A program made the position numbers and the translations under genes. The notes beneath the pieces are model-generated. The model did not search any database. It saw nothing but the letters and a program-made list of their open reading frames with translations, and was not told where the DNA came from. Of a stretch of 64,000 nucleotides of DNA, positions 1 through 64,000 are shown one piece after another. The stretch is taken from positions 32,001 through 96,000 of IMG/VR virus record IMGVR_UViG_3300037524_002067, one strand, 5' to 3'. The DNA comes from a virus. How positions within the stretch are numbered: position 1 is the first letter of the stretch; every line of letters starts with the position of its first letter.

Positions 1-140
1 TCTTTCTTTTTCATGGTTAATTCTGGAAGATGAATTTCTTGATCTGACTTCTTCTTTGTTACTTCCAATAATGTTTGTCTAACGATTTTTCTAACTTCAT
101 AAAAAACATTATTTTTGTCTATGTTCGTTTTTAAACTCAT
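1..140 (-). CDS. hypothetical protein, N-terminal part (runs off window)
   Basis: ATG at 140 overlaps the TGA of the upstream gene; MSLKTNIDKNNVFYEVRKIVRQTLLE carries the recurrent LRxxIRxxLxE-type motif. Confidence 0.6.
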   Translation of the reverse strand, partial: MSLKTNIDKNNVFYEVRKIVRQTLLEVTKKKSDQEIHLPELTMKKK

Positions 141-2926
141 CTACTAATACCTTTACCTTGATTTACATAATATCCTATATTATCTGCGTTTTTAAGCTGT
201 TCTGAAACTGCTTTAAATAAGGCTTTGCCAGCGACGCTTAAATTGCCACCTGGTTTTCCATCTCGCATGTTTTGACAATAAATTCTAACTTCTTTTACTG
301 CTTTAGCTGTTTGAAATTTATCTGTTGCGTTGTTCACAATATCTCTTGCATAAACATCAAGGTATCCAAGAATTGCCGAATGAACTTGCGCACTTTGAGA
401 TTGCTCTATATTTGGTTTAACCTGATTATCTATTGGCTTATTTTGACCCATGGCAATAGAAGTCACTAAGGAGAGAGCTGCAATCAAATTCTGCGCCCAA
501 CCCTCTTCAATCTTTTTTTTCTTTTCAGGTAAAGCAACAAACGCCTCAACTTCTGTTTCTCCATTTGCAAGCCTAACCGAACATCTGTTATATCCATCGA
601 GCAATATTCCATCAACAACCACTGGCTCATTGTGTAAATCGTCTTCGTGTGGCCCCTCATTATTTTCGATATCGGAATCATATCTACCACCTTCTTTTTG
701 GTATGCCTCATAGTATTCTTTAAAACTTGCATCGCTATTTAATAAATCAATCAAAGATATTTTTTGTATTTTAAAACTTCTGTGAGCTATCAAATTTTTC
801 ATAAAATAATCTGGCAGATCATTAGAGTCTGGTGTAATATTTCTTATATGGTTATTTACATCTCTACCTGAAAAAATCCAATCGCCGTTAATTTGCTTTG
901 CTTCTCTTAAACTAACTTTATGATAATGATTAGAGTAAACATCTTCAGTAAGACCAAAATCAACTAAAACAATTGCGTCTTGTCCACCTCTTTTTACAAT
1001 TCCATATGAGTTTAATCTTTGTAAATCTCCAATTGGAAGATCATAGCCTCTTATAAAATTAAAAATAGAATATACAAACTCATCTTCCCACATTTGTTTT
1101 ACAATCTCAGGGTCAACATCCATTTCATAATTTGGTTTACCTTTTGCTTTAACCTGATTGCCATAATTATTTATTGCAGCACAATAATCCTTAAAAGAAA
1201 AACCAACAATTCTTTCGAAATCTTCTTTAGATGCTGGTCTTGCTAATTCCATTTCCACCCACAAATTATCTTCATCGTATTCAAACACTTGTGCCAAAAC
1301 ATCTTTAATGTCATAATAATTAGAATATTGTATTTCGACTTCATTTTGAGCTATACCCTTACCATTCTTTGCTAGTTTCAACACCTTATCGTTATCAATT
1401 TTATAAACTATCCTTGAAGAGCCTGCTGCTAACCTCTGTAAATTGCTTTGACAATACTGAATACGCTGCTTAAAAGTTTTAAGAGCTTTAAAATAATTCA
1501 TGTCAAAATGTTGCGGATATTCTTCGTCTATTACAATTTCGTTTACTGTATCTATTTTTTTGAGCAAATGTTTTTCAATAAAATTTATAACTCTTTTTAT
1601 ATCATTCACAGAATAAAATTCGCCAATTATATTTCCATCTGCATATAACAAGTATGAATTTTTATTCATTCCAGTTTTTGTATCTTTTCTAATTAAACCT
1701 ACGGCAACTCTTAAATCAATACCATTTAAATTTTTTCTAGCAACAGGATTATCATAATTGAACAGGTTTGTTCTTATATCTTTGTTGGCATTTCCAAAAC
1801 GTACAACACCTGGAGGAAGATAATTTGATTCTATTTCTTTTTTTAAATCCAACGCTTGTTGTTTATTTAAAAACCCACCCTCAATTCCATTCTTATTTAA
1901 AACACTATTAATTTTGTCAATATTTGCCGCAACAACATTTTGTAAAACAAAAGATTCTTTAATTGTGTTTTTTACTATATCTCTTAACTCGTTTTTGCTT
2001 TCAACATAATGCTCGTAATGTTGTATCAATTGATTGTCATTTAAATAATATTTTACATTTTCAGGAGTAAAATTTACAATTTCCCTACCCTTAATTTCTA
2101 TACCATCATAACCAAGTTTAAGCATTTCTTGTTCAATAGAAGTATTGGCTTTAAATTCTCTTGCGTCTTTGTATTTTTTAAAAATCAAATTTTGTTGAAT
2201 CCATATCTCGGCAATATTGGCATCTCTAAAAACCATAGGGTTCTTTGGTTTTCCATTAACAACATAATAAACTGTTCCATACCCTTTTGCCATTGTTTTG
2301 TTGCTAAGCGGTACCATATATAAACCTCTACCAAATCTTGCACTTGAACCGTTGGCGACATCTAGTGTAGAATCTGAAGATATGCCTCTATAAGTCACAT
2401 TTTTTCTTTTCCATTTTTTATATTCAGCCATGCTAGGATCATATTCCTCTTCTTTGAATATGTTTTTATTCGATGAATCCCACTCACCTTTATTTTTTAC
2501 AGATTTCAACTGATTTGGTTCAAACACAAAACCGTCGAAATGACCATCTTTACCTGACAATATCGCCCCATCATAACCTAAACCTTTCAATTGACCAAGA
2601 CCATACTTTTCATATTCTTCCCAGCCAGCTGGATTTTGAATTGATGCGTATAGCTCCATGATATGACCACTACCTGCAGCCCCAACTTCTCCAGCTTCAA
2701 TTGCTGACTTGTTTGATGTGAACCATATGATCGGCTGGACCGACTTTTTTATGTTAAATTTACTGAACTTTTTGCTGGTGCCATGATAAACAACAATGGG
2801 CACCCCACCAGAGGAAACCTTACTACTGCCAAACCAAGCCTTAAAATTGTCATTTAGATTATTTAATACTGGTTCAACTGCTTCTTTTAAAATTTGATTT
2901 ATGAATTTTCTAAGTTCAAATGACAT
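137..2926 (-). CDS. polyvalent multidomain protein (ART-PolyVal-like domains, kinase-like domain, ParB-like domain)
   Basis: 929 aa; VVYHGT..FSKF...WFTS (ART-like); AGSSRIVY..KVLKLAK...QNEVE...DL...LVDFG (kinase-like); PVVVDGILLDGYNR (ParB-like). Confidence 0.65.
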   Translation of the reverse strand: MSFELRKFINQILKEAVEPVLNNLNDNFKAWFGSSKVSSGGVPIVVYHGTSKKFSKFNIKKSVQPIIWFTSNKSAIEAGEVGAAGSGHIMELYASIQNPAGWEEYEKYGLGQLKGLGYDGAILSGKDGHFDGFVFEPNQLKSVKNKGEWDSSNKNIFKEEEYDPSMAEYKKWKRKNVTYRGISSDSTLDVANGSSARFGRGLYMVPLSNKTMAKGYGTVYYVVNGKPKNPMVFRDANIAEIWIQQNLIFKKYKDAREFKANTSIEQEMLKLGYDGIEIKGREIVNFTPENVKYYLNDNQLIQHYEHYVESKNELRDIVKNTIKESFVLQNVVAANIDKINSVLNKNGIEGGFLNKQQALDLKKEIESNYLPPGVVRFGNANKDIRTNLFNYDNPVARKNLNGIDLRVAVGLIRKDTKTGMNKNSYLLYADGNIIGEFYSVNDIKRVINFIEKHLLKKIDTVNEIVIDEEYPQHFDMNYFKALKTFKQRIQYCQSNLQRLAAGSSRIVYKIDNDKVLKLAKNGKGIAQNEVEIQYSNYYDIKDVLAQVFEYDEDNLWVEMELARPASKEDFERIVGFSFKDYCAAINNYGNQVKAKGKPNYEMDVDPEIVKQMWEDEFVYSIFNFIRGYDLPIGDLQRLNSYGIVKRGGQDAIVLVDFGLTEDVYSNHYHKVSLREAKQINGDWIFSGRDVNNHIRNITPDSNDLPDYFMKNLIAHRSFKIQKISLIDLLNSDASFKEYYEAYQKEGGRYDSDIENNEGPHEDDLHNEPVVVDGILLDGYNRCSVRLANGETEVEAFVALPEKKKKIEEGWAQNLIAALSLVTSIAMGQNKPIDNQVKPNIEQSQSAQVHSAILGYLDVYARDIVNNATDKFQTAKAVKEVRIYCQNMRDGKPGGNLSVAGKALFKAVSEQLKNADNIGYYVNQGKGISR

Positions 2927-2949
2927 ACCAATAAATAGTTTTTAAAAGC

Positions 2950-2977
2950 AAAAAGCCGACCATCACAGATCGGCTTT
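2950..2977 (-). terminator. intrinsic terminator
   Basis: AAAGCCGA/TCGGCTTT hairpin followed by a T-run on the minus strand. Confidence 0.6.
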
Positions 2978-2988
2978 AAGCTTCTTTT

Positions 2989-3279
2989 TTAGGACTTTTC
3001 TCTGTTCTTAACCCAGATGCCATCCTTAAGTTTGTAAACCCCTTGTTTAACCCATTTTCCATTTACCTGGAACATGTTTTCAAGGTGTATTACTGTAATT
3101 TTCCAAACTTTTGGAAAACGGCTCAATGCCGTATATTCCTTAGCCAGTTGGATGGCTTCTTGTTCTGCGATCTCTCTGTCTTTGTTACCAGGAGTACTGG
3201 TTTCAACCCAGAAAGAGGGGGCGTTAGCGCCAGTAACACTGGTTAGCTGTACCCTCCATAGGCGTGTTTTGTTGTTCAT
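2989..3279 (-). CDS. hypothetical protein
   Basis: 96 aa ORF in codirectional block. Confidence 0.6.
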   Translation of the reverse strand: MNNKTRLWRVQLTSVTGANAPSFWVETSTPGNKDREIAEQEAIQLAKEYTALSRFPKVWKITVIHLENMFQVNGKWVKQGVYKLKDGIWVKNREKS

Positions 3280-3346
3280 AAGAACATTGTTGACAATTAA
3301 TCAACAACGACCTAAGAACTATTAATATGTGTATTTCTTTTCATTA

Positions 3347-4030
3347 TTATTTCTTCAGCAATTCTAATTTACCTTTCATGAATTGTTTAAGACTTGTTTC
3401 TTTTCCAGTTTCATGATCAATAACTCTATCGTCTTTTTCACGATACGTTCTTTTTTTGTCTGACCTTTCACCACTTCCTATTTGAGAATTACGTAAATAG
3501 TTCTGATTCTTAACTCGATTATCTTCAAAAATTTTTTTCAGTTTTTCAGTTAATCTTTCCCAAGCGATTACTTCATTTTTTTCACGATCTCTAGAACCTT
3601 CAGATCTTATTACAATTCCAGAAGGGTGATGTATTAGTTGAACACATGATTCGACTTTGTTCACATTTTGTCCTCCTTTACCTCTACTTCTTACATAATT
3701 TACTGTAACTTGATTTTTATCTAAGAAAAATTTTTCTTTCTCGTCAGTTGATAAAATTGCTACACTTAAAGTAGAAGTATGAATTCTACCACCTCTTTCA
3801 TTTGGCGGAATTCTGCACCAAGAATGAACCCCGATTTCATTTTTAAAGAACTCTTTTACACCATTTCCAGTCAGTCAAATTGATACTAAACCAGGAGTTC
3901 AGTGCTCACTGCTAACAACAAAATTATTGTTTTTGGCTGCTTTAATATACATAGCCGCCATATCCTTAACTAACATTTTCGAATCGTCACCTCCCGTGCC
4001 AATGCGAATTTCAAAAACAATGGTTTCCAT
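3347..4030 (-). CDS. class I peptide chain release factor homolog (RF1-like, lacks domain 1) with two in-frame UGA codons
   Basis: ATG at 4030 is in frame with ORF 3347..3664; EIRIGTGGDD, RIPPNERGGRIHTST, catalytic GKGGQNVNK, QIGSGERSDKKRTY; TGA at codon 44 (3899-3901) and codon 52 (3875-3877). Confidence 0.85.
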
Positions 4031-4137
4031 AGCTATAAATATACATCTTTTTTAAATAAAAATCAAATTATTTATATAGTCTTTATGTTGACCATCGAGA
4101 CAATTTTTCAACTATGTATATTTAAAAAACACATAGT

Positions 4138-4884
4138 ATGAAAAAAGAACTAACCGAAGAACAAAAAGAGTTACGCAGAGCATATAAAAGAAAGTGGGAA
4201 AAAGAAAAAAAAGAAAAAATGAGTCCAGAAGAAAGGGAAGTCAGAAGAATTTATATAAACAATTGGAAAAAAGAAAAAAATAAAAAATTAACTCCAGAAG
4301 AGAAAACTAATCGTAAAGAATATCAAGAAAAATGGCGCAAAGAAAACAGGGAACATCTCGCTCAATGGCATCGTGATTATAGAAAGAAAAATCCAGAATC
4401 CAATAAGATAAACACTAAAAACTATCGAAAAAATAACCCAGAAAAATCCAAACAGAGCACTAAGAAATACAAAGATCGCAACAAAGATAAAGTAGAAGCC
4501 TATAGAAAAAAATACAAAACCAGAAAAAATGAATTGCAGAAAATAAAAAAAACAACCGATCCGCTATTCGCTCTTTCAACTAAAATTAGACAAACTATTC
4601 TAAAGTCTTTGGGGAGAAAAACAAAAGGTAGTTCCAGAACAGAAGAAATTTTAGGTTGTTCGTTCTCTGAATTTAAAAAATACATTGAGTCAAAATTTCA
4701 ACCCTGGATGTCATGGGATAATCGTGGCAAATATAATGGAGAATTAAATTACGGATGGGATCTTGATCATATTATGCCTTTAGCCTCTGCAAAAACAGAA
4801 AAAGAAATTATTGCCCTAAATCACCATACAAATTTTCAGCCACTTTGCAGCAAAATAAACCGAGATATAAAACGAAACAATTAA
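4138..4884 (+). CDS. HNH-type homing endonuclease with basic repeat N-terminus
   Basis: WDLDHIMPLAS...LNHHTNFQPLCSKIN motif; inserted against the local gene orientation. Confidence 0.7.
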   Translation: MKKELTEEQKELRRAYKRKWEKEKKEKMSPEEREVRRIYINNWKKEKNKKLTPEEKTNRKEYQEKWRKENREHLAQWHRDYRKKNPESNKINTKNYRKNNPEKSKQSTKKYKDRNKDKVEAYRKKYKTRKNELQKIKKTTDPLFALSTKIRQTILKSLGRKTKGSSRTEEILGCSFSEFKKYIESKFQPWMSWDNRGKYNGELNYGWDLDHIMPLASAKTEKEIIALNHHTNFQPLCSKINRDIKRNN

Positions 4885-5330
4885 CCAAAGACATTTTTTA
4901 AAACTTTTTCAACCAACTCCTTCTTCAGCTCTTTTTTTAAATCCTCTATAGATTTTAATAGTTTCTTTTCGGTCTCATCAAAATTTGAATCTCCATCATA
5001 TAGTTGAATACATGTGGTTAAAATATCGTAACCAACTTTTTTATATCCACCAATGCGATCTATTGCGTTTGAAAAATCACTATCCCCTGGTTTAACCAAA
5101 CGAATCATTTCCCAGTAATCATCCATTAATACTCTGGAATCTTTTACCAACGGGTTTACAGCTATAATAGCACTTTCAATTTTTTTAAAAACTTGTTTTT
5201 CTTCATCTCTCAGTCTTGTTGCTTCTTCATACTTTTGAGATCGTATAACATCGTTTTTTTTGATTTTTATATCTTCAAGTTGCTTAACAAGTTCGAAAAT
5301 TTCTTGTGGTAGATATAGATAGTGTTTCAT
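4881..5330 (-). CDS. UVR (UvrB/C) motif protein
   Basis: KKNDVIRSQKYEEATRLRDEEK. Confidence 0.55.
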   Translation of the reverse strand: MKHYLYLPQEIFELVKQLEDIKIKKNDVIRSQKYEEATRLRDEEKQVFKKIESAIIAVNPLVKDSRVLMDDYWEMIRLVKPGDSDFSNAIDRIGGYKKVGYDILTTCIQLYDGDSNFDETEKKLLKSIEDLKKELKKELVEKVLKNVFG

Positions 5331-5364
5331 GTCATTTATACGTATTAAATTAAAAAAGATTGCA

Positions 5365-5778
5365 TCAAAGCTGCCTTTTTGGGTGGACTGTTGGTAAATC
5401 TTGGGCTATAGTCTTGGCAGAAATATTTTTTATAACTGGAAATTGGATATCCTCAAATTTTATTTTTGTTGGCTCATAGACAATAACTGGTCTTTTTATA
5501 AAGACATCATTTTTATAATCGTAATCTTCCCCATTTATAACCCAATATCTAGAATATTGAGTTGCTGTAACTCCTTTTTTGGTTACATATTTATTAAAAA
5601 ATCCATGCACAAAATCATGCCCACCTCCAACGTGATAAAAATATTCATTTCCAAATTTAAAATCAGTTTTTTGCTTTTCCTTTAAATTTGCAATCGCTTC
5701 TCTTAATTCTCTTTCAGTGTCTTCTTGATATTTATAATCAAGATGAAAAGTTGGTTTATCATTTTTATTATCTTCCAT
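5365..5778 (-). CDS. hypothetical protein
   Basis: 137 aa ORF, coupled to neighbour. Confidence 0.6.
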   Translation of the reverse strand: MEDNKNDKPTFHLDYKYQEDTERELREAIANLKEKQKTDFKFGNEYFYHVGGGHDFVHGFFNKYVTKKGVTATQYSRYWVINGEDYDYKNDVFIKRPVIVYEPTKIKFEDIQFPVIKNISAKTIAQDLPTVHPKRQL

Positions 5779-6092
5779 TATACAAAATTTGCTTTGTTCT
5801 TAGTTATAATATAATGACTTTGACATCCATGTCTATGCGCTAAAGAAGGTGCCACTGTAACCCTTCCGCTATTGTCTGTTTCAATAGTCCAACCATCATT
5901 TTTTCCATCACCCACTCCATTAATAGAATTAAGATTAATATAGGTATCCATGCCGCACCCGCAAAAACACTTGTGTTTAGCCCCCATAAATTCTTTGCTA
6001 ATATAAAGTTTCCCTTCTTCGCACAAATCATTTGCTGGAAGATATTCTTCACACCACACTGGCTCTATTTCAACTTGTTTTATTGTTTTCAT
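5778..6092 (-). CDS. DUF6527-like Cys/His metal-binding protein
   Basis: HKCFCGCG...VTVAPSL...CQSHYIIT. Confidence 0.6.
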   Translation of the reverse strand: MKTIKQVEIEPVWCEEYLPANDLCEEGKLYISKEFMGAKHKCFCGCGMDTYINLNSINGVGDGKNDGWTIETDNSGRVTVAPSLAHRHGCQSHYIITKNKANFV

Positions 6093-6765
6093 TCATTATT
6101 TTTTCTAAAATATCCGTTTCTTTCAGAATCTGATCCCATTTTTCTTTTTTCATTTTCTTTCCATAATCAGATGTAAATTCTGCAGCTGCAAGAAACTTTT
6201 TTTGACCTTGTATAAAATCTTGGACGCTAATATTGAGTTCGCTTGATAACCCCATAATAGCTTGTTGGAACCAATTGTATTCTAACACTTGCATTATATC
6301 TGCGTCACGAATAATTCTTTGATATTTGTCTAAATCTTTCGATTCAATGATATAAGGATACTGAGTTGCATCAAGAAGATTGTCCACAAATTCAATGTTT
6401 TCATCTGTAACATCAATATTTTCATCTTTTATAAATTTTTTGATACCAGTTTTTGCGTCGGCCACATTTTTATCATCTTTGTGTTTACCAGCAGAATGGT
6501 TATAATCATGCATGATCGCGGCAATCATTGTCCACTTTGCATTTCTACCATCTAACAACCCTTCTGTTTTTAAGCCATAATAAACATGCCTCAATACAGT
6601 TAATAAGTGGTTTAAGTTGTGATAAGGAGCATAATTAGAGGTGTTGTTCTTCACAATATATTTTAAGGCTTTTTTTAGAAAGTCATATTTATCTATAATT
6701 TCCAAAACAGATAATTCTTGTTCTTCCAAACCAGCAAGATTTTGCATTTTATTTTTTTCGTTCAT
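6070..6765 (-). CDS. HD-domain phosphohydrolase
   Basis: PYHNLNH...AAIMHDYNHS...IIRDAD. Confidence 0.75.
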   Translation of the reverse strand: MNEKNKMQNLAGLEEQELSVLEIIDKYDFLKKALKYIVKNNTSNYAPYHNLNHLLTVLRHVYYGLKTEGLLDGRNAKWTMIAAIMHDYNHSAGKHKDDKNVADAKTGIKKFIKDENIDVTDENIEFVDNLLDATQYPYIIESKDLDKYQRIIRDADIMQVLEYNWFQQAIMGLSSELNISVQDFIQGQKKFLAAAEFTSDYGKKMKKEKWDQILKETDILEKIMNENNKTS

Positions 6766-7018
6766 TTTTTTTTAATTCAGAAATACATACTTGTAAAGGA
6801 TCCACTCCATATTCAAAAATTACTTCATATAATTTAGAATAATCAAATAACTTGTTTTTTAAAACACCTTTTTGAATTTTAGATTTATATAAACATCTTA
6901 ACAAATTATCATTTAAGGCAAATTCAAAATCTCTATTTATAATAGCTACCGATTTTTTGTGCCAACGTTCTTCCCAATTACTTTCCATTGTAACTAAACA
7001 ACCTATTTTGTGTATCAA
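6749..7018 (-). CDS. hypothetical protein
   Basis: 89 aa ORF in operon. Confidence 0.5.
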   Translation of the reverse strand: MIHKIGCLVTMESNWEERWHKKSVAIINRDFEFALNDNLLRCLYKSKIQKGVLKNKLFDYSKLYEVIFEYGVDPLQVCISELKKNERKK

Positions 7019-7305
7019 TTAAAATCTTCGTCATACTCTTTAGCTTCTTCTCCAGGTAAATAAAAACGATCTTTATCGTAATTCCAATGCCTACCATCAT
7101 ATATGCTCAAAGCAATCCAAAAGCCTAAAAGTTCTAGATTTAAATAAAAACCCGCATGATCACATTTGCGAGTTAATTTTAAAACAATAAAAAACCAACT
7201 CCAGTCCTTGTGGATTCCACCTTCAAATTCAATTGCCTTGTTTTTTCCTAACTTATTATAAAAACAAAAGTGATTATCCATAAAAGGACTCTTAAAAAAT
7301 TTCAT
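7015..7305 (-). CDS. hypothetical protein
   Basis: 96 aa ORF directly downstream of a TATCTTTG promoter element. Confidence 0.6.
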   Translation of the reverse strand: MKFFKSPFMDNHFCFYNKLGKNKAIEFEGGIHKDWSWFFIVLKLTRKCDHAGFYLNLELLGFWIALSIYDGRHWNYDKDRFYLPGEEAKEYDEDFN

Positions 7306-7342
7306 ATCACAAAGATAAGAAACCCAGACGAAATTTCAAAAT

Positions 7343-7609
7343 CTATTTTCCGTATGTATCTTTTAAAAATGTAAATAGAACTCGTTGATCAACAAGCTCT
7401 GCGCCAGCACTAATAGCTATTTGTATTTGTTCACCACGAAGATCGTAGTGAGGCTGATTTTTAGATTTGCCAGTGCGTTTATTTCGTTTATTGTTGTACC
7501 AACATTTATTTACTCCTATTTTTTCAGCGAAGGCATGCAAATTAGGAATTGTGTCGGCCACCAAATGGGACCAACCATCTGCACCAGGAGGATCAATTAA
7601 TACTTTCAT
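7343..7609 (-). CDS. DUF4031 family protein
   Basis: WSHLVADT..LHAFAEKIG...PHYDL. Confidence 0.7.
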   Translation of the reverse strand: MKVLIDPPGADGWSHLVADTIPNLHAFAEKIGVNKCWYNNKRNKRTGKSKNQPHYDLRGEQIQIAISAGAELVDQRVLFTFLKDTYGK

Positions 7610-7661
7610 AAATGTCTAAAAATAGAAAAGCCCCCAGAATTTCTTCCAGAGGCATCTAATA

Positions 7662-8488
7662 CCAGCCTGAGATTACAGCTAAGTGTCCCGATCTTTGTGT
7701 TGCAGATTACTGTCTCCTGCAGTTGTCCAGCCACCTTTCGATGCGCTATTCGGTAATTCCGATTGCTTACGGCAATCAATCTTTTCGACTCATCAACTCT
7801 GCAGCTACTCATCCTACACCTGTATGCCTACCGATATAAAACTTTGTTCTACAATACAACATTCCTTGTGGGTTTGTTGCTCCTGGTTCATCTCGCGATG
7901 CCAGGACATGAGGAACCTTTTGACTCTATCGTCCACAAGTCTTTTACTTTTTGTCTTTTTCAAAATAAAAGTGTCGGGCTATGAACCCAACCATCATTGG
8001 TTGCGCTGGAAGACGGGCTCATGGATGACAATTCCGATTTTTGCAAATCAGTATATTGTTCCGCCTCCCTGGAGGTTTTGGCAAACCTCACTATTAATCT
8101 CGACAACTCTTTCACTTGTGCGTTTCTCAACACACAGAGGTTTTTAATTACCTAAATTAATTGACTTATCGCATTTGCCTTGCCTGGCTCACACTAATTA
8201 AGTCTCGACTTTTCCTTACAGCTTTACGCTTTCAGCTACCCAAATTTTTAAGTTGGATAGCAGGCCCTGAGATATTAATCCATTGGTACCTGTACTAGTC
8301 TCGTGCCTGGGTATTCTATTTAGAGCAAGCTCTAACAAGACGGAAGTTTAGCAATCTCCCTTTATTCACCATTACTGGGTTTATTTTTTCCCAAAAACCA
8401 GGTTCCAAACCTGACTTTTGTTTAGATCATCCGCAAATGATCCAGAACTTCACCAACCTTATGGTTGGGAGCGACTCCATGCAGCCGC
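7662..8488 (-). ncRNA. large structured ncRNA, GOLLD-like candidate
   Basis: about 830 nt, GC-elevated, no credible ORF, many hairpins; preceded by TATATTTG and a boxA-like GTTCTTTAAA; ends CTGTAATCTCAGGC before a terminator; size and phage/tRNA context fit GOLLD. Confidence 0.5.
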
Positions 8489-9136
8489 AAAATTTTTCAA
8501 TAAGTTTAAAGAACGTTTTCTTTTGTGTTGCAAATATATAAACTCTTTGCGCAATTTCAAAACGTTTTTTTCAAAAAACTTAAATTTTTTTATAAGCATT
8601 TGATTATCAACCTTTGTTTTTTATCTAGACAAAATCTAGACGTTATAAATAACATGAAATGGGAAGCCAGTCTTCCTACACGGCTGGGTAAAGCAAGTAC
8701 ATTTAGACATTACTGTCGCCTTGGATTTGCCCCGCCCTGGGTTCGAACCAGAATTTAACAAACACACTTCAATATTTTATAAAATAGAACTAATGAATGG
8801 TATGGGGAGATGTTGAATCAAGACTTATGCCCACTCACCTCAGCATTACCTGTAAGTAGAGATTGGAGTTAACCAATTAACCTTTTACCTGTTCTCAATT
8901 GCGGCTCTCTAAGCATCAAACAGGAATTGCACCACTTTCAATAGTTCATTTTCAATATTCAAAGAACAAAACTAAGTGTGGGATTCGATTTTTATATCCC
9001 TACCCACATTTCTTATGTTTCATCTGACTAAAAGCAGGAAACAAATGGTCGATTAGTTTTTTACGATCTAACTTAGTTTCTAAACCCAAGGGTTATTGTT
9101 GAGTTATACGCAAAGATATTACAAAGGTTACAAAAA

Positions 9137-10048
9137 TCAAATATTTTTTTCATCCAAATCTTCATTTGAACCAAATTCATCATTGTCAATCAAATCAGAA
9201 TCCTCTAATATCATACCAATTTGTGGTTTTTCTTGTGGAACTTCAGTGGTATCTTTTTTTTCTACAACTGGTTTATCCTTTGAATCAAGTAAGATTAGGT
9301 TTTTAATGTGAGACAAAACCCTATCACCACTTTCTTTAAATCTTATATCTGCAAAACCTTTATCAACTTTTATAACAAAAGCCATATCGTCTATATATTT
9401 ACCAAGATATCTATGATCTTGCGAAGTCATTGCTTTTTCATCCAAACGTACCCAATCTCCATGTTTTAAATCTTTTAACAAAGATATTTTTTGAGTAGCC
9501 AAACGATTTTGGTAATAATTTCTAAAAAACTCTACCATAATTAGCTTACGATCATTAGAAAGAGGTTTTAATGGTTCGTCACTTTTTATTTCTTCTCTGT
9601 CCCACTTAGGACCTATCAACATAGCTGTAACACATATTTCTCCTATTGGACGAACATAATGCCATCCATCAATATGGGTCATATCATAATAAGCACCACC
9701 GTTTTCCAAAACAATTGTACATATTTTTGACGGTTCCTCAAGTCCTTTTCCATAACCAAGACCCATCTCATATTTTCCAGAAATTACATGCATAGCACTT
9801 GGCCAAGGATGCGGATGAAATAAAGCTTCTTCAGTTTTACATGCATGAATCCAATGTAAAAGCACTCTATAATTACCTATTTGAGCCCAAATGCGTTCTA
9901 CAATTGGCGGATGATAATCAATCATGATTGATTGCCAATTATTTGGGTCTTGTAAAAGCCCAAGCAAAACTTTATCTTCAATTTGTTGTAGTTTTTTTAT
10001 CATTTTTTTATTGTAACTTTGTGTCATAAATTTCGTATAAAGATACAA
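9137..10048 (-). CDS. cupin-like domain protein
   Basis: HPHPWPSAMHV...GWHYVRP. Confidence 0.5.
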   Translation of the reverse strand: MYLYTKFMTQSYNKKMIKKLQQIEDKVLLGLLQDPNNWQSIMIDYHPPIVERIWAQIGNYRVLLHWIHACKTEEALFHPHPWPSAMHVISGKYEMGLGYGKGLEEPSKICTIVLENGGAYYDMTHIDGWHYVRPIGEICVTAMLIGPKWDREEIKSDEPLKPLSNDRKLIMVEFFRNYYQNRLATQKISLLKDLKHGDWVRLDEKAMTSQDHRYLGKYIDDMAFVIKVDKGFADIRFKESGDRVLSHIKNLILLDSKDKPVVEKKDTTEVPQEKPQIGMILEDSDLIDNDEFGSNEDLDEKNI

Positions 10049-10062
10049 ATAACTGAGCTAAA

Positions 10063-10308
10063 ATGGAACAATTGCTAAATAAAAACTATGATTTTGTTAT
10101 TTTTGCTGATCAAAAATCACTAGATAGAATCAGTAAAAAAATAGCTTTTTCATGCGCTAAAATAACTCTTGTTGAAGATAATTTTTTACACATAAAAACA
10201 GTTTTTAATTTCAATGAAATACTTGATAATTTAAATGACGAAAACTGTAAAATACAGATGGTTGGAGAAAAAACTGGAATTGCTATTGATGCTCCGTGTT
10301 TAAATTAA
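10063..10308 (+). CDS. hypothetical protein
   Basis: 81 aa ORF. Confidence 0.5.
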   Translation: MEQLLNKNYDFVIFADQKSLDRISKKIAFSCAKITLVEDNFLHIKTVFNFNEILDNLNDENCKIQMVGEKTGIAIDAPCLN

Positions 10309-10944
10309 ACTCATTATTTTATCTTGAGTTTGCACATCTACAGTATCCATAAAGGATAACAAACCCATTTCAACAGATGGGTTATTTTTTTTGTAAACCC
10401 TTTCTTGTTTGGCATCAACCACCCATTGTGTGCCATTAACATTCACAGTTGGCAACACATTTTTTTCTTGAGTTGAAACTTGTTTTGGTGGTGCTGAGGT
10501 TAGCTTTTTCAAATCTTTATCAGTAAGATTAAAATCGCCATTTTTATCTTTTTCAATGTAGTCTTTTAATCTGTCTATATTCAAATGTATCTGTGTGTTT
10601 TTTGGTCTATATGTACTATCGCCAAAAACAATAGTTTCCATATCATTTGCCCTTATAACTACCCACACGAAACTACCCTCAGAATGCTCTGTTTTTCCAT
10701 TAACCTCTTGATGATAAACATATTTGTTTGGGCCTTTCATAAGTAAAATGCCAACATTATCTTGTCCAGGAAAATTAACCTTGTTAACAAATTCAATCAT
10801 TGACTTTATTTTTGATTGAATTTCTGGTTTTTCGTTATTGAAATTTGTAAACGTGCTTTGTAATCTATCATACACCCTTTCTTTAAAGTGTGGAGTTGCC
10901 ACAGCCTCTTTCAAGATGTTTCTTATGTATAAACGCAAGTTCAT
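10300..10944 (-). CDS. hypothetical protein (putative virion-associated)
   Basis: starts MNLRLYIRNILKE; TATTTATA upstream. Confidence 0.6.
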   Translation of the reverse strand: MNLRLYIRNILKEAVATPHFKERVYDRLQSTFTNFNNEKPEIQSKIKSMIEFVNKVNFPGQDNVGILLMKGPNKYVYHQEVNGKTEHSEGSFVWVVIRANDMETIVFGDSTYRPKNTQIHLNIDRLKDYIEKDKNGDFNLTDKDLKKLTSAPPKQVSTQEKNVLPTVNVNGTQWVVDAKQERVYKKNNPSVEMGLLSFMDTVDVQTQDKIMSLI

Positions 10945-10999
10945 TTTTGTTTATAAATAGGTCAAAAACAAGAAAATAACACCTATTTATAAACAAAAA
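10944..10999. promoter_or_regulatory. divergent promoter pair forming a perfect 19-bp inverted repeat
   Basis: TTTTTGTTTATAAATAGGT (10944-10962) / ACCTATTTATAAACAAAAA (10981-10999), each directly upstream of a start codon. Confidence 0.7.
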
Positions 11000-11004
11000 A
11001 GATA

Positions 11005-12780
11005 ATGGAACTTAATTTTGACCCAGAAAAAATAAAAAAACTTCTTGAAAACATGGAAACTAGGCAATTAAAAAAGCTTAGTGAAAAATTTGAAGATGAT
11101 GATGAGGAAAATCTAGGCGTTTATTCAAGTGGTTTTGATGCTTCTGAAATGGATGGCGATGCTTTAGCTGCTGCTATGGCAGATTTCAAAAAAGATAACA
11201 TAGATTTTGTACCATTAGGGAAAAGTAAATTCGAAAAAAATCTTGACATTGATCAAATGAAGTCAGATCTTTCTGCTGACAATTTAAATTTACCAAAACG
11301 TAAAGCTGAGTTATCAAAACACCAAAACACTCTAGATAAAAGATATAAACATGAAAAAAGATTTGGCGTTGGTTCTTTAAATGAGTGGGAAGGACCTCAA
11401 CCTGGAGATTCAGAATATCACAATCCAGGTCCAAATAAAAAACAACATGGCATAAGCAGATTTAACGAAATAGACTGGCAAGTACTCCACGAAACTTTGG
11501 TTGCAAATGAAGAGTTTATGAATACTGGCAAAGTAGAAGGTAATCCAAGATTCTATAAAATATACGCCAGCGATCTTACAGATTCTGATGAGGGAATGTT
11601 GACAAATGAAGACTTAAATCTTTTAGTTGCACATGATATTGTTAATGTATATAAAAACAATATAGAACTTGTTGATGATAAATTTTTAGATTACAATACA
11701 TTTTATCAAGCAGTTCAAGATGCGTGGGCTAAAGGATTTCCTCCAGTTCACAATGATAACAGTTCCGAGATGCCTTTTTTAAGAGGTAGAGAACTTGATG
11801 AGGAAGTAAGTGATGAAGAAGAAAAGGAGTTTAATTTTGATCAAAAATCTCTTTATCATTTTCTACAAGATGCATTTGATCAACTTTCCATTTACAACGA
11901 AGCTGAAGCAGCTAAAATTTTAGAAGCTGAACTTTTAAAGTATTATGATATCAAACCAAAAAAAATGTTTGAAGGTGCTGGCTTGATTAGGCCAAAAGAT
12001 GCTAACGGTATTGATATTACAAATAAAGCAAGAGTTAAACACCTAGAAAGTGGCGCTGTTGGACACGTTTTACACCCTGGATACAACAATGGAGAACAAA
12101 CAATTCATGTAGCTTGGCTAGACAATTCATTATCACAAATGCCACCAAAAGAAGTTCTTCCGTCTGAAATCGTTGTAGATGACGATACAAGAGTTGTTAG
12201 AGAAGCAACAGCTCGCACTATTTCTAATGGTAGAGCTGCAAACGCTAGACCAGAAACTTACCCAGCGTATTTTGAAAGAGATGTAAACAACAAAAATTTA
12301 GCTTACACTGGTGTACCAGAAATGTCTCTTGCAAATAAAATTTCAAACACAGAACTTGATATTATGGCAAACGTTAAAGCTATGAACGCTCAAAAAGAAG
12401 ATCCACTTATGAATCTTGTACCAAAACCAGCTGTTGAAACTATAAAATACACAATGTATGAAAAAGAAAGACTTGAAGAAGGTTATGATTTTGCAGCAGA
12501 TGAAAGACAATTTTTTAACCAATTAAATCAACAAGAGCTTGATCAATATGTTGGAAAAGAAATAAAAATTATAAATTCTGATATAGTCATAGATCTTGCT
12601 AATAATAGCGAAAAAAGATTGAACTCTATAATGGATGATCTTAAAAATGAATTAAACTCTCAAAGAATTAAAAACAACAGAGTTGTGGCTAGTGATTATT
12701 TAGATACACAGTGGGTATTTAACATAAACAAAGTTGATGACAACAGCGTGTATTTAGAATTTGAAGGTACTGCAAAATAA
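11005..12780 (+). CDS. acidic hypothetical protein (putative virion internal protein)
   Basis: 591 aa ORF, TATTTATA upstream. Confidence 0.65.
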   Translation: MELNFDPEKIKKLLENMETRQLKKLSEKFEDDDEENLGVYSSGFDASEMDGDALAAAMADFKKDNIDFVPLGKSKFEKNLDIDQMKSDLSADNLNLPKRKAELSKHQNTLDKRYKHEKRFGVGSLNEWEGPQPGDSEYHNPGPNKKQHGISRFNEIDWQVLHETLVANEEFMNTGKVEGNPRFYKIYASDLTDSDEGMLTNEDLNLLVAHDIVNVYKNNIELVDDKFLDYNTFYQAVQDAWAKGFPPVHNDNSSEMPFLRGRELDEEVSDEEEKEFNFDQKSLYHFLQDAFDQLSIYNEAEAAKILEAELLKYYDIKPKKMFEGAGLIRPKDANGIDITNKARVKHLESGAVGHVLHPGYNNGEQTIHVAWLDNSLSQMPPKEVLPSEIVVDDDTRVVREATARTISNGRAANARPETYPAYFERDVNNKNLAYTGVPEMSLANKISNTELDIMANVKAMNAQKEDPLMNLVPKPAVETIKYTMYEKERLEEGYDFAADERQFFNQLNQQELDQYVGKEIKIINSDIVIDLANNSEKRLNSIMDDLKNELNSQRIKNNRVVASDYLDTQWVFNINKVDDNSVYLEFEGTAK

Positions 12781-12792
12781 AACGATAAACAT

Positions 12793-13158
12793 ATGAAGTT
12801 TTTTAGTAACGATCCAAAAAAAACAAGAACTTACTCAGGTAAGCTCTCAAAACAATCTAGTTGGTTTAAAGTAGATAAAGATATTATCTTTGAAGATTCT
12901 TTTAAATATTGGTTTGCTCTTATGTGGCAAAACAAATATTTACATATAGGTGTTGTTGGTTTTATAGCTACAATAATTGAATTATTTAAATATAATGACC
13001 TGGTAGATACCTTTTACAAAAACATGCATGCAGATGGTTTCTTGGGTGGTTTATTTACATTTTTTGGGTGCATTATATTACCAGCAATGTTTCTTGTAGT
13101 TTTATACAAGGGATGGTGGCAATATTTTGACGACATGAAAAAGGGTATATCTAGATAA
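12793..13158 (+). CDS. membrane protein
   Basis: two hydrophobic segments. Confidence 0.6.
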   Translation: MKFFSNDPKKTRTYSGKLSKQSSWFKVDKDIIFEDSFKYWFALMWQNKYLHIGVVGFIATIIELFKYNDLVDTFYKNMHADGFLGGLFTFFGCIILPAMFLVVLYKGWWQYFDDMKKGISR

Positions 13159-13499
13159 TGGAAGTATATATAAATAGAGAATCCACAGGTCAAAAAATAG
13201 TTCTGAAAAATGGGCATGAAAAAACTTGTATTTCTCAAACAAGATCTGCTTTATTAATCGCCCCAAACAAATTAGAAATCGGACTTCTTTCACCAGATTT
13301 TATTTTACATATTGGTGAAATCGCTTATGAAGTTTATAACAGAGGTTATTTGTTAAAAGTGAACGATAACGAATATGCCTTTTTTCAATATGGAAATGTA
13401 TTATATGAGATCTTGAATTCTGAACTTAAAAAAGAACTTGAAAATGATCCAAAAATATTTCTTGAAGGTGGGGGTATAAAACCAAAAATATTGAGTTAA
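13158..13499 (+). CDS. hypothetical protein
   Basis: TAATG coupling with upstream gene. Confidence 0.6.
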   Translation: MEVYINRESTGQKIVLKNGHEKTCISQTRSALLIAPNKLEIGLLSPDFILHIGEIAYEVYNRGYLLKVNDNEYAFFQYGNVLYEILNSELKKELENDPKIFLEGGGIKPKILS

Positions 13500-13545
13500 A
13501 TGCTCAAAAAAATACGACCTAGGGCCGTGGCTAGCGAAATCTAGT

Positions 13546-13588
13546 CGAAACCTCACCTAAATCGCTATCAGGTGGGGTTTCTTTTTTT
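13546..13588 (+). terminator. intrinsic terminator
   Basis: GAAACCTCACCT/AGGTGGGGTTTC stem followed by T-run. Confidence 0.65.
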
Positions 13589-13621
13589 GTTTTTCTATTA
13601 ATATTTATATAAAAATAATTC

Positions 13622-14818
13622 ATGATAACACCATATAAAAAACCTTCTCAAACATCTACAAAACCAACATCAAAAACGCAGCCAAAAAGCAGAGATAAAG
13701 ATGTAAATGATGTTTTAAAAAGAAAAATAGATAATATGCTTTCTTTCTATACGAGAAGATACCCATATAATTTTATAGAGTCTGCTAGTGAACAATTAAA
13801 ACACTATATAGATTCTGGTCAAATAAAACAATTTCGTTTTGATCTTGGTGGAAACTCTAAATTAAACACATTGCTCACAGCTGGTTTAATGACAATTGCA
13901 ATTAATAACAATGATGATAATGCTAAAAAAATTGTTGAGAAATCTCTTTTACCTTCAGAAAATCCAATTTTTAGAGACAGAATAATAAGGAGCTACAACA
14001 GTAGTGGAAGTGCTGAATTTCCTATTGAAAAACTTACTAACGATGTAATTAAAATAGTTGATGATTCATTTCATTATGCATTTAATGATGCCTGGAAACA
14101 ATGGATCCACGATAACACCAGGGAAAACAAAATTATTCTTGGTGGTTTTATCGGAGAAATTGACAGCAGACTCACTGGAAAACAGGGAAAATTTACAGGT
14201 AGTGGATTTCCACACCGATGGAATTCTTATAATAAAAGCCCAAACAAATTCAAACAAGAGCCCGCTGGACCTCAAAAAATAGATCAATCTAAACACACAA
14301 TAAGCGATATTGTTAAATACATTTATGGTAAAAAAGATAATGAGGGTTTTGCTAGAATGGATGCATTTAATAAAGCAAATGCTGAAATATACAAGCTTTT
14401 ATTTACCAATATAAAAAACCCATTAATTGCAAAAGCATTTGATGGAGTTGTGGGTTCTAAATTAGATTATGATGAGATAGCGAGCTCAAGCAAAGATTTC
14501 AAAAAAGATCCAAAATTTGTAAAAAGTGTTTTTCAAAATTTACAAAAAAGTGCCCAAGCTGTAAACTTCATTAATAATACATACAAAAAATTTGGTCTTA
14601 AATTACCAAGTTTTAACACATGGACGGCTTCAGACTTAAATAAAGGACCTTCAGATAGAGGAGAGCTCACGCCAGAAAAACCAGAAATTGGTAGGGATCC
14701 AAAAGGAAATCTTGCAAAAATAAAATACGACAAATATGGTGAAAAATCTTATATACCACTTCAAGAATTAAGAAATATCATCAAAGAGATATTACAAAAA
14801 CTATTAATAAACAACTAA
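13622..14818 (+). CDS. hypothetical protein
   Basis: 398 aa; C-terminal LQELRNIIKEIL motif; TATTTATA upstream. Confidence 0.65.
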   Translation: MITPYKKPSQTSTKPTSKTQPKSRDKDVNDVLKRKIDNMLSFYTRRYPYNFIESASEQLKHYIDSGQIKQFRFDLGGNSKLNTLLTAGLMTIAINNNDDNAKKIVEKSLLPSENPIFRDRIIRSYNSSGSAEFPIEKLTNDVIKIVDDSFHYAFNDAWKQWIHDNTRENKIILGGFIGEIDSRLTGKQGKFTGSGFPHRWNSYNKSPNKFKQEPAGPQKIDQSKHTISDIVKYIYGKKDNEGFARMDAFNKANAEIYKLLFTNIKNPLIAKAFDGVVGSKLDYDEIASSSKDFKKDPKFVKSVFQNLQKSAQAVNFINNTYKKFGLKLPSFNTWTASDLNKGPSDRGELTPEKPEIGRDPKGNLAKIKYDKYGEKSYIPLQELRNIIKEILQKLLINN

Positions 14819-14830
14819 AAATCCAACATT

Positions 14831-14983
14831 ATGGCAGCAGCAACAGCAAAAAAACAAACCGCTTCACCAACTCTTAGAGTAAAGTCAAAGAAAAAAAGAC
14901 CTGGGGTTCATAGCAAAAAAAAGCAAGCTAATTTGAAATCTTCTAAGAATTATTCTAAGAAGTATGTTGGTCAGGGTAGATAA
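14831..14983 (+). CDS. small basic phage protein
   Basis: 50 aa MAAATAKK...KKRPGVHSK...KKYVGQGR; below the ORF track cut-off. Confidence 0.65.
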   Translation: MAAATAKKQTASPTLRVKSKKKRPGVHSKKKQANLKSSKNYSKKYVGQGR

Positions 14984-15013
14984 AAAATTAAATCATCATA
15001 AAAATAAAAGAAT

Positions 15014-15736
15014 ATGACACAAAATGAGTCAAAAGGTTTATGGGCCAACATACACGCCAAAAGAGAAAGAGGAGAGTCTCCAGCAAAACCTGGAGATAAA
15101 GATTATCCAAAAAAAGACGCTTGGGAAAAGGCTAAAAACGAAAACAACAACTATGTAGAAGATAACGAAAAAGAAGGTGGTTATTATAAAATGACTCTCT
15201 TGAATATAAAAAGCATGTCAGAAGATATTAATGATTTAGTTGGCGAAGATGATGATTTACCATCGTGGATTCAAGATAAAATTACAATAGCTGAACACAA
15301 CATGGATGCTATTTTGGGCTATCTAATTTCCAAAAACCCAGATGCTTTTGAATACGCTTCAGATGATGAAGACGAATTAGACGATGAAGAGCTGGAGGAA
15401 GCTTGCAATTATTTAAAAAAATCAAACAAATTCAAATCAAAAGATGGCAATTTTGAATTATACGAACTAGATGAGAACAGCAATTCCGACTTAAACGAAG
15501 CAGAGTATCAAGGGAGAAAAGTTAAGTTGGGAAAAATAATGAGAGGTGATGTAAAAAAATTTAAAGTATTCGTAAAAAAACCAAACGGAAAAATTGTAAA
15601 AGTTAACTTTGGTGATCCCAATATGAGAATTAAAAAAAATATTCCAGCAAGAAGAAAGTCTTTTAGAGCAAGACATCGTTGTGATAATCCAGGCCCAAGG
15701 TGGAAAGCTAAATACTGGGCATGCAGAACTTGGTAA
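15014..15736 (+). CDS. conserved phage protein (putative virion component)
   Basis: C-terminal EAEYQGRKVKLGK...VNFGDPNM...RRKSFRARHRC...YWAC domain typical of large myoviruses. Confidence 0.65.
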   Translation: MTQNESKGLWANIHAKRERGESPAKPGDKDYPKKDAWEKAKNENNNYVEDNEKEGGYYKMTLLNIKSMSEDINDLVGEDDDLPSWIQDKITIAEHNMDAILGYLISKNPDAFEYASDDEDELDDEELEEACNYLKKSNKFKSKDGNFELYELDENSNSDLNEAEYQGRKVKLGKIMRGDVKKFKVFVKKPNGKIVKVNFGDPNMRIKKNIPARRKSFRARHRCDNPGPRWKAKYWACRTW

Positions 15737-15744
15737 AATTAAAA

Positions 15745-16209
15745 ATGAAATTCTTTGTTTATATACTACTTTTTTTCAACCTCAACCTGATTGCGGCGCA
15801 AGAGTTTTGCGACTATTACGAAGACACAACAAAAATGCAATTGGTAAGAGTGGACATGAAAGAACAAATGAGAAACACTCTATTTGAGTGTTTAAAAAAT
15901 GGTGACATAAAAGATATCATGATATTTTTAGATCCTAGTCTAAACTTCATTTATGTAAAAGACACTTCAGTTATAAAAAATCAAATTGTCACCGAATATG
16001 AAGCTATAGAAATATTAAAAAATGTTGAAAAGGTTGATTACAATTTTTTTAAAATACAATATGATCTATATCATGATGGAAATTATATGATCATAGCTAG
16101 ATTATATAAATCAGATATGGAAATTATTCCACTAATGAACATTTACTTCATTTTCTCAAAATATAGCTTCGTTAAAGCCATTGCAGTGCAGTGGGGAATT
16201 ACAAAATAA
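15745..16209 (+). CDS. putative exported protein
   Basis: MKFFVYILLFFNLNLIAAQ signal-peptide-like start. Confidence 0.55.
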   Translation: MKFFVYILLFFNLNLIAAQEFCDYYEDTTKMQLVRVDMKEQMRNTLFECLKNGDIKDIMIFLDPSLNFIYVKDTSVIKNQIVTEYEAIEILKNVEKVDYNFFKIQYDLYHDGNYMIIARLYKSDMEIIPLMNIYFIFSKYSFVKAIAVQWGITK

Positions 16210-16233
16210 ACATACTGGGAAATTAAAAACTAG

Positions 16234-16318
16234 AAGCGGGGGTCAGATTCGAACTGACGTTCTCTTTCGAGTTAAAGGTTATGAGCCTTCGCTGGATCCA
16301 ACTCCAGTCGACCCCGCA
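16234..16318 (-). tRNA. tRNA-Met(CAT), initiator-like, long variable arm
   Basis: GCGGGG/CCCCGC acceptor with 1:72 mismatch, loop CTCATAA, GTTCGAATC T-loop. Confidence 0.7.
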
Positions 16319-16323
16319 ATTTG

Positions 16324-16468
16324 TTGCAATGGTTGGAATTGCACCAACTTTCTCTGACTTAGCGCCAGCGAGTTTTAGGTAGATAAATCCACAAACTACA
16401 AACACATATTACGTAATTCTATGTTTGCTAAAAGGATTCCATATAACCTTCTGTCTCTCTCCATTGCG
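16324..16468 (-). ncRNA. tRNA-like RNA with large internal insertion
   Basis: CGCAATG/CATTGCA acceptor, GTTGG-TGCAATT-CCAAC T-arm, 145 nt, no clear anticodon arm. Confidence 0.4.
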
Positions 16469-16481
16469 AGAGTTTGTTCTG

Positions 16482-16565
16482 TACCAGCGGTGGGACTCAA
16501 ACCCACAATACCACAGGGTATCCGCTTATGAGGCGGACGCAATTATCACATCTGCTCACACTGGC
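16482..16565 (-). tRNA. tRNA-Met/Ile2(CAT), long variable arm
   Basis: TCCGC-CTCATAA-GCGGA anticodon arm; GCCAGTG/CGCTGGT acceptor. Confidence 0.7.
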
Positions 16566-16606
16566 ATATTTATAGACACCATTATAATGTCTATAAATTT
16601 TTCTTG

Positions 16607-16689
16607 TTGAATAGACAGGATTTTAACCTGTGAACACGTTATGTGATCTGTGTTACACACAGACGGTTTTAACACTTACCTACTATCCA
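16607..16689 (-). tRNA. degenerate tRNA-Tyr(GTA)
   Basis: TGGATAG/CTATTCA acceptor, TCTGT-GTGTAAC-ACAGA arm, long variable arm, atypical T-loop. Confidence 0.45.
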
Positions 16690-17025
16690 TGACATGATTT
16701 CTCATTTACTAATACTGTTTCAATTAGATCGAGCGTTGCATGCCACGCCGAGAGAGTTCGTGTTTGGCGGATGTTATCTCACTCACAACTATCAACACTA
16801 TGTTTAGATGCTGGGATGTTTTGCATCCATCTTATCAATTACACTGAATGGTGAAGCACCAATTCCAGCATACTCAATATTTTCAAAACCATTTTCTTTG
16901 GTTATCAAAGACTCACTCTCGCTAATAGCTCCAGTAAATTTATCAAACCCTTTTTTGTTTTCAATCTTGCCAGTTGAAGGATTGTAATAAAATTAATTTT
17001 TACCTATTTATAATAAAACAATTTT

Positions 17026-17709
17026 ATGAAACCACTTTACACTACTAAAGAATTTAATTTAGCTAAATCTTTTGATAAATTACCTTGTGAATGCTATCAT
17101 TGTAAACAGCCATTTTTAATTTATAAAACTCGAATTGTTGATGTTTTAAGACCAAATAATAAAGTTAAAACAAAAGCAAAATATTGCTCAAAAGAATGCT
17201 CTTCAAAAGCTAGGAGTTTAAAAATAACCTATCAATGCCATCATTGCGGAAAGGAATGTGTTAAAAAAGCATCTCAAATCAAACTATCAAAATCAGGGTT
17301 TAATTTTTGTTCAAAACATTGCACATCTTCTTATCATATTAAACATAAAAACTACGGAACTAATCGTTCAAAACTAGAACAATGGATTGCTGAACAATTA
17401 ATTATAAAATATCCAGATCTTAATATTAAATACAACGATACTGAAACACTTAACGGATTAGAATTAGATATTTATATCCCATCCTTACAGATTGCTTTCG
17501 AATTAAATGGCGTTTTTCATTATGAGCCAATTTTTGGACAAGACAAACTTGACAAAACAATAAAAAAAGATAAGAACAAAATGAGCCTTTGTTTAGAAAA
17601 CAAAATTGATTTATGCATAATTGATACTACGTCACAAAAATATTTTAAAGAACATACTTCACATAAGTTTTTAGACATTATATTAAACATAATCCAACAG
17701 CGTTTATAA
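17026..17709 (+). CDS. zinc-finger plus DUF559/Vsr-like endonuclease (homing-type)
   Basis: several CxxC/YCS motifs; SKLE...LELDIYIPSLQIAFELNGVFHY. Confidence 0.7.
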   Translation: MKPLYTTKEFNLAKSFDKLPCECYHCKQPFLIYKTRIVDVLRPNNKVKTKAKYCSKECSSKARSLKITYQCHHCGKECVKKASQIKLSKSGFNFCSKHCTSSYHIKHKNYGTNRSKLEQWIAEQLIIKYPDLNIKYNDTETLNGLELDIYIPSLQIAFELNGVFHYEPIFGQDKLDKTIKKDKNKMSLCLENKIDLCIIDTTSQKYFKEHTSHKFLDIILNIIQQRL

Positions 17710-17871
17710 TTTATTGAATTGAATTCTTAAATCATGGATCTTTCTTTGATAATCTGAAACACTGATTTCTTTGGTGTTTGACGTTTTCTTCGTCAACTCA
17801 CTACGCATTTCATCTTCCAAAAATTTAATCCTCTCCTGAAGTTTTAACTTCTTCTTTTCTTGATTTACCAT
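17704..17871 (-). CDS. small coiled-coil protein
   Basis: 55 aa MVNQEKKKLKLQERIKFLEDEMRSELTKK... Confidence 0.45.
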   Translation of the reverse strand: MVNQEKKKLKLQERIKFLEDEMRSELTKKTSNTKEISVSDYQRKIHDLRIQFNKL

Positions 17872-18028
17872 CACGTTCTTTTTTTAGCTCATTAATTATT
17901 TCTTGTAACACAATTGCATGTCGAGCATACACAGTCATTTGTGCTTTTATTTTTTCTATATGATCTATGGTTGTTAATTTTGATTTTAATCTATAACCGT
18001 CTCCATCATCATTGTTTTGATTTTGCAT
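17825..18028 (-). CDS. hypothetical protein
   Basis: 67 aa ORF. Confidence 0.4.
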   Translation of the reverse strand: MQNQNNDDGDGYRLKSKLTTIDHIEKIKAQMTVYARHAIVLQEIINELKKERDGKSRKEEVKTSGED

Positions 18029-18228
18029 TTGTTTCTCTTTCTTCTTTCTACCGCATTGTTATAATCTACAACACACGTATCAATGTCATCTTCATATATA
18101 CGACATTTAATTTTTAAATTGCTTATTACATAAAACATTGACATAAACATCAAAGCTACAATAAGCGTTTTTTCCTTTTTTCAATTTCAATTTTTCATTT
18201 TTTTGTTTTTTTTTATTTGTTTTTCTTG

Positions 18229-18301
18229 AGCAGAAGAGGAGAATCGAACTCCCGTCCACGACTTGGCAAGCCATTGTAATAAGCCACTATACGACTTCTG
18301 C
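18229..18301 (-). tRNA. tRNA-Gly(GCC)
   Basis: cloverleaf, loop TTGCCAA, U73. Confidence 0.75.
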
Positions 18302-18375
18302 AGGAACAACCTCAGTCAACATTTTGCTACGAGTTACTGACGTAGTTTGGAGTTAACCTCTGGTTGCATTTTTTG

Positions 18376-18446
18376 AGCAAAGTATCGGATTCGAACCGCA
18401 CCCCGACATTGGAAGTGTCGTGCTCACCCTTCGAGCTCTACCTTGC
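18376..18446 (-). tRNA. tRNA-Gly(TCC)
   Basis: GACA-CTTCCAA-TGTC arm, GCTC/GAGC D-stem, U73; overlaps the HNH stop codon. Confidence 0.7.
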
Positions 18447-19059
18447 ATTTATTTATGTTTCTATTTCTTCCTCCGTGTGTATCTAAAGTCGCATTACAAT
18501 TTGGACATAATATTCTTAAATTTTCTAATCTATTATCGTTGTGAACGCCGTTTTCATGATCCAAAATTAAACTCATATGTGCACCATTCCATTCCTCCCC
18601 TTGCCCACACATTTCACATTTATTTTGTTTCAACCCCTCCCTATATAATCTATTTTTTAAAGATACAGTGTTGTTATAGGTTGAATTTTTAATTAATACA
18701 TTTTTTAAATCTATTTTTTTACTAAAAATAACTTGTTCTCCTTTATAATCAAAATGAGAAATATCAACCTCATATAAATTTATGTATTTTATAACTGTTT
18801 TACGATTCCCGTGCCCATCATTTAATTGTAATTTTCTAACAGCATCAGAATAACTTCTTGAATTTTTTATTATTTCAATAAATTCTTCTTTTACATATCT
18901 TTTGCTCCTCAAGTTTAATTTTAACTCTTTTGCTTTGTGTTTTACTGAATCTTTACTTCTATTAAGATTAACCATACAATAATTGACCCCGTATTCAACA
19001 TAATTAGAAATAACAAACTCAATTTCTTTTTCACTCCATTTTTTTGGTATTTTTTTCAT
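18424..19059 (-). CDS. HNH homing endonuclease
   Basis: CEMCG...LILDHENGVHNDNRLENLRILCPNCNA. Confidence 0.85.
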   Translation of the reverse strand: MKKIPKKWSEKEIEFVISNYVEYGVNYCMVNLNRSKDSVKHKAKELKLNLRSKRYVKEEFIEIIKNSRSYSDAVRKLQLNDGHGNRKTVIKYINLYEVDISHFDYKGEQVIFSKKIDLKNVLIKNSTYNNTVSLKNRLYREGLKQNKCEMCGQGEEWNGAHMSLILDHENGVHNDNRLENLRILCPNCNATLDTHGGRNRNINKCKVELEG

Positions 19060-19120
19060 TGCTCTTTACTTTTATTATAAATATTGCCAAAAAAAGCAAA
19101 GTGCAATAAAAATGTTTTTG

Positions 19121-19203
19121 AGCGAGTTGGGGTAGTCGAAACCCCATATATGCATTGGAAGTGCATCATAATACGCCTTTAAGCTCCGTTATACTAAACT
19201 CGC
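19121..19203 (-). tRNA. tRNA-Gly(TCC), expanded D-loop
   Basis: ATGCA-CTTCCAA-TGCAT arm; GCGAGTT/AACTCGC acceptor, U73. Confidence 0.7.
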
Positions 19204-19456
19204 AGTTTACACATTTTCCTTTAATTTTCAGAGGGCGGCAATGTGTTAGCCTTTCTGCTACTCTTTATAAAACACATCCTGCATATTCGTCCCTAAGGAT
19301 AATGTTATTTTGCAGTGCATCCCCTTAAAGGAATGACGGAGGATATCCGTTTCTTGTGCTTCAATTGGTATGGGCATTGTAAAAAACAAGACTACAAACC
19401 CATCTTTACAGCGTTACACATCTACCCGTAGCTAGGTCACAGACATGGCGCAGTCG

Positions 19457-19575
19457 TGGGGAGAGCTAGACTCGAACTAGCATAGCCATTTAAGGCAGCG
19501 TGGTTACGACCACACAATGCTTACCGTACCGAGCTTCGATGATCAGTCGAAAAGCGTGTACATTGCCACCTCCCC
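19457..19575 (-). tRNA. tRNA-Tyr(GTA)-like RNA with greatly expanded D-region
   Basis: GGGGAGG/TCTCCCC acceptor, A73, T-arm GCTAG-TTCGAGT-CTAGC, long variable arm, GTA in an irregular loop; 119 nt. Confidence 0.5.
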
Positions 19576-19601
19576 AAATAATTTTTTTGATTTAAATACG
19601 A

Positions 19602-20063
19602 TTAATCGTCTTTTTTGCTGTTAGCGTATTTAACGCCCATTATCGTTCCAATAATACTGAAACTGTTTGTAAGCAAGATGCTAAACATATTGCTCCATGT
19701 TGATTCTATGATTTTTACCTCATAACCTTTTACAAGAGCTAGAACATATAACCCTGTTGTAATTAATCCAACTCCAAGTATAATCCCAAGAGCAACTTTT
19801 ACAATTTGACCAACCAATTGATTTTGAGTTTTCTTTTGTAAAACTTCAAGTTCATGAAGCGCATCTTCTTTTTCTTGAGCGTTTTTTTGGCTTTGCTCCA
19901 AATGCCACTTGTTTATTCTTCCAACACTTGTGCCAAGTTCACGAGCAACAGCAAATTGATTTTCAACATCTTTACCATTAAGTTTCCCTGTTCTTAAATA
20001 CTCTTCATAAAGCTTTATTTTGTCAGGTGTAAATTCATTGCCAGATGTTTCTTCTTTTGCCAT
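19602..20063 (-). CDS. two-TM membrane protein
   Basis: start reassigned to MAKEE (TATTTATA upstream); two C-terminal hydrophobic helices. Confidence 0.65.
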   Translation of the reverse strand: MAKEETSGNEFTPDKIKLYEEYLRTGKLNGKDVENQFAVARELGTSVGRINKWHLEQSQKNAQEKEDALHELEVLQKKTQNQLVGQIVKVALGIILGVGLITTGLYVLALVKGYEVKIIESTWSNMFSILLTNSFSIIGTIMGVKYANSKKDD

Positions 20064-20135
20064 TGTTCGTTGTTTTTTTACTATTATAAATAATAACAAA
20101 AAAACTTCGGGCACAGGTTTTTAAAAAATAATTTG

Positions 20136-20221
20136 TGGAAATGACGGGACTCGAACCCGCATTAGAACTTTCGTCCGTCCTGATTGCAAATCAGGTGCCT
20201 AACCAATTAGACTACATCCCC
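20136..20221 (-). tRNA. tRNA-Ala(TGC), long variable arm
   Basis: G3:U70 pair, CCTGA-TTTGCAA-TCAGG arm. Confidence 0.75.
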
Positions 20222-20226
20222 ATTTG

Positions 20227-20300
20227 TGGAGGTAAACGGATTCGAACCGATGACCCCCTGCGTGCAAGGCAGGTGCTCTAGCCAGCTGAGCTATACCCCC
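20227..20300 (-). tRNA. tRNA-Ala(TGC)
   Basis: canonical cloverleaf, G3:U70, loop CTTGCAC. Confidence 0.92.
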
Positions 20301-20421
20301 AATTTAAAAAAATATGGCCTGGCATTGTGTTGATCAACCATGTATATCTCTTGTATACACAGCCAAGTTCGCCAATTTGTGTTACCGTAAAGAGAATGAA
20401 TAGGTAACCACCATATTTTTT

Positions 20422-20946
20422 TTATTTCCACATTCCACCTGAATTCAATCTTTCGATTTCTTTTTCAAGTTTCTTTTGTTTTTTCTTTTCAATGAAATCA
20501 TCAAATTCTTTTAAAAGAGATTCTGGAATCTCAATTCCTTTATCTGAAAATTCTTTCAAAATCTCTTCTCTTGTAAAAGTGTGCTCAACAATTCCATCTG
20601 TCCACTGATCACGCCATAAACCCCAACCTCTTTTTCCAACCAACAAAGATTTCATGATGTTTGGATGTCTTGTAATGATTGGTTTTCCACCACCATACTG
20701 ACCATTTTCAAATTTTCTGAAACAGTTTTTTACTTCTGGACCATTCACATCAAACTCTATTTCTTTATCCACTTGTGAACCACAAAACGTTATCAATCCT
20801 TTTCGATTGATATCTAAGAAAAATTTAAACATCTTGTTGAAATTATCGGAATACTTCTGAAGTTTTCTGTCTAATTGTGTTCCAATTTCTTTTTTTCTTT
20901 GCTCAATTCTTTTGAGTCTTTCATTGGTTAGCTTCTCGCTCCCCAT
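20422..20946 (-). CDS. hypothetical protein
   Basis: start reassigned to MGSEK because the track start lies inside tRNA-Tyr. Confidence 0.6.
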   Translation of the reverse strand: MGSEKLTNERLKRIEQRKKEIGTQLDRKLQKYSDNFNKMFKFFLDINRKGLITFCGSQVDKEIEFDVNGPEVKNCFRKFENGQYGGGKPIITRHPNIMKSLLVGKRGWGLWRDQWTDGIVEHTFTREEILKEFSDKGIEIPESLLKEFDDFIEKKKQKKLEKEIERLNSGGMWK

Positions 20947-20988
20947 CGCTCTTTCTCGCCTTTCATAGATTTTGTTTTTAATTGTTTG

Positions 20989-21070
20989 TTGGGGTGATCG
21001 GATTCGAACCGACTCAGCCAAGGCAACAGTTTTACAGACTGTCCTAACTCTCCAGCGTTAGCGCACCCCA
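20989..21070 (-). tRNA. tRNA-Tyr(GTA)
   Basis: ACAGT-CTGTAAA-CTGT arm, long variable arm, GGTTCGAATCC. Confidence 0.75.
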
Positions 21071-21078
21071 ATTTATTC

Positions 21079-21156
21079 TGGTGGGATAGAAGGGACTTGA
21101 ACCCTATGCGGTTGAGTTTTACAGACCCTCCGACTCTATTGCCTTGGCATTATCCC
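21079..21156 (-). tRNA. tRNA-Tyr(GTA), atypical, encoded CCA
   Basis: loop CTGTAAA, GGGATA/TATCCC acceptor, ACCA end. Confidence 0.55.
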
Positions 21157-21275
21157 AGTTGTAATTTTTGTCTAGGTTTTCTTCCTAACAATTGCTTTTA
21201 GAAGCTGACACATCCTCTGACGTGCCATCCCATGTACTTAGGGTAGCCTTTCAGCAACTTCTAAACTTTTTAATG

Positions 21276-21362
21276 CGGGACTGAAGGGAGTCGAACCCTC
21301 TACGAGATTTTCATCTGCACCACATAGACAGTGTGGCATACCAGCCGTTATACGCCAGCCCC
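21276..21362 (-). tRNA. tRNA-Asp(GTC), long variable arm
   Basis: CCACA-CTGTCTA-TGTGG arm, G73. Confidence 0.75.
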
Positions 21363-21393
21363 AATTTGATTTTTATCTAGGTTTTCTCCTAGT

Positions 21394-21469
21394 TGGCAGT
21401 GCATACGGGGGTCGAACCCGCTCCTCAACCGCAGACAACGGCGCATCTTAACCATTTGACCTATGCACT
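21394..21469 (-). tRNA. tRNA-Asp(GTC)
   Basis: loop TTGTCTG, GCCA end. Confidence 0.75.
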
Positions 21470-21480
21470 ATTTTTATTCT

Positions 21481-21551
21481 TGTCATCAAGGCTGGATTTC
21501 CACCAACAACCTCCCTGTGCACGGGACTCTTAGATGTTGAGCTACTTGATG
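21481..21551 (-). tRNA. degenerate tRNA-like RNA (anticodon uncertain)
   Basis: CATCAAG/CTTGATG acceptor, TAGCTCA D-start, TCCC-GTGCACA-GGGA arm. Confidence 0.4.
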
Positions 21552-21645
21552 AAGTATGATGGTAATTGTGAAGCTATGTTTTTCGATTGGAAGTCAAATG
21601 CCCTAACGGGCTAGAAGTAAGCAAACACATGGCCATCAATAAGTA

Positions 21646-21723
21646 CGCTGCAGTGGGATTTTCACCCTCGGTTACATCTCATTCCTCACGTGGAATGTAT
21701 CTTAAAAGTTAGACGACACAGCG
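21646..21723 (-). tRNA. degenerate tRNA-like RNA (anticodon uncertain)
   Basis: CGCTGTG/TGCAGCG acceptor, CATTCC/GGAATG arm, GGGTGAAAATCCC T-arm. Confidence 0.35.
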
Positions 21724-21802
21724 ATTTAATTTCCTACGGGGTTGAAACTTGCGTATGAAGAGCGACTTCACAGAGACAAATAACAACTCACCCGTTTATG
21801 TG

Positions 21803-21876
21803 TCGAGTAGACTGGAATCGAACCAGCTAACTGATGCTTCCAGGGCACCCGTGCTTATAACCTTAGTCACTACTCG
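21803..21876 (-). tRNA. tRNA-Pro(TGG)
   Basis: C1:G72, A73, GGTGC-CCTGGAA-GCATC arm (C at position 33). Confidence 0.65.
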
Positions 21877-22508
21877 TTTTTTTTATTATTTTTACCAGCA
21901 TAAGTTTTTGTTTGACTGTGACAATTAGGACAAAGAAATCTTAAATTTTCTATTCTATTATCGTTATTCACCCCATTCTTATGATCAAGTTGTAATACTA
22001 TTTTTTCATTCATCCACTCTCCTCTATTTTTGCATTTTTCACATGCATATTCTAATAATTCTTCTTTTAACAATCTTCTTTTTAAAGCGTGTTGACTGTA
22101 ACTTGAATTTATGATTAATATCTCATTTATATCTTTTCCTTTTTGTCCAGTTCTTTCTCTTCTAATGCCTTTAAATTTTTGACCTTCAAAATGAGAATTA
22201 TCTAAGTTGTTTTCAACAATTCTTTTTTTTATAGTTCTTATATTAGAACCTGTTGTTTTAATTTTAAATCCTCTACATATTTCAGAATATGTTGTTGATG
22301 TTTTTACCAATTCTTTTAATTTAGTTACATCATATTCTCTTCCAAGTCTTATTTTAAAATGTTTTAAATTTAAATTTAATTCTAATGCTATTTCTTTTAT
22401 TTTATTAAAAGTATAACCATTGTTTTTTAAACTCATTTTAGAACATACCTCACTCAAAGAAGTACTATTTTTTATTGCACGTTTTAATTTATCTTTATCT
22501 ATTTTCAT
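21870..22508 (-). CDS. HNH homing endonuclease
   Basis: LQLDHKNGVNNDNRIENLRFLCPNCHSQT. Confidence 0.85.
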   Translation of the reverse strand: MKIDKDKLKRAIKNSTSLSEVCSKMSLKNNGYTFNKIKEIALELNLNLKHFKIRLGREYDVTKLKELVKTSTTYSEICRGFKIKTTGSNIRTIKKRIVENNLDNSHFEGQKFKGIRRERTGQKGKDINEILIINSSYSQHALKRRLLKEELLEYACEKCKNRGEWMNEKIVLQLDHKNGVNNDNRIENLRFLCPNCHSQTKTYAGKNNKKNE

Positions 22509-22634
22509 ATATTTTATTTATAAAAAAATACGAAAAATAAAAGTATTAAACAAATTATTTCAATCAATTAGACCAACTCACGCAACTCCTGATATGAAGT
22601 TTTTGATTTAAAACAAAAGCAACAAAACAAATCG

Positions 22635-22707
22635 TCAGGGTGACAGGGGTTGAACCTGCGACCTCCTGGTCCCAAACCAGGCGCTCTCCCAACTGAGCTA
22701 CACCCTG
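22635..22707 (-). tRNA. tRNA-Pro(TGG)
   Basis: canonical cloverleaf CAGGGTGTAGCTCAG...TTTGGGA. Confidence 0.92.
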
Positions 22708-22789
22708 AAGTGCTGTGGGTTTTGGAGTACCCACAGCTAAATTTCCCAATATGTCAAAGATCTCATGTTATTTTTTAACTGAAATAACC

Positions 22790-22828
22790 AAAACAAAAAA
22801 CCCGCTCTTTTTAGGGAGCGGGTTTGTT
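22790..22828 (-). terminator. attenuator terminator of tRNA array 1
   Basis: AAACCCGCTC-loop-GAGCGGGTTTTTT between the leader ORF and the first tRNA. Confidence 0.85.
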
Positions 22829-22855
22829 AATTCCTTTTGTTTGTATCACTTGTTT

Positions 22856-22984
22856 TTATCCAAGCTTTCTAAAAGTCAAAACATATCCGCTCCCATAGCT
22901 ATAATCATAAGCTGGGGCATACCCTGCACCGCCCATCATCGGGGCTGCTGGAGTAGTTGCTGAATATGTAGTTACTGTTTTCAC
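22856..22984 (-). CDS. attenuator leader peptide for the Pro/Asp/Tyr/Ala/Gly/Met tRNA array
   Basis: GTG start; MKTVTTYSATTPAAPMMGGAGYAPAYDYSYGSGYVLTFRKLG; contains GGGAGCGGATATGTT complementary to the terminator 5' arm. Confidence 0.8.
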   Translation of the reverse strand: MKTVTTYSATTPAAPMMGGAGYAPAYDYSYGSGYVLTFRKLG

Positions 22985-22994
22985 CTGTATTGTT

Positions 22995-23062
22995 TCTTTT
23001 AAATAGTTAGAAAAAATGTTTTTCTGAAAATTTATACGTACAAAGATATGTTAAGTTTCAAG
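22995..23062 (-). promoter_or_regulatory. compound promoter of tRNA array 1
   Basis: TGAAAC-N16-CGTATAA, overlapping TATCTTTG, and downstream TATTTA; near-identical layout at 45435-45500. Confidence 0.65.
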
Positions 23063-23115
23063 AATACGCAAGTTTTTTTTGAAAAAATCTTCTAAGTGAT
23101 TAAAAATCAGCTGAA

Positions 23116-23661
23116 TTAATTTTTTGTACTCAACATTAAATCCTTCACGTTCTGTACACAAAATCCATGACCTTCCCTTCTGATCAGCTCATAAATCACA
23201 CCTGTAAGCTCAGATGGTTTTGTGAATACCTGCTCTAATCCTGGGCATTTCAATGGTTCTTTAGAAAGAAATTCTCCATATCCTTTATCGGCCCACTCTT
23301 GCATTGTAGCTGCCACATCATCCACCTGGAAGGCCATGTGATGAATTCCTCCTACACCATCTCTAGCTTTAACCCAGTCTCCAACAATAGAACCTTCTTC
23401 GCCATCAGATATAAATATCTCTGGTGCCACATGATAAACCTGGTTAATATCACCGAATGGAAAGTTTATTGCCCAAGGCAAATTCTCGCTCACCTTTTCA
23501 GATGGCACAAGCACAAGACAATTGGCCTCTGTACCATCATCAAATTGCAATTTAAAGCCATCTGGAAGATCTTCAGCAATTCTATACCCAAGGCAATCAA
23601 TAAAGAACTGAGCTGTTTTATGACGGTTTTTGACCCTATAGGCCACATGGTCTAATCTCAT
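23116..23661 (-). CDS. VOC/glyoxalase superfamily protein
   Basis: RLDHVAYRV...GGIHHMAFQVDDV...YELIRR. Confidence 0.8.
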   Translation of the reverse strand: MRLDHVAYRVKNRHKTAQFFIDCLGYRIAEDLPDGFKLQFDDGTEANCLVLVPSEKVSENLPWAINFPFGDINQVYHVAPEIFISDGEEGSIVGDWVKARDGVGGIHHMAFQVDDVAATMQEWADKGYGEFLSKEPLKCPGLEQVFTKPSELTGVIYELIRREGHGFCVQNVKDLMLSTKN

Positions 23662-23735
23662 TTTTTGCGTTTTTTGAATAAATAGGAATAAAAAAACCCC
23701 AGACAAGTCTGAGGTTTAAATTTCTAAAAGTGGTC

Positions 23736-23927
23736 TTACCAACCCTCTTTTTTTACTCCTGCTGCAACAGCTGCTTCTGCAGTTTCTTTAGACATTATAA
23801 GGGACATTTTATGACCATCTTTCGACGCGCCCTTACAAATGTATCCACCTTTTGATGTTAAGCTAATAATGGGATCTACCATTGCTTCTTTTTGTTTAGT
23901 CTTAAGACAATACGCTTCAATAATCAT
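23736..23927 (-). CDS. small protein (DUF5679-like)
   Basis: EAYCLKTK...KG...GHKMS. Confidence 0.55.
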   Translation of the reverse strand: MIIEAYCLKTKQKEAMVDPIISLTSKGGYICKGASKDGHKMSLIMSKETAEAAVAAGVKKEGW

Positions 23928-24010
23928 AATTTATAGTTTTAATTGGTTTAGTATAAATATAGTCACTTTTTATATAAGTACACAATATTTAAAAAGAAAA
24001 ACGTTGATAG

Positions 24011-24889
24011 TCAGGTGTTTTCTTTGTAGAACTTAAAATAATACGCTTCCATTGGGTTTTTACTCATTGTTTCAAAATTACCTTTTCCTAAAAAAAGCTC
24101 GTCTTTTCTAATACCAGTACCAATAATATTAATCATTTTTTTATTTTTAAACCACTTCATATCGTTTGGATTTCTAATCCATCTAACCAAAAAATCGTTA
24201 TAATAAATTTTAATAAATTTTTCAGAATATATACATTTTATATTTAATGTTTTATCTTGATCGACTATTTTGCCGTGTTTGCCAGCTTTTAAATCATAAT
24301 GTAAACCTGGTTTTATTTTAGAATCCCCTAGGTGTATATTTGTCTCTATTCTTTCTTCGTATCGACCATATTCATTTGACAAACCCTCCATTGGATCTAT
24401 TTCTGGTGGCCAAGAATCTTCGGCAGATAACCATGTAGCTGGCCACAAAATAGCGCCACCTGGCATTTTTATACTCCACTCATAAAGACCATATCCATAA
24501 GAATTTCGTGAAGCTATTAAACCTATACCAAAAGGAATTGTGACTGGTGTCAAATTATCTTTTGGTTGTTCTCCAGGATTTACAATATAAGTGGTAACTG
24601 TTTTTGTGTTATTGGTAACTTTACAAAACAAACCATTTTGATTAATTTCTATTGCTTCTGGGTCATACCACTGTTGTAAATCCCCAGGATGATAATCTCC
24701 CCAAGCTTGATTTTTTCTGTAATGATTTTCAAGTTCAACCATAGTCATGTTTTTAAAATCATGGTGTGTGTCAAGTTTAAATTTTTCACAACTTATTTTA
24801 AAAAATCCTTTTTTGATTTTAAAAATATTATAAAGAACAAAATTTTTAAAACCTAGTATTTTGTTACACAATTTATCACTTATAATCAT
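24011..24889 (-). CDS. glycoside hydrolase family 16
   Basis: YGLYE...WPATWL...WPPEIDPMEG catalytic motif. Confidence 0.8.
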   Translation of the reverse strand: MIISDKLCNKILGFKNFVLYNIFKIKKGFFKISCEKFKLDTHHDFKNMTMVELENHYRKNQAWGDYHPGDLQQWYDPEAIEINQNGLFCKVTNNTKTVTTYIVNPGEQPKDNLTPVTIPFGIGLIASRNSYGYGLYEWSIKMPGGAILWPATWLSAEDSWPPEIDPMEGLSNEYGRYEERIETNIHLGDSKIKPGLHYDLKAGKHGKIVDQDKTLNIKCIYSEKFIKIYYNDFLVRWIRNPNDMKWFKNKKMINIIGTGIRKDELFLGKGNFETMSKNPMEAYYFKFYKENT

Positions 24890-24938
24890 ATTTTTTTCTT
24901 ATAAATAGATTGTGTTTTTAAAATCAAGTGTTTACTAA

Positions 24939-25394
24939 TTATTTCTTATTTTTAAAACTAGGTTCCATCACATTCTCAACCACAACAAATGGTAAACGTT
25001 TACCATCAATAAGATAATCTCTTTTATCGTGTATTGTACTTTTAGTATGTGTTTTATCAACTTTAGTAACAGTTATTTTAAGACGCGGACCTTTTGCTGA
25101 TTTAATCCTATGAATTTGAAGGTCGCCAGGTCCACCGCCATACCAAATATCTTGACTTCCCCAACCATGCTTTTTTCTATACCATTCTCTACCACCATTC
25201 TCTTCGATAAGATATTTGAATGTTTCATCAAAAAATGGGTTTGGAATTCCTAAAATATCGCAATCCCCCCCAACGGTTGCAGTCATTAAATCAACATTGT
25301 ATTGACCTCCACATGATTTACACTCACACATTCTCCATTTTGTATGAATTAGTCTAACAACATCGTGACATTTTTTACAATGAATGAGTTTCAT
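24939..25394 (-). CDS. hypothetical Zn-binding protein
   Basis: CKKC and CECKSC motifs. Confidence 0.6.
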   Translation of the reverse strand: MKLIHCKKCHDVVRLIHTKWRMCECKSCGGQYNVDLMTATVGGDCDILGIPNPFFDETFKYLIEENGGREWYRKKHGWGSQDIWYGGGPGDLQIHRIKSAKGPRLKITVTKVDKTHTKSTIHDKRDYLIDGKRLPFVVVENVMEPSFKNKK

Positions 25395-25396
25395 AT

Positions 25397-25840
25397 TTAT
25401 TTATTTCCAGTGCTGCCAAATCCGCCAGTTCCGCGATCCGTAGACCCCAATTCTTCTACGGTTTCAACCACTTCAAATTCGGCTACTTCATGTTTAGCAA
25501 AAACCATTTGAGCAATACGCTCACCATGTTCAATTTTTTGATGATCCGTTGATGAGTTGAATAAAATAACTTTTATCTCACCTCTATAATCGGCATCTAT
25601 CGTGCCTGGTGTGTTAAGTACCGTAATTCCTCTTTTTGCTGCCAAACCGCTACGAGGTCTTACTTGTCCTTCGAAACCCAAAGGAATTTCCATAAAAAGA
25701 CCTGTGGGTATAATTTCTCTTCCGCCTGGGGTTATCATTATTGACTCTTCAAGGTTTGCTTTTAAGTCAAATCCAGCAGCACCAGCAGTTGCATAAGCTG
25801 GTAATTCATTTTTTGATTTGTTTACAATTTTTATTTTCAT
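25397..25840 (-). CDS. dut: dUTPase
   Basis: [32 protein letters not shown]. Confidence 0.97.
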
Positions 25841-25855
25841 ATGCAGTATTTATTT

Positions 25856-27298
25856 TTAAAAAGGTAAATCTTTATTTGGGCCATTTCCACTTTTGGATGT
25901 TTTTGGATTCATAATTTCATTCCAATCTAATCCTTGCGAGCTTTTTCTCGAATTGTTGTTGATTTCAAATCCAACTGGGGTCATTCTTTCTTTTGATATG
26001 CTTTCTTCATCAGCCATATCATATACTTCTTGCAAATCTTTGTTAAGTGTTTCTACAACTGATTTAAGAGTATCAACAGTTATTTTTTCAACTTTTTTTG
26101 AAACGGCGTAAGACATTATTGCTTCAGATAAGTTTTTTATTTGGGCACCAGTCATTGTGCCACCATCTTTATCGAGAATAATTTTATCATAGACCTGCTT
26201 CAAAACTTCTTCAACTACTTTTGGTTTATCTTTTTTTGAATCGAATAATATTCCATCAAAATAATGCTTCACACATAAAATTGAATTTATTTCATCGAGC
26301 GCTCCAAATTTTACAACTTTATCAATACGCCCTGGACGTTTTAGAATACGTGGTTCAATTCTTTTTGGGTGATTTGTTGTAAAAATAGAATAACAACCCT
26401 TCTCTGTTTTTGGCTGATTTATTCCATCAAGATAATTAAGAATTCCAGAATCGCTCCATGGAATTGTGCTTTCAGCGTCTTCTAGTATTATAAGTGTTGG
26501 CATTTTAGCTTTAGATACATTATATGTGTGCATCATAACAGCTTTTAAATCTGTTGCAATTACAACACACATTCTTTTAGAATACTCCTGAGCAATCAAC
26601 ATTGCAGCGCTTGTTTTTCCTCCACCAGGCTCACCAACAAGAAGCATTCTCCTTGATCCTGGTTGAGAAAATCTTGTATAATAATCGACGTTATCAAAAA
26701 ACTGTTTTATATCTTCTTCTACCAACTTTATATTTTGATGAAAGACCACATTTTTTTTAAAATCTTTTGGTTTAATTTCTTCATAATTCAACACAGCACC
26801 AATTGATGGTGCTATGGTTACATGTATTTTATAAAGACCTATTTTTGGTTTAGAATTTATTTTGGCTTGTTGATGTAGGTACCTATAATAGTTATTTATT
26901 GTTTCTTTAGATCCAACTCCATAAGTTTCAACTATAGAGTTTCTACCAAAACCAACAACTCGTTGCGAGTAAATTAAAAAACTCTCATCGCTAAAACTCA
27001 ATTTAAATATACCAGATTCTGCATCGAATTTAACAGCTCTTGTTTTTTGATCAAAGCTGTGAGATAAAACCATATTTGGCAACACATCGTTTTTTATTGA
27101 CTCTATTTTTATAGGTTTAAAAACTTTTGAGTCTTTGTTTTTTGATTTGGAGTTTTTATAAATTTCTTCTCTTATTTTAGAAGGGCTTATTGCAAAGTCT
27201 AAAACAGCAACAGCAAACTCATCTTGTTTGCTCATTTCTTTAAAATTTGATCTAAGAACTTTGATTATTTGATCTCTTTGGTTTTTCGATTCAGCCAT
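25856..27298 (-). CDS. AAA+ ATPase
   Basis: GEPGGGKT, IILEDAE, TTNHP..I..RPGRID. Confidence 0.85.
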   Translation of the reverse strand: MAESKNQRDQIIKVLRSNFKEMSKQDEFAVAVLDFAISPSKIREEIYKNSKSKNKDSKVFKPIKIESIKNDVLPNMVLSHSFDQKTRAVKFDAESGIFKLSFSDESFLIYSQRVVGFGRNSIVETYGVGSKETINNYYRYLHQQAKINSKPKIGLYKIHVTIAPSIGAVLNYEEIKPKDFKKNVVFHQNIKLVEEDIKQFFDNVDYYTRFSQPGSRRMLLVGEPGGGKTSAAMLIAQEYSKRMCVVIATDLKAVMMHTYNVSKAKMPTLIILEDAESTIPWSDSGILNYLDGINQPKTEKGCYSIFTTNHPKRIEPRILKRPGRIDKVVKFGALDEINSILCVKHYFDGILFDSKKDKPKVVEEVLKQVYDKIILDKDGGTMTGAQIKNLSEAIMSYAVSKKVEKITVDTLKSVVETLNKDLQEVYDMADEESISKERMTPVGFEINNNSRKSSQGLDWNEIMNPKTSKSGNGPNKDLPF

Positions 27299-27370
27299 GT
27301 GAAAATATTTGGTTTATGCGAATATACGAAAAAAAATAAAAACCCAGACTTTTTTATTAACCTGAGTGTG

Positions 27371-28183
27371 TTATTTATTTTCAACTATGTGTTTTTTAAG
27401 CTCTTTAACGCAGTCTTTAAGCTCTAAAATCTGTTGTTTCAATCCCTTAACCTCTTCATTTAAATTATCATTATTATCACTAACCATTGCATCTACAAAT
27501 ATTGAATTGGTTATAGAAAGACCTATTATACCGCCAAAAAACATTAACAAGGAAAAATATAGCTTTGAAAATAGCCCAACAATATGACTACTTCTACTAG
27601 CAATAAGATCTGGGATTGTATTCCAACCTTCAACAGAAAAAACTTGAAATGTTGAAAATATTGCATCTATTGGCGTTGAAAAATACTCTGGGGCAAGATT
27701 TTTAAAAATTGCACAAGATAACATTGAAAATATAAATAGAAGAGTAAAGAAGCCAAAGAACACCAAATAAGAAGAGTTAATAGCTCTTCTTAAACCTGGT
27801 AAAATACTGTCAACTTGTGGAAAATATTTAAGCAATCTAAAAAACTTAAACACTCTAAAGACCCTAAAGATAAGCAAAATCTCAAGATCAAAAACAAAAA
27901 CTGAAAACAAAGATGGAATAGAAACCAAAATAAGAACAAAATCCATCTTATTCCAACCAGTACTAATATAGACTTTAAAACTTCTAGTCTTAATCTTTAA
28001 ATACATTTCGCAAATAAATGCAATCGTAAACAGTGTTTCAAAAAAATTCAGAGCTGGTATTTCAACTCTGAATTCTTGTATAAATATTACAATTGCATTT
28101 AACACGATCATTGCCAAAATAATATTGTTATTTAGCAATAATGTCTCAATATGTTTTTTAAATTTTTTGAGTTTTTTTAGCAT
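27371..28183 (-). CDS. voltage-gated cation channel (BacNav-like)
   Basis: six TM segments, S4 FRVFRVFKFFRLLK, pore FQVFSVEGW, C-terminal coiled coil. Confidence 0.85.
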   Translation of the reverse strand: MLKKLKKFKKHIETLLLNNNIILAMIVLNAIVIFIQEFRVEIPALNFFETLFTIAFICEMYLKIKTRSFKVYISTGWNKMDFVLILVSIPSLFSVFVFDLEILLIFRVFRVFKFFRLLKYFPQVDSILPGLRRAINSSYLVFFGFFTLLFIFSMLSCAIFKNLAPEYFSTPIDAIFSTFQVFSVEGWNTIPDLIASRSSHIVGLFSKLYFSLLMFFGGIIGLSITNSIFVDAMVSDNNDNLNEEVKGLKQQILELKDCVKELKKHIVENK

Positions 28184-28202
28184 TAAATTTCATGTGGATT
28201 AT

Positions 28203-28682
28203 TTAAAAAGTTTTAGTGAGCCCTAAACTCACATAGTTGGTTCTTGACCAATTGCTATATTGGACAAAATATCCCAGGTTGTTTGGCATATAACAAAAAC
28301 CTGCGCCGTATTCAATAAACATCGGCAATCCACTTTCTCCATAAACGCCAACACCAAATAAACCATATAAACTAACAACATCAGTTATAGATTTTGACAC
28401 AGATGTTTTAAATTCAAAGAATGACCTGGTAGAAGAAGTTACAAGAAAATTTTCATATCCTAGAACAAGACCAAGATTTACGTTTTTGCCCACGACACCA
28501 ACTTCAACTGAGGGGTATGAAGCCTTGCTAAAATTGTTTATGGATTCATCATTTGGATCCACATGTCCAATAGATACTCCAATTGAAGCATAGGGTTTCA
28601 ACTTTGTTTTTGTTGAGTCTGTTTGTGCATATGAGCACAGGCTGATCAGAATAGCCACCATGATTGTAATTGTTTTTTTCAT
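28203..28682 (-). CDS. outer-membrane beta-barrel protein
   Basis: signal peptide, alternating beta strands, terminal Phe. Confidence 0.6.
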   Translation of the reverse strand: MKKTITIMVAILISLCSYAQTDSTKTKLKPYASIGVSIGHVDPNDESINNFSKASYPSVEVGVVGKNVNLGLVLGYENFLVTSSTRSFFEFKTSVSKSITDVVSLYGLFGVGVYGESGLPMFIEYGAGFCYMPNNLGYFVQYSNWSRTNYVSLGLTKTF

Positions 28683-28694
28683 TTGTTGTTTTTT

Positions 28695-29252
28695 TTATTT
28701 GTTTTTATTTTCTTCAAATTCTGTAAGTATTTTAGCAAATTCTAATAAACCAATTTGATCATCTATGTGATAACAATCCACATATCTATCAACTTTTAAT
28801 TTGCCAGACTTACAAAGCTCGGCCATTTCTCCACGATTGATTGGAATATACTCTTTTTTTAATATTTCAGAATATTCTTTTTTATAACCAAGTTCAATTA
28901 ATTTTTCGTCCAATTCTTCGTTATACACTGGTTGAGATACATAATCATCTGGAGAAATACCGCCACCATCTCCACCAGCTCTTACAGTTACACCAAGCTT
29001 TTGTACACGTGTAGGATGCGGTTTGTTATATAGTTCAAGAGCAACATCCAAAGGTAAACCATTTTGATCTTCTTCTACTCTAGCGCTCCAATAATACCAA
29101 CGCCTTGAAAATGTCCAGCGACCAATTTTGCCAACATAAGAATAAGGTACCTCAGTGTTGCCTTTATTTATTTTTATTGCTGGTATACCAGCTAAATACA
29201 ATTCTTCTAAAATTGTTTTATCGGCTGTTGGTTCTCCTGCTAAATTTATCAT
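28695..29252 (-). CDS. hypothetical protein
   Basis: 185 aa ORF in operon. Confidence 0.6.
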   Translation of the reverse strand: MINLAGEPTADKTILEELYLAGIPAIKINKGNTEVPYSYVGKIGRWTFSRRWYYWSARVEEDQNGLPLDVALELYNKPHPTRVQKLGVTVRAGGDGGGISPDDYVSQPVYNEELDEKLIELGYKKEYSEILKKEYIPINRGEMAELCKSGKLKVDRYVDCYHIDDQIGLLEFAKILTEFEENKNK

Positions 29253-29254
29253 TG

Positions 29255-29488
29255 TTATTTTATTAAGCTATATCTACGAACACCTGAAGCTATAGTTTTT
29301 GGAACCCCAGATTTCCCCACAATCAAATCACCTTCAAGCAACACAATAGTCGAATCATCACATTCAACATTATAGAAGGTATCAACGTCTCCATTGTTAT
29401 ATGTAACTGTAATGTTTAAAACCGTGTTGTTTCTGTTGCAAGATACTAACAAAAACACAAACAATATAATCAGTATTTTTTTCATCAT
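29255..29488 (-). CDS. putative lipoprotein
   Basis: LLVSC lipobox. Confidence 0.6.
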   Translation of the reverse strand: MMKKILIILFVFLLVSCNRNNTVLNITVTYNNGDVDTFYNVECDDSTIVLLEGDLIVGKSGVPKTIASGVRRYSLIK

Positions 29489-29497
29489 TATTATTTA

Positions 29498-29806
29498 TTA
29501 AGACAAGCCAACATGCGCCAATTCATCCATGCTTTTATACCTTGATTTATTTTGCCAGGTTGGTGCGTAAAAATCTTTTTTTCTTTGTAACATAGCATCT
29601 GGTATTAAATTTGGGTGTCCACCATTTATTAAGTGATAATAAAAACTCAATCTATGAACATCAAATGCACCAACGGTAAGATGATTTCTGTTGTCCATAT
29701 ACCATGTTTCATACAATTTTCTATTAGGAAATTTATAATGAAAAGAAACTTGATAGAAATATTTTTCTACCCATTGTTGAAAACCTATTGGATCATCTTT
29801 TTTCAT
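29498..29806 (-). CDS. hypothetical protein
   Basis: 102 aa ORF in operon. Confidence 0.55.
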   Translation of the reverse strand: MKKDDPIGFQQWVEKYFYQVSFHYKFPNRKLYETWYMDNRNHLTVGAFDVHRLSFYYHLINGGHPNLIPDAMLQRKKDFYAPTWQNKSRYKSMDELAHVGLS

Positions 29807-29808
29807 TT

Positions 29809-30693
29809 TTAAAGTGTTGGGAATAAACCATAAATTTCATCTACCAGAGACCTAAAAGCTTGCGACAAATGAATATCTGGTCTCCAAGCCAAACCTCTTT
29901 CCATTAGATCATATTCTCTTACGATGTTTGCTCCTGGGATTATATCACCATTACTTGCGCGTTGTCTACCCATAACCCAAATGGTATCTGATACAACACA
30001 AGTTGCAAAAATATCATGCGATACAATAATGATCGTATTCAACTCGTGCATATTAGCAACTTTAAGAATAAAATTAGAAACTTTTTTGATCATGACTGGA
30101 TCCAAACCAGAAAATGGTTCATCCATCAACAAAAAGTTGTTTGAACACAATATCTGTTGAGCGATTGCCACTCTTTGTTTTTGTCCACCAGATAATTGAG
30201 CTGGGTAAAAATTTTTTCTTTTATCCATGTCAAACTCTTTAAGAATGTGTGTGATTCGATCTTCTCTTTCAGTTTTGTTTTTAAACTTAATTGCTGCTGC
30301 AACTTGCAAATTACCATAAACTGTTCTGTGTTCAAACAGTGGATAAGACTGTTGAATCACTCCGACCCTTCCAAGTTTAACTGGTTCCTGTTCTTCGCCA
30401 ACAAGAATTTTTCCAAAGGCGTGTTCTTTGTTGTCAAGCGGCAATATACCAGAGAGCAATTCAAAAAATTTAGTTTTTCCAACGCCTGATGGTCCTAACA
30501 TACCAACAATTTGCCCTTGTGTCATGTCAGGTCTAACAATGTTTTTTATTTCAATGTTTACGTTTTTCAAAATGTTGGTTCCACCAACAGATTCAATTTC
30601 TCCAGTCTCTTTATTTTTTCTCATTGTGTTTCCAAGAGTGAGAGAAACATTTTCCACCTTTAATATGGTGCCTTCTTTTTTATAGCTATACAT
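29809..30693 (-). CDS. ABC transporter ATP-binding protein (NitT/TauT-like)
   Basis: GPSGVGKT, LSGGQKQRVAIA, LLMDEPFSGLD. Confidence 0.92.
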   Translation of the reverse strand: MYSYKKEGTILKVENVSLTLGNTMRKNKETGEIESVGGTNILKNVNIEIKNIVRPDMTQGQIVGMLGPSGVGKTKFFELLSGILPLDNKEHAFGKILVGEEQEPVKLGRVGVIQQSYPLFEHRTVYGNLQVAAAIKFKNKTEREDRITHILKEFDMDKRKNFYPAQLSGGQKQRVAIAQQILCSNNFLLMDEPFSGLDPVMIKKVSNFILKVANMHELNTIIIVSHDIFATCVVSDTIWVMGRQRASNGDIIPGANIVREYDLMERGLAWRPDIHLSQAFRSLVDEIYGLFPTL

Positions 30694-30695
30694 AA

Positions 30696-31514
30696 TTAAG
30701 ATTTTTTGGTTTGAAGGTTGCCGTATGGGAAAAATATATTGTACAATACCCCAAACATGTAATCAATTAAAATTCCAAAAATAAACAAACTCAATTGAGC
30801 GGCGAATAAACCATCTAATTTTAAATGTTTACTGGCGTTTAGCATCATTACTCCAATACCGCCTTCTGAGCGAACAAGACCCTCAACAAATGTAAGCATA
30901 GTCCAAACTATTGCAAAATTTGATTTTACAGCTATCCACATTTCATGTGCCTTACCAAGTATCACCCTTTCATAAAATATTCTCCACTCGAAACCAAATA
31001 TAGTTCCTGCGTGGTTATATTCAACTTTCGTGACACTGTTAACAACATTAACCATAGAATTTACAATAAAAGATGTCATACCAAAAACCAATAGCTTTAC
31101 TTTGAGGTCATGACCAGTGGTTGACATTAATGTAAAAATAAAAGAAAGTCCTATCATTGGAAGAAATCTTGTTTTTTCAGCAACAAAAGAAAATGATTTG
31201 AAAAAATTAAGACTACTGGCATAAGCCAAAATTAAAGAAATTAATACAGATATCCCAAGAGCTTTAAAACATAATGCTGCGCTAATAAAAAGGTCTTGCA
31301 TAAGACCTTGTGTTCTAACCATCTCAACCCAAGCAGAAAGAATTTCGCCTGGTCTTGGAATAATAGGTGTAGATATATAAATCCAATACCAACAAACAAT
31401 TAATAATTGAGAAACAACCATCATTGTCATAGCACTCTTACTAATTGCTCTGTAAGGTGTAAACATGTTTATAAAAGTTTGAGTGATGTTATTTTTTTGT
31501 GCTAAAGATTCCAT
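30696..31514 (-). CDS. ABC transporter permease (NitT/TauT-like)
   Basis: multiple TM segments, E..VRSEGGIG motif. Confidence 0.85.
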   Translation of the reverse strand: MESLAQKNNITQTFINMFTPYRAISKSAMTMMVVSQLLIVCWYWIYISTPIIPRPGEILSAWVEMVRTQGLMQDLFISAALCFKALGISVLISLILAYASSLNFFKSFSFVAEKTRFLPMIGLSFIFTLMSTTGHDLKVKLLVFGMTSFIVNSMVNVVNSVTKVEYNHAGTIFGFEWRIFYERVILGKAHEMWIAVKSNFAIVWTMLTFVEGLVRSEGGIGVMMLNASKHLKLDGLFAAQLSLFIFGILIDYMFGVLYNIFFPYGNLQTKKS

Positions 31515-31616
31515 TATTTTTTTGTGTTATATAATTTATACGCATTACAATATAAAAGGTTACAAATAAAAAAGGAGAGATAATATTACCTCTCCTTTTA
31601 AAAAATTATATACCCA

Positions 31617-33428
31617 TCATTTTACCATAAGGATCTCAACCCTACGGTTTTTTGCTTTTCCAGCACTTGTGTTGTTATCAGCTATAGGTTCACTTGGACC
31701 TTTACCAACAACTTGAACGAAGCGGTTATTTGGATAATTTTCGTATGATTTATTTTGCAACCATTTTTTTACAGCATCAGCTCTAGCTTGAGAAAGCTCT
31801 CTATTTACGTCAGCACTTCCAGTGTTATCTGTGTGGCCAAAAATTTCTACTTGTAAACCACTTGCAATATTCAACTCATCGAACAATTGATTTAGTGTTT
31901 GTTCAGCCGCAGGAGTAAAGTTTGCGCTGCCAGTTTCAAATTCAATTTTCCACACACGCTTAGCGATTGTTTCTTTGTTCTCGCTGGTATTCGAGTACTC
32001 AATTTTATCAGCAGAAGTTATGTTTGTAGCTCTATTTCTAGCGCCTTGCAAATAACTCAAATCGAGAACCTCTGAAATATCAGGATATGTTGCAACATAT
32101 TCAGGGTAAAGACTGCTCACTACATCGCCAAACTTTTTATAGACTGAAGCGTACACATTTGTTTTGCTTTGACCAATACCAAACAACTCAAGGTTGTCAG
32201 AGAGGTTATGAACACGAGACCCACCAAGCTCAACAATGTTGTTGTTCGAATTATCAATTTGTTTAGCGCCTTTGTAATATTTTACCCAATAGTTGGCATC
32301 GCCTTCGTTGTATACTTTAGCACTAAGCTCACCAGCTTTGTTAAGCGCTTCAGGGTAAGTTTTTACCTGATCACCTGCGGCAGAAACAGCAAGAATAAAA
32401 TTCTCTACAGTTTTGCGATTGTCTTGCAACCATTTTTTTACACCAATTACCACATTTGGCATTTGTGAACGATATTCAGCAGTAGATACAATGCGTACAA
32501 GACCACCTTTTTTCTCAACAACATTAACGTCACCAGGAGTCCATGTAGTAGTACAATCTACAGTAATACGCTTCTTATCTCCTGTTTTTACAGTCTTTCC
32601 AGTTTGTGGATCTACTTTTACAACAGGTCTTTCTTCGGAATAACCAGTGATATATTTCTCAGCAGCTTCCAAAAAACCTGAACAACCAACAAAATTCATT
32701 GCATCAGGATTGTAAGTTTTTTCGTCAGTGTTCACAGGAATTCCGTTGTCACCACACCATTTAATTACAATGTTCCAATCACCATCGCGTAAAACCGCTG
32801 AGCAAACTGCGCCTCTAGCTTTTTGTGGGTTGGCTTTAATTTCGGGGGAAGCCATAAACGCATCTTCACCTTGAGATTTACCGCAAGAGAAAACAATTTG
32901 CGCAACATAATCATCACCCAACTTCTTCAACTCATTATTAATGCCAGCGAGTAAAGCGGGAGCGCCATCACCCATGATAGCAAAAAGATTAGTGCCCACT
33001 GCTGTAGCTGGATTGTTTTTATAATCATTGGCAAACTTAATCAAATTTTGCCCCATTTGATTACAATCATCTTGACGATTTATTGTAAGGTTTACACCAT
33101 TAAGAGCCATTAAACTGCCCTCTGTGGTGTTTGGACCACCATTAGAATAAATTAACCCCATTTGAGAATTCCAAGCCATTATATCCATGTTAATTTTTGG
33201 TGAATTAACAGTGGCAATCTGGTCGGATGGAAGTGGAATAAATTTAACCGCTCCACCAGCGATATCTTTTGGCGCATCAGGAAGTACTACTGAAGCCACC
33301 TGCACCGTTTGTTTTAGTTCTTTCGGGAAGAACAACTCTGTGTTCACAACTAAGTGGAATAAGCCAACTACTACAGCTACAACCACTCCAATTAAGATAA
33401 GTTTGAACGATTTTTTTACTTGTGCCAT
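31617..33428 (-). CDS. ABC substrate-binding protein fused to OmpA-like peptidoglycan-binding domain
   Basis: C-terminal FETGSA...GHTDNTG...LSQARADAV...NRRVEI. Confidence 0.85.
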   Translation of the reverse strand: MAQVKKSFKLILIGVVVAVVVGLFHLVVNTELFFPKELKQTVQVASVVLPDAPKDIAGGAVKFIPLPSDQIATVNSPKINMDIMAWNSQMGLIYSNGGPNTTEGSLMALNGVNLTINRQDDCNQMGQNLIKFANDYKNNPATAVGTNLFAIMGDGAPALLAGINNELKKLGDDYVAQIVFSCGKSQGEDAFMASPEIKANPQKARGAVCSAVLRDGDWNIVIKWCGDNGIPVNTDEKTYNPDAMNFVGCSGFLEAAEKYITGYSEERPVVKVDPQTGKTVKTGDKKRITVDCTTTWTPGDVNVVEKKGGLVRIVSTAEYRSQMPNVVIGVKKWLQDNRKTVENFILAVSAAGDQVKTYPEALNKAGELSAKVYNEGDANYWVKYYKGAKQIDNSNNNIVELGGSRVHNLSDNLELFGIGQSKTNVYASVYKKFGDVVSSLYPEYVATYPDISEVLDLSYLQGARNRATNITSADKIEYSNTSENKETIAKRVWKIEFETGSANFTPAAEQTLNQLFDELNIASGLQVEIFGHTDNTGSADVNRELSQARADAVKKWLQNKSYENYPNNRFVQVVGKGPSEPIADNNTSAGKAKNRRVEILMVK

Positions 33429-33491
33429 TTTTCTTTTTTTTATTTGTTTGTTTTTATTTGTTTATACGCATTGAAGATAAAAAAGTTGCAG

Positions 33492-34532
33492 CTATTTTGT
33501 GAAATACTTGCTTGTTTTTTTATCAACATTTTTTACAGCCTCAACTTTATCTGCTTGGACTGAGCCAGCTAATTTGTCAAGGTTTGCATAAACACTACCA
33601 GTGTTTAAACTTTTTTGATTAGAAGAATCTCCAAAAATTGTATCAAGGCCTTTTCTGTCAAATTCTTCAAGCATCTTCATGCCTCTTTCTTCAAATATTG
33701 CATTGTCAAGATCAACACTGTTGATAAAGTCGGTAGATGCCTCAAGCATTCTTTCCATCTCTCCAACCTTAAAGGCGTTATCGTCCACTACATATTGCAT
33801 AGCTTGATCAAAAAGAGCCTTTTTATCTCCATCGCCTCTAATAATATCCATAGCGGCGCTCATAGCTGAATAACCTTTAGTGATAGATTCACGTTCATCT
33901 TTTTTAATTTCAACTATGTTTTTTGTTCTTTCAATCATAATTCCAGAATAGTATTTCATCTTTTTCAAAACTTCATACAAAACGGTGATTTTATTATGCA
34001 ACACCTCAAGCTTCTTAATGTATTCCATAGAACTTTCAGCGTTTTGAGCATAAAGCCTAACTTCAACCTCTGGTTTTCCAAGTTTTCTAGCGGTACTGGC
34101 TCTCTCAAGATCTCTCTGATATCTTTCTTTTCTCTCGTCAATTTTAGAAGACAACTTAGATAATTGACCTTTAAGAGCGGTTATTTGCACTTCTACCTTG
34201 CCTTGTTTTTTATTTAAATCTTCAATATGGCCTTCTAATATAGCAATTGGATTTAACTCAACAGCAATGCTTGCAAAACCACGACAAAGAGCTTGAAACA
34301 TGTATGAAATTGTAGCTTGCACTTTTCCATTGGTAATAAACGCAATAAGAAAAAACAAAACTGCTCCAGCAATTATTAAATTGACAGTGTTCCAGGCAAT
34401 TGTAGTTAGTATTGGAAAAAGCTTATAAGCCGCCCATCCAAAAAAACCAATTAATATTGGCATAACCACCCATTTTCCAGCTTTTCCTTCTGGCCTTTGC
34501 CAAAAGGTTTTTACTTTCGTTTCTATAGACAT
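33492..34532 (-). CDS. membrane-anchored coiled-coil protein (PspA-like)
   Basis: two N-terminal TM segments and long heptad region. Confidence 0.6.
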   Translation of the reverse strand: MSIETKVKTFWQRPEGKAGKWVVMPILIGFFGWAAYKLFPILTTIAWNTVNLIIAGAVLFFLIAFITNGKVQATISYMFQALCRGFASIAVELNPIAILEGHIEDLNKKQGKVEVQITALKGQLSKLSSKIDERKERYQRDLERASTARKLGKPEVEVRLYAQNAESSMEYIKKLEVLHNKITVLYEVLKKMKYYSGIMIERTKNIVEIKKDERESITKGYSAMSAAMDIIRGDGDKKALFDQAMQYVVDDNAFKVGEMERMLEASTDFINSVDLDNAIFEERGMKMLEEFDRKGLDTIFGDSSNQKSLNTGSVYANLDKLAGSVQADKVEAVKNVDKKTSKYFTK

Positions 34533-34544
34533 TGTTTTGTTTTT

Positions 34545-35249
34545 TTAGTTAATGAAATTTTTGATGTTTTCTTTGTCTTGCAAAATTTGAGATTTAACAA
34601 CTTCAATAGTGATATTAAAATTGTTTTCTGTCGCTTTAATGTTTTGTTCTGCTAAAGCTGCTGCTGAGTTTAACTCAGAAATTTCCAAATTAAGTTCGTT
34701 AATTTGATTTTGGAGTTTTAGAATCTCTGCAGTCTTTTGCTCAACTTCTTTGATTCTGTTAGTGACTTCATTTTCAATCTCAATTCGCATCTCTTCTTCA
34801 AAATGAAGTTTTTGAGAATCAAGCTCTTTAATGTAAAAGTCTGCAGTTGTAAGAAGGTGATCTTTTGTGATATCACTATTTGCTTTTAATGAAGCAAAAG
34901 CAGATTGATATTTTAACGGCTCATTCATCCCAGGAATATTGTCCATGTTTTTCTTAGCTTTAGAAAATTCAAGATAATCAATTCCTTCCAAATTTTTTTC
35001 TTCCATGTGTTGAATAAATCCAGAAAAAAGTTTTTCATCAAACTGACCTTTTGAAAAAGGTGGAATTTTTTGATCTGAATACACAAACTTTGAAGGGGTG
35101 TGCGTGGCGCTTTGAGCTGTTGAACTAGTTGTTGTTTCACTCGAAGGATTATTTACAACCTCTTCTTCTAAAGCGATTGATTTAACTCTGTCCCAAAAAC
35201 TTTTTTTATTTGTTGTTTTAAGGGTAGCTTCTGTTTTTTTATCTGACAT
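34545..35249 (-). CDS. coiled-coil protein of the ABC/OmpA module
   Basis: 234 aa, first gene after a TGCAAC/CGTATAA promoter. Confidence 0.6.
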   Translation of the reverse strand: MSDKKTEATLKTTNKKSFWDRVKSIALEEEVVNNPSSETTTSSTAQSATHTPSKFVYSDQKIPPFSKGQFDEKLFSGFIQHMEEKNLEGIDYLEFSKAKKNMDNIPGMNEPLKYQSAFASLKANSDITKDHLLTTADFYIKELDSQKLHFEEEMRIEIENEVTNRIKEVEQKTAEILKLQNQINELNLEISELNSAAALAEQNIKATENNFNITIEVVKSQILQDKENIKNFIN

Positions 35250-35326
35250 GTTTTTATAGTTTAGTGTAAGTTATACGAGCAAAAATAAGAAAAGTTGCAG
35301 AATCCTGCAACTTTTTTTAAAAATAA

Positions 35327-35767
35327 TTATTCCCCCCCAAAGATTTCAATTTTTTTAGAAAGAATCACCTTGCAAGTGTCATTTTCTCTAACAAACTTCA
35401 TTGTTTTAAACTTGCCTGTGGCAAATTCATTTGTGGAAAATTTTAATAATGAACCAGCCTCATCAATTGATGTCAGTTTCAAAGTGTAATTGTAATCATA
35501 CTTTTTAAAACTGGATAAAATAGCGTCTTTTCCATATCTTATAATAGACTCATTGGCCACAAATTTCATTGCCATGTCATAATTTTGAGTCTTTAACATA
35601 GATAAGAAAAATGTTCCAAAATCAGAACCTGCCATAATAGCTGGATTTGAATATTCTGCCATAGCTTTTGTGGTAATTTGTGGAGTGGAAACAACATTAC
35701 TTGTTTTTTTGGTATCACAAGAGAATGCCAACAAAAGTAAAATTAAAGATAAGGTTATTTTTTTCAT
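35327..35767 (-). CDS. putative lipoprotein
   Basis: LAFSC lipobox. Confidence 0.65.
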   Translation of the reverse strand: MKKITLSLILLLLAFSCDTKKTSNVVSTPQITTKAMAEYSNPAIMAGSDFGTFFLSMLKTQNYDMAMKFVANESIIRYGKDAILSSFKKYDYNYTLKLTSIDEAGSLLKFSTNEFATGKFKTMKFVRENDTCKVILSKKIEIFGGE

Positions 35768-35821
35768 TTATCGTATTTTATGCAGTTATACGACACACAG
35801 CGCAAAAAGGTTACAAAAAAA

Positions 35822-36487
35822 TCAACTTTTCACTATGGCGTGTTCAGACCAGAAAGTGACTGATTTTGCATATGCCTCTCTATCAATAGGAACACCAGAC
35901 CCACCTTCTGACATGCCAAGAGCATTTCTAAGCATGGTTGCTGGCGGCATGGGCTCTTCATTAGGGTGAGATTGTCCCAAAATAGCCACAACACCCCAAT
36001 CAGCTTCAAATGGTGGATCTACATGTTCTGGAATAATAGCTGTAGATTCACTTTCTTTGTCAATTTGCTCTTTTGAATAAACGACAACAATAAGCCACTC
36101 CGCCACAGGCGCAGCCAAAGGTAGTTCAAACCAACGCGAAAACACAGGGAGTTCATTTGGGGTTCTTGCAGAATAACCAGATCGCAAATATTGATAATTG
36201 GCCATGTCAATTTTCATGGTGCCAACCCTGGCGTTTGTAAAATTCGGAATAGCAATAAGCTTACAGAATGGCGCATAACCATTCATTATTTGTACGTTTG
36301 CTTGATCTTGTTCAATCACGTCATCATATGCCTCTATATATTCACCCATTTTTTCTTCAAACTCCTCTGGAGTTACATCGGTAATCTTGGTTCCTGAAAA
36401 TTTTTTGTCGAAATGACGAAGGCTGAACGGGGTAAGTTTTATTTTTCCAAACATGCAATATAATTTTATACAATGGTTATACGCCAA
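35822..36487 (-). CDS. DUF3228 family protein
   Basis: GYAPFCK, LRSGYSART..ELPV..RWF, RNALG..EGGSGVP.DR; true start is probably 36454. Confidence 0.8.
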   Translation of the reverse strand: MAYNHCIKLYCMFGKIKLTPFSLRHFDKKFSGTKITDVTPEEFEEKMGEYIEAYDDVIEQDQANVQIMNGYAPFCKLIAIPNFTNARVGTMKIDMANYQYLRSGYSARTPNELPVFSRWFELPLAAPVAEWLIVVVYSKEQIDKESESTAIIPEHVDPPFEADWGVVAILGQSHPNEEPMPPATMLRNALGMSEGGSGVPIDREAYAKSVTFWSEHAIVKS

Positions 36488-36517
36488 AGTTATAAAATAG
36501 TTGCGTGAATTTCGTGT

Positions 36518-36844
36518 TTATTTTACCACGTAAACATATTTCCCATTTTCAAGCTGGGTTAAATGTTGAGGAGCGCGGTATAAGTTTGGCCCTGAATGAG
36601 TTGTAGCTGACACATAAAAGGTCAATATTTCTCCATCTGTCTTTTGAACTTTGCAGGCCCACCCACCATTTTTTGTCCTCTGAGCATCTTCAACTGCTTT
36701 TAGCTCATAGTTTTCATTATATCTTGAAATGCACTCATAAAACACATCTCCTTTTTTTAAACTTTTTAATTCCAAATAATAATCCGAAAAATTCTCTCCG
36801 AAGTTAAATAGCTCTGGAGAAAACATTTTTGTTGCTTGTTTCAT
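36518..36844 (-). CDS. hypothetical protein
   Basis: 108 aa ORF. Confidence 0.55.
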   Translation of the reverse strand: MKQATKMFSPELFNFGENFSDYYLELKSLKKGDVFYECISRYNENYELKAVEDAQRTKNGGWACKVQKTDGEILTFYVSATTHSGPNLYRAPQHLTQLENGKYVYVVK

Positions 36845-37086
36845 ACTTGTTATATTTTTAAAGAACTTTGTTGTCCTTTATAAATATTATCAAGTTTACA
36901 AAAACCCTGTCAACATTGACAAAAGTAGCATTTTTATTAAAAAATTTTAGTTTTGATAATCAGCATTTTACACTTCAACACTTAAAGAAAATAATTGTTC
37001 TAAATACACCCAAAGATCATGACGCTATAATAAGTCAATTTAAGAAATTCATATGGTAAATAAAAAAATTAATACTATTTATTTAT

Positions 37087-37827
37087 ATGAATTATAAAAA
37101 ACACTATGACTTATTAATTAATAGCAGAAAAGATAGATTGCTAGAAAAAAACATGTATTACGAAAAACACCATATTGTTCCAAAAAGTATGGGTGGTACA
37201 AATAAGAAAGAAAACACATTTTTTTTAACAGCAAAAGAACATTTTATAGCACACCTTCTTTTGTGGAAAATTCACAACAACAAACAAATGGCTTTTGCTT
37301 ATTATGCTTTAGCCTATATGGGTAGAGGATATAAAATAAAATCAAGCAAAACATATGAAGATTGCAAACTAGCAAGAAGAAGCTATATTGTAGAAAATAA
37401 TAAAAAATTTCACACTGGAAAAAAACTTTCAAAAAAACTAAAATCAGATATATCAAAAAGATTTAAAAATATGATCAGAACAAAAGAGCATTGTAATAAT
37501 ATTTCAAAATCTCTAAAAGGAAAACCAAAAACAGAAACACACAAAAAAAAACTATCTAAATCGCTAAAAAAATTTGATTGGAGTAGTCATTTTGAAAGGA
37601 ACTTAAAAATATCCAAAGCAAATTCTGGAAAAAACAACCCCAGAGCTAAAGAGGTATATATGTTTGATAAAGACAAAAAACTAATTAAAGCTTTTAACAC
37701 AATGAAAGATGCTTTGGAATATGTATCAAAAAAAAACACAATATCTAAAACCACCTTCTATAGAAGAATTGTTAAAAATAAAATGGTTAATAATTTTTAT
37801 TTTTCTTTTGAACTAAGGGTAAAATAG
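37087..37827 (+). CDS. HNH homing endonuclease with NUMOD3-like repeats
   Basis: YEKHHIVPKSMGG...LTAKEHFIAHLLL; repeated EHxxKxSKSLKG. Confidence 0.85.
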   Translation: MNYKKHYDLLINSRKDRLLEKNMYYEKHHIVPKSMGGTNKKENTFFLTAKEHFIAHLLLWKIHNNKQMAFAYYALAYMGRGYKIKSSKTYEDCKLARRSYIVENNKKFHTGKKLSKKLKSDISKRFKNMIRTKEHCNNISKSLKGKPKTETHKKKLSKSLKKFDWSSHFERNLKISKANSGKNNPRAKEVYMFDKDKKLIKAFNTMKDALEYVSKKNTISKTTFYRRIVKNKMVNNFYFSFELRVK

Positions 37828-37852
37828 GTGCTTTTGTGTTTTTTGATAAAAA

Positions 37853-38458
37853 TTACTTTTCGTGAATAGCTTCATACAACTGAATTTGTTTGAACAGACT
37901 ATATTTAATGTTTTCATAAATAGACTCTTGTTCTGGAAAAAGTTTTCGAGCCATTTTTAACATCACAACGGTTTTTTCTTTGGATTCCTTAATATATTCC
38001 TTTTGCTTCTCTAATTTCATACCTTTAAGCATGGTGGAAATATTATGATCTCTATCAAGACCTTTACACACAGATACAACATGACACATACCCATTTCTT
38101 TATAGTAAATTTCGTCTGGCACTCTAACTCCTTCTCTTACTTTGCTTATTTTCCAAACATAACCCGCAACAGTCTTACCAAACATCTCTTCAATCGTTTG
38201 AATTGTTACACCTTTGTCTTCTACAATATCATGCAAGAAAATAACTACAAATGTATCTTCTGGAGAAATCAGTTGATCACATATTGTCCTACAATAAAGA
38301 GCCTGTGTCACCTGATGTGAAAACTCATGTTGACCATCCTTTCGAAGGCCGCTATGAAGTTGCTCAGCAAAATTCATAGCTTTTACGGCTCTGTAAAAAC
38401 ATTTTCCAATAAGCCAATACCTAATGGCAATTTTATTTTTTTCGTAATTTGGTCTCAT
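37853..38458 (-). CDS. SpoT/Mesh1-like HD hydrolase (small alarmone hydrolase)
   Basis: FAEQLHSGLRKDG...H...LHDIVED...K..DR.HN. Confidence 0.75.
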   Translation of the reverse strand: MRPNYEKNKIAIRYWLIGKCFYRAVKAMNFAEQLHSGLRKDGQHEFSHQVTQALYCRTICDQLISPEDTFVVIFLHDIVEDKGVTIQTIEEMFGKTVAGYVWKISKVREGVRVPDEIYYKEMGMCHVVSVCKGLDRDHNISTMLKGMKLEKQKEYIKESKEKTVVMLKMARKLFPEQESIYENIKYSLFKQIQLYEAIHEK

Positions 38459-38494
38459 ATCTATTATACGAAGATACGAAAAAAAAGTTTCAAA

Positions 38495-38956
38495 TTATTT
38501 TAAAATTGTATCTCCTGGACCAACCTCTCTTATAACACCTTTGACAATCACTTTGTCAATAGGTGTCCAATCAATAATATTTTTGCTGTCCGCAGGAACC
38601 CCTCCATTTTTGTTAAAAGCCAATGTAATATGCGGCATTTCATTTTTAGAATAATACCCAAAAGTTCCAAGAGCAATAGCTTTTTCAGAAACTCCAATTG
38701 AAACAATGGTAAGTTCCACTTCTTTGTTTAGATCACCTCTTAGTTGCAAAGATTGTGGTATATCCCCAAGCGAAATTGTCATATGATAATTTGCAGGCTT
38801 ATTCCAACCCTCTTTTGGAACATATTCATTGACTAACTGTTCTATTTTTTGAACTTCTATAGAATCCTCAATCACCACAGCGGTATAAACCACACGTGGC
38901 TCATATTCTTCTTTAAGTGTTTTCCTTATAAATTTTCTCAATTCCATTAATCGCAC
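38495..38956 (-). CDS. 2H phosphoesterase
   Basis: two HxT motifs (YHMTI, PHITL). Confidence 0.8.
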   Translation of the reverse strand: MRLMELRKFIRKTLKEEYEPRVVYTAVVIEDSIEVQKIEQLVNEYVPKEGWNKPANYHMTISLGDIPQSLQLRGDLNKEVELTIVSIGVSEKAIALGTFGYYSKNEMPHITLAFNKNGGVPADSKNIIDWTPIDKVIVKGVIREVGPGDTILK

Positions 38957-40005
38957 ATTGCCTTTGCCGCATTAAACGCTGCTTGTCTTTTTTCATCAGT
39001 AAATGCCATATCAATCTTCTTTTTATTTACAACCTTTTTGCCATCGGTTGTTTGATTGTTCTCTATTACAATTACCAAATTACCTTTTTTATTTGTAAAC
39101 TGTGTTTCTATAATAAAGTTTGTTTCAAAGTTAGCGTTAAAATCTTTTAATAACTCTTCCAATTGCAAAGTTTCTTTTAATTTTCTTCCACTCGCAAAAT
39201 CCAGAAACCCATCGGTGATCTTTTCTTCTGAATTCATTTCAACAACAATTGCTTTCTTTCTTTTTTCTACAAATGAATGTTCCATCACCTTCGTTTCGTG
39301 TATTTTAAACTTTTCTGATCCCTCTATAAAATACATGACCCATTCATACATAAACTCTGGGAGATCTCTTTCGTGCACTCTATTTATTGTGCTGCCATCA
39401 TTAAAATTGAGTTCGCCCAAAGATTTTCCTCTAAATTTAGGATCTTGATTCATCGTCGCAGTTTTATCTGATCTTTTAGGAAGAGTTGAAGTGTTGCCAA
39501 GACCAATCTCAATAGCTGTTGGACCTTTATGACCAACATCAAATTTTGATCCTTTTATAACGTCTTGTTTATGATAAGAGTTGATATTTTTATCGGCATA
39601 TGTGTTTTGTATTGATTTTATATTGGTAAGTGGTATGCCAGTAAACTTTGAGGCGTACTTATAATCTTCCTCCCTTAAATTTTCACTTGGTATTGAAATG
39701 AATTCATCAAGAAAAGATTTTTGATAATCATTCAACTTCCACTTTAAATTATCGAACTTCTTTGGAACACCTTTAATAGCAATGTTTCCTGGCACACTAG
39801 CGGCTTCACTAACAATATCTGGGACAGAAACTGCAGCATCCATATAAAACATAGATCCCATAGGTCTTCTAATTGGCGCAACGGCCACTGGTGAAAACTT
39901 TTTCTTCTTTTTTATTTTTCTTGCCTCAAAAGCTAGAATTTCAAAAATAGCGTCTATTGTTTTTTTCTTATCCATTTTTTCTTTTTTCTGCATGTTTATG
40001 AGCAT
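38947..40005 (-). CDS. hypothetical protein
   Basis: 352 aa ORF. Confidence 0.6.
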   Translation of the reverse strand: MLINMQKKEKMDKKKTIDAIFEILAFEARKIKKKKKFSPVAVAPIRRPMGSMFYMDAAVSVPDIVSEAASVPGNIAIKGVPKKFDNLKWKLNDYQKSFLDEFISIPSENLREEDYKYASKFTGIPLTNIKSIQNTYADKNINSYHKQDVIKGSKFDVGHKGPTAIEIGLGNTSTLPKRSDKTATMNQDPKFRGKSLGELNFNDGSTINRVHERDLPEFMYEWVMYFIEGSEKFKIHETKVMEHSFVEKRKKAIVVEMNSEEKITDGFLDFASGRKLKETLQLEELLKDFNANFETNFIIETQFTNKKGNLVIVIENNQTTDGKKVVNKKKIDMAFTDEKRQAAFNAAKAMCD

Positions 40006-40498
40006 GTCCAGCCATTGGTATTAGATATCCGTGAAGAAATTTTTGAGTATACATCTTAATATAATCTTTCACATCATCAACTGTTTCAAACAACTTATCT
40101 TCTGGAATATTGTATTTTAATCTTCTAAAAAAATAAGTAAACACTCTTTCTTTTATCTCTTTCTTGGTATACGGTATTTTGTTTACTCTTAAAATATAAT
40201 CTAACTCATCTTCATTTTCGCCACGTGGTTCTGCGTTTTTAAACACAGTAGTCCCTGGAACAACATTTCCAACAGAAATATGCCAATTAGAGCCATCTTC
40301 TACAGTTAAAAAATCCAATATAGTTTTTATACCAGCTTGATCAATTAATTCTTGGGGCGCTTCGTCAACAAGAAGATCTTTAAATTCGCTTACACGCTCA
40401 GCCATAAATTTCTGATTAGCTATTTTTATTGGACTGTTATAATCAAATTCCTTAATTAAATTGCCAATAGACTCTCTTATAATTTTTCGAATATTCAT
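39968..40498 (-). CDS. hypothetical protein (putative virion-associated)
   Basis: MNIRKIIRESI start; TATTTAT upstream. Confidence 0.6.
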   Translation of the reverse strand: MNIRKIIRESIGNLIKEFDYNSPIKIANQKFMAERVSEFKDLLVDEAPQELIDQAGIKTILDFLTVEDGSNWHISVGNVVPGTTVFKNAEPRGENEDELDYILRVNKIPYTKKEIKERVFTYFFRRLKYNIPEDKLFETVDDVKDYIKMYTQKFLHGYLIPMAGHAHKHAEKRKNG

Positions 40499-40528
40499 AT
40501 CAATAAATATCCCAAAAAAGGCTTAATT

Positions 40529-41233
40529 CTACCACCACATCCAAGTTGCTCCATGGCGATGATTATAGCGGAGGTCTTCGTTTCCAGATTCAAAATCACC
40601 AGATTCAATCATTTTTTTCAACTCTTGTTTATTATGTCTTCTATCGGCACGGTTAAAAGTTGCACAATACCAAGAAGGAGCTGAACCCCAATAACTCCAC
40701 ACTTTATAAAATTTTTGACTTCTTAATTCAGTGTTTTTTTCAGCAAGTTCTTTTGAGACATCCACATCACAAACAAGTTCATGAGTAATCCAACGAGGTT
40801 TAATTTTTTCGACAAAATAATACTCAGGAACAGTAGATGTATATTGAACTTCCCATGGATTGTAGTATTTATCAAAATGATCTACAAGTCTGAAATATTT
40901 TTTTACCTGAGGTTTAAGAGAAAAATAGATTTTTTCGCTAATATAGCGGCGAGCAGGGCGCACAACTTCATAATGTCCTTTTCTGTATTTAACACGAAAT
41001 TTTTTGTTTTTACTAAAAATTCTCCCAAAAGAAAGTGAAAGAATTTCTTCAAAAACCCAAGCATCATCGCGATTTTTTATATCGGATCTAAGTTCATAGG
41101 TTTTGTAGTACCCATTACGATAAGGCACATCAAGCTTAACCCAACGAGTATTTTTTCGTTGAATTTCTTCAAGTTCATAAATTTCTCTTTCGAGTTTAAG
41201 CTTTTCTTTGTAGAGGTCTGTTTTTGTATTCAT
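40529..41233 (-). CDS. basic hypothetical protein
   Basis: 234 aa ending WMWW; start codon lies inside a hairpin. Confidence 0.65.
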   Translation of the reverse strand: MNTKTDLYKEKLKLEREIYELEEIQRKNTRWVKLDVPYRNGYYKTYELRSDIKNRDDAWVFEEILSLSFGRIFSKNKKFRVKYRKGHYEVVRPARRYISEKIYFSLKPQVKKYFRLVDHFDKYYNPWEVQYTSTVPEYYFVEKIKPRWITHELVCDVDVSKELAEKNTELRSQKFYKVWSYWGSAPSWYCATFNRADRRHNKQELKKMIESGDFESGNEDLRYNHRHGATWMWW

Positions 41234-41248
41234 GACGATTTAGTTTAC

Positions 41249-41296
41249 TTACCAAAATCGCCATACGCCTCCTACGCTATTTTTTATATTCATCAT
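41249..41296 (-). CDS. upstream leader peptide (MMNIKNSVGGVWRFW)
   Basis: follows TATTTATA; its Trp-Arg-Phe codons pair with the start region of the next gene. Confidence 0.55.
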   Translation of the reverse strand: MMNIKNSVGGVWRFW

Positions 41297-41361
41297 TTTA
41301 TTGACTTATTTTTTATAAATATACAAATTTTATTCCAAATATAAAACCAATTTGTTAAAAT

Positions 41362-41565
41362 TTACATCTCACGATCTGTCATATCTCTCCAATATTCCCA
41401 ATCGACAGAAACAACTTTACCCTTTAATGATGGTCTGAAATTATCTATAAAACCAATTATTTCATCTTTTGATGGTTCGGAGTTAATATAGGGCATATTG
41501 TATTCCTCTTTTTGTCCACCCTGAAGAGTTAGTTTGATTTTATAATATTTCCCAATCAATTTCAT
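41362..41565 (-). CDS. hypothetical protein
   Basis: 67 aa ORF. Confidence 0.5.
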   Translation of the reverse strand: MKLIGKYYKIKLTLQGGQKEEYNMPYINSEPSKDEIIGFIDNFRPSLKGKVVSVDWEYWRDMTDREM

Positions 41566-41842
41566 CCCAAATCTGTTTGTTTAATTTCCCTTTCGATGGT
41601 CGCTCATATTTTGGATATGAACACATCGAACAATTACAAGGACAACTAGTAGTTCTTAAAAAGGTATAACACTTTCCTTGTAACGCTTCTTTGATCACAT
41701 CTACTCTTGATTTAATCAAAGGATAGCCAAATTCGTCTCTATCAATATACCTGGTTGCGCCAGGCTTAATCCACATTTTAAGTCTTCTCAAAAACTTAAC
41801 GTGTTGCTTCCAGCGTCTATACGCTCTGCTATGATTTTCCAT
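41540..41842 (-). CDS. basic Cys-motif protein
   Basis: TSCPCNCSMCS. Confidence 0.6.
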   Translation of the reverse strand: MENHSRAYRRWKQHVKFLRRLKMWIKPGATRYIDRDEFGYPLIKSRVDVIKEALQGKCYTFLRTTSCPCNCSMCSYPKYERPSKGKLNKQIWDEIDWEIL

Positions 41843-41896
41843 TTTGCTTCAATGTAGTCATAGCCAGGGTTGTTAAAGCTTAAAGCCCCTGGCTTG

Positions 41897-41929
41897 CTAC
41901 TTGAGCAAATATCGAATTGAGAATTTCAT
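41897..41929 (-). CDS. upstream leader peptide ending in UAG (MKFSIRYLLK)
   Basis: follows TATTTATA; the stop lies in the 5' arm of a long hairpin reaching the next start codon. Confidence 0.45.
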   Translation of the reverse strand: MKFSIRYLLK

Positions 41930-41944
41930 GTATATAAATAATGT

Positions 41945-42682
41945 TTATTTTTTTAAAAATAACTCCCCCATTTTACGTGCAAGAGCTTCCTTTAGTTGCA
42001 AATTTAATGAAAATTCTTGAATATCCAAACCCAACTCTCTGGCAATCATCTGGATGTTTTTCAACCCTTCTTCATTCATGTTTGCTTTCCTAAGTTTTAC
42101 CATGTAATCTTCATCAAAAAGATATAACACATGTTTTTCACCATCTGATTTTGACATTTTCTTCGTGGGGTCAATCAACGACATTACCTTATCCACATGC
42201 CCAAATTCATATGCATAATCATCTCTACCACCAACACGCTTACAAATATCGTTTGCAAGCTCTATGTGAGCAACCTGATCCCTGCCAACAATAATTACGT
42301 CTGGGTCATTGATCATAATATCAGCTGCCATTAAAACGGGATATAAAAGCAAACCCATATCGTACTCAACCTTGTCTTTTTTATCTTTATACTGAGGCAT
42401 CTTTAACAGTGTGGCAATATTTACCTTACAGCAAATTTTGAAAAAAAGTTCTGTATACAAAGGTGTTTGGTGCACAATTTTTTTGCACCCCAAACGAATA
42501 AGCTCTTGCTCAGTTTTATCTGAATAACTATCGGTTGTCAAAGAATGGTAATTGGCAATCAAAAAAGTCACATCATGACCTTGCTCTTGCAAATCAATAC
42601 CTTTCTTAAGACAACCAAGATAGTTGCCTATGTGAAGTTTGTTAGTCGGTTGAATGCCGATTAATATTTTTTTTGTTTTCAT
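41945..42682 (-). CDS. trpS: tryptophanyl-tRNA synthetase (compact)
   Basis: GIQPT..LHIGNYLG, YPVLMAADI, VGRDQ..H.EL, KMSKS; start reassigned to MKTKK. Confidence 0.92.
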   Translation of the reverse strand: MKTKKILIGIQPTNKLHIGNYLGCLKKGIDLQEQGHDVTFLIANYHSLTTDSYSDKTEQELIRLGCKKIVHQTPLYTELFFKICCKVNIATLLKMPQYKDKKDKVEYDMGLLLYPVLMAADIMINDPDVIIVGRDQVAHIELANDICKRVGGRDDYAYEFGHVDKVMSLIDPTKKMSKSDGEKHVLYLFDEDYMVKLRKANMNEEGLKNIQMIARELGLDIQEFSLNLQLKEALARKMGELFLKK

Positions 42683-42684
42683 CG

Positions 42685-42769
42685 CACGTCGAAGAGGATT
42701 CGAACCCCTGTGAGACCTAAGTCTGCTGGTTTTGGAGACCAGTGCTATCAACCACTCTGCCATCGACGT
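42685..42769 (-). tRNA. tRNA-Trp(CCA) with long variable arm
   Basis: CTGGT-CTCCAAA-ACCAG arm, A1:U72, G73, variable stem AGAC/GTCT. Confidence 0.8.
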
Positions 42770-42847
42770 ATATAGATGTTTAAAATTACGGATTAGAATT
42801 TTTAAAGCCTCGGTCTTGTCGCCGCTTCCTTAATCTATCACATCTTG

Positions 42848-43071
42848 TTACCAGTACGGGAATCGAACCCGCATAATTGTTGTGCACGTGCTTTGGAAAA
42901 CTCGCTTCCTTACTTTGTCGTAGACATTTCAGTGCATCCGTAACCATGCAGCACGTTACTCACACCATATTTGCTCAGACTATGCCTTCAACGCTTTCTG
43001 TAGCAAGTCAACAATTTCTCTTTCGAGAACCCTTCGTTTTAGGTTTGTCTTTCCATTTAGACGAACTGGTA
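42848..43071 (-). ncRNA. tRNA-like RNA with about 165-nt insertion in place of the anticodon arm
   Basis: TACCAGT/ACTGGTA acceptor, GTCT/AGAC D-arm, GCGGG-TTCGATT-CCCGT T-arm, AATTGTTG/CAACAATT closing stem. Confidence 0.6.
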
Positions 43072-43077
43072 ATTTTG

Positions 43078-43150
43078 CACGAGTGGCAGGCATCGAACCC
43101 GCAACCTTTGGTTTTGGAGACCACTACTCTACCAATTGAGCTACACTCGT
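43078..43150 (-). tRNA. tRNA-Trp(CCA)
   Basis: canonical cloverleaf, loop CTCCAAA, G73. Confidence 0.92.
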
Positions 43151-43153
43151 GTA

Positions 43154-43747
43154 TTATTTGTTTTTGCTTTTTAAATATCTTGTTTTTCTACTTGAGTTTT
43201 TGTTTTTAGACTTATATGTATCAAGTTGAGAATCACAATTAGGACAAACCAGCCTCAAATTTATTCTAAAATTATTGTAAGCGTTACCATCTATATGATC
43301 GAGAATAAAAACCAATCTAATGTTATTCCACTCGTTTTTTATACCACACACAGCGCATTTACAATTCTGTTCTAATAAAATGTGCTTTTTAATAAAGCTC
43401 ATATTCCTATCATGACAATACTCGTGTTGGTTATTTAAATATTTGGCATATATTTCTTTAGATTGATTTTCATAATAACAATCACGACTGCAAAAAGTTT
43501 GATCTGGGTGGGTGGTTAACTTTATATTTTTATCACACTCCTTACACTTAATTATTTTAGCTGTTCCTTTATTAGCTGGAACAAAATTATCTTTAAAATT
43601 CGCTCTTTTAGGAAGAATTATACCTAATTTTTTAGCCGCTTTTTTTATAGTTTCATCAGTAACTCCATACATTTTACCTATCTTTATATAAGATAGTTTT
43701 TTATCAAAAATTAATGTTGACAACTCTTCTTTGTTATAATTTTTCAT
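43154..43747 (-). CDS. HNH homing endonuclease
   Basis: CAVCG...ILDHIDGNAYNN...NLRLVCPNCDSQ. Confidence 0.85.
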   Translation of the reverse strand: MKNYNKEELSTLIFDKKLSYIKIGKMYGVTDETIKKAAKKLGIILPKRANFKDNFVPANKGTAKIIKCKECDKNIKLTTHPDQTFCSRDCYYENQSKEIYAKYLNNQHEYCHDRNMSFIKKHILLEQNCKCAVCGIKNEWNNIRLVFILDHIDGNAYNNFRINLRLVCPNCDSQLDTYKSKNKNSSRKTRYLKSKNK

Positions 43748-43844
43748 ATTCTTTTATTTAAATATAAAGAAAAATAACTCCAATTACTAATCAATTTAAA
43801 AAATAATCTATTAGTAATTTAAATAACTATTTCAAAGAACTTTG

Positions 43845-43921
43845 TGATCGCCACGGGAGTCGAACCCGTATGTGTCCAATTACTCTTTCAACTGCTTAGA
43901 AGGCAGAGGAGTTATGCGACC
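43845..43921 (-). tRNA. non-canonical tRNA-Arg(TCT) lacking a D-arm
   Basis: CTGC-CTTCTAA-GCAG arm only about 8 nt after the acceptor strand; normal T-arm. Confidence 0.6.
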
Positions 43922-43928
43922 TTTTTTG

Positions 43929-44005
43929 TGACCACCACGGGATTCGAACCCATATGCATCCACTTACTCTTTCAACGGTTTAGGAAACCGAGGAGATATG
44001 CGGCC
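43929..44005 (-). tRNA. non-canonical tRNA-Arg(CCT) lacking a D-arm
   Basis: CGGT-TTCCTAA-ACCG arm; same architecture as its neighbour. Confidence 0.6.
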
Positions 44006-44009
44006 ATTT

Positions 44010-44086
44010 GTGATTGATAATTGTGGAATCGAACCACTGAGTTTTTACACTCCGACACCTTGAGCTCAAGTCAATTTACCAATCAC
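44010..44086 (-). ncRNA. tRNA-like RNA with extended terminal stem
   Basis: GTGATTGGTAA/TTATCAATCAC stem, GTGG-TTCGATT-CCAC T-arm. Confidence 0.4.
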
Positions 44087-44090
44087 TTTG

Positions 44091-44162
44091 TAGTCCCACT
44101 AGGAATCGAACCTAGATAATTGGTTTAGAAAACCAAGGCTTTATCCATTAAGCTATGGGACC
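44091..44162 (-). tRNA. tRNA-Arg(TCT)
   Basis: canonical cloverleaf, TTGGT-TTTCTAA-ACCAA arm. Confidence 0.88.
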
Positions 44163-44240
44163 AAATTCTAATTAGTTAAAGTGGTTTTATGATGCCAATT
44201 AGTAATGCATCCTCATAACGGATTACCACAATCCTATTCG

Positions 44241-44322
44241 TGTTGAGGGGAGGATTCGAACCACCAGATGATCAGTACGTACTTAATCACCTTTTCCAAA
44301 CGCATGCTTATTTGACCTCAAC
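44241..44322 (-). tRNA. degenerate tRNA, possibly Arg(ACG)
   Basis: GTTGAGG/CCTCAAC acceptor, GGTTCGAATCC, GTACGTA in an irregular arm. Confidence 0.4.
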
Positions 44323-44326
44323 ATTG

Positions 44327-44417
44327 CAGAAGTGACGAGATTCGAACTCGTGCGCCGATTTTCACCGACCTATCAACTTTCCAGGCTGACCCCTTTCATC
44401 CACTTGGGTACACTTCT
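44327..44417 (-). tRNA. tRNA-Ser(GGA)
   Basis: loop CTGGAAA, long variable arm, G73. Confidence 0.88.
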
Positions 44418-44425
44418 ATGTTTTG

Positions 44426-44514
44426 CGGAGGCGGTGAGGATCGAACTCACGCAGCGGATTTCTCCGCCCTAACGGTTTAGCAAACCGTCCCCTTCACCAC
44501 TTGGGTACGCCTCC
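44426..44514 (-). tRNA. tRNA-Ser(GCT)
   Basis: loop TTGCTAA, long variable arm, G73. Confidence 0.9.
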
Positions 44515-44519
44515 AATTG

Positions 44520-44608
44520 AGGAGAGCATAGGATTCGAACCTAATGCGGGTCTTCCCCGCACCCTTTGTTTAGCAAACAAGGACTAGCCCAAGCCAGCAT
44601 TACTCTCC
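44520..44608 (-). tRNA. tRNA-Ser(GCT)
   Basis: loop TTGCTAA, long variable arm. Confidence 0.8.
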
Positions 44609-44688
44609 AATTTTATCTCCGCATTTTTGCGGAGATTACGATGTTTATTCACCGCACAAAAATAAAAAACAATACGTCAAAAAACTTT

Positions 44689-44774
44689 TGGCGGAAGATA
44701 TAGGAATCGAACCCTGCCCTTGCGGACCGCCCCATGCTTCAAACATGGTTGACCACCGATGGTCGCTACCTTCC
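44689..44774 (-). tRNA. atypical tRNA-Ser(TGA) with 8-bp acceptor stem
   Basis: GGAAGGTA/TATCTTCC, GACCA-TCGG-TGGTC D-arm, loop TTTGAAG, GCCA end. Confidence 0.7.
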
Positions 44775-44779
44775 AGTTG

Positions 44780-44864
44780 AGGAGAGTGTGAGATTCGAAC
44801 TCACGGACCCCGAAGGGCCTCCAGTTTTCAAGACTGGTGCAATAGACCACTCTGCCAACTCTCC
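44780..44864 (-). tRNA. tRNA-Ser(TGA)
   Basis: canonical, CCAGT-CTTGAAA-ACTGG arm. Confidence 0.92.
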
Positions 44865-44869
44865 TTATT

Positions 44870-45250
44870 TTAATTCAATTTTGCCCAAGGCTCATAACTC
44901 AAAACAAAAGCTGTTCCCCAACCATTAGAACCTTGTCCGCCCAACTCACCCTTCTCACGCATATCTGCAAAAATTTCTTTCATACATTTTTTTACATTGA
45001 AATTATCGCAAAGTATTTGAAAATCATTGTGGCCAAATTTAAACCCATCAAACTCAATCACAATTTCTTTTGGTTTTTCTTTTTCATCTTCAATCAAAAG
45101 ATAAGTTGTTCCCTGCAAATCGTACATCTTAGAAAAAAGCTTTAAACCATTTTCTTTCATGATAGTGATTTGTTCATCAGTGTATTCAGTTACACCTTTG
45201 CACCATTCAATCTTGTTGATCATTCCTTGTATTAATTCTTCTTTGTTCAT
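44870..45250 (-). CDS. hypothetical protein, first gene of the attenuated Ser/Arg/Trp tRNA operon
   Basis: 126 aa ORF between terminator and tRNAs. Confidence 0.65.
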   Translation of the reverse strand: MNKEELIQGMINKIEWCKGVTEYTDEQITIMKENGLKLFSKMYDLQGTTYLLIEDEKEKPKEIVIEFDGFKFGHNDFQILCDNFNVKKCMKEIFADMREKGELGGQGSNGWGTAFVLSYEPWAKLN

Positions 45251-45271
45251 TTTTCTTAATTTACTTTAAAT

Positions 45272-45303
45272 AAAAAACCCTGGCTTTTTGTGAGCCAGGG
45301 TTT
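45272..45303 (-). terminator. attenuator terminator of tRNA array 2
   Basis: AAACCCTGGCT-loop-AGCCAGGGTTTTTT. Confidence 0.85.
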
Positions 45304-45341
45304 AGAGTCCGTTGAATTAAGGGTTAAATATCTTTCTTCAG

Positions 45342-45431
45342 TTATGACAATAAATGGCCTGGCTCGGTTGCTCTACTTGAGCTCGAACTCCTTCTCCAAG
45401 ACCATGATCTATTGTTTGTAACTGTTTTCAT
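45342..45431 (-). CDS. attenuator leader peptide for the Ser/Arg/Trp tRNA array
   Basis: MKTVTNNRSWSWRRSSSSSRATEPGHLLS; contains GAGCCAGG complementary to the terminator 5' arm. Confidence 0.85.
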   Translation of the reverse strand: MKTVTNNRSWSWRRSSSSSRATEPGHLLS

Positions 45432-45434
45432 TTG

Positions 45435-45500
45435 TTATAAATATGCTAAAAATTCTTTTTTCTGAAATTTTATACGTACAAAGATAGAATAAGTTTCAAC
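45435..45500 (-). promoter_or_regulatory. compound promoter of tRNA array 2
   Basis: TGAAAC-N16-CGTATAA plus TATCTTTG plus TATTTATA; paralogous to 22995-23062. Confidence 0.65.
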
Positions 45501-45565
45501 AAGAAACAAGTTTTTTTACAAAATTTTTTGTTTGTTGCTGATTTTTAGGTAGATAAAATTTTTAA

Positions 45566-46864
45566 TTACTCTGCCACATTTCCTAAATTTACTGTACCAC
45601 TCGCTATTTCTTCGTCGATTTTTTTAATAATAAATTCAGATACCTTAGAAATTACTTCCAGGTTTTTTTGGATTTGCTCTTTATTCGCTTTCCATAATGC
45701 CAAATATGTTGCATGATGAGATACTGGTAAATCATAATGTTTTAAAACCACATATGAAACACTCTCAGCTTGCAATTCCATAATAGCATTATTTCTTCTC
45801 ACATCATCTCCTTGATAATAAATAGAAGAAGACCTGTGGTGCATTAATTCATGTGCTATCTCGTGAATCATTGTTGATAATCTTCCAGCCCCAGACACTC
45901 CAGTAGAAATATTTATGTGATCTCCAGCACTATACCCTTTCTCTCCTCTTTTTGCGTCGTTTTGAGTAACATTTATATGCATATCTTTTGCAACTTCTAC
46001 AACAGCTGCATATAATTTATCAGCTGTTTCTGAAGGAGTGTTTTCACCCCACCATTTTGGTTCTTCTGGAATTTCACCCCTTTCATCTATCGGCTTGGTA
46101 TCAGAAATATCAAAAACATTTACCGCCTTAAATCCTCTAATTTCTTTTTCATTACCAAGAGTACTTCCATCAACTGAACTATCAACATCTTCCACGCCCT
46201 TTTGTTTGCTAATTAAAGGAGCAAGTATTGTAATACCCTTAGCACCTTTTTGAACTTGTCTAAACTTAGACTTCCAAGTATTAAAAGATGCAACACGTGT
46301 CGCATCTGGTTTTTGAATATAAATTAAAATTTTATTGAAGAAACTGTAATTATGGAACTTAGAAAAGAACGTTAAATACCTTCTTATTTCAGCAGAAAGA
46401 GCGGCTTCATCAGTTGCGTTTGCTAAATCGCTTATATATTGATCTAGTTTTGTTTTTAACAAGCTTTTATTATCTGCATCAGCAGCCATTACAGCCTCTT
46501 CAACATCTTCGAGTGAATTAATAATGTACTCCACCTTGTTTGCTGTTGAGAGTGTTTTTTTAGCCATTTCAAATTTGTCTACTGGGATGGCCCAATGATT
46601 TCCAGTCCAAATAAATCCATTTTGTTTTAAAAGCGCCTTGTTTTTAAAGGTCTCTTGATTTGCTGCTTTCCCATCAAGATCAGATACCACGATTAACCTA
46701 TTTTGTTCTTTGTCGTGTTGCAATTTTAGCGCTTCACGCATTATACCCTCATTAAGCTCTTGTGTTATGTGTTGCTTTTCTTCTTTTAAAAGTTCTATTT
46801 TGTAAAGCCTTTTGGCCTCAGAAATGATATACTTCTTTAGATCTGAAATGGTGATTTTTGCCAT
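45566..46864 (-). CDS. ArdC-like ssDNA-binding/antirestriction protein with zincin-like domain
   Basis: FHNYSFFN.ILI..Q.P.AT.VASF..WK...V.KG.KGI.I.AP; HEIAHELMH; E.QAES. Confidence 0.8.
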   Translation of the reverse strand: MAKITISDLKKYIISEAKRLYKIELLKEEKQHITQELNEGIMREALKLQHDKEQNRLIVVSDLDGKAANQETFKNKALLKQNGFIWTGNHWAIPVDKFEMAKKTLSTANKVEYIINSLEDVEEAVMAADADNKSLLKTKLDQYISDLANATDEAALSAEIRRYLTFFSKFHNYSFFNKILIYIQKPDATRVASFNTWKSKFRQVQKGAKGITILAPLISKQKGVEDVDSSVDGSTLGNEKEIRGFKAVNVFDISDTKPIDERGEIPEEPKWWGENTPSETADKLYAAVVEVAKDMHINVTQNDAKRGEKGYSAGDHINISTGVSGAGRLSTMIHEIAHELMHHRSSSIYYQGDDVRRNNAIMELQAESVSYVVLKHYDLPVSHHATYLALWKANKEQIQKNLEVISKVSEFIIKKIDEEIASGTVNLGNVAE

Positions 46865-46904
46865 ATGAAATTAACTTTCATATAAATATGACGTTTTTTT
46901 TGGT

Positions 46905-47156
46905 TTACTTGGTATTAAACCATTCTTCTCTGGAAGAATTTATAACATATGATTGGTGGACCTGGAAAAACCTTTTAATACTTGCGCAGACTTCGTATTT
47001 TTCTTTACCACAGAAATACCCAAGAGCCTCTTCGATAGCAAATGTTGGTATCAACCACTCAGACTCTGTTTTGGAAATTTTATTTTCTGCAAGCGCTGCT
47101 ATTCCATAGTAAATTTTTACATCTAATTTATCATTTATTTGTCTGCTTATTTTCAT
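46905..47156 (-). CDS. hypothetical protein
   Basis: 83 aa ORF. Confidence 0.5.
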   Translation of the reverse strand: MKISRQINDKLDVKIYYGIAALAENKISKTESEWLIPTFAIEEALGYFCGKEKYEVCASIKRFFQVHQSYVINSSREEWFNTK

Positions 47157-47286
47157 AACATATTACTCGACGTGGTCGCAAACCTTTGATATGTGTGGTA
47201 TTTATTCATTGTGTTGTATATAAATAACCAAGTAATTTGTGTAATCAAGAAGAAAAAAAATTTTTAAAAATAAAGTTTGTTTCTCT

Positions 47287-47550
47287 TTATTTTATGAATT
47301 TTTCTATATATTTAAGAGGCTCTTCATAAGCAACCATTATCTTTAAATGTTCTAGAAAATACATGCTAGACTTGGTACCTGGGACGACCCAAAACGCCTC
47401 AGCAAACTTTAAATCAAAGATAATAGAGTAATAATGTTTTCTATCCAATACATAACCCAATTCATAATCAATTTCTGGATCTTTATATCCGTTATTTACC
47501 GCTTGCCTTATAGCTGCTATTAAAATATCTTTTGTTTTCATGGTATTCAT
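47287..47550 (-). CDS. hypothetical protein
   Basis: 87 aa ORF. Confidence 0.55.
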   Translation of the reverse strand: MNTMKTKDILIAAIRQAVNNGYKDPEIDYELGYVLDRKHYYSIIFDLKFAEAFWVVPGTKSSMYFLEHLKIMVAYEEPLKYIEKFIK

Positions 47551-48023
47551 TACTCTATGACCAATTTAGCTTTAACTCCAATTGATTTTAATTTTTCAAC
47601 TGCCTTTTCTGCTTCTTTAGTAAATTTTTTTATTTCCTTTTCTTCGTTTGCGAATGTTAAATAATAATGATCATCATGACCACACCCTTCATAATCCCAT
47701 TCATCATACAAATATTTTAAACCAAGTGGACCAACAGGATTTGATGGTTCTTGACCTATAATATCAGATATCATTGATAAAATGACTTTCTTTTTTTCTG
47801 AAACATATTCACCCTCTATACTAACACTGTCAAAACCCTTTAATTCTTTAATAAAAAAATTGAAGAAATTTTTATCAAATTTTTCTGTGCAATAGGCATC
47901 TTTTATTTTTTGAACATCTTCTTCATCGAAGAAATCAAAAATCATTTTTTGTAAAAGTGGTAAATTTTTTAAGTTTAATTCAACATCTTTGTTAAATGTA
48001 AAGTACATTTCTCTTGCTGGCAT
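47550..48023 (-). CDS. hypothetical protein
   Basis: 157 aa ORF. Confidence 0.6.
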   Translation of the reverse strand: MPAREMYFTFNKDVELNLKNLPLLQKMIFDFFDEEDVQKIKDAYCTEKFDKNFFNFFIKELKGFDSVSIEGEYVSEKKKVILSMISDIIGQEPSNPVGPLGLKYLYDEWDYEGCGHDDHYYLTFANEEKEIKKFTKEAEKAVEKLKSIGVKAKLVIE

Positions 48024-48174
48024 AATATTTAAGTTTTATAATACTAAATATAATAAATCCAAGATAAAAAACAAAACCCCCAATTATAAAACTGAGGGTT
48101 TTTTTAAAGACGTGGGTAGGTCTATGTAAATAGCGTCTTTTTAAGGTTATACGAAAATTTTCAACAAAGGTTGC

Positions 48175-48825
48175 TTATTCTAACAACTTATATTCATAAT
48201 AATCCCCCATTAACCACTTATCGCATTGTACCTGCTCAAACTTGCCACTGTTTAATATGGGATAAGTGTGTGCTAAATTTGCACTTCCAACTTTCTTTGG
48301 ATCCTTTTTATTAACAAATTTCCATCCATCATAGTAAATCATTTTTCCAACTTCTTTTTTTCTATAGAATCTGCAACCATCTTTGTAAAGTTGTATTACG
48401 TCTTCCAGGTATTTTTTCCAGGTATCAATCTCATATTGATAATACCACTCGAAATGTTCTCTCACTGATTTTAAAAAACTCTCCTCTCTTTGATTTCTTT
48501 GTTCAGCTATAGCATAACCGCCAATTTCAAACACAAACATTTCTCTTACTTTTTTCCATAATTCTTCTTTATCTTGTGGCTCATACCATAAAACTCCATG
48601 TAAAGCATCTTCCACCATCTCTTCTGGTTCCATACAATATATGTCAACTTTACTATTTGCAATGGTGTATACCCATTGACCTTTTTCATTGATATAGCTA
48701 TATGGTCCATCCCAATAACCAGCTTTCATCTCTGCAAATCGTGGAATGCCGCCAGATAATCTCATGTGCGATGTGCCTTCTGGATCTTCTTTTTGCAAAA
48801 TCTTTATAAACTCACCTGTTGTCAT
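48175..48825 (-). CDS. hypothetical protein
   Basis: 216 aa ORF. Confidence 0.6.
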   Translation of the reverse strand: MTTGEFIKILQKEDPEGTSHMRLSGGIPRFAEMKAGYWDGPYSYINEKGQWVYTIANSKVDIYCMEPEEMVEDALHGVLWYEPQDKEELWKKVREMFVFEIGGYAIAEQRNQREESFLKSVREHFEWYYQYEIDTWKKYLEDVIQLYKDGCRFYRKKEVGKMIYYDGWKFVNKKDPKKVGSANLAHTYPILNSGKFEQVQCDKWLMGDYYEYKLLE

Positions 48826-49270
48826 ATGCTGATTTTTTTTGATTAAACAATATTTTTGCTTCTTTAAGTTTTAACCTAGCTTCTTCAGTTTCAGAACGAA
48901 GAGTCTTGTATTTAGATCTCAATACGTCAATTTGTTGTTCAAGCGCAGATGGTTTAACTGAAACTTTAAACTCGTCTCCAGTGAATCTCCTGCGAATAAA
49001 CGATAATAGTGTTCTAATGGTTCGAAGATTTTGTTTCTTCTCGAAGTAATAGATTTTTCTGGCAAGCTTCTTTCTTGATGAAAGTGTAGATGGGTTAAAG
49101 TACACGTTCTCAAAAATTAAGTTGAGATCGCCTTCGACAACATATTCGCGTTGCGTACAGATTGTTTTTATTTTTTCTATTGCTGATTTTAAATTTTGAG
49201 ACACAGCTTCCTCTGTAAAGGTTTCTTTAATTAATTTTAAAGAATCACCTATTTGATCTTTTGTTTCCAT
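48812..49270 (-). CDS. hypothetical protein
   Basis: 152 aa ORF. Confidence 0.6.
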   Translation of the reverse strand: METKDQIGDSLKLIKETFTEEAVSQNLKSAIEKIKTICTQREYVVEGDLNLIFENVYFNPSTLSSRKKLARKIYYFEKKQNLRTIRTLLSFIRRRFTGDEFKVSVKPSALEQQIDVLRSKYKTLRSETEEARLKLKEAKILFNQKKSAYDNR

Positions 49271-49378
49271 AATGGTTAAAAATTTAATTGTTTGATTAAT
49301 AATTTAATTTGTCACTGATTGTATCAGCCTACATTATGGCGGATTTTCATTTATCTATTTCATAATTTTTATTTTTTG

Positions 49379-49471
49379 TGGGAACGTAGTCATCGAAGAC
49401 CTTGGACATATTTCATCCCGTTCCCTGGTGGAGAGCAACTCACTTAAGAATCTAACCTTTCGGCACTCTCC
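49379..49471 (-). ncRNA. two abutting mini-tRNA-like RNAs (49426-49471, 49379-49425)
   Basis: GGAGAGT/GCTCTCC-ACCA and GGGAACG/CGTTCCC-A acceptor stems, 46-47 nt each. Confidence 0.55.
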
Positions 49472-49480
49472 TTATTTTTG

Positions 49481-49552
49481 TGATCCATGTCGGGATCGAA
49501 CCGACGACCTTGGTTTTTAGAGAACCTCGCTCTGCCGCTGAGCTAATGGATC
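49481..49552 (-). tRNA. amber suppressor tRNA (CTA anticodon)
   Basis: canonical cloverleaf: GATCCAT/ATGGATC, GCTC/GAGC, GGTT-CTCTAAA-AACC, GTCGG-TTCGATC-CCGAC, A73. Confidence 0.9.
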
Positions 49553-49557
49553 ATTTG

Positions 49558-49652
49558 TGGGAGTGTGGTTATCGAAAACCTAGACTCATTACAGCCCACT
49601 CCCTGGTGGGAAATGTAGGATTTTAACCTACTACATCACTAAAGAATTTCCC
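49558..49652 (-). ncRNA. two abutting mini-tRNA-like RNAs (49604-49652, 49558-49603)
   Basis: GGGAAAT/ATTTCCC-ACCA with GTAGG-TTAAAAT-CCTAC T-arm; GGGAGTG/CACTCCC-A with GGTT-TTCGAT-AACC. Confidence 0.55.
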
Positions 49653-49659
49653 TTGTTTT

Positions 49660-50028
49660 TTATTCTTCAAACTCTTTTTTTAATTTGAGGTATTGCTGTT
49701 TTCTCTGTTCTTTTTCACGTTGCTCTCTAATTTTTCTTTGTTCTTCTTCATATATTTCTCTCTTTTTTCTTTCTTCTTCCTCTGCTTTTTTTCGTTCTTC
49801 ATAAACACTGTCCAAATCTTGTGTTAAGCAACTTTCTTCAAAATATTCCTCTTCTGTGTATTCACCTCTGCAATATTTGTGATAAACAACCTTGAATGAA
49901 CCGTCTTCAAGCAAGTGTAATTCGCTTGGTTCTCCTCCATATTTAACAACACAATATTGCATTGCTCTTTTATAGATAGATCTTAAATCTGTTGTGATAT
50001 TATTTTCCACCAACAACCTCCTTTCCAT
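49660..50028 (-). CDS. hypothetical protein with charged coiled-coil tail
   Basis: ORF 49660..50118; start uncertain, probably near the end of the upstream gene. Confidence 0.55.
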   Translation of the reverse strand: MERRLLVENNITTDLRSIYKRAMQYCVVKYGGEPSELHLLEDGSFKVVYHKYCRGEYTEEEYFEESCLTQDLDSVYEERKKAEEEERKKREIYEEEQRKIREQREKEQRKQQYLKLKKEFEE

Positions 50029-50392
50029 GATATTGTTGAAACGCTGTGGTATATTCCCTGAAGGCGAGTGGAAGATTTGATACAAGTCTATTTGATTCCT
50101 CAGATGGTTCCAAGGCAATAGCTGTTAACTCGTGATCAAAATCTGGTTCAACAAATGATGAACATAAAATTCCTCTCGTGTGGGCTTTTAGTAAAAATTC
50201 GTTTAATGATTTTTCGTTATCGCAGGATAGGATAACAATGTGTCTGGACTTAAAGTACCATTCACTTTGAACAGCGTCGTGTTCTTTTTGAAATTGTTCA
50301 GCTGCATGCAAAGATTGTGCAGCTTGAGCGCCTGGGGCGATATCACGTCTTACGACTATGATTAGTTTCGATTTGTTATTAATCTACTTCAT
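50000..50392 (-). CDS. peptidyl-tRNA hydrolase type 2-like protein with in-frame UAG at codon 3
   Basis: ATG AAG TAG ATT...: MK*INNKSKLIIVVRRDIAPGAQAAQSLHAA...W...IVIL...EPD...LTAIALEP...LPL. Confidence 0.8.
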
Positions 50393-50541
50393 GGTTTCTT
50401 TTTTTTTGTTTTTTTTAATCTTACTCAGAGTTTATAAATATGAATAAAATTTGTTTTACAGAATCTTATACACACAAATGTAATATAAAGTTTCACCAAA
50501 ATGCAAATATTTTTGAAATTTATTTATCAATTATCTGATTT

Positions 50542-50886
50542 TCAACTAGAAAAAATTTTATTTAAAATTTTTATCCAAACAAAAACAAGACCTAAAAATA
50601 GTAAAATTTCAACATTCAACCCAAATTTATAAATGTAATAAAATATACCGATCCAAACTGTGTTGCATGTAACACACATGCCAAGTGGTTTAAGCAGCCA
50701 TCTTTTCCAGCGATCCTTCTTTCTCCAATTGTGAATCCAGTGATAAGTCAACCAAAGATAATATCTTCGAAAAATCATTCCTGGTTCCATGCATTCTTGA
50801 AAAAACAACCCTAAGCTTGCTATCATGAGGCAGAGTAACACCAATGTCACACCCCCTACGCTTTCCACAATTGTTGTTGATATCAT
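50542..50886 (-). CDS. membrane protein (DUF1360-like)
   Basis: KPLGMCVTCNTVW between TM segments. Confidence 0.55.
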   Translation of the reverse strand: MISTTIVESVGGVTLVLLCLMIASLGLFFQECMEPGMIFRRYYLWLTYHWIHNWRKKDRWKRWLLKPLGMCVTCNTVWIGIFYYIYKFGLNVEILLFLGLVFVWIKILNKIFSS

Positions 50887-50928
50887 AAGTAGTTTTCATA
50901 CTTATAAATATGAACAAAATAAGCATTA

Positions 50929-51876
50929 TCATACTTTTTTCAACCACAAATAATCATGACTGTTTTTTGTATCATAAAGGCAAAATTCAACTTCGTGTTT
51001 TGCAATTCTAAACCCAAAAGATTCTAATCTCAATATTTCATTTTTTATCTTTTGTTCAAAAAATAATTTATAGGTGTTATATTCCCGAAAAGTCAACATT
51101 TGAATATACTGATCATCAGATGACTTTTTAAACACATTTTTAGATAAGTGACCATCTGACAAAATATTTCTAAGTTGATTTTGTTTTCTCAATGAACCAT
51201 CCATTTCTATTGCTAAATGAGATTCAAAATAACAACCTTTTGGCATAACATCTATTGGTTTTCTTGGTGAACCAGGGTGCCATGGCACTGTTTCTATTTT
51301 TTGTCTCACAACAACAAAACCAAACTTAAAAAGCTCTCCATTAATTCTTTGACACTCTTCATAAACACTTCTGTTGTCTCCATAATGTTTTGAAGATGTC
51401 ATAAGATCTTTCATAACAGAAATATCGTTGTTTTCAAGATCCAACATTATTGGTTTTACACCAACTATAACACACACTTCTTTAAACTCTCTTATATAGT
51501 TTTCCACCTCTTCTTTCTTTGTTGGTAATTCTACGGTAAGATGTATTTCAAACGGAAGAGGAAACTGAGCCGCATCCTCTTTATTTTGGAGCTCTTGCCA
51601 ATATCTGGATTTTTTATCCATCATCTCTTCTATTTCTTCATGCGAAAAACCAAGATCATATGCAATGGAAATAGCTGACAATATTGTGTCAGATACTTCT
51701 TCTAAAATTTTATATTTATCTACAAAACGGTGATTGGTGGCGTATGCCGACACAAAAGGCAACACGGCCTTAGAAAGCTCACCTTGTTCTTCAGATACTT
51801 TTAGTGTTTTTTCTGCAAGACTTTTTTTATCACGAAGAGACAATGTCTGGATATAATCTAACAATTCTTTATTCAT
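50929..51876 (-). CDS. MazG-like nucleotide pyrophosphohydrolase domain protein
   Basis: LKVSEEQGELSKAV...EEVSD; start reassigned to MNKEL. Confidence 0.7.
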   Translation of the reverse strand: MNKELLDYIQTLSLRDKKSLAEKTLKVSEEQGELSKAVLPFVSAYATNHRFVDKYKILEEVSDTILSAISIAYDLGFSHEEIEEMMDKKSRYWQELQNKEDAAQFPLPFEIHLTVELPTKKEEVENYIREFKEVCVIVGVKPIMLDLENNDISVMKDLMTSSKHYGDNRSVYEECQRINGELFKFGFVVVRQKIETVPWHPGSPRKPIDVMPKGCYFESHLAIEMDGSLRKQNQLRNILSDGHLSKNVFKKSSDDQYIQMLTFREYNTYKLFFEQKIKNEILRLESFGFRIAKHEVEFCLYDTKNSHDYLWLKKV

Positions 51877-51937
51877 ATAACAAAGATAATAAAAAAAGGG
51901 GCATAAGCCCCTTTCGATAATAAAATTCAACTCTTAA

Positions 51938-52285
51938 TTAACGAGATGATTTTTCGTAGCGATTAGACAAACTTTTAAAAGTTGTGTAAAGGCTTTTGGT
52001 GATGTTTCCACTTTTGTAGTTCTCTTCGATTCTTGCTTTAATGTCAGAAACGTAATTTCTACCAAAGTTTTTAGCTTTAGAAGCGGCTGACACAGAAAGA
52101 CCATTATCAATCGCATATCTCAAAACGCTGATTCCATTTGTAAGACTTGTGATTGAACTTTCTTTTCTTCTGTTTTCAGAGTTGCTTGTTTTGCTTTTAG
52201 AAGCATTTTTAACCGATCTTGTGCTTCTTGTTGTTGACCTTCTTGAGTTAGACTTTGAAGGTTTTGTTGCGCTTTTTGTTGGCAT
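51938..52285 (-). CDS. basic Ser/Lys/Arg-rich protein, putative DNA-binding
   Basis: low-complexity basic N-terminus with HTH-like C-terminus. Confidence 0.55.
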   Translation of the reverse strand: MPTKSATKPSKSNSRRSTTRSTRSVKNASKSKTSNSENRRKESSITSLTNGISVLRYAIDNGLSVSAASKAKNFGRNYVSDIKARIEENYKSGNITKSLYTTFKSLSNRYEKSSR

Positions 52286-52438
52286 GTTTTTAGGTTTTAA
52301 GTTTATAAATTGAGTTTAAATTTACAAAAATTTAATTAAACATCCAAATTTTTAATAATTTTTTTTACAATCTAGACAAAATAAAAATAAAAAACTAGAC
52401 ATAACCTAGACCAAAAAAACAATCTAAAGTGTTGATTT

Positions 52439-52975
52439 TTAATGCTTTAAAACATGGTTGTTAATTAAATATTTAGACACTGATTCCCACGTTGGAAAAG
52501 ACTCGCTTCCATACATAATATGCTCTCCAATACCATCTCCTGCGCCATACTTTAACCTATCATCAATCAAAAAATGACATAAAAAATTATCTTTTCTAAA
52601 GGTAAGATCCATTCTTTTTTCCCCCCACTCACCAAAATACCTTTCTATCCAAAGTCTTTTTTCTGTAAAAGAGTCTGGGTTTCCCCAAGAAGGAGCTGAT
52701 AAAAATCTGATATAGAAATACTTATCCAATTCCATTATTGACTCTATAGCTCCAGGTATTGGCTCAAGATCAAGATAAAATTTTGGTTTTCTATATAATT
52801 TTTGACTTATAAATTCATCTGGGCTAATCCCTAGTTCAAGCGCCCCTCTTTCAGCGCTCTTGTCAAAATCAGCCACAACACCATCAAGATCAATTGATAC
52901 ACTCTTTCTGCCCTCTTTTATTTCTATAGCATCAAGAATTATCTTCCTCTGCGATTCTGTAAGTAATTGTTTCAT
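52439..52975 (-). CDS. 5'(3')-deoxyribonucleotidase (HAD)
   Basis: IDLDGVVADF, LEPIPGA, EKRLW, LIDD. Confidence 0.85.
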   Translation of the reverse strand: MKQLLTESQRKIILDAIEIKEGRKSVSIDLDGVVADFDKSAERGALELGISPDEFISQKLYRKPKFYLDLEPIPGAIESIMELDKYFYIRFLSAPSWGNPDSFTEKRLWIERYFGEWGEKRMDLTFRKDNFLCHFLIDDRLKYGAGDGIGEHIMYGSESFPTWESVSKYLINNHVLKH

Positions 52976-53972
52976 TTTTATCTATTGTTAAGTATTTTAC
53001 AATTGTATTCCAGTCTGGAAATTTTTCGCTTCCAAAGTGTATAAACTCACCCTCAAAATCTAATTGACCAGCTTGGAGTGTATCATCTATTAAAATGTGC
53101 CCCTTGCCGTTTACAATAGATTTATCACATGCCATTATTAAATTTTCAAGCACATGAAAACCAAGATGTTTTTTTATCCAAAAAGCTTTTTCGGTAAAAC
53201 AGTGTAAATTATAATTTGATGGGCGTGTCAGCACATACACCTCATAGTGATTCTCCAATGTTTTAAAAGATTCAATAGCTCCAGGAATCGGATCTAATTC
53301 TGCGAAAAACGCATATTGAGATTGCGGAAACTCTATTTCTGGTCTTTCTTGTTTGTATTTTAAGTATGCTGCTAAAAAATTACAAAGCACACCATCCATA
53401 TCTACAAATATCTTTTGTTTTTGTCTAATACCAAGGCGCTTAAAAACCTCTTCTCGCGTTTGAGTTTTTTCTCCAGACAGATCTTTGATAAGATAATTTT
53501 TTGGATAAAGAGCGACGGTGTCAATTTTTAATTTTATTGCGGCTTTTAAACCAGCCTCATCAAAGCCAGTTTGACCACCACTTCTAACACCTTTGACTCT
53601 TGTTTTTAGCTCAGGGCTATTTACAATTTTATATAAAAGTTTAAAAGTGAAATCATCGCATTGAGCCTGTGTCATAGAGCCCTTCATAGTGTATAATCCA
53701 TTTCCAGCTATGTTTATAACAATAGCGTGTTTCATTTCATGGAAAACCCTGTTTATTAATGAGACAATTTTTTGTGCTTTTTCTTTGTGATCACCCTGAG
53801 GGGAAACTGGAATGTACAACTTGTTGTGTTTTTTGGCCATGCTTTTTGTCAGTTTTTCACCAGGCGAATCAAAATTTAAAGCTATCGCTATGGTAACATC
53901 TGCTTTTTTGGCATTAATCTCTGTTCTGTGTTGATATCCGTTTTCTGGACTTTCCTCTAGAATAAACTGCAT
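52932..53972 (-). CDS. SLOG/MoCo-carrier-like domain fused to 5'(3')-deoxyribonucleotidase
   Basis: RTEINA..AD.T, INIAGN, SGGQTGFDEAGL; then VDMDGVL...LIDD. Confidence 0.75.
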   Translation of the reverse strand: MQFILEESPENGYQHRTEINAKKADVTIAIALNFDSPGEKLTKSMAKKHNKLYIPVSPQGDHKEKAQKIVSLINRVFHEMKHAIVINIAGNGLYTMKGSMTQAQCDDFTFKLLYKIVNSPELKTRVKGVRSGGQTGFDEAGLKAAIKLKIDTVALYPKNYLIKDLSGEKTQTREEVFKRLGIRQKQKIFVDMDGVLCNFLAAYLKYKQERPEIEFPQSQYAFFAELDPIPGAIESFKTLENHYEVYVLTRPSNYNLHCFTEKAFWIKKHLGFHVLENLIMACDKSIVNGKGHILIDDTLQAGQLDFEGEFIHFGSEKFPDWNTIVKYLTIDKNETITYRIAEEDNS

Positions 53973-54070
53973 TAATTTTAAATTTTAAAAACACAAATAT
54001 AGTCATTTTCTATAATTTATCAAAAAGGTTAGGTTTTATTAATTAGCTCACTATTTATATTAAAAAAACT

Positions 54071-54304
54071 ATGAAAGCTATACTAGATTTTTTCAAAAAA
54101 CTATTCAAAAAACTATTCTCCAAAGATAGCGCCGAAAGTGTTAATATGGTTGAAGAAAAAACCCAAGAGGTAAAAGTTGGAGAGGTTAAAGAAACAACTC
54201 CAATCACAACTCCTGTGTTAGAAGTTGAAAAAGATAAGAGTAAAATCAAGAAGAATAAAACTATTAAAAAAGTAGTTAAAAAAACAACAAATAGAAAAAA
54301 ATAA
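54071..54304 (+). CDS. small basic protein
   Basis: 77 aa after TATTTATA. Confidence 0.55.
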   Translation: MKAILDFFKKLFKKLFSKDSAESVNMVEEKTQEVKVGEVKETTPITTPVLEVEKDKSKIKKNKTIKKVVKKTTNRKK

Positions 54305-54307
54305 GCA

Positions 54308-54640
54308 ATGAAAAAAAAGTATTTTTTTGGCTGGACAAACATAAAGTGGTTTATAAAAGAGTTTTTGGCTATGTACAGTAACTCTAAAAGTTATTTTAGT
54401 AAAAAAAGATTTGAGAGTTCTATTGCTTTTATAGCTGCAATGTTAATTATATGTGGACATGTATACCATGACAGATACACAATTACAAACTCTGAAATTT
54501 TAGCTGACGCAGCATTACTTTTTGCAATAGCTGGGTATACAGTCAAAGAAATACAAAAAGAAAAAAATGTTTTAGCTAAAAAAACTGATCCTAAAAAAAC
54601 AGATCAAGAAGATTATAGCAAAGACGAAGATGCAGTTTAA
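54308..54640 (+). CDS. two-TM membrane protein (holin-like)
   Basis: SYFSKKRFES, two TM segments, charged tail. Confidence 0.55.
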   Translation: MKKKYFFGWTNIKWFIKEFLAMYSNSKSYFSKKRFESSIAFIAAMLIICGHVYHDRYTITNSEILADAALLFAIAGYTVKEIQKEKNVLAKKTDPKKTDQEDYSKDEDAV

Positions 54641-54658
54641 ATTTAAAATTTATAAAAA

Positions 54659-55345
54659 ATGATTCAAATTTCTAATTGTCCTAACACTGGACTTGTACGT
54701 AAACTCGACTATCAGTTTTTTTGGTTAAAATTAACTAGAAGAATAATAGTTCAATGTATGATTACTCACTTCAAAAGAGATGAAGATTTATATCAAGACT
54801 ATTTGGTTGCTTTATCTGCTCATACAGCAAACCCAACTGGAACCACTATGCCAGTTGAAAACTATGATACAAAAATAGACAATTTAGCAATTAGAACATT
54901 TACAAAAGAATTAACAGCTAGCGACACTTTGGTAAACCCAACAAACGGCGCTATACTAACACAAGAACAAATAAGCGATTATAACAATGCAGCTTCCGCT
55001 TACGAACAATATCCAGCGCAATATGCTTTGTATCAATCTAATCTAACAAATTATAACAACTACCTTTCAGATTTAGCTATATACCAAAGTGCTTATACAG
55101 CTTACACAATTGCTTATAGCGCTTGGACAGCAAACCCAACTGGCAGCACTATGCCAATAGCACCAATAGCTCCAATTCAAGTTCAAGAGCCAATTGAGCC
55201 TGTTCAACCACCTGCGCCAGGTCCTGCTCCAATACAGGAATATGATTATTATGCCAATGTTCTCGGTGTAACCCCTATTATATTACCTAACCTAATAGAA
55301 AGTATAATAGCAATTAGAGATTTAGAAGGTAAATTTAATATATAG
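54659..55345 (+). CDS. hypothetical protein with Pro-rich segment
   Basis: 228 aa; repeated TANPTGxTMP. Confidence 0.6.
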   Translation: MIQISNCPNTGLVRKLDYQFFWLKLTRRIIVQCMITHFKRDEDLYQDYLVALSAHTANPTGTTMPVENYDTKIDNLAIRTFTKELTASDTLVNPTNGAILTQEQISDYNNAASAYEQYPAQYALYQSNLTNYNNYLSDLAIYQSAYTAYTIAYSAWTANPTGSTMPIAPIAPIQVQEPIEPVQPPAPGPAPIQEYDYYANVLGVTPIILPNLIESIIAIRDLEGKFNI

Positions 55346-56159
55346 AGGATTCTATATATTTTTTCTTTAAATCGTTTGAGGCTAAATAAGCTAAAAAAAC
55401 ATATACAAGCAACAACATAATTGTTGGCGTGTATACATACATATTTTTACCAAGAAAAAACATGTCTTTTTGATCTTTGACTAGCATAAGCATAAAATCG
55501 TAAATGCCATGCGCAATTGTTGCTGCTATTATACCAATCAAACTATAAAGTGTTTTCATATAAAAATTTTTACCTTTAGATAGCGCTATAAAATAACCCA
55601 TAAAAAGACCGCAAACCATATGCAAAATAACGGAGGTAAAAGATCTTACAAACAAAACCTCTTTTGGTGTTATAAAAAGGCCAAATTCTCCAGCCATTGT
55701 TCTTTGCGCATAATTTAAACTTTCCATTATAGCAAAAGAGGCAGAAACTATAGCACAATAAAACATAATAGAATAGTGGCTATCAATATCTTTTTTTCTT
55801 TTTCCCCTACCATAATCGCTCAATTTTAATGAAGCAAATTTACAAAGCTCTTCAATAAAAGCCACCTGCAAAAAAGCCATCATAAATATTGTTTCAGTTG
55901 TTCTAATATAGACATCACTCATAATTCCATTTATATACATTTTTCCTATATATAAATTGAACATTTCTTGTCTTATATTTGGAAATAACAAAAAAACAAA
56001 AGATAGTATAGTAGTTGACAACAGACCAGTATACAAATAAGTTATACTAGCTTTTGTTTTTATTGCACCATGAGGTGCGTGAAAATAAATTATCATTGAA
56101 TATAATACAGCTGGTATTATACACATCAATAAAAGCAATAAATTATTTTCAGAAAACAT
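55335..56159 (-). CDS. PrsW family intramembrane protease
   Basis: EELCK, FAIMES, HMVC, HGIYD motifs in TM segments. Confidence 0.85.
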   Translation of the reverse strand: MFSENNLLLLLMCIIPAVLYSMIIYFHAPHGAIKTKASITYLYTGLLSTTILSFVFLLFPNIRQEMFNLYIGKMYINGIMSDVYIRTTETIFMMAFLQVAFIEELCKFASLKLSDYGRGKRKKDIDSHYSIMFYCAIVSASFAIMESLNYAQRTMAGEFGLFITPKEVLFVRSFTSVILHMVCGLFMGYFIALSKGKNFYMKTLYSLIGIIAATIAHGIYDFMLMLVKDQKDMFFLGKNMYVYTPTIMLLLVYVFLAYLASNDLKKKYIESSIY

Positions 56160-56398
56160 TATTTTATAAACTTTTTCAGCTGTGATTTAAAAGCTTGTTT
56201 TACAACAGAATCTAAATCTTCTGGAATTCTGTTGCTGCTTTGATGAACAGTTCCCCTTTTCCATTCTTCGCCTGGTTCTTCTTCGGCACCAGCCTCTAAA
56301 TAATAATCTAAAATTGTGTTTATTAAAAAATTAAGAGAGTAAACTTCTAAATCTTTTATTTCTTCATTGTTCAAATTTTTTGTTTTAGCTTCTTCCAT
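56159..56398 (-). CDS. hypothetical protein
   Basis: 79 aa after TATTTATA. Confidence 0.55.
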   Translation of the reverse strand: MEEAKTKNLNNEEIKDLEVYSLNFLINTILDYYLEAGAEEEPGEEWKRGTVHQSSNRIPEDLDSVVKQAFKSQLKKFIK

Positions 56399-56516
56399 AA
56401 CACCTTGTTTTTTATAAATATTGAGCTTTTTATCATTTTAATAGGCTAATTTATTTTTATGAAAATAATTGTGTTTTGTTAATATTTTGATTTTTTTAAA
56501 AATTATTTATTATTGT

Positions 56517-56864
56517 ATGGATATCATAAAACAACTTGCTGAGTCCAAATCTAGAGACGTAATAATATCTCTTCCTAAAAACAAAACATGGATAGAGTAT
56601 TTAATGCATTTTACTGATTTACAACACACTAACGGAACAATACATGTTTTTGTACAAGAAATACCAAAAACTGAACCAGGCAATAAGTGCTATATCGTTT
56701 TTGATGGTATTTTAAGAGGTTGGATGAAAATATCTAAGCTAACGGAGACTCAACATAATGAGGTTTACCTAGAGTTATTGCCAAATTTGAATGAAGTGGG
56801 TAAAAACGTTCCAATGAGTGAAATAGATGGTTTTAAGTACTACTTTCACCTTGATGCAAATTGA
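56517..56864 (+). CDS. hypothetical protein
   Basis: likely start MDIIKQ. Confidence 0.55.
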   Translation: MDIIKQLAESKSRDVIISLPKNKTWIEYLMHFTDLQHTNGTIHVFVQEIPKTEPGNKCYIVFDGILRGWMKISKLTETQHNEVYLELLPNLNEVGKNVPMSEIDGFKYYFHLDAN

Positions 56865-56916
56865 TGTTTTTTTAAAAATAGGTTTATAATTTAACGATTC
56901 TTTGCTATATTAATGC

Positions 56917-57255
56917 GTGAAGTATATATACCTAATACAAATAGAAGAAACTGGTGTTTGTAAAATAGGATACACAAAAAACGATCCAGTTAAAAGATTA
57001 AAAAGCTTGCAAGTTGGTAGCCCATACAAGTTAATACTTACATCTTTTTTTTTAAGCAAGTGGGCATCTAAAATAGAAAGAGTTCTACACAAAAGCTACA
57101 AAAGCTGTAAAGCTGATGAAAACGAATATAAACTACATGGTGAGTTTTTTAAACTAGACATAAAAGCAATAAATAATTTTAAAGAAACTTGTGAAAAAAT
57201 AGAAAAAAACTTTGACGTTATTTATAAAAATACAACGCTAAAAAAACCTTTTTAA
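56917..57255 (+). CDS. GIY-YIG (T5orf172-like) nuclease
   Basis: YIYLI...KIGYTK..P.KRLKSLQ.G.P...IE..LH...GEFF. Confidence 0.8.
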   Translation: MKYIYLIQIEETGVCKIGYTKNDPVKRLKSLQVGSPYKLILTSFFLSKWASKIERVLHKSYKSCKADENEYKLHGEFFKLDIKAINNFKETCEKIEKNFDVIYKNTTLKKPF

Positions 57256-57803
57256 TTTGTGGTTTGAATTTCGCCGCTTTTCATATAAAAACTCAACTCT
57301 TCAAATACACATGTTAGTATATCTAAAAAAGTGAATTTTGTTTTTAAATTCAACTCTATTTCATTATGTGTTAAAGTCATTTTTTCATCAATAAAAACAG
57401 GCAAACTTCCCAATCTATCAAACCCTTCTTCACCATCTTTTGGTTCTATAAATTTTATTTCTGGCAAAACATATAAATAATCTTCCTCGTCGCTAGAAAA
57501 ATCATCACTTTCTATTTTAAAAGATTTATAAAAAGTTATGCTTTTATATTTTTTATCCAATTTTGAAGTTGCGGTGAAAGCCCTTATTGTTTCATACTCT
57601 TCTGAGAAGTAGCCAGAAATAAAACTTTTTAAACCATAAAAACAATGCATTAAATCATCAACGGTAACACTTTTATCAATTGTTGTATAAAAACCCAACA
57701 CTTGCATTAAATAAGTGTTTATATCTTCTATTTCATCTGTGGTAATTAAATTTCCATCCAAATAAAGATTGCCGTTTTTTGCTATTTTTAAAAAGCTGCT
57801 CAT
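57252..57803 (-). CDS. hypothetical protein
   Basis: 183 aa, coupled to the Clp gene. Confidence 0.6.
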   Translation of the reverse strand: MSSFLKIAKNGNLYLDGNLITTDEIEDINTYLMQVLGFYTTIDKSVTVDDLMHCFYGLKSFISGYFSEEYETIRAFTATSKLDKKYKSITFYKSFKIESDDFSSDEEDYLYVLPEIKFIEPKDGEEGFDRLGSLPVFIDEKMTLTHNEIELNLKTKFTFLDILTCVFEELSFYMKSGEIQTTN

Positions 57804-59824
57804 TTTACAGTAATTACATTTTCTTTTTCATCATATTTTAACTTTATAGTTGATCCTGGTTTTATTTTTTTGGACAACAAAAACTTAGCTATAGGCGTTT
57901 CAATATGAGTGGTTATTGTTCTTTTTAGAGGTCTTGCTCCATAATCTTTATCATAACCATTGTCAGCTATAAATTTTTTAACAGCCTGATCAATGTTTAT
58001 TTTATAACCTTTTTGTTCTATTCTTTCAATTGTTTTTTGCAATTCAATATCTACTATTTTAATTATGTTTTCTTCTGATAAAACATTAAAAACTATTTTT
58101 TCGTCAATTCTATTTATAAGTTCTGGTTTAAAAACTTTTTTAAGTTCTCCCAAAACTTTGTCATTAATATCTTCTTTTTGAGCACTTGATGATAAACTTA
58201 CAAAACCCAACTTTTTATCTGATACAATTTTTTCTGTACCTATATTTGAAGTCATTATTATAATTGTATTTTTAAAATTTACTTCTTTTCCATGTGAATC
58301 TGTCAACCTGCCATCGTCAAGCACTTGCAATAAAATATTAAAAATATCTGGATGAGCTTTTTCTATTTCATCAAACAATAAAATACAATATGGTCTATTT
58401 TTAACTTTCTCTGTAAGTTGCCCTTTATCTTCATGTCCAACATAACCAGGCGGTGAACCGATCAATTTATTTACAGAAAATTTTTCACCATATTCAGACA
58501 TATCAAACCTCACAAAAGAATCATCAGTGTCAAACAAATATTTTGACAAGACTTTTGCCAATTGTGTTTTACCAGTACCAGTTGGACCTAAAAAAAGAAA
58601 AGATATTGGTTTGTTTGGGTCTTGAATACCGAGCCTGGATCTTTGTATTGCGTCTGTAATTTTATTTACAGCCCCATCTTGTCCAACAACTCTTTCTTTT
58701 ATATAATTATCAAGATGCAACAATTTTTCGTTTTCTGAATCTGTAATTTTGTTTAGCGGTATACCCATTTGTTTAGATACAATACTTGCAACATCCTCTA
58801 TTTTTACATTAATTTTTGTTTGCTTTATTTTTTTCTGCCAAGCAATATTCTCTTCTTCTATTTGTATTGTTAAATCTCTCACTAAATCTCTATATTTTGC
58901 TGCGCCTTCATAATCTTGTGTTCCAGCAGCTTCTCTTTTTTTTGCTTCAGCCTCTTTTAATTCATTTTCTAATCGCTTTATTTCTTCTGATACTGTTGCG
59001 TTTGTAAGTTTAACCCTTGAACCGACTTCGTCCATTAAATCAATAGCTTTATCTGGAAAATTTCTCATTGTAATATACCTGTCAGATAATTCAACGCATT
59101 TTTCAATAACTTCATCAGAATAAGAAACACCATGATATTCTTCGTATTTGTGTCTTATTTGTTTTAAAATTTCAACAGTCTCTTGAGTTGTAGGTATTTT
59201 AATATGTACTTTTTGAAATCTCCTATCTAAAGCACTATCGTTTTCTATAACTTTTTTATATTCATCAGTTGTAGTTGCGCCTATGCACCTCATTTCACCT
59301 CTTGATAAAGCTGGTTTAATTATGTTTGCAGCGTCCATTGTACCTGATGCTCCACCAGCACCTATAACATTGTGAATCTCATCTATAAAAACAATAACAT
59401 CAGGGTTTTTCTGAATCTCTTTTATGATTTCCTCCATCCTTTGTTCAAATTCCCCTCTATACTTAGTCCCAGACACAATAGATGTTATGTTGAGTTCAAT
59501 TATTCTTTTGTTAAACAACATCCTATCAACTTGTTTATTGTATATTCTCAAGGCGAGCCCTTCTACTATTGCTGTTTTTCCAACGCCAGGCTCTCCAACA
59601 AGTATTGCGTTATTCTTTTTCTTTTTGCTTAAAATTTGTATCGTTTGATCTATTTCTTCATCTCTTCCTATTACCAAATCAAGCTTACCAAGAGAAGCCA
59701 ATTTTGTTAGATCTTTTCCAAAATTATCCAACACTGGAGTGTTAGATTTGCTTTTGCTTTTTAATCTATCCAACTTTTGGCTATCATCTTCCTCTTCGTT
59801 AAATGCCTTATTTTTGTTGTCCAT
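57800..59824 (-). CDS. clpC: ClpC-like AAA+ chaperone lacking the N-terminal Clp repeat domain
   Basis: GEPGVGKT, FIDEIH, UVR middle motif, GPTGTGKT, GSPPGYVG, YGARPLKR. Confidence 0.9.
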   Translation of the reverse strand: MDNKNKAFNEEEDDSQKLDRLKSKSKSNTPVLDNFGKDLTKLASLGKLDLVIGRDEEIDQTIQILSKKKKNNAILVGEPGVGKTAIVEGLALRIYNKQVDRMLFNKRIIELNITSIVSGTKYRGEFEQRMEEIIKEIQKNPDVIVFIDEIHNVIGAGGASGTMDAANIIKPALSRGEMRCIGATTTDEYKKVIENDSALDRRFQKVHIKIPTTQETVEILKQIRHKYEEYHGVSYSDEVIEKCVELSDRYITMRNFPDKAIDLMDEVGSRVKLTNATVSEEIKRLENELKEAEAKKREAAGTQDYEGAAKYRDLVRDLTIQIEEENIAWQKKIKQTKINVKIEDVASIVSKQMGIPLNKITDSENEKLLHLDNYIKERVVGQDGAVNKITDAIQRSRLGIQDPNKPISFLFLGPTGTGKTQLAKVLSKYLFDTDDSFVRFDMSEYGEKFSVNKLIGSPPGYVGHEDKGQLTEKVKNRPYCILLFDEIEKAHPDIFNILLQVLDDGRLTDSHGKEVNFKNTIIIMTSNIGTEKIVSDKKLGFVSLSSSAQKEDINDKVLGELKKVFKPELINRIDEKIVFNVLSEENIIKIVDIELQKTIERIEQKGYKINIDQAVKKFIADNGYDKDYGARPLKRTITTHIETPIAKFLLSKKIKPGSTIKLKYDEKENVITVK

Positions 59825-59840
59825 ATTTTTTTATTTAAAT

Positions 59841-60044
59841 TTAGTTGTTTTTTGGTGATAACTCAATAAAATAAATATTGTTGTTATTTTTATCAGCGGA
59901 AATTGAAAGTATGTCAAACTTATTTGCTCCATGCAAATTTCTAATCTCATCCCACAAATCGTCAAAACCTCGCCTTTCAATCTCGTTGGAAGTAACAGAA
60001 TACACTATCTTTTCCAATGTCTCCTGTATTAACTCCATAACCAT
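59841..60044 (-). CDS. hypothetical protein
   Basis: likely start MVMEL after TATTTAT. Confidence 0.5.
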   Translation of the reverse strand: MVMELIQETLEKIVYSVTSNEIERRGFDDLWDEIRNLHGANKFDILSISADKNNNNIYFIELSPKNN

Positions 60045-60149
60045 ATTTATTTTTAATAAATAATAGTATATTTTTTTCAAATAACAAAGTGTAACAATAA
60101 AAAACTCGACCTTTTTGGGGTCGAGTTTAAATTTTTTTAAAAAACACAA

Positions 60150-61052
60150 TTATAATTTGTATTTTTTATCTACTTTATCAATTAATTTTATAACCTCAAT
60201 ATTCATCTCCAATTCATTTAACTTCTTCTTAGACAGATTTGTTAAACCTTGGTTTATTTCGGTTTTTATTGATTTAAAACTTGAATGCTCTTTGTTTATT
60301 CCATTTATAAAAGAACTTAGAGTGTTTGCTAAACAATAATTTAAACTTTGCTTTACGCCCCTATCTGACCATTCTTGTTCAGTGTAAAACTTTATAACCT
60401 CATCACTTTCCACAAATTCATAAAAAAGTTTACATGTCCCATTGTCTCGATTTTTTGTTGTGTAAATAAATCGAGTGTTTTTCTTTTCTTGAAAAACCAT
60501 GTGCATATGACAATCAGCTAAGTGTTTTATTCTGTTTACACCTGAAAAATCACCATCTTTATTTACCATACCAATAAGAATAGCTGTTCCACCAGTCTCA
60601 TCCTTCCATTTTTTTAACTCACTTAACACGCGAAGTTCTGCAGCGTCATCTCCCAACCCATGAGAAGCAACAAAATCTGTGGCTGCAGTTTGAAGTGAAT
60701 CTATGATAATGAATTTATAGTTACGTTTTTTTATTTCAGCCATAAAATCCAAAAAATGAGGGTATTCTTTTTCGTCAGTTATATAAGCGTTTTTGTGGTC
60801 AATGCTTACTCTGCGAGTCTGTTTTGCAGCTGATTCACTCGATGTTTCTCTCTCATATAAGGCTGTTGGGATATTTTTAAGACTTTTTTGAATAACTTTT
60901 GCCAAGGTTGTCTTACCAGCCCCAGAGGTACCTGTAAAAAATATAACAGAACTCTGGAAACCACCATCAACAGACAACATGTTGTCAAGTTTTTCTATTC
61001 CAGTGAGTACGCCTGGTGTTGAATTTACGCTGATTGTGCTGTAATTTTTCAT
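60150..61052 (-). CDS. RecA-superfamily (RadA/Sms-like) ATPase
   Basis: TGIEKLD..L...GG, GTSGAGKTT, IIIDSLQ, KDGDFSG...HLAD, KNR. Confidence 0.8.
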   Translation of the reverse strand: MKNYSTISVNSTPGVLTGIEKLDNMLSVDGGFQSSVIFFTGTSGAGKTTLAKVIQKSLKNIPTALYERETSSESAAKQTRRVSIDHKNAYITDEKEYPHFLDFMAEIKKRNYKFIIIDSLQTAATDFVASHGLGDDAAELRVLSELKKWKDETGGTAILIGMVNKDGDFSGVNRIKHLADCHMHMVFQEKKNTRFIYTTKNRDNGTCKLFYEFVESDEVIKFYTEQEWSDRGVKQSLNYCLANTLSSFINGINKEHSSFKSIKTEINQGLTNLSKKKLNELEMNIEVIKLIDKVDKKYKL

Positions 61053-61116
61053 TTTCTTTTTGTTTTATAACTTGTTATACGTGTGTAAAAACAAAAAGGT
61101 TTCAAAAAAGCTTTTT

Positions 61117-62496
61117 TTAACAAAGAGGGGCAATTATTTTTTTAGCAGATTCATAGTCTTTTAATATAAAAGCCTTTTTATTCACTAAAAAATTGGACAT
61201 ATCTGTTATTTTAAACAAATTACATATAGTTAAAAAATCAGTTACTTGTTTTTCGGTGCAATTTAAACCATAATCCTGTATAGACTTTAAAAAGTCTCTA
61301 TATTTTGGCATCATATCACCAACACTAACTGATCCATATTTAAAAAGAACATCTAAAAAACTCATATAACTAGCATCTTTTAAAACAACACCTTGCGATT
61401 TTAAATCTTCTAAAATTTTTTGCTTTTCATTATAGTCTGACTTAATTTCTTCTGTTTTTAAAGGCTGAAATTCACCTTCTTGGTTTGCTACATAACTCAT
61501 AACGACATCTGTTTTTTCTGGTTCATTCGTTGTGTGTTGATTTTTGTTTTCTTCTTTTAGTTCAAAATTTTCTGGAGCAATATTTGCTCCCTCATTTGCT
61601 CCCTCATTTGCTCCCTCATTTACAGTATCATTTACACCATCATTTACAACATCATTTACAGGAGGTCCTTCTTTTTTTATTTTTTCTTTGTCTTCTCCAA
61701 ACTCCCTTTCCAAAGCTATATTTGTTGCAACTATTAAAAAAACAGCCATTGGATCAAAAACAAATATTAATAAAAGTATAAAAAAATTAACTACTTGATC
61801 CATGTCTCTACCAGTGAGTTTAGCTATATATTTAAGTGGTCCAACTTCACCATTTACATCGTTGTTTTTAAGATTTAAAACCTCAAGATCTAAAGCTGTT
61901 GTTTCATTATACTTTCTTTGTGTTCTAGCGTTTAGTGAATCAATTTCAACATTAACACTAAAAATCTCTTTGTTAGCTTGCTCTATTTGAGCCTCGACTC
62001 TTTTTGCAACACCAATCTGTCTTCTCCCGTATAAGCTATCCAGTCTTGATTCTTGTTGGCTTCTAAGATTTGTCAAAGATTTTATTCTATCAGACTTTAA
62101 ATTTTTGCTTTCTTCTAATCTTTTTATTTCAGAAATTATAATTTCTTTTTTCTGGTTAACCATTTCAATTTGAGCGTCTATATTCTGAAGCTTTCCAGAT
62201 GTTGTAGAGTATGCGTTTGATAAAAAGCCGTATATACCAGCACTTGTTATTATCATAACAACTGCAACACCAATTACGAGATATGTTTTAAGGTGCCATT
62301 TTATTTTTTTCCAATACCTGTGTAAAAATGAAGCTGTAACTATTTTTGCAAATTCCAAGGCGGATGCCATTATTATAACTTCTACTTTGGCACCACCAAA
62401 TAATTTCGACAAACCAGTTACGGAAAAAAATGCAGCTGCTCCAGCTAATGACAAAGCTGCTAACGCAACTAAAAATGGGAATATATACTTTTTCAT
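61117..62496 (-). CDS. membrane protein with coiled coil
   Basis: three N-terminal TM segments, coiled coil, EVGPLKYIA, IFVFDPMAV. Confidence 0.7.
   Translation of the reverse strand: MKKYIFPFLVALAALSLAGAAAFFSVTGLSKLFGGAKVEVIIMASALEFAKIVTASFLHRYWKKIKWHLKTYLVIGVAVVMIITSAGIYGFLSNAYSTTSGKLQNIDAQIEMVNQKKEIIISEIKRLEESKNLKSDRIKSLTNLRSQQESRLDSLYGRRQIGVAKRVEAQIEQANKEIFSVNVEIDSLNARTQRKYNETTALDLEVLNLKNNDVNGEVGPLKYIAKLTGRDMDQVVNFFILLLIFVFDPMAVFLIVATNIALEREFGEDKEKIKKEGPPVNDVVNDGVNDTVNEGANEGANEGANIAPENFELKEENKNQHTTNEPEKTDVVMSYVANQEGEFQPLKTEEIKSDYNEKQKILEDLKSQGVVLKDASYMSFLDVLFKYGSVSVGDMMPKYRDFLKSIQDYGLNCTEKQVTDFLTICNLFKITDMSNFLVNKKAFILKDYESAKKIIAPLC
61582..61660. repeat. 12-bp coding tandem repeat (VNDx / ANEG tetrapeptides)
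   Basis: ATTTGCTCCCTC x3 followed by ATTTACAnnATC-type units. Confidence 0.75.
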
Positions 62497-62533
62497 TAAG
62501 TTGAAAAATAATAATTTTTAAATGAAAAACCAA

Positions 62534-62965
62534 TTATTTTTCACCAGGTTGTAAATCTGTGTGTGTGTTATCGCCCAAACCATGTTTTATTTTAAAATCT
62601 GATATCATTTTTTGCAAAAAAGATGTTGGTCTTCCATGAGTTTCGTTGTTTGGTCTTAAATCTTCCAGGTGTTTTTTTGTCCACTTATTAACTTCACCCT
62701 CTGGGGTAATATAATCTTCGTAATTATGATACCAAGTATCTTCATACCAAACATAAAGTGGATGGACTTCACCATATGAATAAGCAACATACATCTTTCC
62801 TAAATCACCCAAATCTTCACCATAAGTGTGAGATCCAACGAAATTTCTGCGATTAGCAACCTCTTGGGAAGCTTGTTTATTCGTTATTCTCTCTTCGTCT
62901 AAATATGCCTCCATTGGAATATTAAGCAAAGATTCTCTTATTATTTTTCTAATTAGATCTTTCAC
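62534..62965 (-). CDS. hypothetical protein (putative virion-associated)
   Basis: MKDLIRKIIRESL start; TATTTATA upstream. Confidence 0.6.
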   Translation of the reverse strand: MKDLIRKIIRESLLNIPMEAYLDEERITNKQASQEVANRRNFVGSHTYGEDLGDLGKMYVAYSYGEVHPLYVWYEDTWYHNYEDYITPEGEVNKWTKKHLEDLRPNNETHGRPTSFLQKMISDFKIKHGLGDNTHTDLQPGEK

Positions 62966-63045
62966 TCAAGTTTTTGTTTTATATAAATATCTTAAAAAAA
63001 ACCCCCAAAACATAATTTTGAGGGTTTTAAATATAGAGAATTTAA

Positions 63046-63510
63046 TTAAAAAGGTAGGTCTTCTTCATCTTGTGAATTAAATGCTTCATTTCCATTTGTA
63101 TATGCGTTTGCTTGTTGAGCTGCCTGTGCAACACTATTGCTAACACTCTCTGTTGGAGCATTGTTAGCACTAGAAGATCCTGGTCCTTTTGGAAACAATT
63201 TAATTTCATCAACTTTAATTTTTGTCCAATAGCTCACTTTTTCATCTTTTTCACTTTTTCCATAAGTAATATATCCTTCGATATACACAAGCATTCCTTT
63301 TTTAACGAATTCAGATGCAAATTTTGATTTGCCATTCCAAAGCTCTATTGTATGCCACTCTACTTTTGTTTGTTTGTTACCATCTTTGTCTTTGTAAGAA
63401 GAATTGGTAGCCAACGAAAAAGTTGTTACCTGATTTTCACCTTGAAAAACTTTTGTTTTAGGGTCTTGACCCACTGATCCGATTAGGATTACTTTGTTTA
63501 CTCCGTCCAT
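63046..63510 (-). CDS. ssb: single-stranded DNA-binding protein
   Basis: VNKVILIG.VGQDP, FSLAT, EWH, KGMLVYIEG, acidic DLPF tail. Confidence 0.95.
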   Translation of the reverse strand: MDGVNKVILIGSVGQDPKTKVFQGENQVTTFSLATNSSYKDKDGNKQTKVEWHTIELWNGKSKFASEFVKKGMLVYIEGYITYGKSEKDEKVSYWTKIKVDEIKLFPKGPGSSSANNAPTESVSNSVAQAAQQANAYTNGNEAFNSQDEEDLPF

Positions 63511-63616
63511 AATAGTGTAATTTTTATTTGTTTATAATGCTATAATTTAAACACTAACACGTATAAAATAAAGTTTTTTTGGATATTTATTAAAAACACA
63601 GACAATTTTGTATCTT

Positions 63617-64000
63617 ATGCAAAAAAATTTAAAATCAATAATCAGAGAAGCTTTTAACGCGGCTTATCAACAATATAAAAAAAGCATTGTTAAAGAGGAT
63701 ACTTCAGCTGAAATGGCTGCAAGATTTGAACAAACCCCTGAAGGTAGAGCGCAAAAGGCAAAAGCTGATCAAGTTATTGATGTTCTAGATAATCAAAAAA
63801 GAGGTTGGGAAAAATACCACTGGGATCCTTCTGGAACTTCATCTTATGACAATTTAAACCACGCACAGTGGAACTATATAATAGAAACACTTTCAGAAAG
63901 AGCTAGATTAACAAAGGATCCAAAATACGCTCAAATATTTTCTAATATATATTCTGTGCTTCCAGTAAGAACTATTGATAGTGATGGCAACTCTATTTCT
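63617..64000 (+). CDS. hypothetical protein, partial (runs off window)
   Basis: MQKNLKSIIREAF start after TATTTAT. Confidence 0.6.
   Translation, partial: MQKNLKSIIREAFNAAYQQYKKSIVKEDTSAEMAARFEQTPEGRAQKAKADQVIDVLDNQKRGWEKYHWDPSGTSSYDNLNHAQWNYIIETLSERARLTKDPKYAQIFSNIYSVLPVRTIDSDGNSIS

Follow-up and report, generated by a model that had tools for sequence, protein, structure and literature searches.

The attenuators of enterobacterial amino-acid operons (trp, his, leu and pheA, and the multivalent thr and ilvGMEDA) have been reviewed in PMC1183508. The unit described here, which stands ahead of an array of phage tRNA genes, resembles them in its short leader ORF with control codons, its alternative 2:3 and 3:4 hairpins, its intrinsic terminator and the use of several amino acids per leader. 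It differs in that it would regulate tRNAs and not biosynthetic enzymes, in the number of amino acids involved (six), in belonging to a set of modules that covers nearly all 20, and in the placing of segment 2 entirely within the ORF, 7 codons ahead of its stop. Moreover, the Rfam models of the Thr, Trp, Leu and Phe leaders score only 21-25 bits on this unit against cut-offs of 41-55, placing it outside the described operon-leader families.

In Escherichia coli the pheST attenuator, with its pheM leader, acts on a cellular synthetase specific for a single amino acid, and not on tRNA genes. Its likeness to the phage system lies in attenuation of the decoding machinery itself, and one sister unit of the phage includes a TrpRS-type gene. 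The T-box riboswitch (RF00230) also antiterminates on the state of tRNA, but it binds uncharged tRNA directly and involves no leader translation; RF00230 had no match in the unit, either at the gathering threshold or at E values up to 5.

Why phages carry tRNA genes has been an open question for about 50 years (PMC10264068). Phage tRNAs can counter tRNA-cleaving defence, as has been hypothesised (PMC10264068) and as reported for the tRNA-Lys of T5 against PARIS (PMC11464382) and for tRNA-Tyr against retron-Eco7 (PMC11555353). Both are cases of strong-promoter expression for which no demand-driven switch has been described, and the term "attenuation" is absent from PMC11555353. A large accessory tRNA array in the cyanobacterium Anabaena PCC 7120, the trn operon, is under the control of TrcR and silent until translation stress (PMC10272220). 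That system differs in relying on a protein repressor, of the RHH type, acting at initiation and in comprising one operon, and its abstract reports no codon specificity (PMC10272220); the architecture of the phage unit needs no TrcR-type repressor. We found no paper on attenuation control of phage tRNA genes in the literature searched, in which most subscription journals are absent.

The leader, terminator and array

The window, that is the whole 64,000-nucleotide stretch analysed, runs from base 32001 to base 96000 of one virus record, which has 154,343 bases and is 59% complete. Genes for terminase, replicative helicase, DNA polymerase and ribonucleotide reductase are present in the record, and the closest cultured relative is distant (best helicase match ~34%). 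RNA polymerase beta and sigma-70 region 1.2 gave no match, a weak negative in a record only 59% complete. ARAGORN identifies 37 tRNA genes in the genome, all on the minus strand and clustered by amino acid.

The unit opens with a putative promoter (23041-23071, minus strand, as is every feature of the unit and array) that has TTG near -33 and TAnnTTTG at -7, the Bacteroidota housekeeping consensus given in PMC6847099; its function is inferred. An extended form of this motif is common to the promoters of 4 of the 5 arrays in the genome. Since the promoters fit the Bacteroidota consensus, the host is probably a member of the Bacteroidota, an inference drawn from promoter form only. The extended pattern had no match across 185,579 species genomes, and a synthetase query yielded no confirmed locus. 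Ahead of the leader is a TATTTA element (22998-23005) that is kept in orthologs and may be a phage late promoter, its role being inferred. Genome-wide, 33 of 116 long ORFs have TATTTA(T/A) in the 45 nt before them, where ~3% would be expected; the motif is a candidate phage late promoter or initiation element.

An earlier note on this DNA had claimed a GTG-initiated ORF of 42 amino acids in which 21 of the 23 residues from 12 to 34 are Pro, Ala, Met, Gly, Tyr or Asp. Both claims hold: the ORF (22856-22984) has 42 codons and a GTG start, without a Shine-Dalgarno sequence and with A-rich DNA upstream, and the two exceptions are Ser29 and Ser32. Orthologs start with ATG or GTG, and their indels keep the frame and their stop is retained. 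Codons 12-28 (22901-22951) encode 17 unbroken residues of the six kinds, the longest such run in the six frames of the 154-kb genome (the next is 11). When the leader was shuffled 20,000 times with dinucleotides kept, no run of 17 arose in any frame (maximum 12), whilst 2 of the 20,000 shuffles reached the total count of 24 such residues. As the shuffles preserve G+C and yet fail, G+C content alone does not explain the run. The spread over many synonymous codons in this control region was no greater than chance (P 0.32).

Of residues 12-34, only codons 12-28 make up the inferred sensor. Codons 29-35 do not belong to it, Tyr30-Val35 being constrained by RNA pairing as part of the switch; as codons 31-35 are the partner of the terminator 5′ arm, the Gly and Tyr found there are more plausibly explained by the demands of pairing. 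Two close orthologs differ at 3 places in codons 12-30, each time synonymously, and by six amino-acid changes in codons 31-40 that preserve the 9-bp helix. A similarity search with the leader region gave matches only at tRNA-Pro genes. Contigs from RNA libraries of two studies cover the leader and terminator (22746-22942 with no differences, and 22740-22938 with 4 differences and 1 gap). These were not counted as evidence, since contigs reveal neither strand nor transcript ends nor abundance and could derive from DNA.

The intrinsic terminator (segments 3:4) and its U tract occupy 22790-22825, with the stem at 22825-22798 (-16.5 kcal/mol, z -5.4). Segment 2, the antiterminator strand, corresponds to codons 31-35 (22880-22894) and is complementary to the terminator 5′ arm; the match previously noted, 13 of 15 positions, is correct, and the helix was also seen on folding. 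The alternative 2:3 fold is predicted at -25.5 kcal/mol (z -4.95). Folding and covariation indicate that 2:3 and 3:4 are mutually exclusive, the covariation coming from two sequence types. In four orthologs the 5′ arm pairs at 8-9 of 9 positions with its own antiterminator, and cross-pairing of the two types lowers the Watson-Crick pairs from 7-8 to 2-5. Moreover, four columns change in all three strands (5′ arm, 3′ arm and antiterminator) among the four orthologs, again with only two sequence types. Base pairs in the orthologs were registered by script; a MAFFT alignment was out of register and uninformative for pair counts. For the majority of 28 units, the 5′ arm finds its best partner at the 3′ end of the ORF, downstream of the control codons. 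A candidate protector strand, segment 1 (codons 6-8; 22962-22969), could pair with codons 33-35, though it is not significant alone (p ~0.06, fold z -0.75). Helices of this type recur in different reading frames in several leaders and reach p<0.05 in 16 of 40 units, which is weak support.

About 85 nt separate the U tract from tRNA-Pro, a stretch that holds a boxA-like element and a hairpin and no TAnnTTTG. The element (22751-22762) recurs after many units; its putative likeness to boxA would make it a possible antitermination signal of the rRNA-operon type. The 9-bp hairpin (22712-22737; -17.2 kcal/mol, z -4.65) has no U tract and abuts the 5′ end of the first tRNA; it is possibly a processing signal or a minihelix.

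The earlier note gave the downstream tRNAs as Pro, Asp, Tyr, Ala, Gly and Met, and ARAGORN at default settings agrees, with 11 genes from 22707 to 16233, all of those six kinds. The first is tRNA-Pro(UGG) at 22634-22707, followed by an inserted HNH endonuclease gene (21870-22508, PHROGs match). With relaxed settings the scans also pick up a second Pro gene, another Tyr gene and, at 21551-21482, one degenerate element whose anticodon is GCA (Cys-type); the leader composition does not match this element. The stretch 20988-21876 holds an atypical tRNA-Pro(UGG), the degenerate element, two tRNA-Asp(GUC) and two tRNA-Tyr(GUA). Two tRNA-Ala(UGC) lie at 20135-20300, tRNA-Gly(UCC) and tRNA-Gly(GCC) at 18228-18446, and tRNA-Tyr(GUA) with two CAU-anticodon tRNAs, called Met (they could be Ile2), at the distal end (16233-16689). 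The array contains tRNAs, HNH and genes of unknown function, and no amino-acid biosynthesis or synthetase genes. A second HNH endonuclease gene was recognised by eye from HNH-like motifs at 19059-18424; the presence of HNH genes in the array varies among relatives. Amid the canonical tRNAs, degenerate or elongated tRNA-like elements were seen at 21800-21480, 19580-19100 and 16800-16320 (minus strand), some with UCC-type loops and one with the GCA anticodon; these could be pseudogenes, nuclease-resistant variants or decoys.

Matching of leaders to arrays

A sister unit in the window (45270-45509, minus strand) has the same promoter type, a Ser/Arg/Trp leader (45431-45342) and a terminator, and precedes Ser/Arg/Trp tRNAs and a synthetase gene. 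The latter, a class I aminoacyl-tRNA synthetase gene of the Trp/Tyr type (42763-41945, minus strand), directly follows the Trp tRNAs, has homologs named TrpRS and is probably under the sister attenuator. A gene with an ArdC-type anti-restriction domain (46864-45566, minus strand) lies immediately upstream of the sister unit.

Further units with leaders rich in the remaining amino acids had been predicted, and three were found outside the window; all five arrays have a promoter, a short ORF and a terminator. An Asn/His/Thr/Lys/Ile-rich leader precedes Asn, His, Thr, Lys and Ile tRNAs together with CAU tRNAs called Met, and a Leu/Cys-rich leader precedes Leu and Cys tRNAs. The third, rich in Arg, Leu, Phe and Val, precedes an array cut by the contig end, which a close relative with an identical leader completes as Phe, Val, Leu and Arg-ACG. 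When leader composition was permuted against array isotypes, as the note had also suggested, the true pairing of five leaders with five arrays ranked 1 of 120. The MKTVT start that the note saw in two leaders is indeed common to those two; however, it occurs in only 2 of the 5 leaders in the genome and is not a general signature.

Relatives were gathered by promoter and peptide searches. A loose DNA pattern was also tried, and its 22 matches were mostly unrelated. Orthologs of the Pro/Asp/Tyr/Ala/Gly/Met unit, with ~55-60% peptide identity, stand ahead of Pro/Asp/Tyr/Ala/Gly/Met arrays. Elsewhere, tRNA-Gln arrays stand behind poly-Gln leaders that have terminators, and tRNA-Lys arrays behind leaders of poly-Lys. 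A complete 519-kb phage partitions its tRNAs differently (Phe/Ser/Asn/His/Thr; Lys; Gln; Leu/Arg/Glu/Ile; Gly/Met/Val/Trp/Tyr/Pro/Ile/Asp/Ala/Thr), and again the true matching of leaders to arrays ranks 1 of 120. For a 385-kb phage with a third partition, into seven blocks, the true matching ranks 1 of 5040, and in three more phages it ranks 1 of 6. These phages are related and the tests are therefore not fully independent; the three partitions differ.

The matching extends to isoacceptors. Leader codons AGA/AGG go with Arg-UCU/CCU arrays and CGC/CGT with the Arg-ACG array; likewise, ATA goes with Ile-UAU arrays and ATT with Ile-GAU arrays. In two lineages the initiator-type CAU tRNA-Met, which could not be sensed by elongation, directly follows the promoter with no attenuator. 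Many units leave only 10-35 nt between the terminator and the first tRNA, too little for a promoter, so that no promoter of the array's own fits there. Some related phages have small tRNA clusters without a recognisable unit. A candidate undivided form was also seen (L118:1715-8900, G017), in which ~30 tRNAs of all isotypes lie behind one leader containing 19 of the 20 amino acids.

The proposed switch and its rivals

We observe the parts and their order, the match of composition, the covariation and leaders that co-vary with the partition of arrays across phages. We consider it highly likely that the unit is a ribosome-mediated transcription attenuator that gates the tRNA array by the decoding speed of the array's own codons. 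Leader translation, stalling, readthrough, dependence on tRNA supply and purpose are all inferred, in the absence of ribosome-profiling data, unassembled RNA reads and bench work. Host RNA polymerase would start at the Bacteroidota-type promoter and a host ribosome would translate the leader. Were Pro, Ala, Met, Gly, Tyr and Asp codons read fast, the ribosome would sit over codons 31-35, no timely antiterminator would form, the terminator would fold and the transcript would end at ~22790. Were any cognate tRNA scarce, cut or uncharged, the ribosome would linger in codons 12-27, leaving codons 31-35 to pair with the emerging terminator 5′ arm, and the polymerase would enter the array. The tRNAs so made would restore supply and close the switch, a negative feedback on decoding, and five or more such modules would share out nearly the whole code. 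The phage thus probably makes these tRNAs mainly when their cognate codons are read slowly.

The geometry of this scheme was tested in a model only, with the ribosome treated as an unpaired mask and equilibrium folding computed before the 3′ arm is made. Segment 2 is free with the ribosome up to codon 27 and covered at codons 30-36; in five orthologs the probability of 2:3 is ~1 as long as the A site has not passed codon 27 and ~0 when it is at codons 30-36. At equilibrium, a ribosome that has moved beyond codon 38-40, or that sits at the stop codon, again allows 2:3 to form, and when the complete transcript is folded the terminator prevails for the majority of stall positions. Therefore, the decision must be kinetic. 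It is probably helped by the helix of codons 6-8 with 33-35 closing behind the ribosome, a suggestion that remains weakly supported.

One objection would be that the terminator merely ends the transcript of the upstream glyoxalase-family gene, that the tRNAs have promoters of their own and that the ORF arose by chance in a structured RNA rich in G+C. No terminator lies between that gene (which ends at 23116, and for which a search found no viral loci) and this one, which may serve both. However, the unit's own promoter lies between the gene and the leader, G+C-preserving shuffles fail, and both frame and composition are kept in orthologs. The earlier note had itself named tRNAs with their own promoter as a refuting case; this condition did not hold, there being no Bacteroidota-type promoter between the terminator and tRNA-Pro. 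We regard this explanation as largely refuted and very improbable. Putative late-promoter motifs do occur inside the array, at 20092, 19598 and 19083, and could transcribe distal tRNAs without the switch; together with the pre-leader motif they may add a second, partly unregulated phase. It is also conceivable that control of the hairpins lies with a protein of the phage or host, or that they are leaky, with the leader translated for timing or as a peptide and its composition not a signal. Our model cannot show that segment 2 is released by stalling, and the conserved promoter-proximal and boxA-like motifs suggest protein factors. We nonetheless think this unlikely, as it leaves unexplained both the tracking of three tRNA partitions by the leaders, down to isoacceptors, and the placing of control codons before the antiterminator strand.

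What the switch would respond to is a separate matter. Classical attenuators sense charging (PMC1183508), a stalled ribosome cannot distinguish uncharged from missing tRNA, and one sister array includes a synthetase gene. Hence amino-acid starvation (uncharged tRNA) or a general slowing of ribosomes under host starvation remains a possible, if doubtful, signal, the arrays then tuning phage translation to nutrient state instead of countering defence; this reading concerns purpose and is compatible with the attenuation mechanism. Against it, leaders track the isoacceptor split and not biosynthetic pathways, and amino-acid groupings vary between phages. Moreover, extra tRNA cannot cure an amino-acid shortage, so the likeliest signal is loss of functional tRNA. 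We infer that the attenuator may serve to replace tRNAs that host anticodon nucleases or infection-driven turnover have removed, with less certainty than attaches to the mechanism. More broadly, we lean somewhat towards the hypothesis that a clade of large phages monitors host decoding by codon group with a panel of attenuators spanning the code, so that only a tRNA block that is depleted, by a host anticodon nuclease for instance, is switched on. This would be an inducible, self-limiting, RNA-only counter-defence, its leaders rewritten as tRNA genes move between arrays.

If the switch is real, it argues that these phage tRNAs answer depletion and are not a constant supplement for codon bias, and the question of their role becomes testable with a 250-nt reporter in Flavobacterium. 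Leader-peptide attenuation would be extended to tRNA genes and to viruses. Moreover, such leaders would be natural codon-specific sensors of tRNA loss, usable for finding tRNA-cutting defence systems in Bacteroidota.

Other features of the window

A frame of the PTH2 family of peptidyl-tRNA hydrolases (50390-50000, minus strand) begins with ATG and a Lys codon followed by TAG at codon 3. A promoter like that of the attenuator unit precedes it, and a CUA-anticodon tRNA lies downstream (49552-49480). The early amber codon, at codon 3 or 4, is kept in two relatives that also have a CUA tRNA nearby; TAG is otherwise a normal stop, though a rare one (10 of 126 ORFs). A release-factor-like frame with an RF-1 domain and GGQ (4030-3347, minus strand) is interrupted at two points, around codons 44 and 52, by in-frame TGA, possibly for autoregulation by readthrough. 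Lastly, an RNA free of ORFs is predicted at ~8530-7630 (minus strand) between a Bacteroidota-type promoter and a terminator, and 7664-8069 matches GOLLD (RF02032) at 145 bits (E 2.5e-40), just below the gathering score of 150.

What the first reader, a model, noticed from the sequence alone, without database searches (positions are those of the whole stretch)
43845..44005. Tandem D-armless tRNA-Arg(TCT) and tRNA-Arg(CCT) with a shared novel fold
Seen: both have acceptor strand, TA, (A/T)CTC-CT, anticodon arm, TTGAAAGAGTAA(T/G)TGGA..CAT, then a normal T-arm. There is no D hairpin before the anticodon arm. CTC can pair with GAG after it, and a D-loop-like AAnTGGA sits in the variable position. 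The anticodon stems covary (CTGC/GCAG versus CGGT/ACCG) and the anticodons read AGA and AGG, the two Arg codons used in the leader peptide. Inference: a functional rearranged tRNA architecture, possibly evading tRNA-targeting defences.
Basis: partly seen in the sequence, partly recalled or inferred. Interest (0 to 1): 0.72.

Follow-up and report, generated by a model that had tools for sequence, protein, structure and literature searches.

The report
Rewired non-cloverleaf phage tRNA genes
Two neighbouring genes in this large phage encode arginine tRNAs whose D-arm pieces are joined in a different order from the textbook cloverleaf. They belong to a large family that gene finders miss, with arginine and isoleucine versions in hundreds of phage genomes, including lab-grown Streptomyces and crAss-like phages.

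Summary
On the minus strand, 43921-43845 (anticodon UCU) and 44005-43929 (CCU) share one layout. It runs: 7-bp acceptor, UA, a short strand, a 4-bp anticodon arm, UUGAAA, the complementary strand, a D-loop-like AAnUGGA, CAU, and a normal T arm.

ARAGORN and Rfam's tRNA model miss both. They are not oddities of one genome.

The 3-bp helix that encloses the anticodon arm is paired in every one of 93 + 70 sequences, with up to four pair types per position.

The base after GG tracks the anticodon. A goes with Arg anticodons (89 of 90). U goes with Ile-type anticodons and discriminator A (67 of 67). These match the bacterial ArgRS (A20) and IleRS (U20, A73) identity rules.

Copies lie unannotated in tRNA arrays of cultured Streptomyces, Microbacterium and crAss-like phages that encode no ArgRS or IleRS.

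Best reading: working tRNAs with a non-circularly permuted core, charged by host enzymes. Expression and charging are not shown, and defence evasion is untested. I found no publication describing them. First readers of this scan noted the same fold in another genome.

The parts
43845..43921 (-). Permuted-core tRNA-Arg(UCU), element A, 77 nt, no encoded CCA
   Evidence: Sequence parse. R1 scores it at 88.4 bits, E 3e-24 (A is in R1's seed). The minimum-free-energy fold gives the same helices.
43929..44005 (-). Permuted-core tRNA-Arg(CCU), element B, 77 nt, no encoded CCA
   Evidence: Sequence parse. R1 scores it at 81.3 bits, E 4e-22 (B is in R1's seed).
43898..43900 (-). Anticodon UCU of A, in the 7-nt loop CUUCUAA (43902-43896)
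43982..43984 (-). Anticodon CCU of B, in the 7-nt loop UUCCUAA (43986-43980)
43909..43912 (-). A: 5' strand of the helix that encloses the anticodon arm (ACUC). I read it as the equivalent of canonical nucleotides 22-25.
   Evidence: It pairs with 43885-43882. The three inner pairs are paired in 93 of 93 and 70 of 70 family members.
43882..43885 (-). A: 3' strand of that helix (GAGU). I read it as the equivalent of canonical 10-13.
43886..43891 (-). A: linker UUGAAA between the anticodon stem and the enclosing helix. G33, A35 and A36 are invariant in the family and A34 nearly so.
43873..43881 (-). A: D-loop-like AAUUGGACA. The A after GG (43875, model position 47) is read as the equivalent of identity nucleotide A20.
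   Evidence: Compare the D loop AAUGGAUAA of the canonical tRNA-Arg at 44162-44091. Position 47 is coupled to the anticodon.
43853..43869 (-). A: canonical T arm (5 bp, loop UUCGACU)
43957..43965 (-). B: D-loop-like AAGUGGAUG. Position 47 is the A at 43959.
43966..43969 (-). B: 3' strand GAGU of the enclosing helix. Its 5' partner UCUC lies at 43996-43993.
44091..44162 (-). Canonical cloverleaf tRNA-Arg(UCU) in the same array, used for comparison
   Evidence: ARAGORN; Rfam tRNA 69.3 bits
45342..45431 (-). Upstream 29-codon leader ORF rich in Ser, Arg and Trp. Its Arg codons are AGA three times and AGG once.
45275..45303 (-). Intrinsic-terminator-like hairpin after the leader. It is the only strong terminator-like site on the minus strand between the leader and the array.

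Best explanation
Both elements are genes for working elongator tRNA-Arg molecules that read AGA and AGG, and their core is a non-circular permutation of the cloverleaf.

After U8-A9 the chain runs straight into a 10-nt strand that forms one side of a continuous helix. That helix is a U·U pair, three Watson-Crick pairs, a two-nucleotide hinge and a 4-bp anticodon stem. This strand takes the place of canonical nucleotides 22-31.

After the anticodon loop, a looped-out linker (NWGAAA) leads into the partner strand, which takes the place of canonical 10-13. That strand continues into a D-loop-like AAnUGGAYA, the equivalent of 14-21. Three nucleotides (CAU, ending in the equivalent of Y48) then join it to a normal T arm.

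Inferred consequences, not shown here:
- The usual tertiary partners (U8·A14, R15·Y48, G18G19 with the T loop) can still meet.
- The two coaxial stacks keep their canonical lengths (12 bp and 10 layers).
- The RNA is therefore still L-shaped and fits ArgRS, EF-Tu and the ribosome.
- The host ArgRS charges it through C35, U36 and the A after GG, which stands in for A20.

Why phages keep this fold is not known. My leading guess is that the rebuilt junction between the D stem and the anticodon stem escapes a host tRNA-directed nuclease or enzyme. That remains speculation.
For: Shown by tools:
1. Family size. There are 157 distinct 77-nt members in 180 viral contigs, plus 76-nt and other layout variants.
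2. Structure. In 93 Arg-type sequences the three pairs enclosing the anticodon arm are always paired, with CG, AU, GC and UA all seen at each position. The acceptor, anticodon and T stems are 98-100% paired. No shuffle out of 500 reaches the observed covariation score, and versions with the 3' partners slid by 1-3 columns drop to 38-49% paired.
3. The 70-sequence Ile-type set gives the same result. All but one of those sequences (the Kehishuvirus copy) were absent from the alignment used to build the model. RNAalifold predicts the same helices on its own.
4. Identity coupling. With A at position 47, 89 of 90 distinct sequences carry Arg anticodons (UCU 38, ACG 36, CCU 11, UCG 3, GCG 1). With U at position 47, 66 of 67 carry UAU, GAU or CAU and one carries UAC, and all 67 have discriminator A. 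Bacterial identity sets are A20, C35, U/G36 and A/G73 for Arg, and U20, A35, U36 and A73 for Ile (PMC9976931).
5. Context. 118 of 188 copies lie within 300 nt of a canonical tRNA gene. Only 9 of 188 fetched loci also hold a canonical tRNA with the same anticodon. In Kehishuvirus 'tikkala' the permuted copy fills a 90-nt gap in a 23-tRNA array and is its only GAU.
6. Many members encode CCA after the discriminator.
7. In all four layout variants the 5' strand from nucleotide 10 to the last anticodon-stem nucleotide is 10 nt, while the linker length varies.
8. Demand in this phage. AGA and AGG make up 79% of Arg codons in 49 long ORFs, and the upstream leader uses only AGA and AGG for Arg.
9. 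Complete genomes of Yaboi, Kehishuvirus and LPML1 carry members but have no ArgRS or IleRS-type domain.
10. E. coli HisRS, EF-Tu and ribosomes accept an artificial tRNA with the D arm removed (PMC11551756).
Against: There is no direct evidence of transcription, end maturation or aminoacylation.
- RNA-library contigs cover the array at low depth, but DNA carry-over cannot be excluded.
- The mapping onto canonical tertiary contacts is inference. The proposed partners are invariant, so covariation cannot test them.
- RNAalifold offers an alternative 2-bp mini-hairpin (U44-A51, G45-C50) that would compete with the elbow contact.
- Both window copies have an A·G mismatch at acceptor pair 7:70, seen in only 3 of 93 members. 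Both lack an encoded CCA.
- The search patterns fixed much of the core, so core conservation is overestimated.
- A canonical tRNA-Arg(UCU) lies 170 nt away, so element A is redundant in this phage.
Confidence: 0.75

Rival explanations
1. They are working tRNAs, but the fold is a flexible Y- or boomerang-shaped D-armless tRNA, as in animal mitochondrial tRNA-Ser(AGY). The enclosing helix only lengthens the anticodon arm. The UGG segment forms a local mini-hairpin or stays single-stranded instead of docking on the T loop.
For: RNAalifold places an invariant 2-bp hairpin at U44-A51 / G45-C50. [quoted passage not shown]
Against: The nearly invariant A-A-n-U-G-G plus the T-loop UUCRA is what an elbow contact would need. 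Position 47 behaves as identity nucleotide 20, which ArgRS reads in the D-loop pocket at the corner of the L. The 5' strand keeps exactly 10 nt in every layout variant.
Confidence: 0.15
2. They are tRNA mimics that are not used in decoding. They would act as decoys or sponges for a host anticodon nuclease, for ArgRS or IleRS, or for another tRNA-binding defence or regulatory protein.
For: Phage tRNAs can neutralise tRNA-cleaving defences (PMC10264068, listed; the OLD preprint). This phage carries several other odd tRNA-like RNAs. Element A duplicates a canonical UCU tRNA.
Against: A nuclease decoy would not need an acceptor stem, a discriminator, a position-20 equivalent and an encoded CCA that all follow the aminoacylation rules of two different synthetases. 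In most arrays the permuted copy is the only gene with its anticodon.
Confidence: 0.08
3. They are precursors that RNA processing (cutting and re-ligation, as for circularly permuted or split tRNA genes) turns into an ordinary cloverleaf.
For: Circularly permuted tRNA genes exist in the red alga Cyanidioschyzon and are repaired through a circular intermediate (PMC3728597, abstract listed; PMC10085705).
Against: Here the 5' and 3' acceptor strands are already at the two ends and pair with each other. The rearrangement is an internal block swap, which circularisation cannot undo. Restoring the canonical order would take two cuts and two ligations inside 40 nt. By eye I saw no bulge-helix-bulge-like motifs (not formally scanned). 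The linkers are only 2 and 6 nt.
Confidence: 0.03
4. They are decayed tRNA pseudogenes or chance look-alikes.
For: Standard tRNA finders reject them.
Against: Hundreds of distinct copies keep every helix through compensatory changes. Element A is letter-for-letter identical in wastewater relatives whose neighbouring sequence differs.
Confidence: 0.01

Closest known systems
Canonical bacterial and phage tRNA-Arg (cloverleaf, Rfam RF00005), for example the tRNA-Arg(UCU) at 44091-44162 of this window
   Same: 7-bp acceptor stem and 5-bp T arm with a UUCRA loop. 7-nt anticodon loop with U33 and A37. C35/U36 and an A/G discriminator. A D-loop motif A-A-(n)-U-G-G-A. The gene sits in a phage tRNA array.
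   Different: The D stem does not close its own hairpin. Its two strands flank the anticodon arm, and the D-loop motif follows the second strand. The anticodon stem has 4 bp plus a U·N. The element scores below the threshold of every Rfam tRNA model, and ARAGORN misses it.
Animal mitochondrial D-arm-less tRNAs (bovine/human mt-tRNA-Ser(AGY), Ascaris mt-tRNA-Ser(UCU); reviewed in PMC7609411)
   Same: No D hairpin between the acceptor and anticodon stems, an extended anticodon helix, and a working role in translation.
   Different: Those are organellar, have lost the G18G19 elbow motif, and work with co-evolved mitochondrial synthetases and EF-Tu. The phage family keeps a D-loop motif in a new place and must use ordinary bacterial enzymes.
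Circularly permuted tRNA genes of Cyanidioschyzon merolae (PMC3728597)
   Same: The gene order of tRNA segments differs from the cloverleaf order.
   Different: That permutation is circular, is undone by processing, and yields a canonical mature tRNA. Here the permutation is internal and non-circular, and it should persist in the mature RNA.
Non-circularly permuted hammerhead ribozyme (Eckert et al. 2023, PMC10085705) and the plant-virus tRNA-like structure of TYMV (discussed in PMC11472068)
   Same: A conserved 3D architecture is kept with a different backbone connectivity. The TYMV structure is charged by a class Ia synthetase (ValRS).
   Different: The hammerhead is a ribozyme, not a tRNA. 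The TYMV structure is the 3' end of a viral genome and is not an adaptor in decoding.
allo-tRNAs and tRNA-Sec (8/4, 9/3 or 9/4 acceptor/T branches; PMC5389517)
   Same: Natural non-standard tRNAs found in bacteria and phages by metagenome mining. Element A's only weak Rfam hit is to the tRNA-Sec model.
   Different: Those keep all four arms in cloverleaf order and have a long variable arm. The elements here have a 7/5 branch, no variable arm and re-ordered D parts.
Phage T5-type tRNAs that resist host anticodon nucleases through anticodon-loop changes (PMC10264068)
   Same: Phage-encoded isoacceptors whose differences from host tRNAs are proposed to defeat tRNA-targeting defence.
   Different: Those are ordinary cloverleaves with point changes. 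Resistance has not been tested for the permuted family.

Membership tests
Canonical cloverleaf tRNA (Rfam RF00005 / ARAGORN model) | 7-bp acceptor stem with an unpaired discriminator | tested here: met
   Columns 1-7 pair with 70-76 in 97.7% of cells, and all 7 pairs covary. A and B each have one A·G mismatch at pair 7:70.
Canonical cloverleaf tRNA (Rfam RF00005 / ARAGORN model) | 5-bp T stem with a 7-nt UUCRANY loop | tested here: met
   98.9% of cells paired; T58, C60 and A62 are invariant.
Canonical cloverleaf tRNA (Rfam RF00005 / ARAGORN model) | D stem-loop hairpin between nucleotides 9 and 26 | tested here: not met
   Only 6 nt separate A9 from the anticodon stem. The complementary strand lies 3' of the anticodon arm.
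Canonical cloverleaf tRNA (Rfam RF00005 / ARAGORN model) | Detection at or above the model's threshold | tested here: not met
   There is no RF00005 hit at the gathering score. Only tRNA-Sec hits A, at 23.8 bits against a threshold of 47. ARAGORN finds 0 of 93 members.
Bacterial tRNA-Arg identity set (PMC9976931, Table 1) | C35 with U36 or G36 | tested here: met
   The anticodons are UCU and CCU. Family members with A at position 47 carry UCU, CCU, ACG, UCG or GCG in 89 of 90 distinct sequences.
Bacterial tRNA-Arg identity set (PMC9976931, Table 1) | A20 in the D-loop variable pocket | tested here: inconclusive
   An A follows GG in both elements (43875 and 43959). Across the family this position is A with Arg anticodons and U with Ile-type anticodons. 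That fits position 20, but the equivalence rests on inference, not on a structure.
Bacterial tRNA-Arg identity set (PMC9976931, Table 1) | Discriminator A73 or G73 | tested here: met
   A in both elements. Among members with A at position 47: G 51, A 33, U 6.
Bacterial tRNA-Arg identity set (PMC9976931, Table 1) | Aminoacylation by ArgRS | not testable with these tools
   This needs a charging assay. No ArgRS domain was found in the 154-kb record or in three complete carrier genomes.
Mitochondrial-type D-arm-less tRNA | No D hairpin; a short connector from the acceptor stem to an extended anticodon helix | tested here: met
Mitochondrial-type D-arm-less tRNA | Loss of the G18G19 / T-loop elbow elements | tested here: not met
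   G45 and G46 are invariant in 163 aligned members and the T loop is canonical. The search patterns had fixed GG.
Circularly permuted tRNA gene | The 3' half is encoded upstream of the 5' half, so the acceptor strands are internal to the transcript | tested here: not met
   The acceptor strands lie at the two ends and pair with each other.
tRNA-Sec / allo-tRNA | Acceptor/T branch of 13 bp, or 12 bp split 8/4 or 9/3, with a long variable arm | tested here: not met
   The branch is 7/5, and 12 unpaired nucleotides precede the T arm. The tRNA-Sec score is below threshold.

The most novel reading that the evidence does not exclude
Phages have evolved and spread a topologically permuted class of tRNA, with Arg, Ile and occasional Val or Met-like anticodons, all served by class Ia synthetases. 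Ordinary bacterial synthetases, EF-Tu and ribosomes accept it. Its rebuilt junction between the D stem and the anticodon stem makes it invisible or resistant to host tRNA-directed nucleases that cut or amputate the anticodon arm. On this reading it is a structural counter-defence. It would also be the first natural non-circular permutation of tRNA.
Probability: 0.25. Interest if true: 0.95.

Novelty: new variant of a known kind. Interest (0 to 1): 0.88.

Why it matters

If these RNAs are charged and used, several things follow.
- The cloverleaf connectivity is not obligatory for bacterial-type translation.
- Standard bacterial ArgRS and IleRS can read a position-20 equivalent presented on a different backbone.
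- Natural non-circular permutation, reported so far only for a hammerhead ribozyme (PMC10085705), also occurs in tRNA.

There are practical consequences too.
- tRNA gene finders miss one or more tRNA genes in many phage genomes. That biases tRNA counts, codon-usage arguments and host prediction.
- At least one related copy appears to be mis-annotated: the 'tRNA-Val(aac)' of Streptomyces phage Yaboi looks like a permuted tRNA-Arg(UCU).
- The fold is a ready-made candidate scaffold for orthogonal tRNAs.
- Carriers include cultured SEA-PHAGES Streptomyces and Microbacterium phages and a cultured crAss-like phage, so every claim can be tested at the bench.

Tried and rejected
- Standard detection. 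ARAGORN (0 of 93 members) and Rfam at the gathering score report nothing at the site. ARAGORN in relaxed or mitochondrial mode gives scattered and mostly wrong calls.
- Expression. One run search and one read lay were allowed. The wastewater 'RNA' runs X18 and X19 hold contigs over parts of the array. These contigs come from 90-95% identical relatives, and DNA carry-over cannot be excluded, so transcription is not shown. What the lay does show is that 43830-43923 is identical in two contigs whose flanks differ.
- Cellular genomes. The pattern scan of 185,579 species' genomes gave 89 loci, and only 12 matches passed the model at E <= 1e-5. These lie mostly on short MAG contigs, with one on a 61-kb contig of a Mesorhizobium isolate. 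The many Nostoc hits are a conserved coding sequence and are not this RNA.
- A dedicated synthetase. No ArgRS or IleRS/ValRS-type domain was found in the 154-kb record (ArgRS only tested there) or in Yaboi, Kehishuvirus and LPML1. Flanking ORFs gave only a TrpRS-like and an ArdC-like hit.
- Literature. Eight full-text searches found no description of a D-arm-less or permuted phage or bacterial tRNA.
- Pairing of U15 with N31 as a fifth anticodon-stem pair was rejected: 17% paired in the Arg set and 0% in the Ile set.
- Pairing of positions 10 and 40 is U·U in 160 of 163 sequences. It is A-U only in element A, one close relative (L060) and one Ile-type member.
- The pseudogene, processed-precursor and decoy readings are treated under rival explanations.

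Full report
**What is at the site**

Read on the minus strand, 43921-43845 (element A) and 44005-43929 (element B) are two 77-nt units separated by 7 nt. Each has, in order:
- a 7-nt acceptor strand, then UA
- a 4-nt strand (ACUC in A, UCUC in B), then CU
- a 4-bp stem with a 7-nt loop carrying UCU (A) or CCU (B)
- UUGAAA, then GAGU
- a D-loop-like A-A-n-U-G-G-A-n-n, then CAU
- a standard 5-bp T arm with a UUCGA-type loop
- the complementary acceptor strand and an A discriminator

There is no hairpin between the acceptor and anticodon stems. ARAGORN lists 18 tRNAs in the window but neither of these. Rfam's tRNA model does not reach threshold, and A alone gives a weak tRNA-Sec hit of 23.8 bits against a threshold of 47. 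The thermodynamic fold of A gives the acceptor stem, the ACUC/GAGU helix, the anticodon stem and the T arm. The ORF 45431-45342 uses AGA three times and AGG once for Arg.

**The two genes belong to a large family**

The window lies in a 154-kb IMG/VR virus record with 32% G+C. Its only distant DNA relatives among named phages are huge uncultured phages.

I scanned IMG/VR with the conserved motif. I then used patterns that left the proposed pairing strands free. After filtering by context, 117 distinct sequences had the same layout.

From 93 of them, including A, B and copies from two cultured phages, I built covariance model R1.
- R1 scores A at 88.4 bits and B at 81.3 bits. Both are in its seed alignment. 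Nothing else in the 154-kb genome exceeds 25.8 bits.
- Of 82 loci searched, 78 of them fetched by the third pattern, 81 matches passed at E <= 1e-6. Several loci hold two or three copies.

**Structure**

On the 93-sequence alignment all helices are supported by compensatory change. The acceptor stem is 97.7% paired, the anticodon stem 100% and the T stem 98.9%.

The decisive result concerns the three pairs 11:39, 12:38 and 13:37, which enclose the anticodon arm. They are standard pairs in all 279 cells, and CG, AU, GC and UA are all seen at each position. No shuffle out of 500 reaches the observed covariation. Sliding the 3' partners by 1-3 columns drops pairing to 38-49%. RNAalifold predicts the same helices without being told.

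The pair next to this helix, 10:40, is a conserved U·U; it is A-U in element A. Positions 15 and 31 are not a pair.

I saw four layout variants:
- the 77-nt type
- a 76-nt type with a 5-bp anticodon stem
- a 'type II' with a longer CGUUAAC-like linker, in Streptomyces phage Yaboi and Listeria phage LPML1
- a 75-nt Mesorhizobium copy

In all four the 5' strand from nucleotide 10 to the last anticodon-stem nucleotide is exactly 10 nt, while the 3' linker varies from 3 to 8 nt.

**Reading the fold (inference)**

Ten nucleotides is the length of canonical positions 22-31. I therefore read the 5' strand as the equivalent of 22-31, and the 3' strand (37-40) as the equivalent of 10-13. The rest of the mapping follows:
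- A41 and A42 correspond to A14 and R15.
- G45 and G46 correspond to G18 and G19.
- Position 47 corresponds to nucleotide 20, and A49 to A21.
- U52 corresponds to Y48, and the invariant G33 of the linker possibly to G45.

The canonical tRNA-Arg 170 nt upstream has the D loop AAUGGAUAA. Element A has AAUUGGACA in the new place.

In words, the block made of the D-stem 5' strand plus the D loop has changed places with the block made of the D-stem 3' strand plus the anticodon arm. This is a non-circular permutation. All the usual tertiary partners remain available, and both coaxial stacks keep their canonical lengths. These contacts are not shown here, because the partners are invariant and covariation cannot test them. 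RNAalifold's alternative 2-bp mini-hairpin (U44-A51, G45-C50) cannot be excluded.

**Evidence that these are real, chargeable tRNAs**

The strongest evidence is an internal natural experiment. I repeated the scan, this time requiring a base other than A after GG. That recovered a second large subfamily with the same fold. Its helices covary in the same way, and the three enclosing pairs are paired in 70 of 70 sequences.

The tally covers 157 distinct 77-nt sequences:
- With A at position 47: UCU 38, ACG 36, CCU 11, UCG 3, GCG 1, and a single GAU.
- With U at position 47: UAU 50, GAU 12, CAU 4, UAC 1, all 67 with discriminator A.

The published bacterial identity sets are A20, C35, U/G36 and A/G73 for Arg, and U20, A35, U36 and A73 for Ile (PMC9976931). 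So the base after GG behaves as nucleotide 20, and the RNAs follow the rules of two different synthetases. UCU and UAU differ by one base, which offers a simple route from one identity to the other.

Further points:
- Many members encode CCA.
- 118 of 188 copies lie within 300 nt of a canonical tRNA gene. Only 9 of 188 fetched loci also contain a canonical tRNA with the same anticodon.
- In the crAss-like Kehishuvirus 'tikkala' the permuted copy sits in the only gap of a 23-tRNA array and supplies its only GAU.

**Who carries them**

BLAST against GenBank phages finds unannotated copies in:
- Streptomyces phages: 45 records for the Arg-type query and 77 for the Ile-type query, mostly about 131 kb
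- Microbacterium phages A3Wally, Zooman and one more
- Kehishuvirus 'tikkala', uncultured crAss-like phages and Listeria phage LPML1

In nearly every row shown the annotated features under the match are 'none'.

Yaboi has three copies: CCU, GAU and a type II UCU. The type II copy is annotated tRNA-Val(aac), apparently because the linker was taken for an anticodon loop.

Yaboi, Kehishuvirus and LPML1 encode no ArgRS or IleRS-type enzyme, and no ArgRS was found in the window's record. Host enzymes from Actinobacteria and Bacteroidota would therefore have to accept the fold.

In one genome for each of 185,579 bacterial and archaeal species, only 12 model-confirmed matches turned up. Most lie on short MAG contigs. 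On present evidence the family is essentially viral.

**In this phage**

AGA and AGG make up 64.6% and 14.3% of Arg codons in 49 long ORFs. The array is transcribed in the same direction as a leader ORF rich in Ser, Arg and Trp. That leader is followed by the only strong minus-strand terminator-like hairpin in the region. Another agent of this scan read this arrangement as a codon-matched attenuator; I verified only its codons.

B is the only CCU tRNA I found in the genome. A duplicates the canonical UCU tRNA. In public runs the phage or close relatives occur in wetland, freshwater and wastewater samples. A 94-nt stretch containing A is identical in two wastewater contigs. In one of them, 82 other letters stand where B and the neighbouring tRNA-like element lie. 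RNA-library contigs cover the array, but they cannot prove transcription.

**Comparison with what is known**

- The nearest functional analogues are the D-arm-less mitochondrial tRNAs (PMC7609411). Those have lost the elbow motif and rely on co-evolved partners.
- Circularly permuted tRNA genes are repaired to cloverleaves (PMC3728597; PMC10085705).
- A 2024 paper states that all known bacterial tRNAs are cloverleaves. [quoted passage not shown] That makes function of the phage family plausible.
- Natural non-circular permutation of an RNA fold was first reported in 2023, for a hammerhead ribozyme. The TYMV tRNA-like structure aligns to tRNA only with a non-circular permutation (PMC11472068).
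- I found no paper describing this family. It is not in Rfam 15.
- First readers of this scan noted the same fold in another genome, without follow-up.

**Why phages keep it**

This is unknown. Recently described defence tRNases cut in or beside the anticodon stem: OLD after nucleotides 27-29, and a bacterial Schlafen at positions 29-32 and 39-41. The junction rebuilt in this fold lies next to those cut sites. A neutral origin followed by horizontal spread is also possible. Against that stands the strict conservation across very different phages, and the fact that the permuted copy is usually the only source of its anticodon in the fetched neighbourhood.

**Verdict**

The finding is much larger than the two genes: a widespread and unannotated class of phage tRNA with a permuted core, in Arg and Ile versions.

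Noticed in passing
IMG/VR loci L404-L520 (e.g. L431:3683-3759:-); Streptomyces phage Yaboi NC_048730.1 74542-74618; Kehishuvirus OQ198717.1 95577-95653: A second subfamily has the same permuted fold with U instead of A after GG, discriminator A, and Ile-type anticodons (UAU 50, GAU 12, CAU 4). One member, L441:4-80:+, carries UAC (Val).
   Followed up: yes
window 44010-44088 (-): A tRNA-like RNA lies between the canonical tRNA-Arg and element B. It has an 11-bp terminal stem, a 4-bp T arm with a UUCGAUU loop, and two small hairpins, none with a 7-nt anticodon loop (fold z-score -3.5). In a wastewater relative, 82 other letters stand where it and B lie.
   Followed up: partly
window 44241-44322 (-): Another tRNA-like RNA with a 7-bp acceptor stem and a T arm but an unrecognisable middle part. 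Rfam tRNA scores it at only 19.6 bits and ARAGORN misses it.
   Followed up: no
window 44520-44609 and 44693-44774 (-): Two tRNA-Sec-like or allo-tRNA-like RNAs (44.4 and 24.0 bits on RF01852, both below threshold). Their apparent anticodons are the Ser types GCU and UGA. They lie beside three ordinary tRNA-Ser genes.
   Followed up: no
window 42684-42769 vs 43077-43150; 21275-21363 vs 21394-21469; 20135-20221 vs 20226-20300; 16233-16318, 16481-16565 (all -): Trp, Asp and Ala each occur as one normal-length tRNA and one 86-89-nt tRNA with a long variable arm. Both Met tRNAs are long (alignment). The long tRNA-Trp overlaps the annotated start of a TrpRS-like ORF, 41945-42763 (PF00579).
   Followed up: no
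window 19121-19203 (-): A tRNA-like RNA with an acceptor stem, a T arm and an anticodon arm carrying UCC (Gly), but an oversized 27-nt D region. ARAGORN misses it. It surfaced as a 22-bit partial hit of model R1.
   Followed up: partly
window 49480-49552 (-): A canonical tRNA with anticodon CUA (amber suppressor, labelled Pyl by ARAGORN). It suggests TAG is read as a sense codon at some stage.
   Followed up: no
Streptomyces phage Yaboi NC_048730.1 86686-86764 (L529:13187-13265) and Listeria phage LPML1 OK283618.1 37713-37791: A 'type II' layout of the permuted fold has a 5-bp anticodon stem, anticodon UCU and a CGUUAAC-like linker. In Yaboi it is annotated tRNA-Val(aac), probably a mis-call that takes the linker for the anticodon loop.
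   Followed up: partly
Streptomyces phage Yaboi NC_048730.1 74011-74532 and 80556-82181: A nucleotidyltransferase-domain gene (gp177) ends 10 nt before the permuted tRNA-Ile(GAU), which lacks an encoded CCA. The same tRNA region also encodes a Ro-like RNA-binding protein.
   Followed up: no
L334:2737-2811:+ (Mesorhizobium sp. Root552, contig_18): This is the only isolate genome among the model-confirmed cellular hits. It carries a 75-nt variant with anticodon UCU and an encoded CCA. Whether it lies in a prophage was not checked.
   Followed up: no

Follow-up and report, generated by a model that had tools for sequence, protein, structure and literature searches.

A phage tRNA operon very likely controlled by a ribosome-mediated transcription attenuator, one of five such units in its genome

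The window analysed here comprises 64,000 nucleotides, i.e. positions 32001-96000 of a 154,343-bp virus record estimated to be 59% complete and encoding a T4-like large terminase. On its minus strand it contains an array of tRNA-Ser, tRNA-Arg and tRNA-Trp genes with a trpS gene, preceded by a promoter-like site, a short open reading frame and an intrinsic terminator (unit A; Table 1). The leader reading frame, which is unannotated, was directly confirmed in the sequence. It contains an unbroken run of 13 Arg, Ser and Trp codons from codon 8 to codon 20. Across the six reading frames of the 154-kb genome no Ser/Arg/Trp run is longer, the second longest having 7 codons, and the chance expectation is ~3e-7 under an independent-codon model. 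An octamer downstream of this run has its exact complement in the 5' arm of the terminator (45299..45292), the hairpin of which forms 11 bp (45303..45275) followed by a U tract. A TAnnTTTG element is found 47-82 nt upstream of all five leaders of the genome and is kept in orthologs. TAnnTTTG is the housekeeping promoter motif of Bacteroidota; our promoter call rests on the motif match only, and promoter activity is inferred.

Table 1. Coordinates of the features of unit A and of the further leader units of the same genome
Feature	Position	Strand	Remarks
Promoter-like site, Bacteroidota type	45479..45505	(-)	TAnnTTTG -7 element at 45486..45479; 55 nt before leader start
Leader ORF A	45342..45431	(-)	29 codons + stop; frame and stop kept in orthologs L004, L053
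Sensing block	45372..45410	(-)	13 consecutive codons: Arg (AGA/AGG), Ser, Trp
Segment 1	45396..45413	(-)	predicted only: pairs with segment 2 in ribosome-free leader (protector hairpin)
Segment 2, antiterminator octamer	45358..45365	(-)	codons 23-25; complementary to terminator 5' arm; compensatory change in orthologs
Intrinsic terminator (segments 3:4) with U tract	45268..45303	(-)	
ORF, 126 aa	44870..45250	(-)	between terminator and first tRNA; function unknown
Five tRNA-Ser genes (TGA x2, GCT x2, GGA)	44326..44864	(-)	three strict, two relaxed calls
Arg region	43846..44162	(-)	tRNA-Arg(TCT) 44090-44162 and two tRNA-like elements without D-arm (one CCT loop, one TCT loop)
HNH endonuclease gene	43154..43747	(-)	within array A; profile-confirmed
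Two tRNA-Trp(CCA) genes	42684..43150	(-)	flank ~226-nt tRNA-shaped RNA
trpS	41945..42679	(-)	244 aa; begins 5 nt past last tRNA-Trp; PF00579
Leader ORF B	22856..22984	(-)	GTG start, 42 codons; Pro/Ala/Met/Gly/Tyr/Asp-rich; antiterminator segment near 22894-22887
Unit B terminator	22793..22824	(-)	
tRNA array B	16233..22707	(-)	Pro, Asp, Tyr, Ala, Gly, Met
Leader C	genome 28884		array Asn/His/Thr/Lys/Ile/Met
Leader D	23516		array Leu/Cys
Leader E	1515		array truncated by contig end; ortholog array Phe/Val/Leu/Arg-ACG

Strict calls with ARAGORN and Rfam identified Ser-TGA, Ser-GCT, Ser-GGA, Arg-TCT and two Trp-CCA genes in array A, all of them Ser, Arg or Trp tRNAs, and a relaxed threshold added Arg-CCT and one further gene each for Ser-TGA and Ser-GCT. 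In the two tRNA-like elements of the Arg region (43846-43921 and 43932-44006, minus strand; TCT and CCT loops) the anticodon hairpin directly follows the acceptor strand. The ~226-nt tRNA-shaped RNA (42846-43071, minus strand) combines regular acceptor, D and T arms with a multibranched insert of ~150 nt, and it out-folds 199/200 shuffles. A preliminary description made from the sequence alone had reported the 29-residue reading frame, the 13-codon run and the octamer with its complement in the terminator, all of which held as described, and an array of Ser, Arg and Trp tRNAs followed by trpS, which was likewise borne out by the strict and relaxed tRNA calls and by PF00579. Its Arg-CCT and second Arg-TCT genes held in part, as the anticodon loops are present and the D-arm is missing, while a tRNA possibly reading ACG failed, the 8-nt loop of the ~226-nt RNA being unassignable to an anticodon. 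The gene layout following the leader could be extended by the 126-aa ORF ahead of the first tRNA and by the HNH gene inside the array.

The 126-aa ORF has no match in Pfam or PHROG and is missing at the corresponding place in the orthologous loci L004 and L053. HNH-like genes also lie repeatedly between the tRNAs of arrays B-E; the profile check covered the copy in array A only. The trpS product is short for a bacterial TrpRS. It is ~70% identical to the TrpRS of huge phages of 642 and 735 kb, and a TrpRS scan across bacterial genomes found no relative. Phage genomes larger than 634 kb have been predicted to infect Bacteroidetes (PMC7162821). From the kinship of TrpRS to that of huge phages and from the TAnnTTTG motif we infer a Bacteroidota host, which is not shown; a bS21 gene was not found in this genome fragment. 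At 41860-41930 (minus strand) a 10-codon ORF precedes a strong hairpin that lacks a U tract. Short motifs are shared with leader A, and the element is possibly a degenerate copy of the leader or a translational switch.

The preliminary description was too narrow in scope, as unit A is one of five units in this genome belonging to a clade-wide system. All tRNA arrays of the record begin alike with a promoter-like site, an ORF of 29-42 codons and a terminator 26-39 nt past its stop, an anatomy that is shown computationally, and each of the five leaders scores best with its own array. Arg is represented by AGA/AGG codons in leader A, and by CGN codons in leader E, the ortholog of which precedes an array with Arg-ACG. 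Amber (CTA) tRNAs lack a leader-terminator unit in this genome (49480-49552), in G001 and in LR756501 (L015; L064). Furthermore, in L066 (genome C1 16-112 and ~220-355) and likewise in the relative L002, tRNA-like genes carry inserts around the anticodon, which might represent tRNA introns as described for Lak phages.

Related loci were retrieved via TrpRS and the promoter pattern, and units were called by a rule blind to amino acids, i.e. a terminator before a tRNA, an ORF ending 15-50 nt earlier and a start picked by A/T richness. The detection thresholds were fixed after examples had been seen, and unit C was added by hand. This resulted in 41 units in 13 related phage records, containing 299/315 strict tRNA calls. 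The arrays have been reshuffled among these phages and the leaders follow, with Lys-only, Gln-only, Leu-only, Leu/Ser and His/Lys/Trp/Phe/Ser combinations, among others. The peptides of different leaders are unrelated in sequence, having in common only a composition tied to their own array. For 30 non-redundant units, the own array was top-ranked of 30 for 29 of the 30 leaders, with a mean z of 3.76 versus a permutation maximum of 1.32, so that 0/200,000 permutations reached it. The covariation of leader codons with array anticodons, which the preliminary description had proposed as a check in related phages, is thus shown computationally. The units share ancestry and orthologs were removed by eye, and the permutation result is not phylogeny-corrected. 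A search of viral contigs with the DNA pattern of leader A yielded mostly chance matches.

The match extends to isoacceptors. ATA makes up 8/10 Ile codons in the leaders of Ile-TAT-only arrays versus 0/16 in those of Ile-GAT-only arrays (p 3e-5), and for Arg the corresponding comparison of AGR codons gave 5/6 versus 0/7 (p 0.005). For the Ser codon boxes no clean separation by array was obtained in the covariation test, for which Ser tRNAs missing from the strict calls are partly responsible. Of the units bearing trpS, nine have an intact 5' end, and each of their leaders carries a Trp codon.

In held-out phages we found seven matched units in total. The 735-kb huge phage LR756501 contains two arrays not seen before, both with matched leaders, the gut megaphage Lak-B1 (MK250020; L062, L063) has matched leaders before both of its main tRNA arrays, and three matched leader-terminator units are present in the cultured Cellulophaga phage phi4:1 (KC821632 87065-90926; L073), for which slightly looser thresholds were used. 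In phi4:1 Arg is split, a CGT codon preceding Arg-ACG and an AGA codon preceding Arg-TCT. The phi4:1 leaders lie at 87065, 88025 and 89771; two of them lack an annotation, and the third is entered as the hypothetical protein gp075. No unit was detected before the arrays of four unrelated phages (crAss cr111_1, Klebsiella SEL21, RHph_Y65 and Hallingskeid), and Flavobacterium phage immuto_2-6A and two regions of LR756508 did not yield a convincing one. We conclude that the leader-attenuator system is widespread among Bacteroidota phages, and not universal.

These data bear on the alternative that the leaders constitute a general translation-rate or timing switch, according to which any slowing of ribosomes, by infection stage, stress or antibiotics, opens all arrays together, the codon match playing a secondary part. 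A general slowing of ribosomes can act on leader attenuators, and arrays with many isotypes, as in Lak-B1, have leaders broad enough to approach general sensors. However, leaders are rewritten with every reshuffling of an array, down to single-isotype Lys, Gln and Leu leaders, which would be needless for a general sensor, and we regard this alternative as very unlikely.

Next to the codon match, the RNA supports an attenuator. The ribosome-free leader A RNA folds into a long 1:2 hairpin and the terminator, and this protector hairpin is predicted at -26.1 kcal/mol in leader A and at -16.3 kcal/mol in the ortholog L004, the only two sequences folded for it; in attenuators of the trpL/ilvL/pheM type such a protector or pause hairpin serves to synchronise polymerase and ribosome. 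Three orthologs have diverged in the spacer and retain the promoter, the reading frame with its stop, and the terminator, and indels within the ORF preserve the frame, providing indirect support for translation of the leader, which itself is inferred. All 2:3 and 3:4 pairs are retained in the three orthologs, including a three-way compensatory change with C-to-U in the terminator 5' arm and one G-to-A each in the antiterminator and in the 3' arm; this is a single event, seen in two sequences. Compensatory pairing is thereby shown computationally, and the mutually exclusive folds, a further check put forward in the preliminary description, are supported by prediction and by this change. Duplexes of antiterminators with their own terminator arms have a mean energy of -10.0 kcal/mol versus -7.0 kcal/mol with the arms of other units; the best antiterminator duplex is non-significant versus shuffles in 18/41 units.

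In a codon-by-codon ribosome model of leader A the antiterminator is possible up to codon 18 in the A-site and is lost at codons 19-20, i.e. at the end of the sensing block. In most of the 41 units a fold-only switch point coincides with the end of the matched codons or lies close to it, with 383/488 matched versus 216/517 unmatched codons located before it, and with a ribosome at the stop codon the antiterminator is lost in 39/41 units. The switch geometry is shown within this folding model, and the switch position relies on an assumed ribosome footprint reaching 10 nt beyond the A-site codon. When the full transcript of leader A is folded at equilibrium, the terminator is favoured at every ribosome position, without any switching seen, and the switch would therefore have to be kinetic.

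According to an alternative explanation, the short ORFs encode small functional proteins or are frames arisen by chance, and the hairpin is an ordinary terminator of the upstream genes. A+T-rich short ORFs are common, and the end of an ArdC-like gene lies 135 nt ahead of leader A. This explanation is contradicted by the permutation result, the switch-point geometry and the compensatory pairing, and furthermore by the promoter-like site before the leader and by unrelated peptides resembling each other only in their array-matched composition, and we consider it all but excluded.

Taken together, the data make it very likely that unit A is a ribosome-mediated transcription attenuator of the trp/ilv type controlling a phage tRNA operon; the evidence is computational, without expression data. 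The trp/his-type layout claimed in the preliminary description is hence supported, and untested at the bench. This supports a model according to which a host-type RNA polymerase would start ~55 nt upstream of the leader and a ribosome would translate it. With fast decoding of the Ser, Arg (AGA/AGG) and Trp codons, the ribosome would move past codons 19-20 and cover segment 2, resulting in terminator formation and a stop of transcription. When the matched codons are read slowly, the ribosome would linger within codons 8-18, allowing segment 2 to pair with the 5' arm of the terminator while the 3' arm is still untranscribed, and the polymerase would read into the tRNA-Ser, tRNA-Arg and tRNA-Trp genes and trpS. 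The regulated read-through and the co-transcription through trpS are inferred, and it is possible that internal promoters express parts of the array independently. The tRNAs produced would relieve the stall, resulting in a negative feedback on tRNA supply, a loop that would be self-limiting because its products read the sensing codons.

The physiological trigger is inferred as well. The same attenuator could sense amino-acid starvation, i.e. uncharged tRNA, as in biosynthetic operons: in the established attenuation mechanism a stalled ribosome cannot distinguish an uncharged from a missing tRNA, and trpS lies within the unit, always behind a leader with a Trp codon. Against this, a shortage of an amino acid is not cured by more tRNA, the leader codons follow the isoacceptors of the array and not merely the amino acids, as seen for Arg in units A and E and likewise in phi4:1, and no biosynthetic genes were seen in array A. 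We therefore regard starvation sensing as unlikely. We infer that a shortage of tRNA is the better fitting purpose, because extra tRNA is no cure for starvation and because the leaders track isoacceptors. Host anticodon nucleases, a general decay of tRNA and codon demand are possible sources of the shortage that our data do not separate; the host anticodon nucleases named as trigger in the preliminary description thus remain an inference, other causes of slow decoding not being separated. A bolder reading, towards which we lean by a narrow margin, is that in several lineages of Bacteroidota phages the tRNA pool is monitored by a closed loop with isoacceptor resolution, in which each leader would detect the loss of particular tRNAs, e.g. 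to host anticodon nucleases, and switch on only the matching tRNA block. If true, the phages would possess a counter-defence that is inducible and resides entirely in cis.

The presence of tRNA genes in phages has long called for an explanation, with compensation of codon usage, replacement of degraded host tRNA and evasion of anticodon nucleases as proposed answers. The leaders imply a synthesis of tRNAs on demand and indicate which codons are monitored by each phage, resulting in hypotheses testable array by array, and the system explains the sorting of arrays by amino acid. The leaders would also represent natural multi-codon sensors of tRNA supply. As the system is present in published genomes (the 735-kb huge phage and Lak-B1) and in phi4:1, for which both the phage and its host Cellulophaga baltica #4 are in culture, experiments are feasible now.

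As a summary, we describe what is very likely a known attenuation mechanism applied to tRNA genes, in phage and as parallel modules. No account of a codon-sensing attenuator for tRNA genes was found in the literature searched, most subscription papers being outside its reach, and the papers on huge phages, Lak phages and jumbo phages mention neither attenuation nor a leader. The enterobacterial ilvGMEDA, thr, trpL, hisL and pheL systems are leader-peptide attenuators, ilvGMEDA and thr being multivalent; the pheL attenuator is described in PMC3082878. The phage units resemble these in the promoter-like site, the short leader ORF with control codons, the 2:3 and 3:4 helices, the intrinsic terminator and the use of several amino acids per leader, and a 1:2 helix is predicted for leader A and L004. 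In contrast, they regulate tRNA genes, partition the tRNA set between parallel units, and have leaders that track isoacceptors and follow the reshuffling of arrays. The definition of the classical amino-acid operon class, comprising biosynthesis, transport and synthetase genes, is not met, since tRNA genes dominate with one synthetase in unit A; the units work alike without being members of the class, and no covariance-model match to the amino-acid leader families of Rfam was obtained.

The E. coli pheM-pheST operon (PMC4082710) is likewise a translation-machinery operon under leader-peptide attenuation, and unit A also ends in a synthetase gene; however, pheM-pheST concerns one amino acid and the synthetase only, whereas the phage units chiefly make tRNAs. 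T-box riboswitches share the antitermination of translation-related genes depending on tRNA status, but they bind uncharged tRNA directly without translation, while in the phage units the signal sits in a conserved reading frame, and no Rfam match to a T-box was found in the phage leaders even at E up to 5. A link of T-boxes to Clostridium tRNA-Asn genes has been reported. The cryptic trn operon of cyanobacteria and long tRNA arrays (PMC8421152) similarly tie a tRNA array to translational stress and homing endonucleases, whereas neither attenuation nor a leader is mentioned there. The cyanobacterial trn operon is under repressor control at initiation. Finally, phage tRNAs counter host tRNA nucleases, e.g. 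in the case of Septu and the T6 tRNA-Tyr (PMC13096335), and such counter-defence is the likely selective reason for an on-demand tRNA supply; the known cases consist in the presence or amplification of a gene, unlike the codon-sensing transcription switch of the phage units.

Follow-up and report, generated by a model that had tools for sequence, protein, structure and literature searches.

Tandem anticodon-less mini-tRNA genes beside the amber-suppressor tRNA of related uncultured phages: a conserved family of putative acceptor-end mimics

Mimicry of tRNA is already known in several forms. Synthetic acceptor/T-arm minihelices, which serve as substrates of RNase P, the CCA-adding enzyme and synthetases, are laboratory constructs with a coaxial 7-bp acceptor stem and T-stem-loop, a discriminator base and an (R)CCA end. 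Bacterial RNase P cuts acceptor/T-arm hairpins correctly, and a tetraloop in place of the T-loop impairs the cutting (PMC11143913). The armless or truncated mitochondrial tRNAs of nematodes and mites (42-54 nt) are reported to have lost whole arms and kept the acceptor stem (PMC6158502, PMC12221289). The tmRNA TLD, mascRNA and viral 3' tRNA-like structures are reported to share acceptor/T-arm mimicry and processing by tRNA enzymes (PMC3985003).

Short structured phage RNAs in tandem are also known from conflicts with host defence. Phage pseudo-ToxI repeat arrays reportedly act as RNA decoys against ToxIN, as Blower et al. are said to have described in 2012, and phage RNA anti-CRISPRs are likewise said to have been described by Camara-Wilpert et al. 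in 2023. Such RNAs are cut into units and are proposed or shown to titrate a host defence protein; they copy the defence system's own RNA, in near-identical repeats. A tRNA-cluster conflict over the host tRNA pool is likewise represented by phage variant tRNAs which reportedly escape anticodon nucleases (cited in PMC12851939; T5 tRNA-Tyr, 10.1101/2023.03.15.532788); these are full, decoding tRNAs and replace the cleaved ones. According to the authors of the Cas12a3 study, variant viral tRNAs cannot evade tRNA-tail cleavage, and the viral means of resistance to tRNA-tail immunity is not known (PMC12851939).

The locus described here lies in a 154,343-base IMG/VR virus record (GC 0.33, CheckV completeness 59%), bases 32001-96000 of which form the window, the whole 64,000-nucleotide stretch that was analysed. 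The interval from the stop of a small ORF at 49660 to the following gene at 49270 contains five minus-strand RNA elements, namely an amber-suppressor tRNA(CUA) and four mini-tRNA units, U1 to U4 (Table 1). The preliminary description had proposed two head-to-tail pairs, four units of 46-49 nt, around the tRNA(CUA), and the coordinates obtained here agree with it. It was also right that all four units possess a 7-bp G-initiated acceptor stem and a discriminator A, that the encoded ACCA of U1 and U3 directly abuts G1 of U2 and U4, and that a full D plus anticodon arm is missing throughout. The T-arm-like hairpin, which had been recognised in three units, is in fact present in all four, each time beside the 3' acceptor strand.

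Table 1. Elements of the RNA cluster and its flanking genes, with positions counted from the first base of the window
Feature	Position	Strand	Description	Support
U1, type I mini-tRNA	49604..49652	-	49 nt including encoded CCA; acceptor stem GGGAAAU/AUUUCCC (7 bp); 14-nt conserved linker UCUUUAGUGAUGUA; T-stem 5 bp, loop UUAAAAU, beside the 3' acceptor strand; tail A-CCA	folds; Rfam; homologues; model R2
U2, type IV mini-tRNA	49555..49603	-	46 nt (49603-49558) plus CAA trailer; acceptor stem GGGAGUG/CACUCCC; 4-bp hairpin, loop GUAAUG; 4-bp T-like hairpin, loop UUCGAU; discriminator A	fold; model R2
tRNA(CUA)	49480..49552	-	canonical amber suppressor, core of the cluster, without encoded CCA	ARAGORN; Rfam RF00005, 61.1 bits
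U3, type II mini-tRNA	49426..49471	-	46 nt including encoded CCA; acceptor stem GGAGAGU/GCUCUCC (7 bp, one G-U pair); GCC-GAAA-GGU hairpin with GNRA loop; T-like hairpin 5 bp, loop UUAAGU; tail A-CCA	fold; six homologues; model R1
U4, type IV mini-tRNA	49376..49425	-	47 nt (49425-49379) plus CAA trailer; acceptor stem GGGAACG/CGUUCCC; 4-bp hairpin, loop GAAAUAU; 4-bp T-like hairpin, loop UUCGAU; discriminator A	fold; model R1
Pth2-like gene (PF01981)	50000..50392	-	upstream; TAG at codon 3	conserved neighbour; search anchor
Downstream conserved gene	48812..49270	-	152 aa; other edge of the syntenic RNA cluster	

The MFE folds of U1-U4 give the same three-way layout at -12.5 to -18.7 kcal/mol (U2 -18.7), with z-scores against dinucleotide shuffles of -2.1 for U1, -3.3 (-3.25) for U2, -3.3 for U3 and -2.7 for U4. 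In the predicted structures each mini-tRNA keeps the top half of a tRNA, that is a coaxial acceptor stem and T-like arm, together with discriminator A and a C-N-A tail, and has a short linker or a small, often GNRA-capped hairpin where the D and anticodon arms would be. The T-like stems comprise 4-5 bp and their loops 6-7 nt (UUAAAAU, UUCGAU, UUAAGU), so that acceptor and T-like stem add up to 12 bp in U1 and U3 and to 11 bp in U2 and U4. By sequence and fold, the units resemble an RNase P minihelix substrate in having an 11-12-bp stacked acceptor/T-stem, a T-loop and a 3' RCCA, the ACCA being encoded in U1 and U3. In contrast to the minihelices, the mini-tRNAs are natural genes, arranged in rows and conserved across phages, and they contain an extra conserved linker or GNRA-capped hairpin.

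None of the four units is called as a tRNA by ARAGORN. U1 reaches 24.4 bits with the Rfam tRNA model RF00005, a score below the 29-bit gathering threshold and from an alignment that deletes both the D arm and the anticodon arm, and U2-U4 give no RF00005 match at E<=10. The hairpin loops of U2 and U4 (GUAAUG, GAAAUAU) are of unequal length and lack U33, that of U3 is a GAAA tetraloop, and a conserved 5-bp/7-nt anticodon arm was found in none of the units. Mitochondrial armless tRNAs of similar size keep the anticodon arm and decode, whereas the phage mini-tRNAs keep the T-arm and cannot decode. No tmRNA match was obtained for U1-U4 with ARAGORN or Rfam, and the units contain no ORF. Unlike the tRNA-like domains mentioned above, they are stand-alone tandem elements of 42-49 nt with no G3-U70, tag frame, attached larger RNA or Rfam match. 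The near-identical tandem repeats and toxin neighbour typical of ToxI-like arrays are also missing: the window units are only 55-72% alike, and Pfam searches of the cluster neighbours revealed no partner protein, toxin gene or transferase. Whereas pseudo-ToxI arrays and RNA anti-CRISPRs copy the RNA of the defence system, the mini-tRNAs, with their diverged types, would mimic the target tRNA.

Bare 7-bp closing stems are common by chance, as 14 G-initiated, GC-rich examples occur in the window and about 9 in shuffles; chance does not account for the clustering, the tRNA-like details and the homologues. No further unit emerged when the 154-kb record was scanned strictly (GG start, discriminator A, two-hairpin three-way fold). 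The family covariance model R2, run over the 64 kb with filters off, gave the four units scores of 52, 50, 40 and 33 bits, and the best of the other matches had 17 bits. U1 scored 33.1 bits in this search, and U2, though outside the training set, 39.8 bits with an E-value of 3e-8 (rough, from a short calibration). Model R1, trained on the type III units of relatives only, picks up U4 (40.3 bits, E 2e-9) and U3 (33.6 bits, E 2e-7), the E-values again being rough owing to short calibration, and U1 weakly.

ARAGORN identifies 37 tRNA genes in the 154-kb record, 37/37 on the minus strand, and the 36 others, also set among genes, have no such mini modules. The ordinary phage tRNAs (window 16233-22707 and 42684-44864, minus strand) are nearly all devoid of an encoded CCA, their trailers beginning with CAA, and for this reason the encoded ACCA of the mini-tRNAs stands out. 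In the same two regions, the Met, Ala, Asp and Trp anticodons each possess a second gene copy, which has a long extra arm and measures 85-89 nt. The 17-bit match, the best of R2 outside the mini-tRNAs, is a 78-nt tRNA-like element missed by ARAGORN (window 21079-21156, minus strand) just upstream of tRNA-Tyr, of the form GGGAUAA...UUAUCCC-ACCA with the ACCA encoded. Neither a CCA-adding enzyme nor RtcB was found in the 59%-complete record.

Orthologous loci were found by anchoring on the upstream Pth2-like gene (PF01981). A search of IMG/VR with the exact junction motif CCACCAGGGANNGGGNTG produced 50 matches, all by chance and with no closing stems, and a single-protein search for close Pth2 loci among viral contigs produced none. 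The 44 distant IMG/VR Pth2 loci (<=52% protein identity) often have a tRNA(CUA) nearby, with a mini unit only in L052. Closer relatives are the metagenome contigs L096-L103, with a Pth2 identity of 61-73%, and one further IMG/VR contig, L184, was found through the type II interior motif. The closest Pth2 homologues, P0002-P0005 (72-96% identical), are located on contigs outside the locus comparison. The shared gene order is NT5C, small ORF, MazG-like, small ORF, Pth2, RNA cluster and two to three conserved ORFs. Homologues of the 152-aa downstream gene, for which Pfam has no family, directly follow the cluster in L099, L052 and L184. Altogether, seven lineages of related uncultured phages, near-duplicates included (L100-102; L096-098), have mini-tRNAs next to their tRNA(CUA). 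The mini-tRNAs number one to six per locus and are arranged in rows of one to three, which flank the tRNA on one side or on both, unit number and order varying among relatives. A tRNA-Cys adjoins tRNA(CUA) in all relatives except L103, whose contig stops at tRNA(CUA).

Several other features of the neighbourhood deserve mention. The MazG-like gene of the conserved block beside the cluster is located at window 50929-51930 (minus strand), and a gene with an HD_4 domain (SpoT / small-alarmone-hydrolase type) at 38135-38380 (minus strand); both families have links to the turnover of (p)ppGpp or nucleotide pyrophosphates. Right after the RNA cluster a tiny reading frame, ATG AAA TAG, is found at window 49334-49363 (minus strand). 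Its ATG AAA opening is common to the window, L052 (~3846-3860), L184 (~9427-9441) and L099 (~4735-4746), and TAG follows within three codons in the window and in L099 (ATG AAA AAA TAG), and at codon 5 in L052 and L184. In L052 an insertion with a TnpB/OrfB-like protein (~4050-4500) splits the conserved downstream gene.

The units fall into five sequence types (I-V) with conserved interiors and with stems that vary with compensation. Type I, to which U1 belongs, is characterized by the linker UCUUUAGUGAUGCA and the T-loop UUAAAAU; type II (as U3) by a GCC-GNAA-GGY hairpin and the loop UUAARU; type III, absent from the window, by a GUCA-GNAA-UGAC hairpin and the loop UUAAAU; and type IV (as U2 and U4) by a 4-5-bp hairpin with a 6-7-nt loop and the loop UUCGAU. 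Type V is represented only in L184 and L052. In order to avoid stem-based ascertainment, clusters were searched with the interior motifs alone, and the closing stems, which differ in sequence, then showed 7/7 pairs around most hits and 6/7 around a few. Within the type I linker, 11 of the 14 positions are invariant. Conserved unpaired parts of this kind argue for a specific partner or a tertiary fold. Two candidate pairings were rejected: the UAG within the type I linker (UUUAGUGAU) as a partner of the CUA anticodon, as the position varies (UAG, CAG, AAG) with the anticodon constant, and the resemblance of some 3' strands to the 16S anti-Shine-Dalgarno end (L184 GAUCACCUC), which is not kept among homologues.

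The preliminary description had observed that the stems differ in sequence yet stay paired, and homologues in related phages extend this to covariation in all helices. Among eight type I sequences 97.9% of cells are paired and 6/12 pairs have changed on both sides; 0/500 shuffles match the observed pairing or covariation score, and slid partners are 55-72% paired. Type III (six sequences) is 100% paired, with 7/15 pairs changed on both sides (slid controls 41-58%), as is type II (six sequences), with 4/12 pairs changed on both sides (slid controls 39-47%). In the pooled set, 259/259 cells are paired and 12/15 pairs have changed on both sides, in a model-fitted alignment that leans towards structure. 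The covariation of types IV and V rests on four and two sequences, respectively; within the window, compensatory changes separate U2 from U4 at positions 5 and 6 of the acceptor stem, in the first hairpin and in the T-like stem.

Such small tRNA-like elements could also be decaying tRNA pseudogenes or repeat debris without function, either remnants of tRNA duplication or REP-/MITE-like palindromes. Their tRNA-derived look, the differing number and order of units between relatives and the narrow distribution agree with this, as does the 13-nt string GGUUAAAAUCC, which the T-arm of U1 shares with that of the phage tRNA-Tyr. When the mini-tRNAs were compared with the whole record by blastn-short, this string was the sole match and no parent tRNA was found. 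Absence of structural covariation in homologues had been named beforehand as the sign of simple decayed remnants, and covariation is present: in three helices, compensatory changes maintain 98-100% of the pairs from lineage to lineage. Contrary to decay, there is no variation in discriminator A, the GG start or C74, and the mini-tRNAs are no less conserved than the adjacent coding gene. Conserved interiors and variable, covarying termini are the reverse of transposon inverted repeats, and no other copy exists in the 154-kb record, in disagreement with REP or MITE elements. Decay is largely refuted by the covariation and is very improbable.

Identity between phages amounts to 68-89% for the mini-tRNAs, 51-75% for the Pth2 gene (DNA) and 63-90% for tRNA(CUA); U4 is 83% identical to L096 3077-3124. 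Judged by these values, the mini-tRNAs are at least as conserved as the neighbouring Pth2-like gene. At the level of predicted pairing, the compensatory changes demonstrate purifying selection for the top-half fold in several phage lineages, and there is little doubt that the units represent a real, selected family of structured RNAs.

Considering their function, one possibility is that the mini-tRNAs are charged by a synthetase which reads only the acceptor end. As carriers they would deliver an amino acid to a non-ribosomal phage reaction; as enzyme ligands they would bind or regulate a tRNA enzyme, for example the adjacent Pth2-like hydrolase. The invariant discriminator A, the type-specific conserved acceptor stems and interiors, and the Pth2-like gene as a constant neighbour are consistent with such a role, and there is a precedent in the phage protein Mom, which uses Gly-tRNAGly outside translation, probably reading its 3' acceptor end (PMC13219725). 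However, all four window units have G-C or A-U at position 3:70. AlaRS identity resides in G3-U70 and GlyRS identity in U73/C2-G71; neither set was found in the window units, which thus possess no recognisable acceptor-stem identity. The acceptor stems covary freely within a type, which is unexpected for identity carriers, and Pfam found no transferase beside the cluster. We regard a carrier or ligand function as improbable.

The tails of the units follow a regular syntax. Discriminator A and C74 are present in 26/26 units and the GG start in the 25/25 with a correctly placed 5' end, and the tails of the 26 units are CCA (14), CAA (7), CUA (4) and CGC (1). After a CCA tail, G1 of the next element comes directly or one A later; after a CAA or CUA tail within a row, one pyrimidine precedes G1. 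The last mini-tRNA of a row ends in ACCA, after which, directly or one extra A later, a terminal element begins. This is a type IV unit in the window; of the two L096 rows, one closes with a type IV unit and the other with a tRNA(UUA) gene, and the rows of L099, L100-102 and L184 close with a full-size cloverleaf that bears a GNRA tetraloop (GCAA, GUAA, GAAA) on an anticodon stem of 7 bp.

These GNRA-capped cloverleaves (L099:4146-4218, 4645-4713; L101:4031-4103, 4709-4781; L184:9211-9283, 9339-9411) have an anticodon stem of 5-7 bp and no anticodon, and sit where the window has type IV mini-tRNAs. Their homologue L096:2581-2652 has a normal 7-nt loop with the anticodon UUA (ochre suppressor). 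Types II and III look like a shortened form of the cloverleaf design, with an acceptor stem, a short GNRA-capped stem and a T-arm, so that the clade keeps a graded series of anticodon-less tRNA-like RNAs. A conserved RNA of ~140-165 nt, absent from the window, follows tRNA(CUA) in relatives (L096:~2826-2980; L099:~4391-4556; L101:~4273-4425, ~4427-4565; L184:~9006-9163). It consists of a tRNA-like acceptor stem and T-arm around a large insert, which in L096, L099 and the first L101 element contains ...AUC GCA UAA UAA.... Its 3' part gives a weak Rfam beta_tmRNA match (14.7 bits), and it might be a miniature tmRNA-like element.

The position of the mini-tRNAs may reflect a function in cis, as processing or stability modules of the suppressor-tRNA operon, a kind of tRNA-shaped 'punctuation'. 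They would recruit RNase P and RNase Z and free the suppressor tRNA, and in relatives its odd tRNA-like neighbours, from the mRNAs; they would set exact ends, or time or limit the release of a potentially harmful amber suppressor, the excised mini-tRNAs being by-products. In line with this, they were found only at the tRNA(CUA) cluster, on its flanks, in every lineage that has them, and they sit in the gaps that separate the tRNA from the stop of the upstream ORF on one side and from the following gene on the other. Terminator-like sites on the transcribed strand and convincing promoters are absent from the cluster, the last mini-tRNA of a row abuts G1 of the next element with ACCA, and RNase P accepts such hairpins (PMC11143913). 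On the other hand, the 36 other tRNAs of the record manage among genes without such modules, and rows of two or three different mini-tRNAs exceed the needs of punctuation. The loops and linkers are strongly conserved, the conservation equalling or surpassing that of the tRNA served, which suggests that the RNAs themselves matter. Location is best explained by a role in cis, multiplicity and loop conservation less well; on balance such a role is less likely than not, and about as likely as a decoy function.

The explanation preferred here, tentatively and at somewhat less than even confidence, is that the units are conserved, phage-specific mini-tRNA genes which are processed and act in trans as acceptor-end mimics. 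Since the mini-tRNAs are located on the same strand as the flanking genes, with no terminator-like site in the cluster and with promoter-like sites not above shuffled expectation in the 2-kb region scanned, they would probably be part of one minus-strand transcript with the Pth2-like gene and tRNA(CUA). RNase P would cut this transcript at each G1. As the encoded ACCA abuts the next G1, that cut alone would leave a mature ACCA-3' end on U1 and U3. U2 and U4 would require RNase Z or exonucleases and the host CCA-adding enzyme, like the CCA-less tRNAs of the phage; completion is presumably left to host enzymes because the 59%-complete record shows no CCA-adding enzyme of its own. Processing is plausible, given the ACCA/G1 junctions and the ability of RNase P to cut acceptor/T-arm hairpins (PMC11143913).

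In the most speculative step of the proposed trans mechanism, the released mini-tRNAs would take no part in decoding and would compete with real tRNAs for a factor that reads the acceptor stem, T-arm and CCA. Decoys for toxSAS, nucleotidyltransferase or GNAT toxins had been suggested in the preliminary description. The toxSAS enzymes and the MenT/AbiE toxins act on the CCA end. The most attractive target would be a host defence effector acting on tRNA 3' ends, namely Cas12a3-type tail nucleases, toxSAS pyrophosphokinases or MenT/AbiE nucleotidyltransferases. Phage variant tRNAs replace cleaved tRNAs, whereas the mini-tRNAs, having no anticodon, could only compete. A mimic or decoy acting in trans is favoured because (i) the loops and linkers are conserved as well as the stems; (ii) the units and their types outnumber the needs of processing; (iii) the mini-tRNAs are as conserved as the tRNA which they flank. 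Taken by itself, this trans-acting role is a possibility that may well fail. The more specific proposal, that the mini-tRNAs and the tetraloop-capped tRNA-like genes of the relatives form an RNA counter-defence of abundant, non-decoding top halves whose CCA ends soak up acceptor-end effectors (Cas12a3 tail cleavage, toxSAS pyrophosphorylation, MenT/AbiE nucleotidylation), is unlikely.

Several observations speak against a decoy. Only 14 of the 26 units encode CCA, and a general CCA-end decoy needs no five different conserved interiors. With a copy number as low as 1-6 per genome, a competitor would have to be very strongly expressed or very stable. For this phage, neither a tRNA-end toxin nor Cas12a3 nor a host is known. 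The restriction of the mini-tRNAs to the tRNA(CUA) cluster also means that a role in cis fits at least as well as a general decoy.

The distribution of the family was examined in several collections. Over 45 Pth2-bearing viral records, R2 detected mini-tRNAs in one, the record of L184, and in none of the nine records with at least 90% completeness among them. The type I motif gave 15 matches in IMG/VR, none of them real, and the type II motif 83, with L184 as the sole genuine case. Across 185,579 prokaryote species, each represented by one genome, the type I motif matched 13 times, with no closing stem or tRNA context. None of the cultured phages matches the locus. These results indicate a family confined to a narrow clade of large uncultured phages, so that a counter-defence of this kind, if it exists, is not a widespread one. 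A ClpB-like protein shares ~50% identity with its counterparts in the uncultured phages LR745206 and LR756502 (635-642 kb), and an OmpA-domain protein suggests a diderm host. No Rfam family fits the mini units. A candidate miniature phage RNase P RNA at G000:C1:15829-16122 (L204:1330-1623) gave no Rfam match at E<=1, RNase P families included, and was set aside. In the literature searched, no virus is described as having rows of natural mini-tRNA genes that stand alone and lack an anticodon. Judged by that literature and by Rfam, what is new here is such gene rows in a virus, and not tRNA mimicry as such.

In this phage lineage, only that part of a tRNA which is read by processing enzymes, EF-Tu, synthetases and acceptor-end toxins is kept under selection, in genes that are missed by gene finders. 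Should the mini-tRNAs prove to be decoys, they would constitute the first RNA-based response to immunity aimed at the universal CCA tail, and, as a counter-defence, the 'yet unknown means of resistance' raised in PMC12851939. If they are cis modules, a phage amber-suppressor tRNA would have a processing architecture dedicated to it. In both cases they offer compact natural substrates (42-49 nt) for the minimal needs of RNase P, RNase Z and the CCA-adding enzyme.
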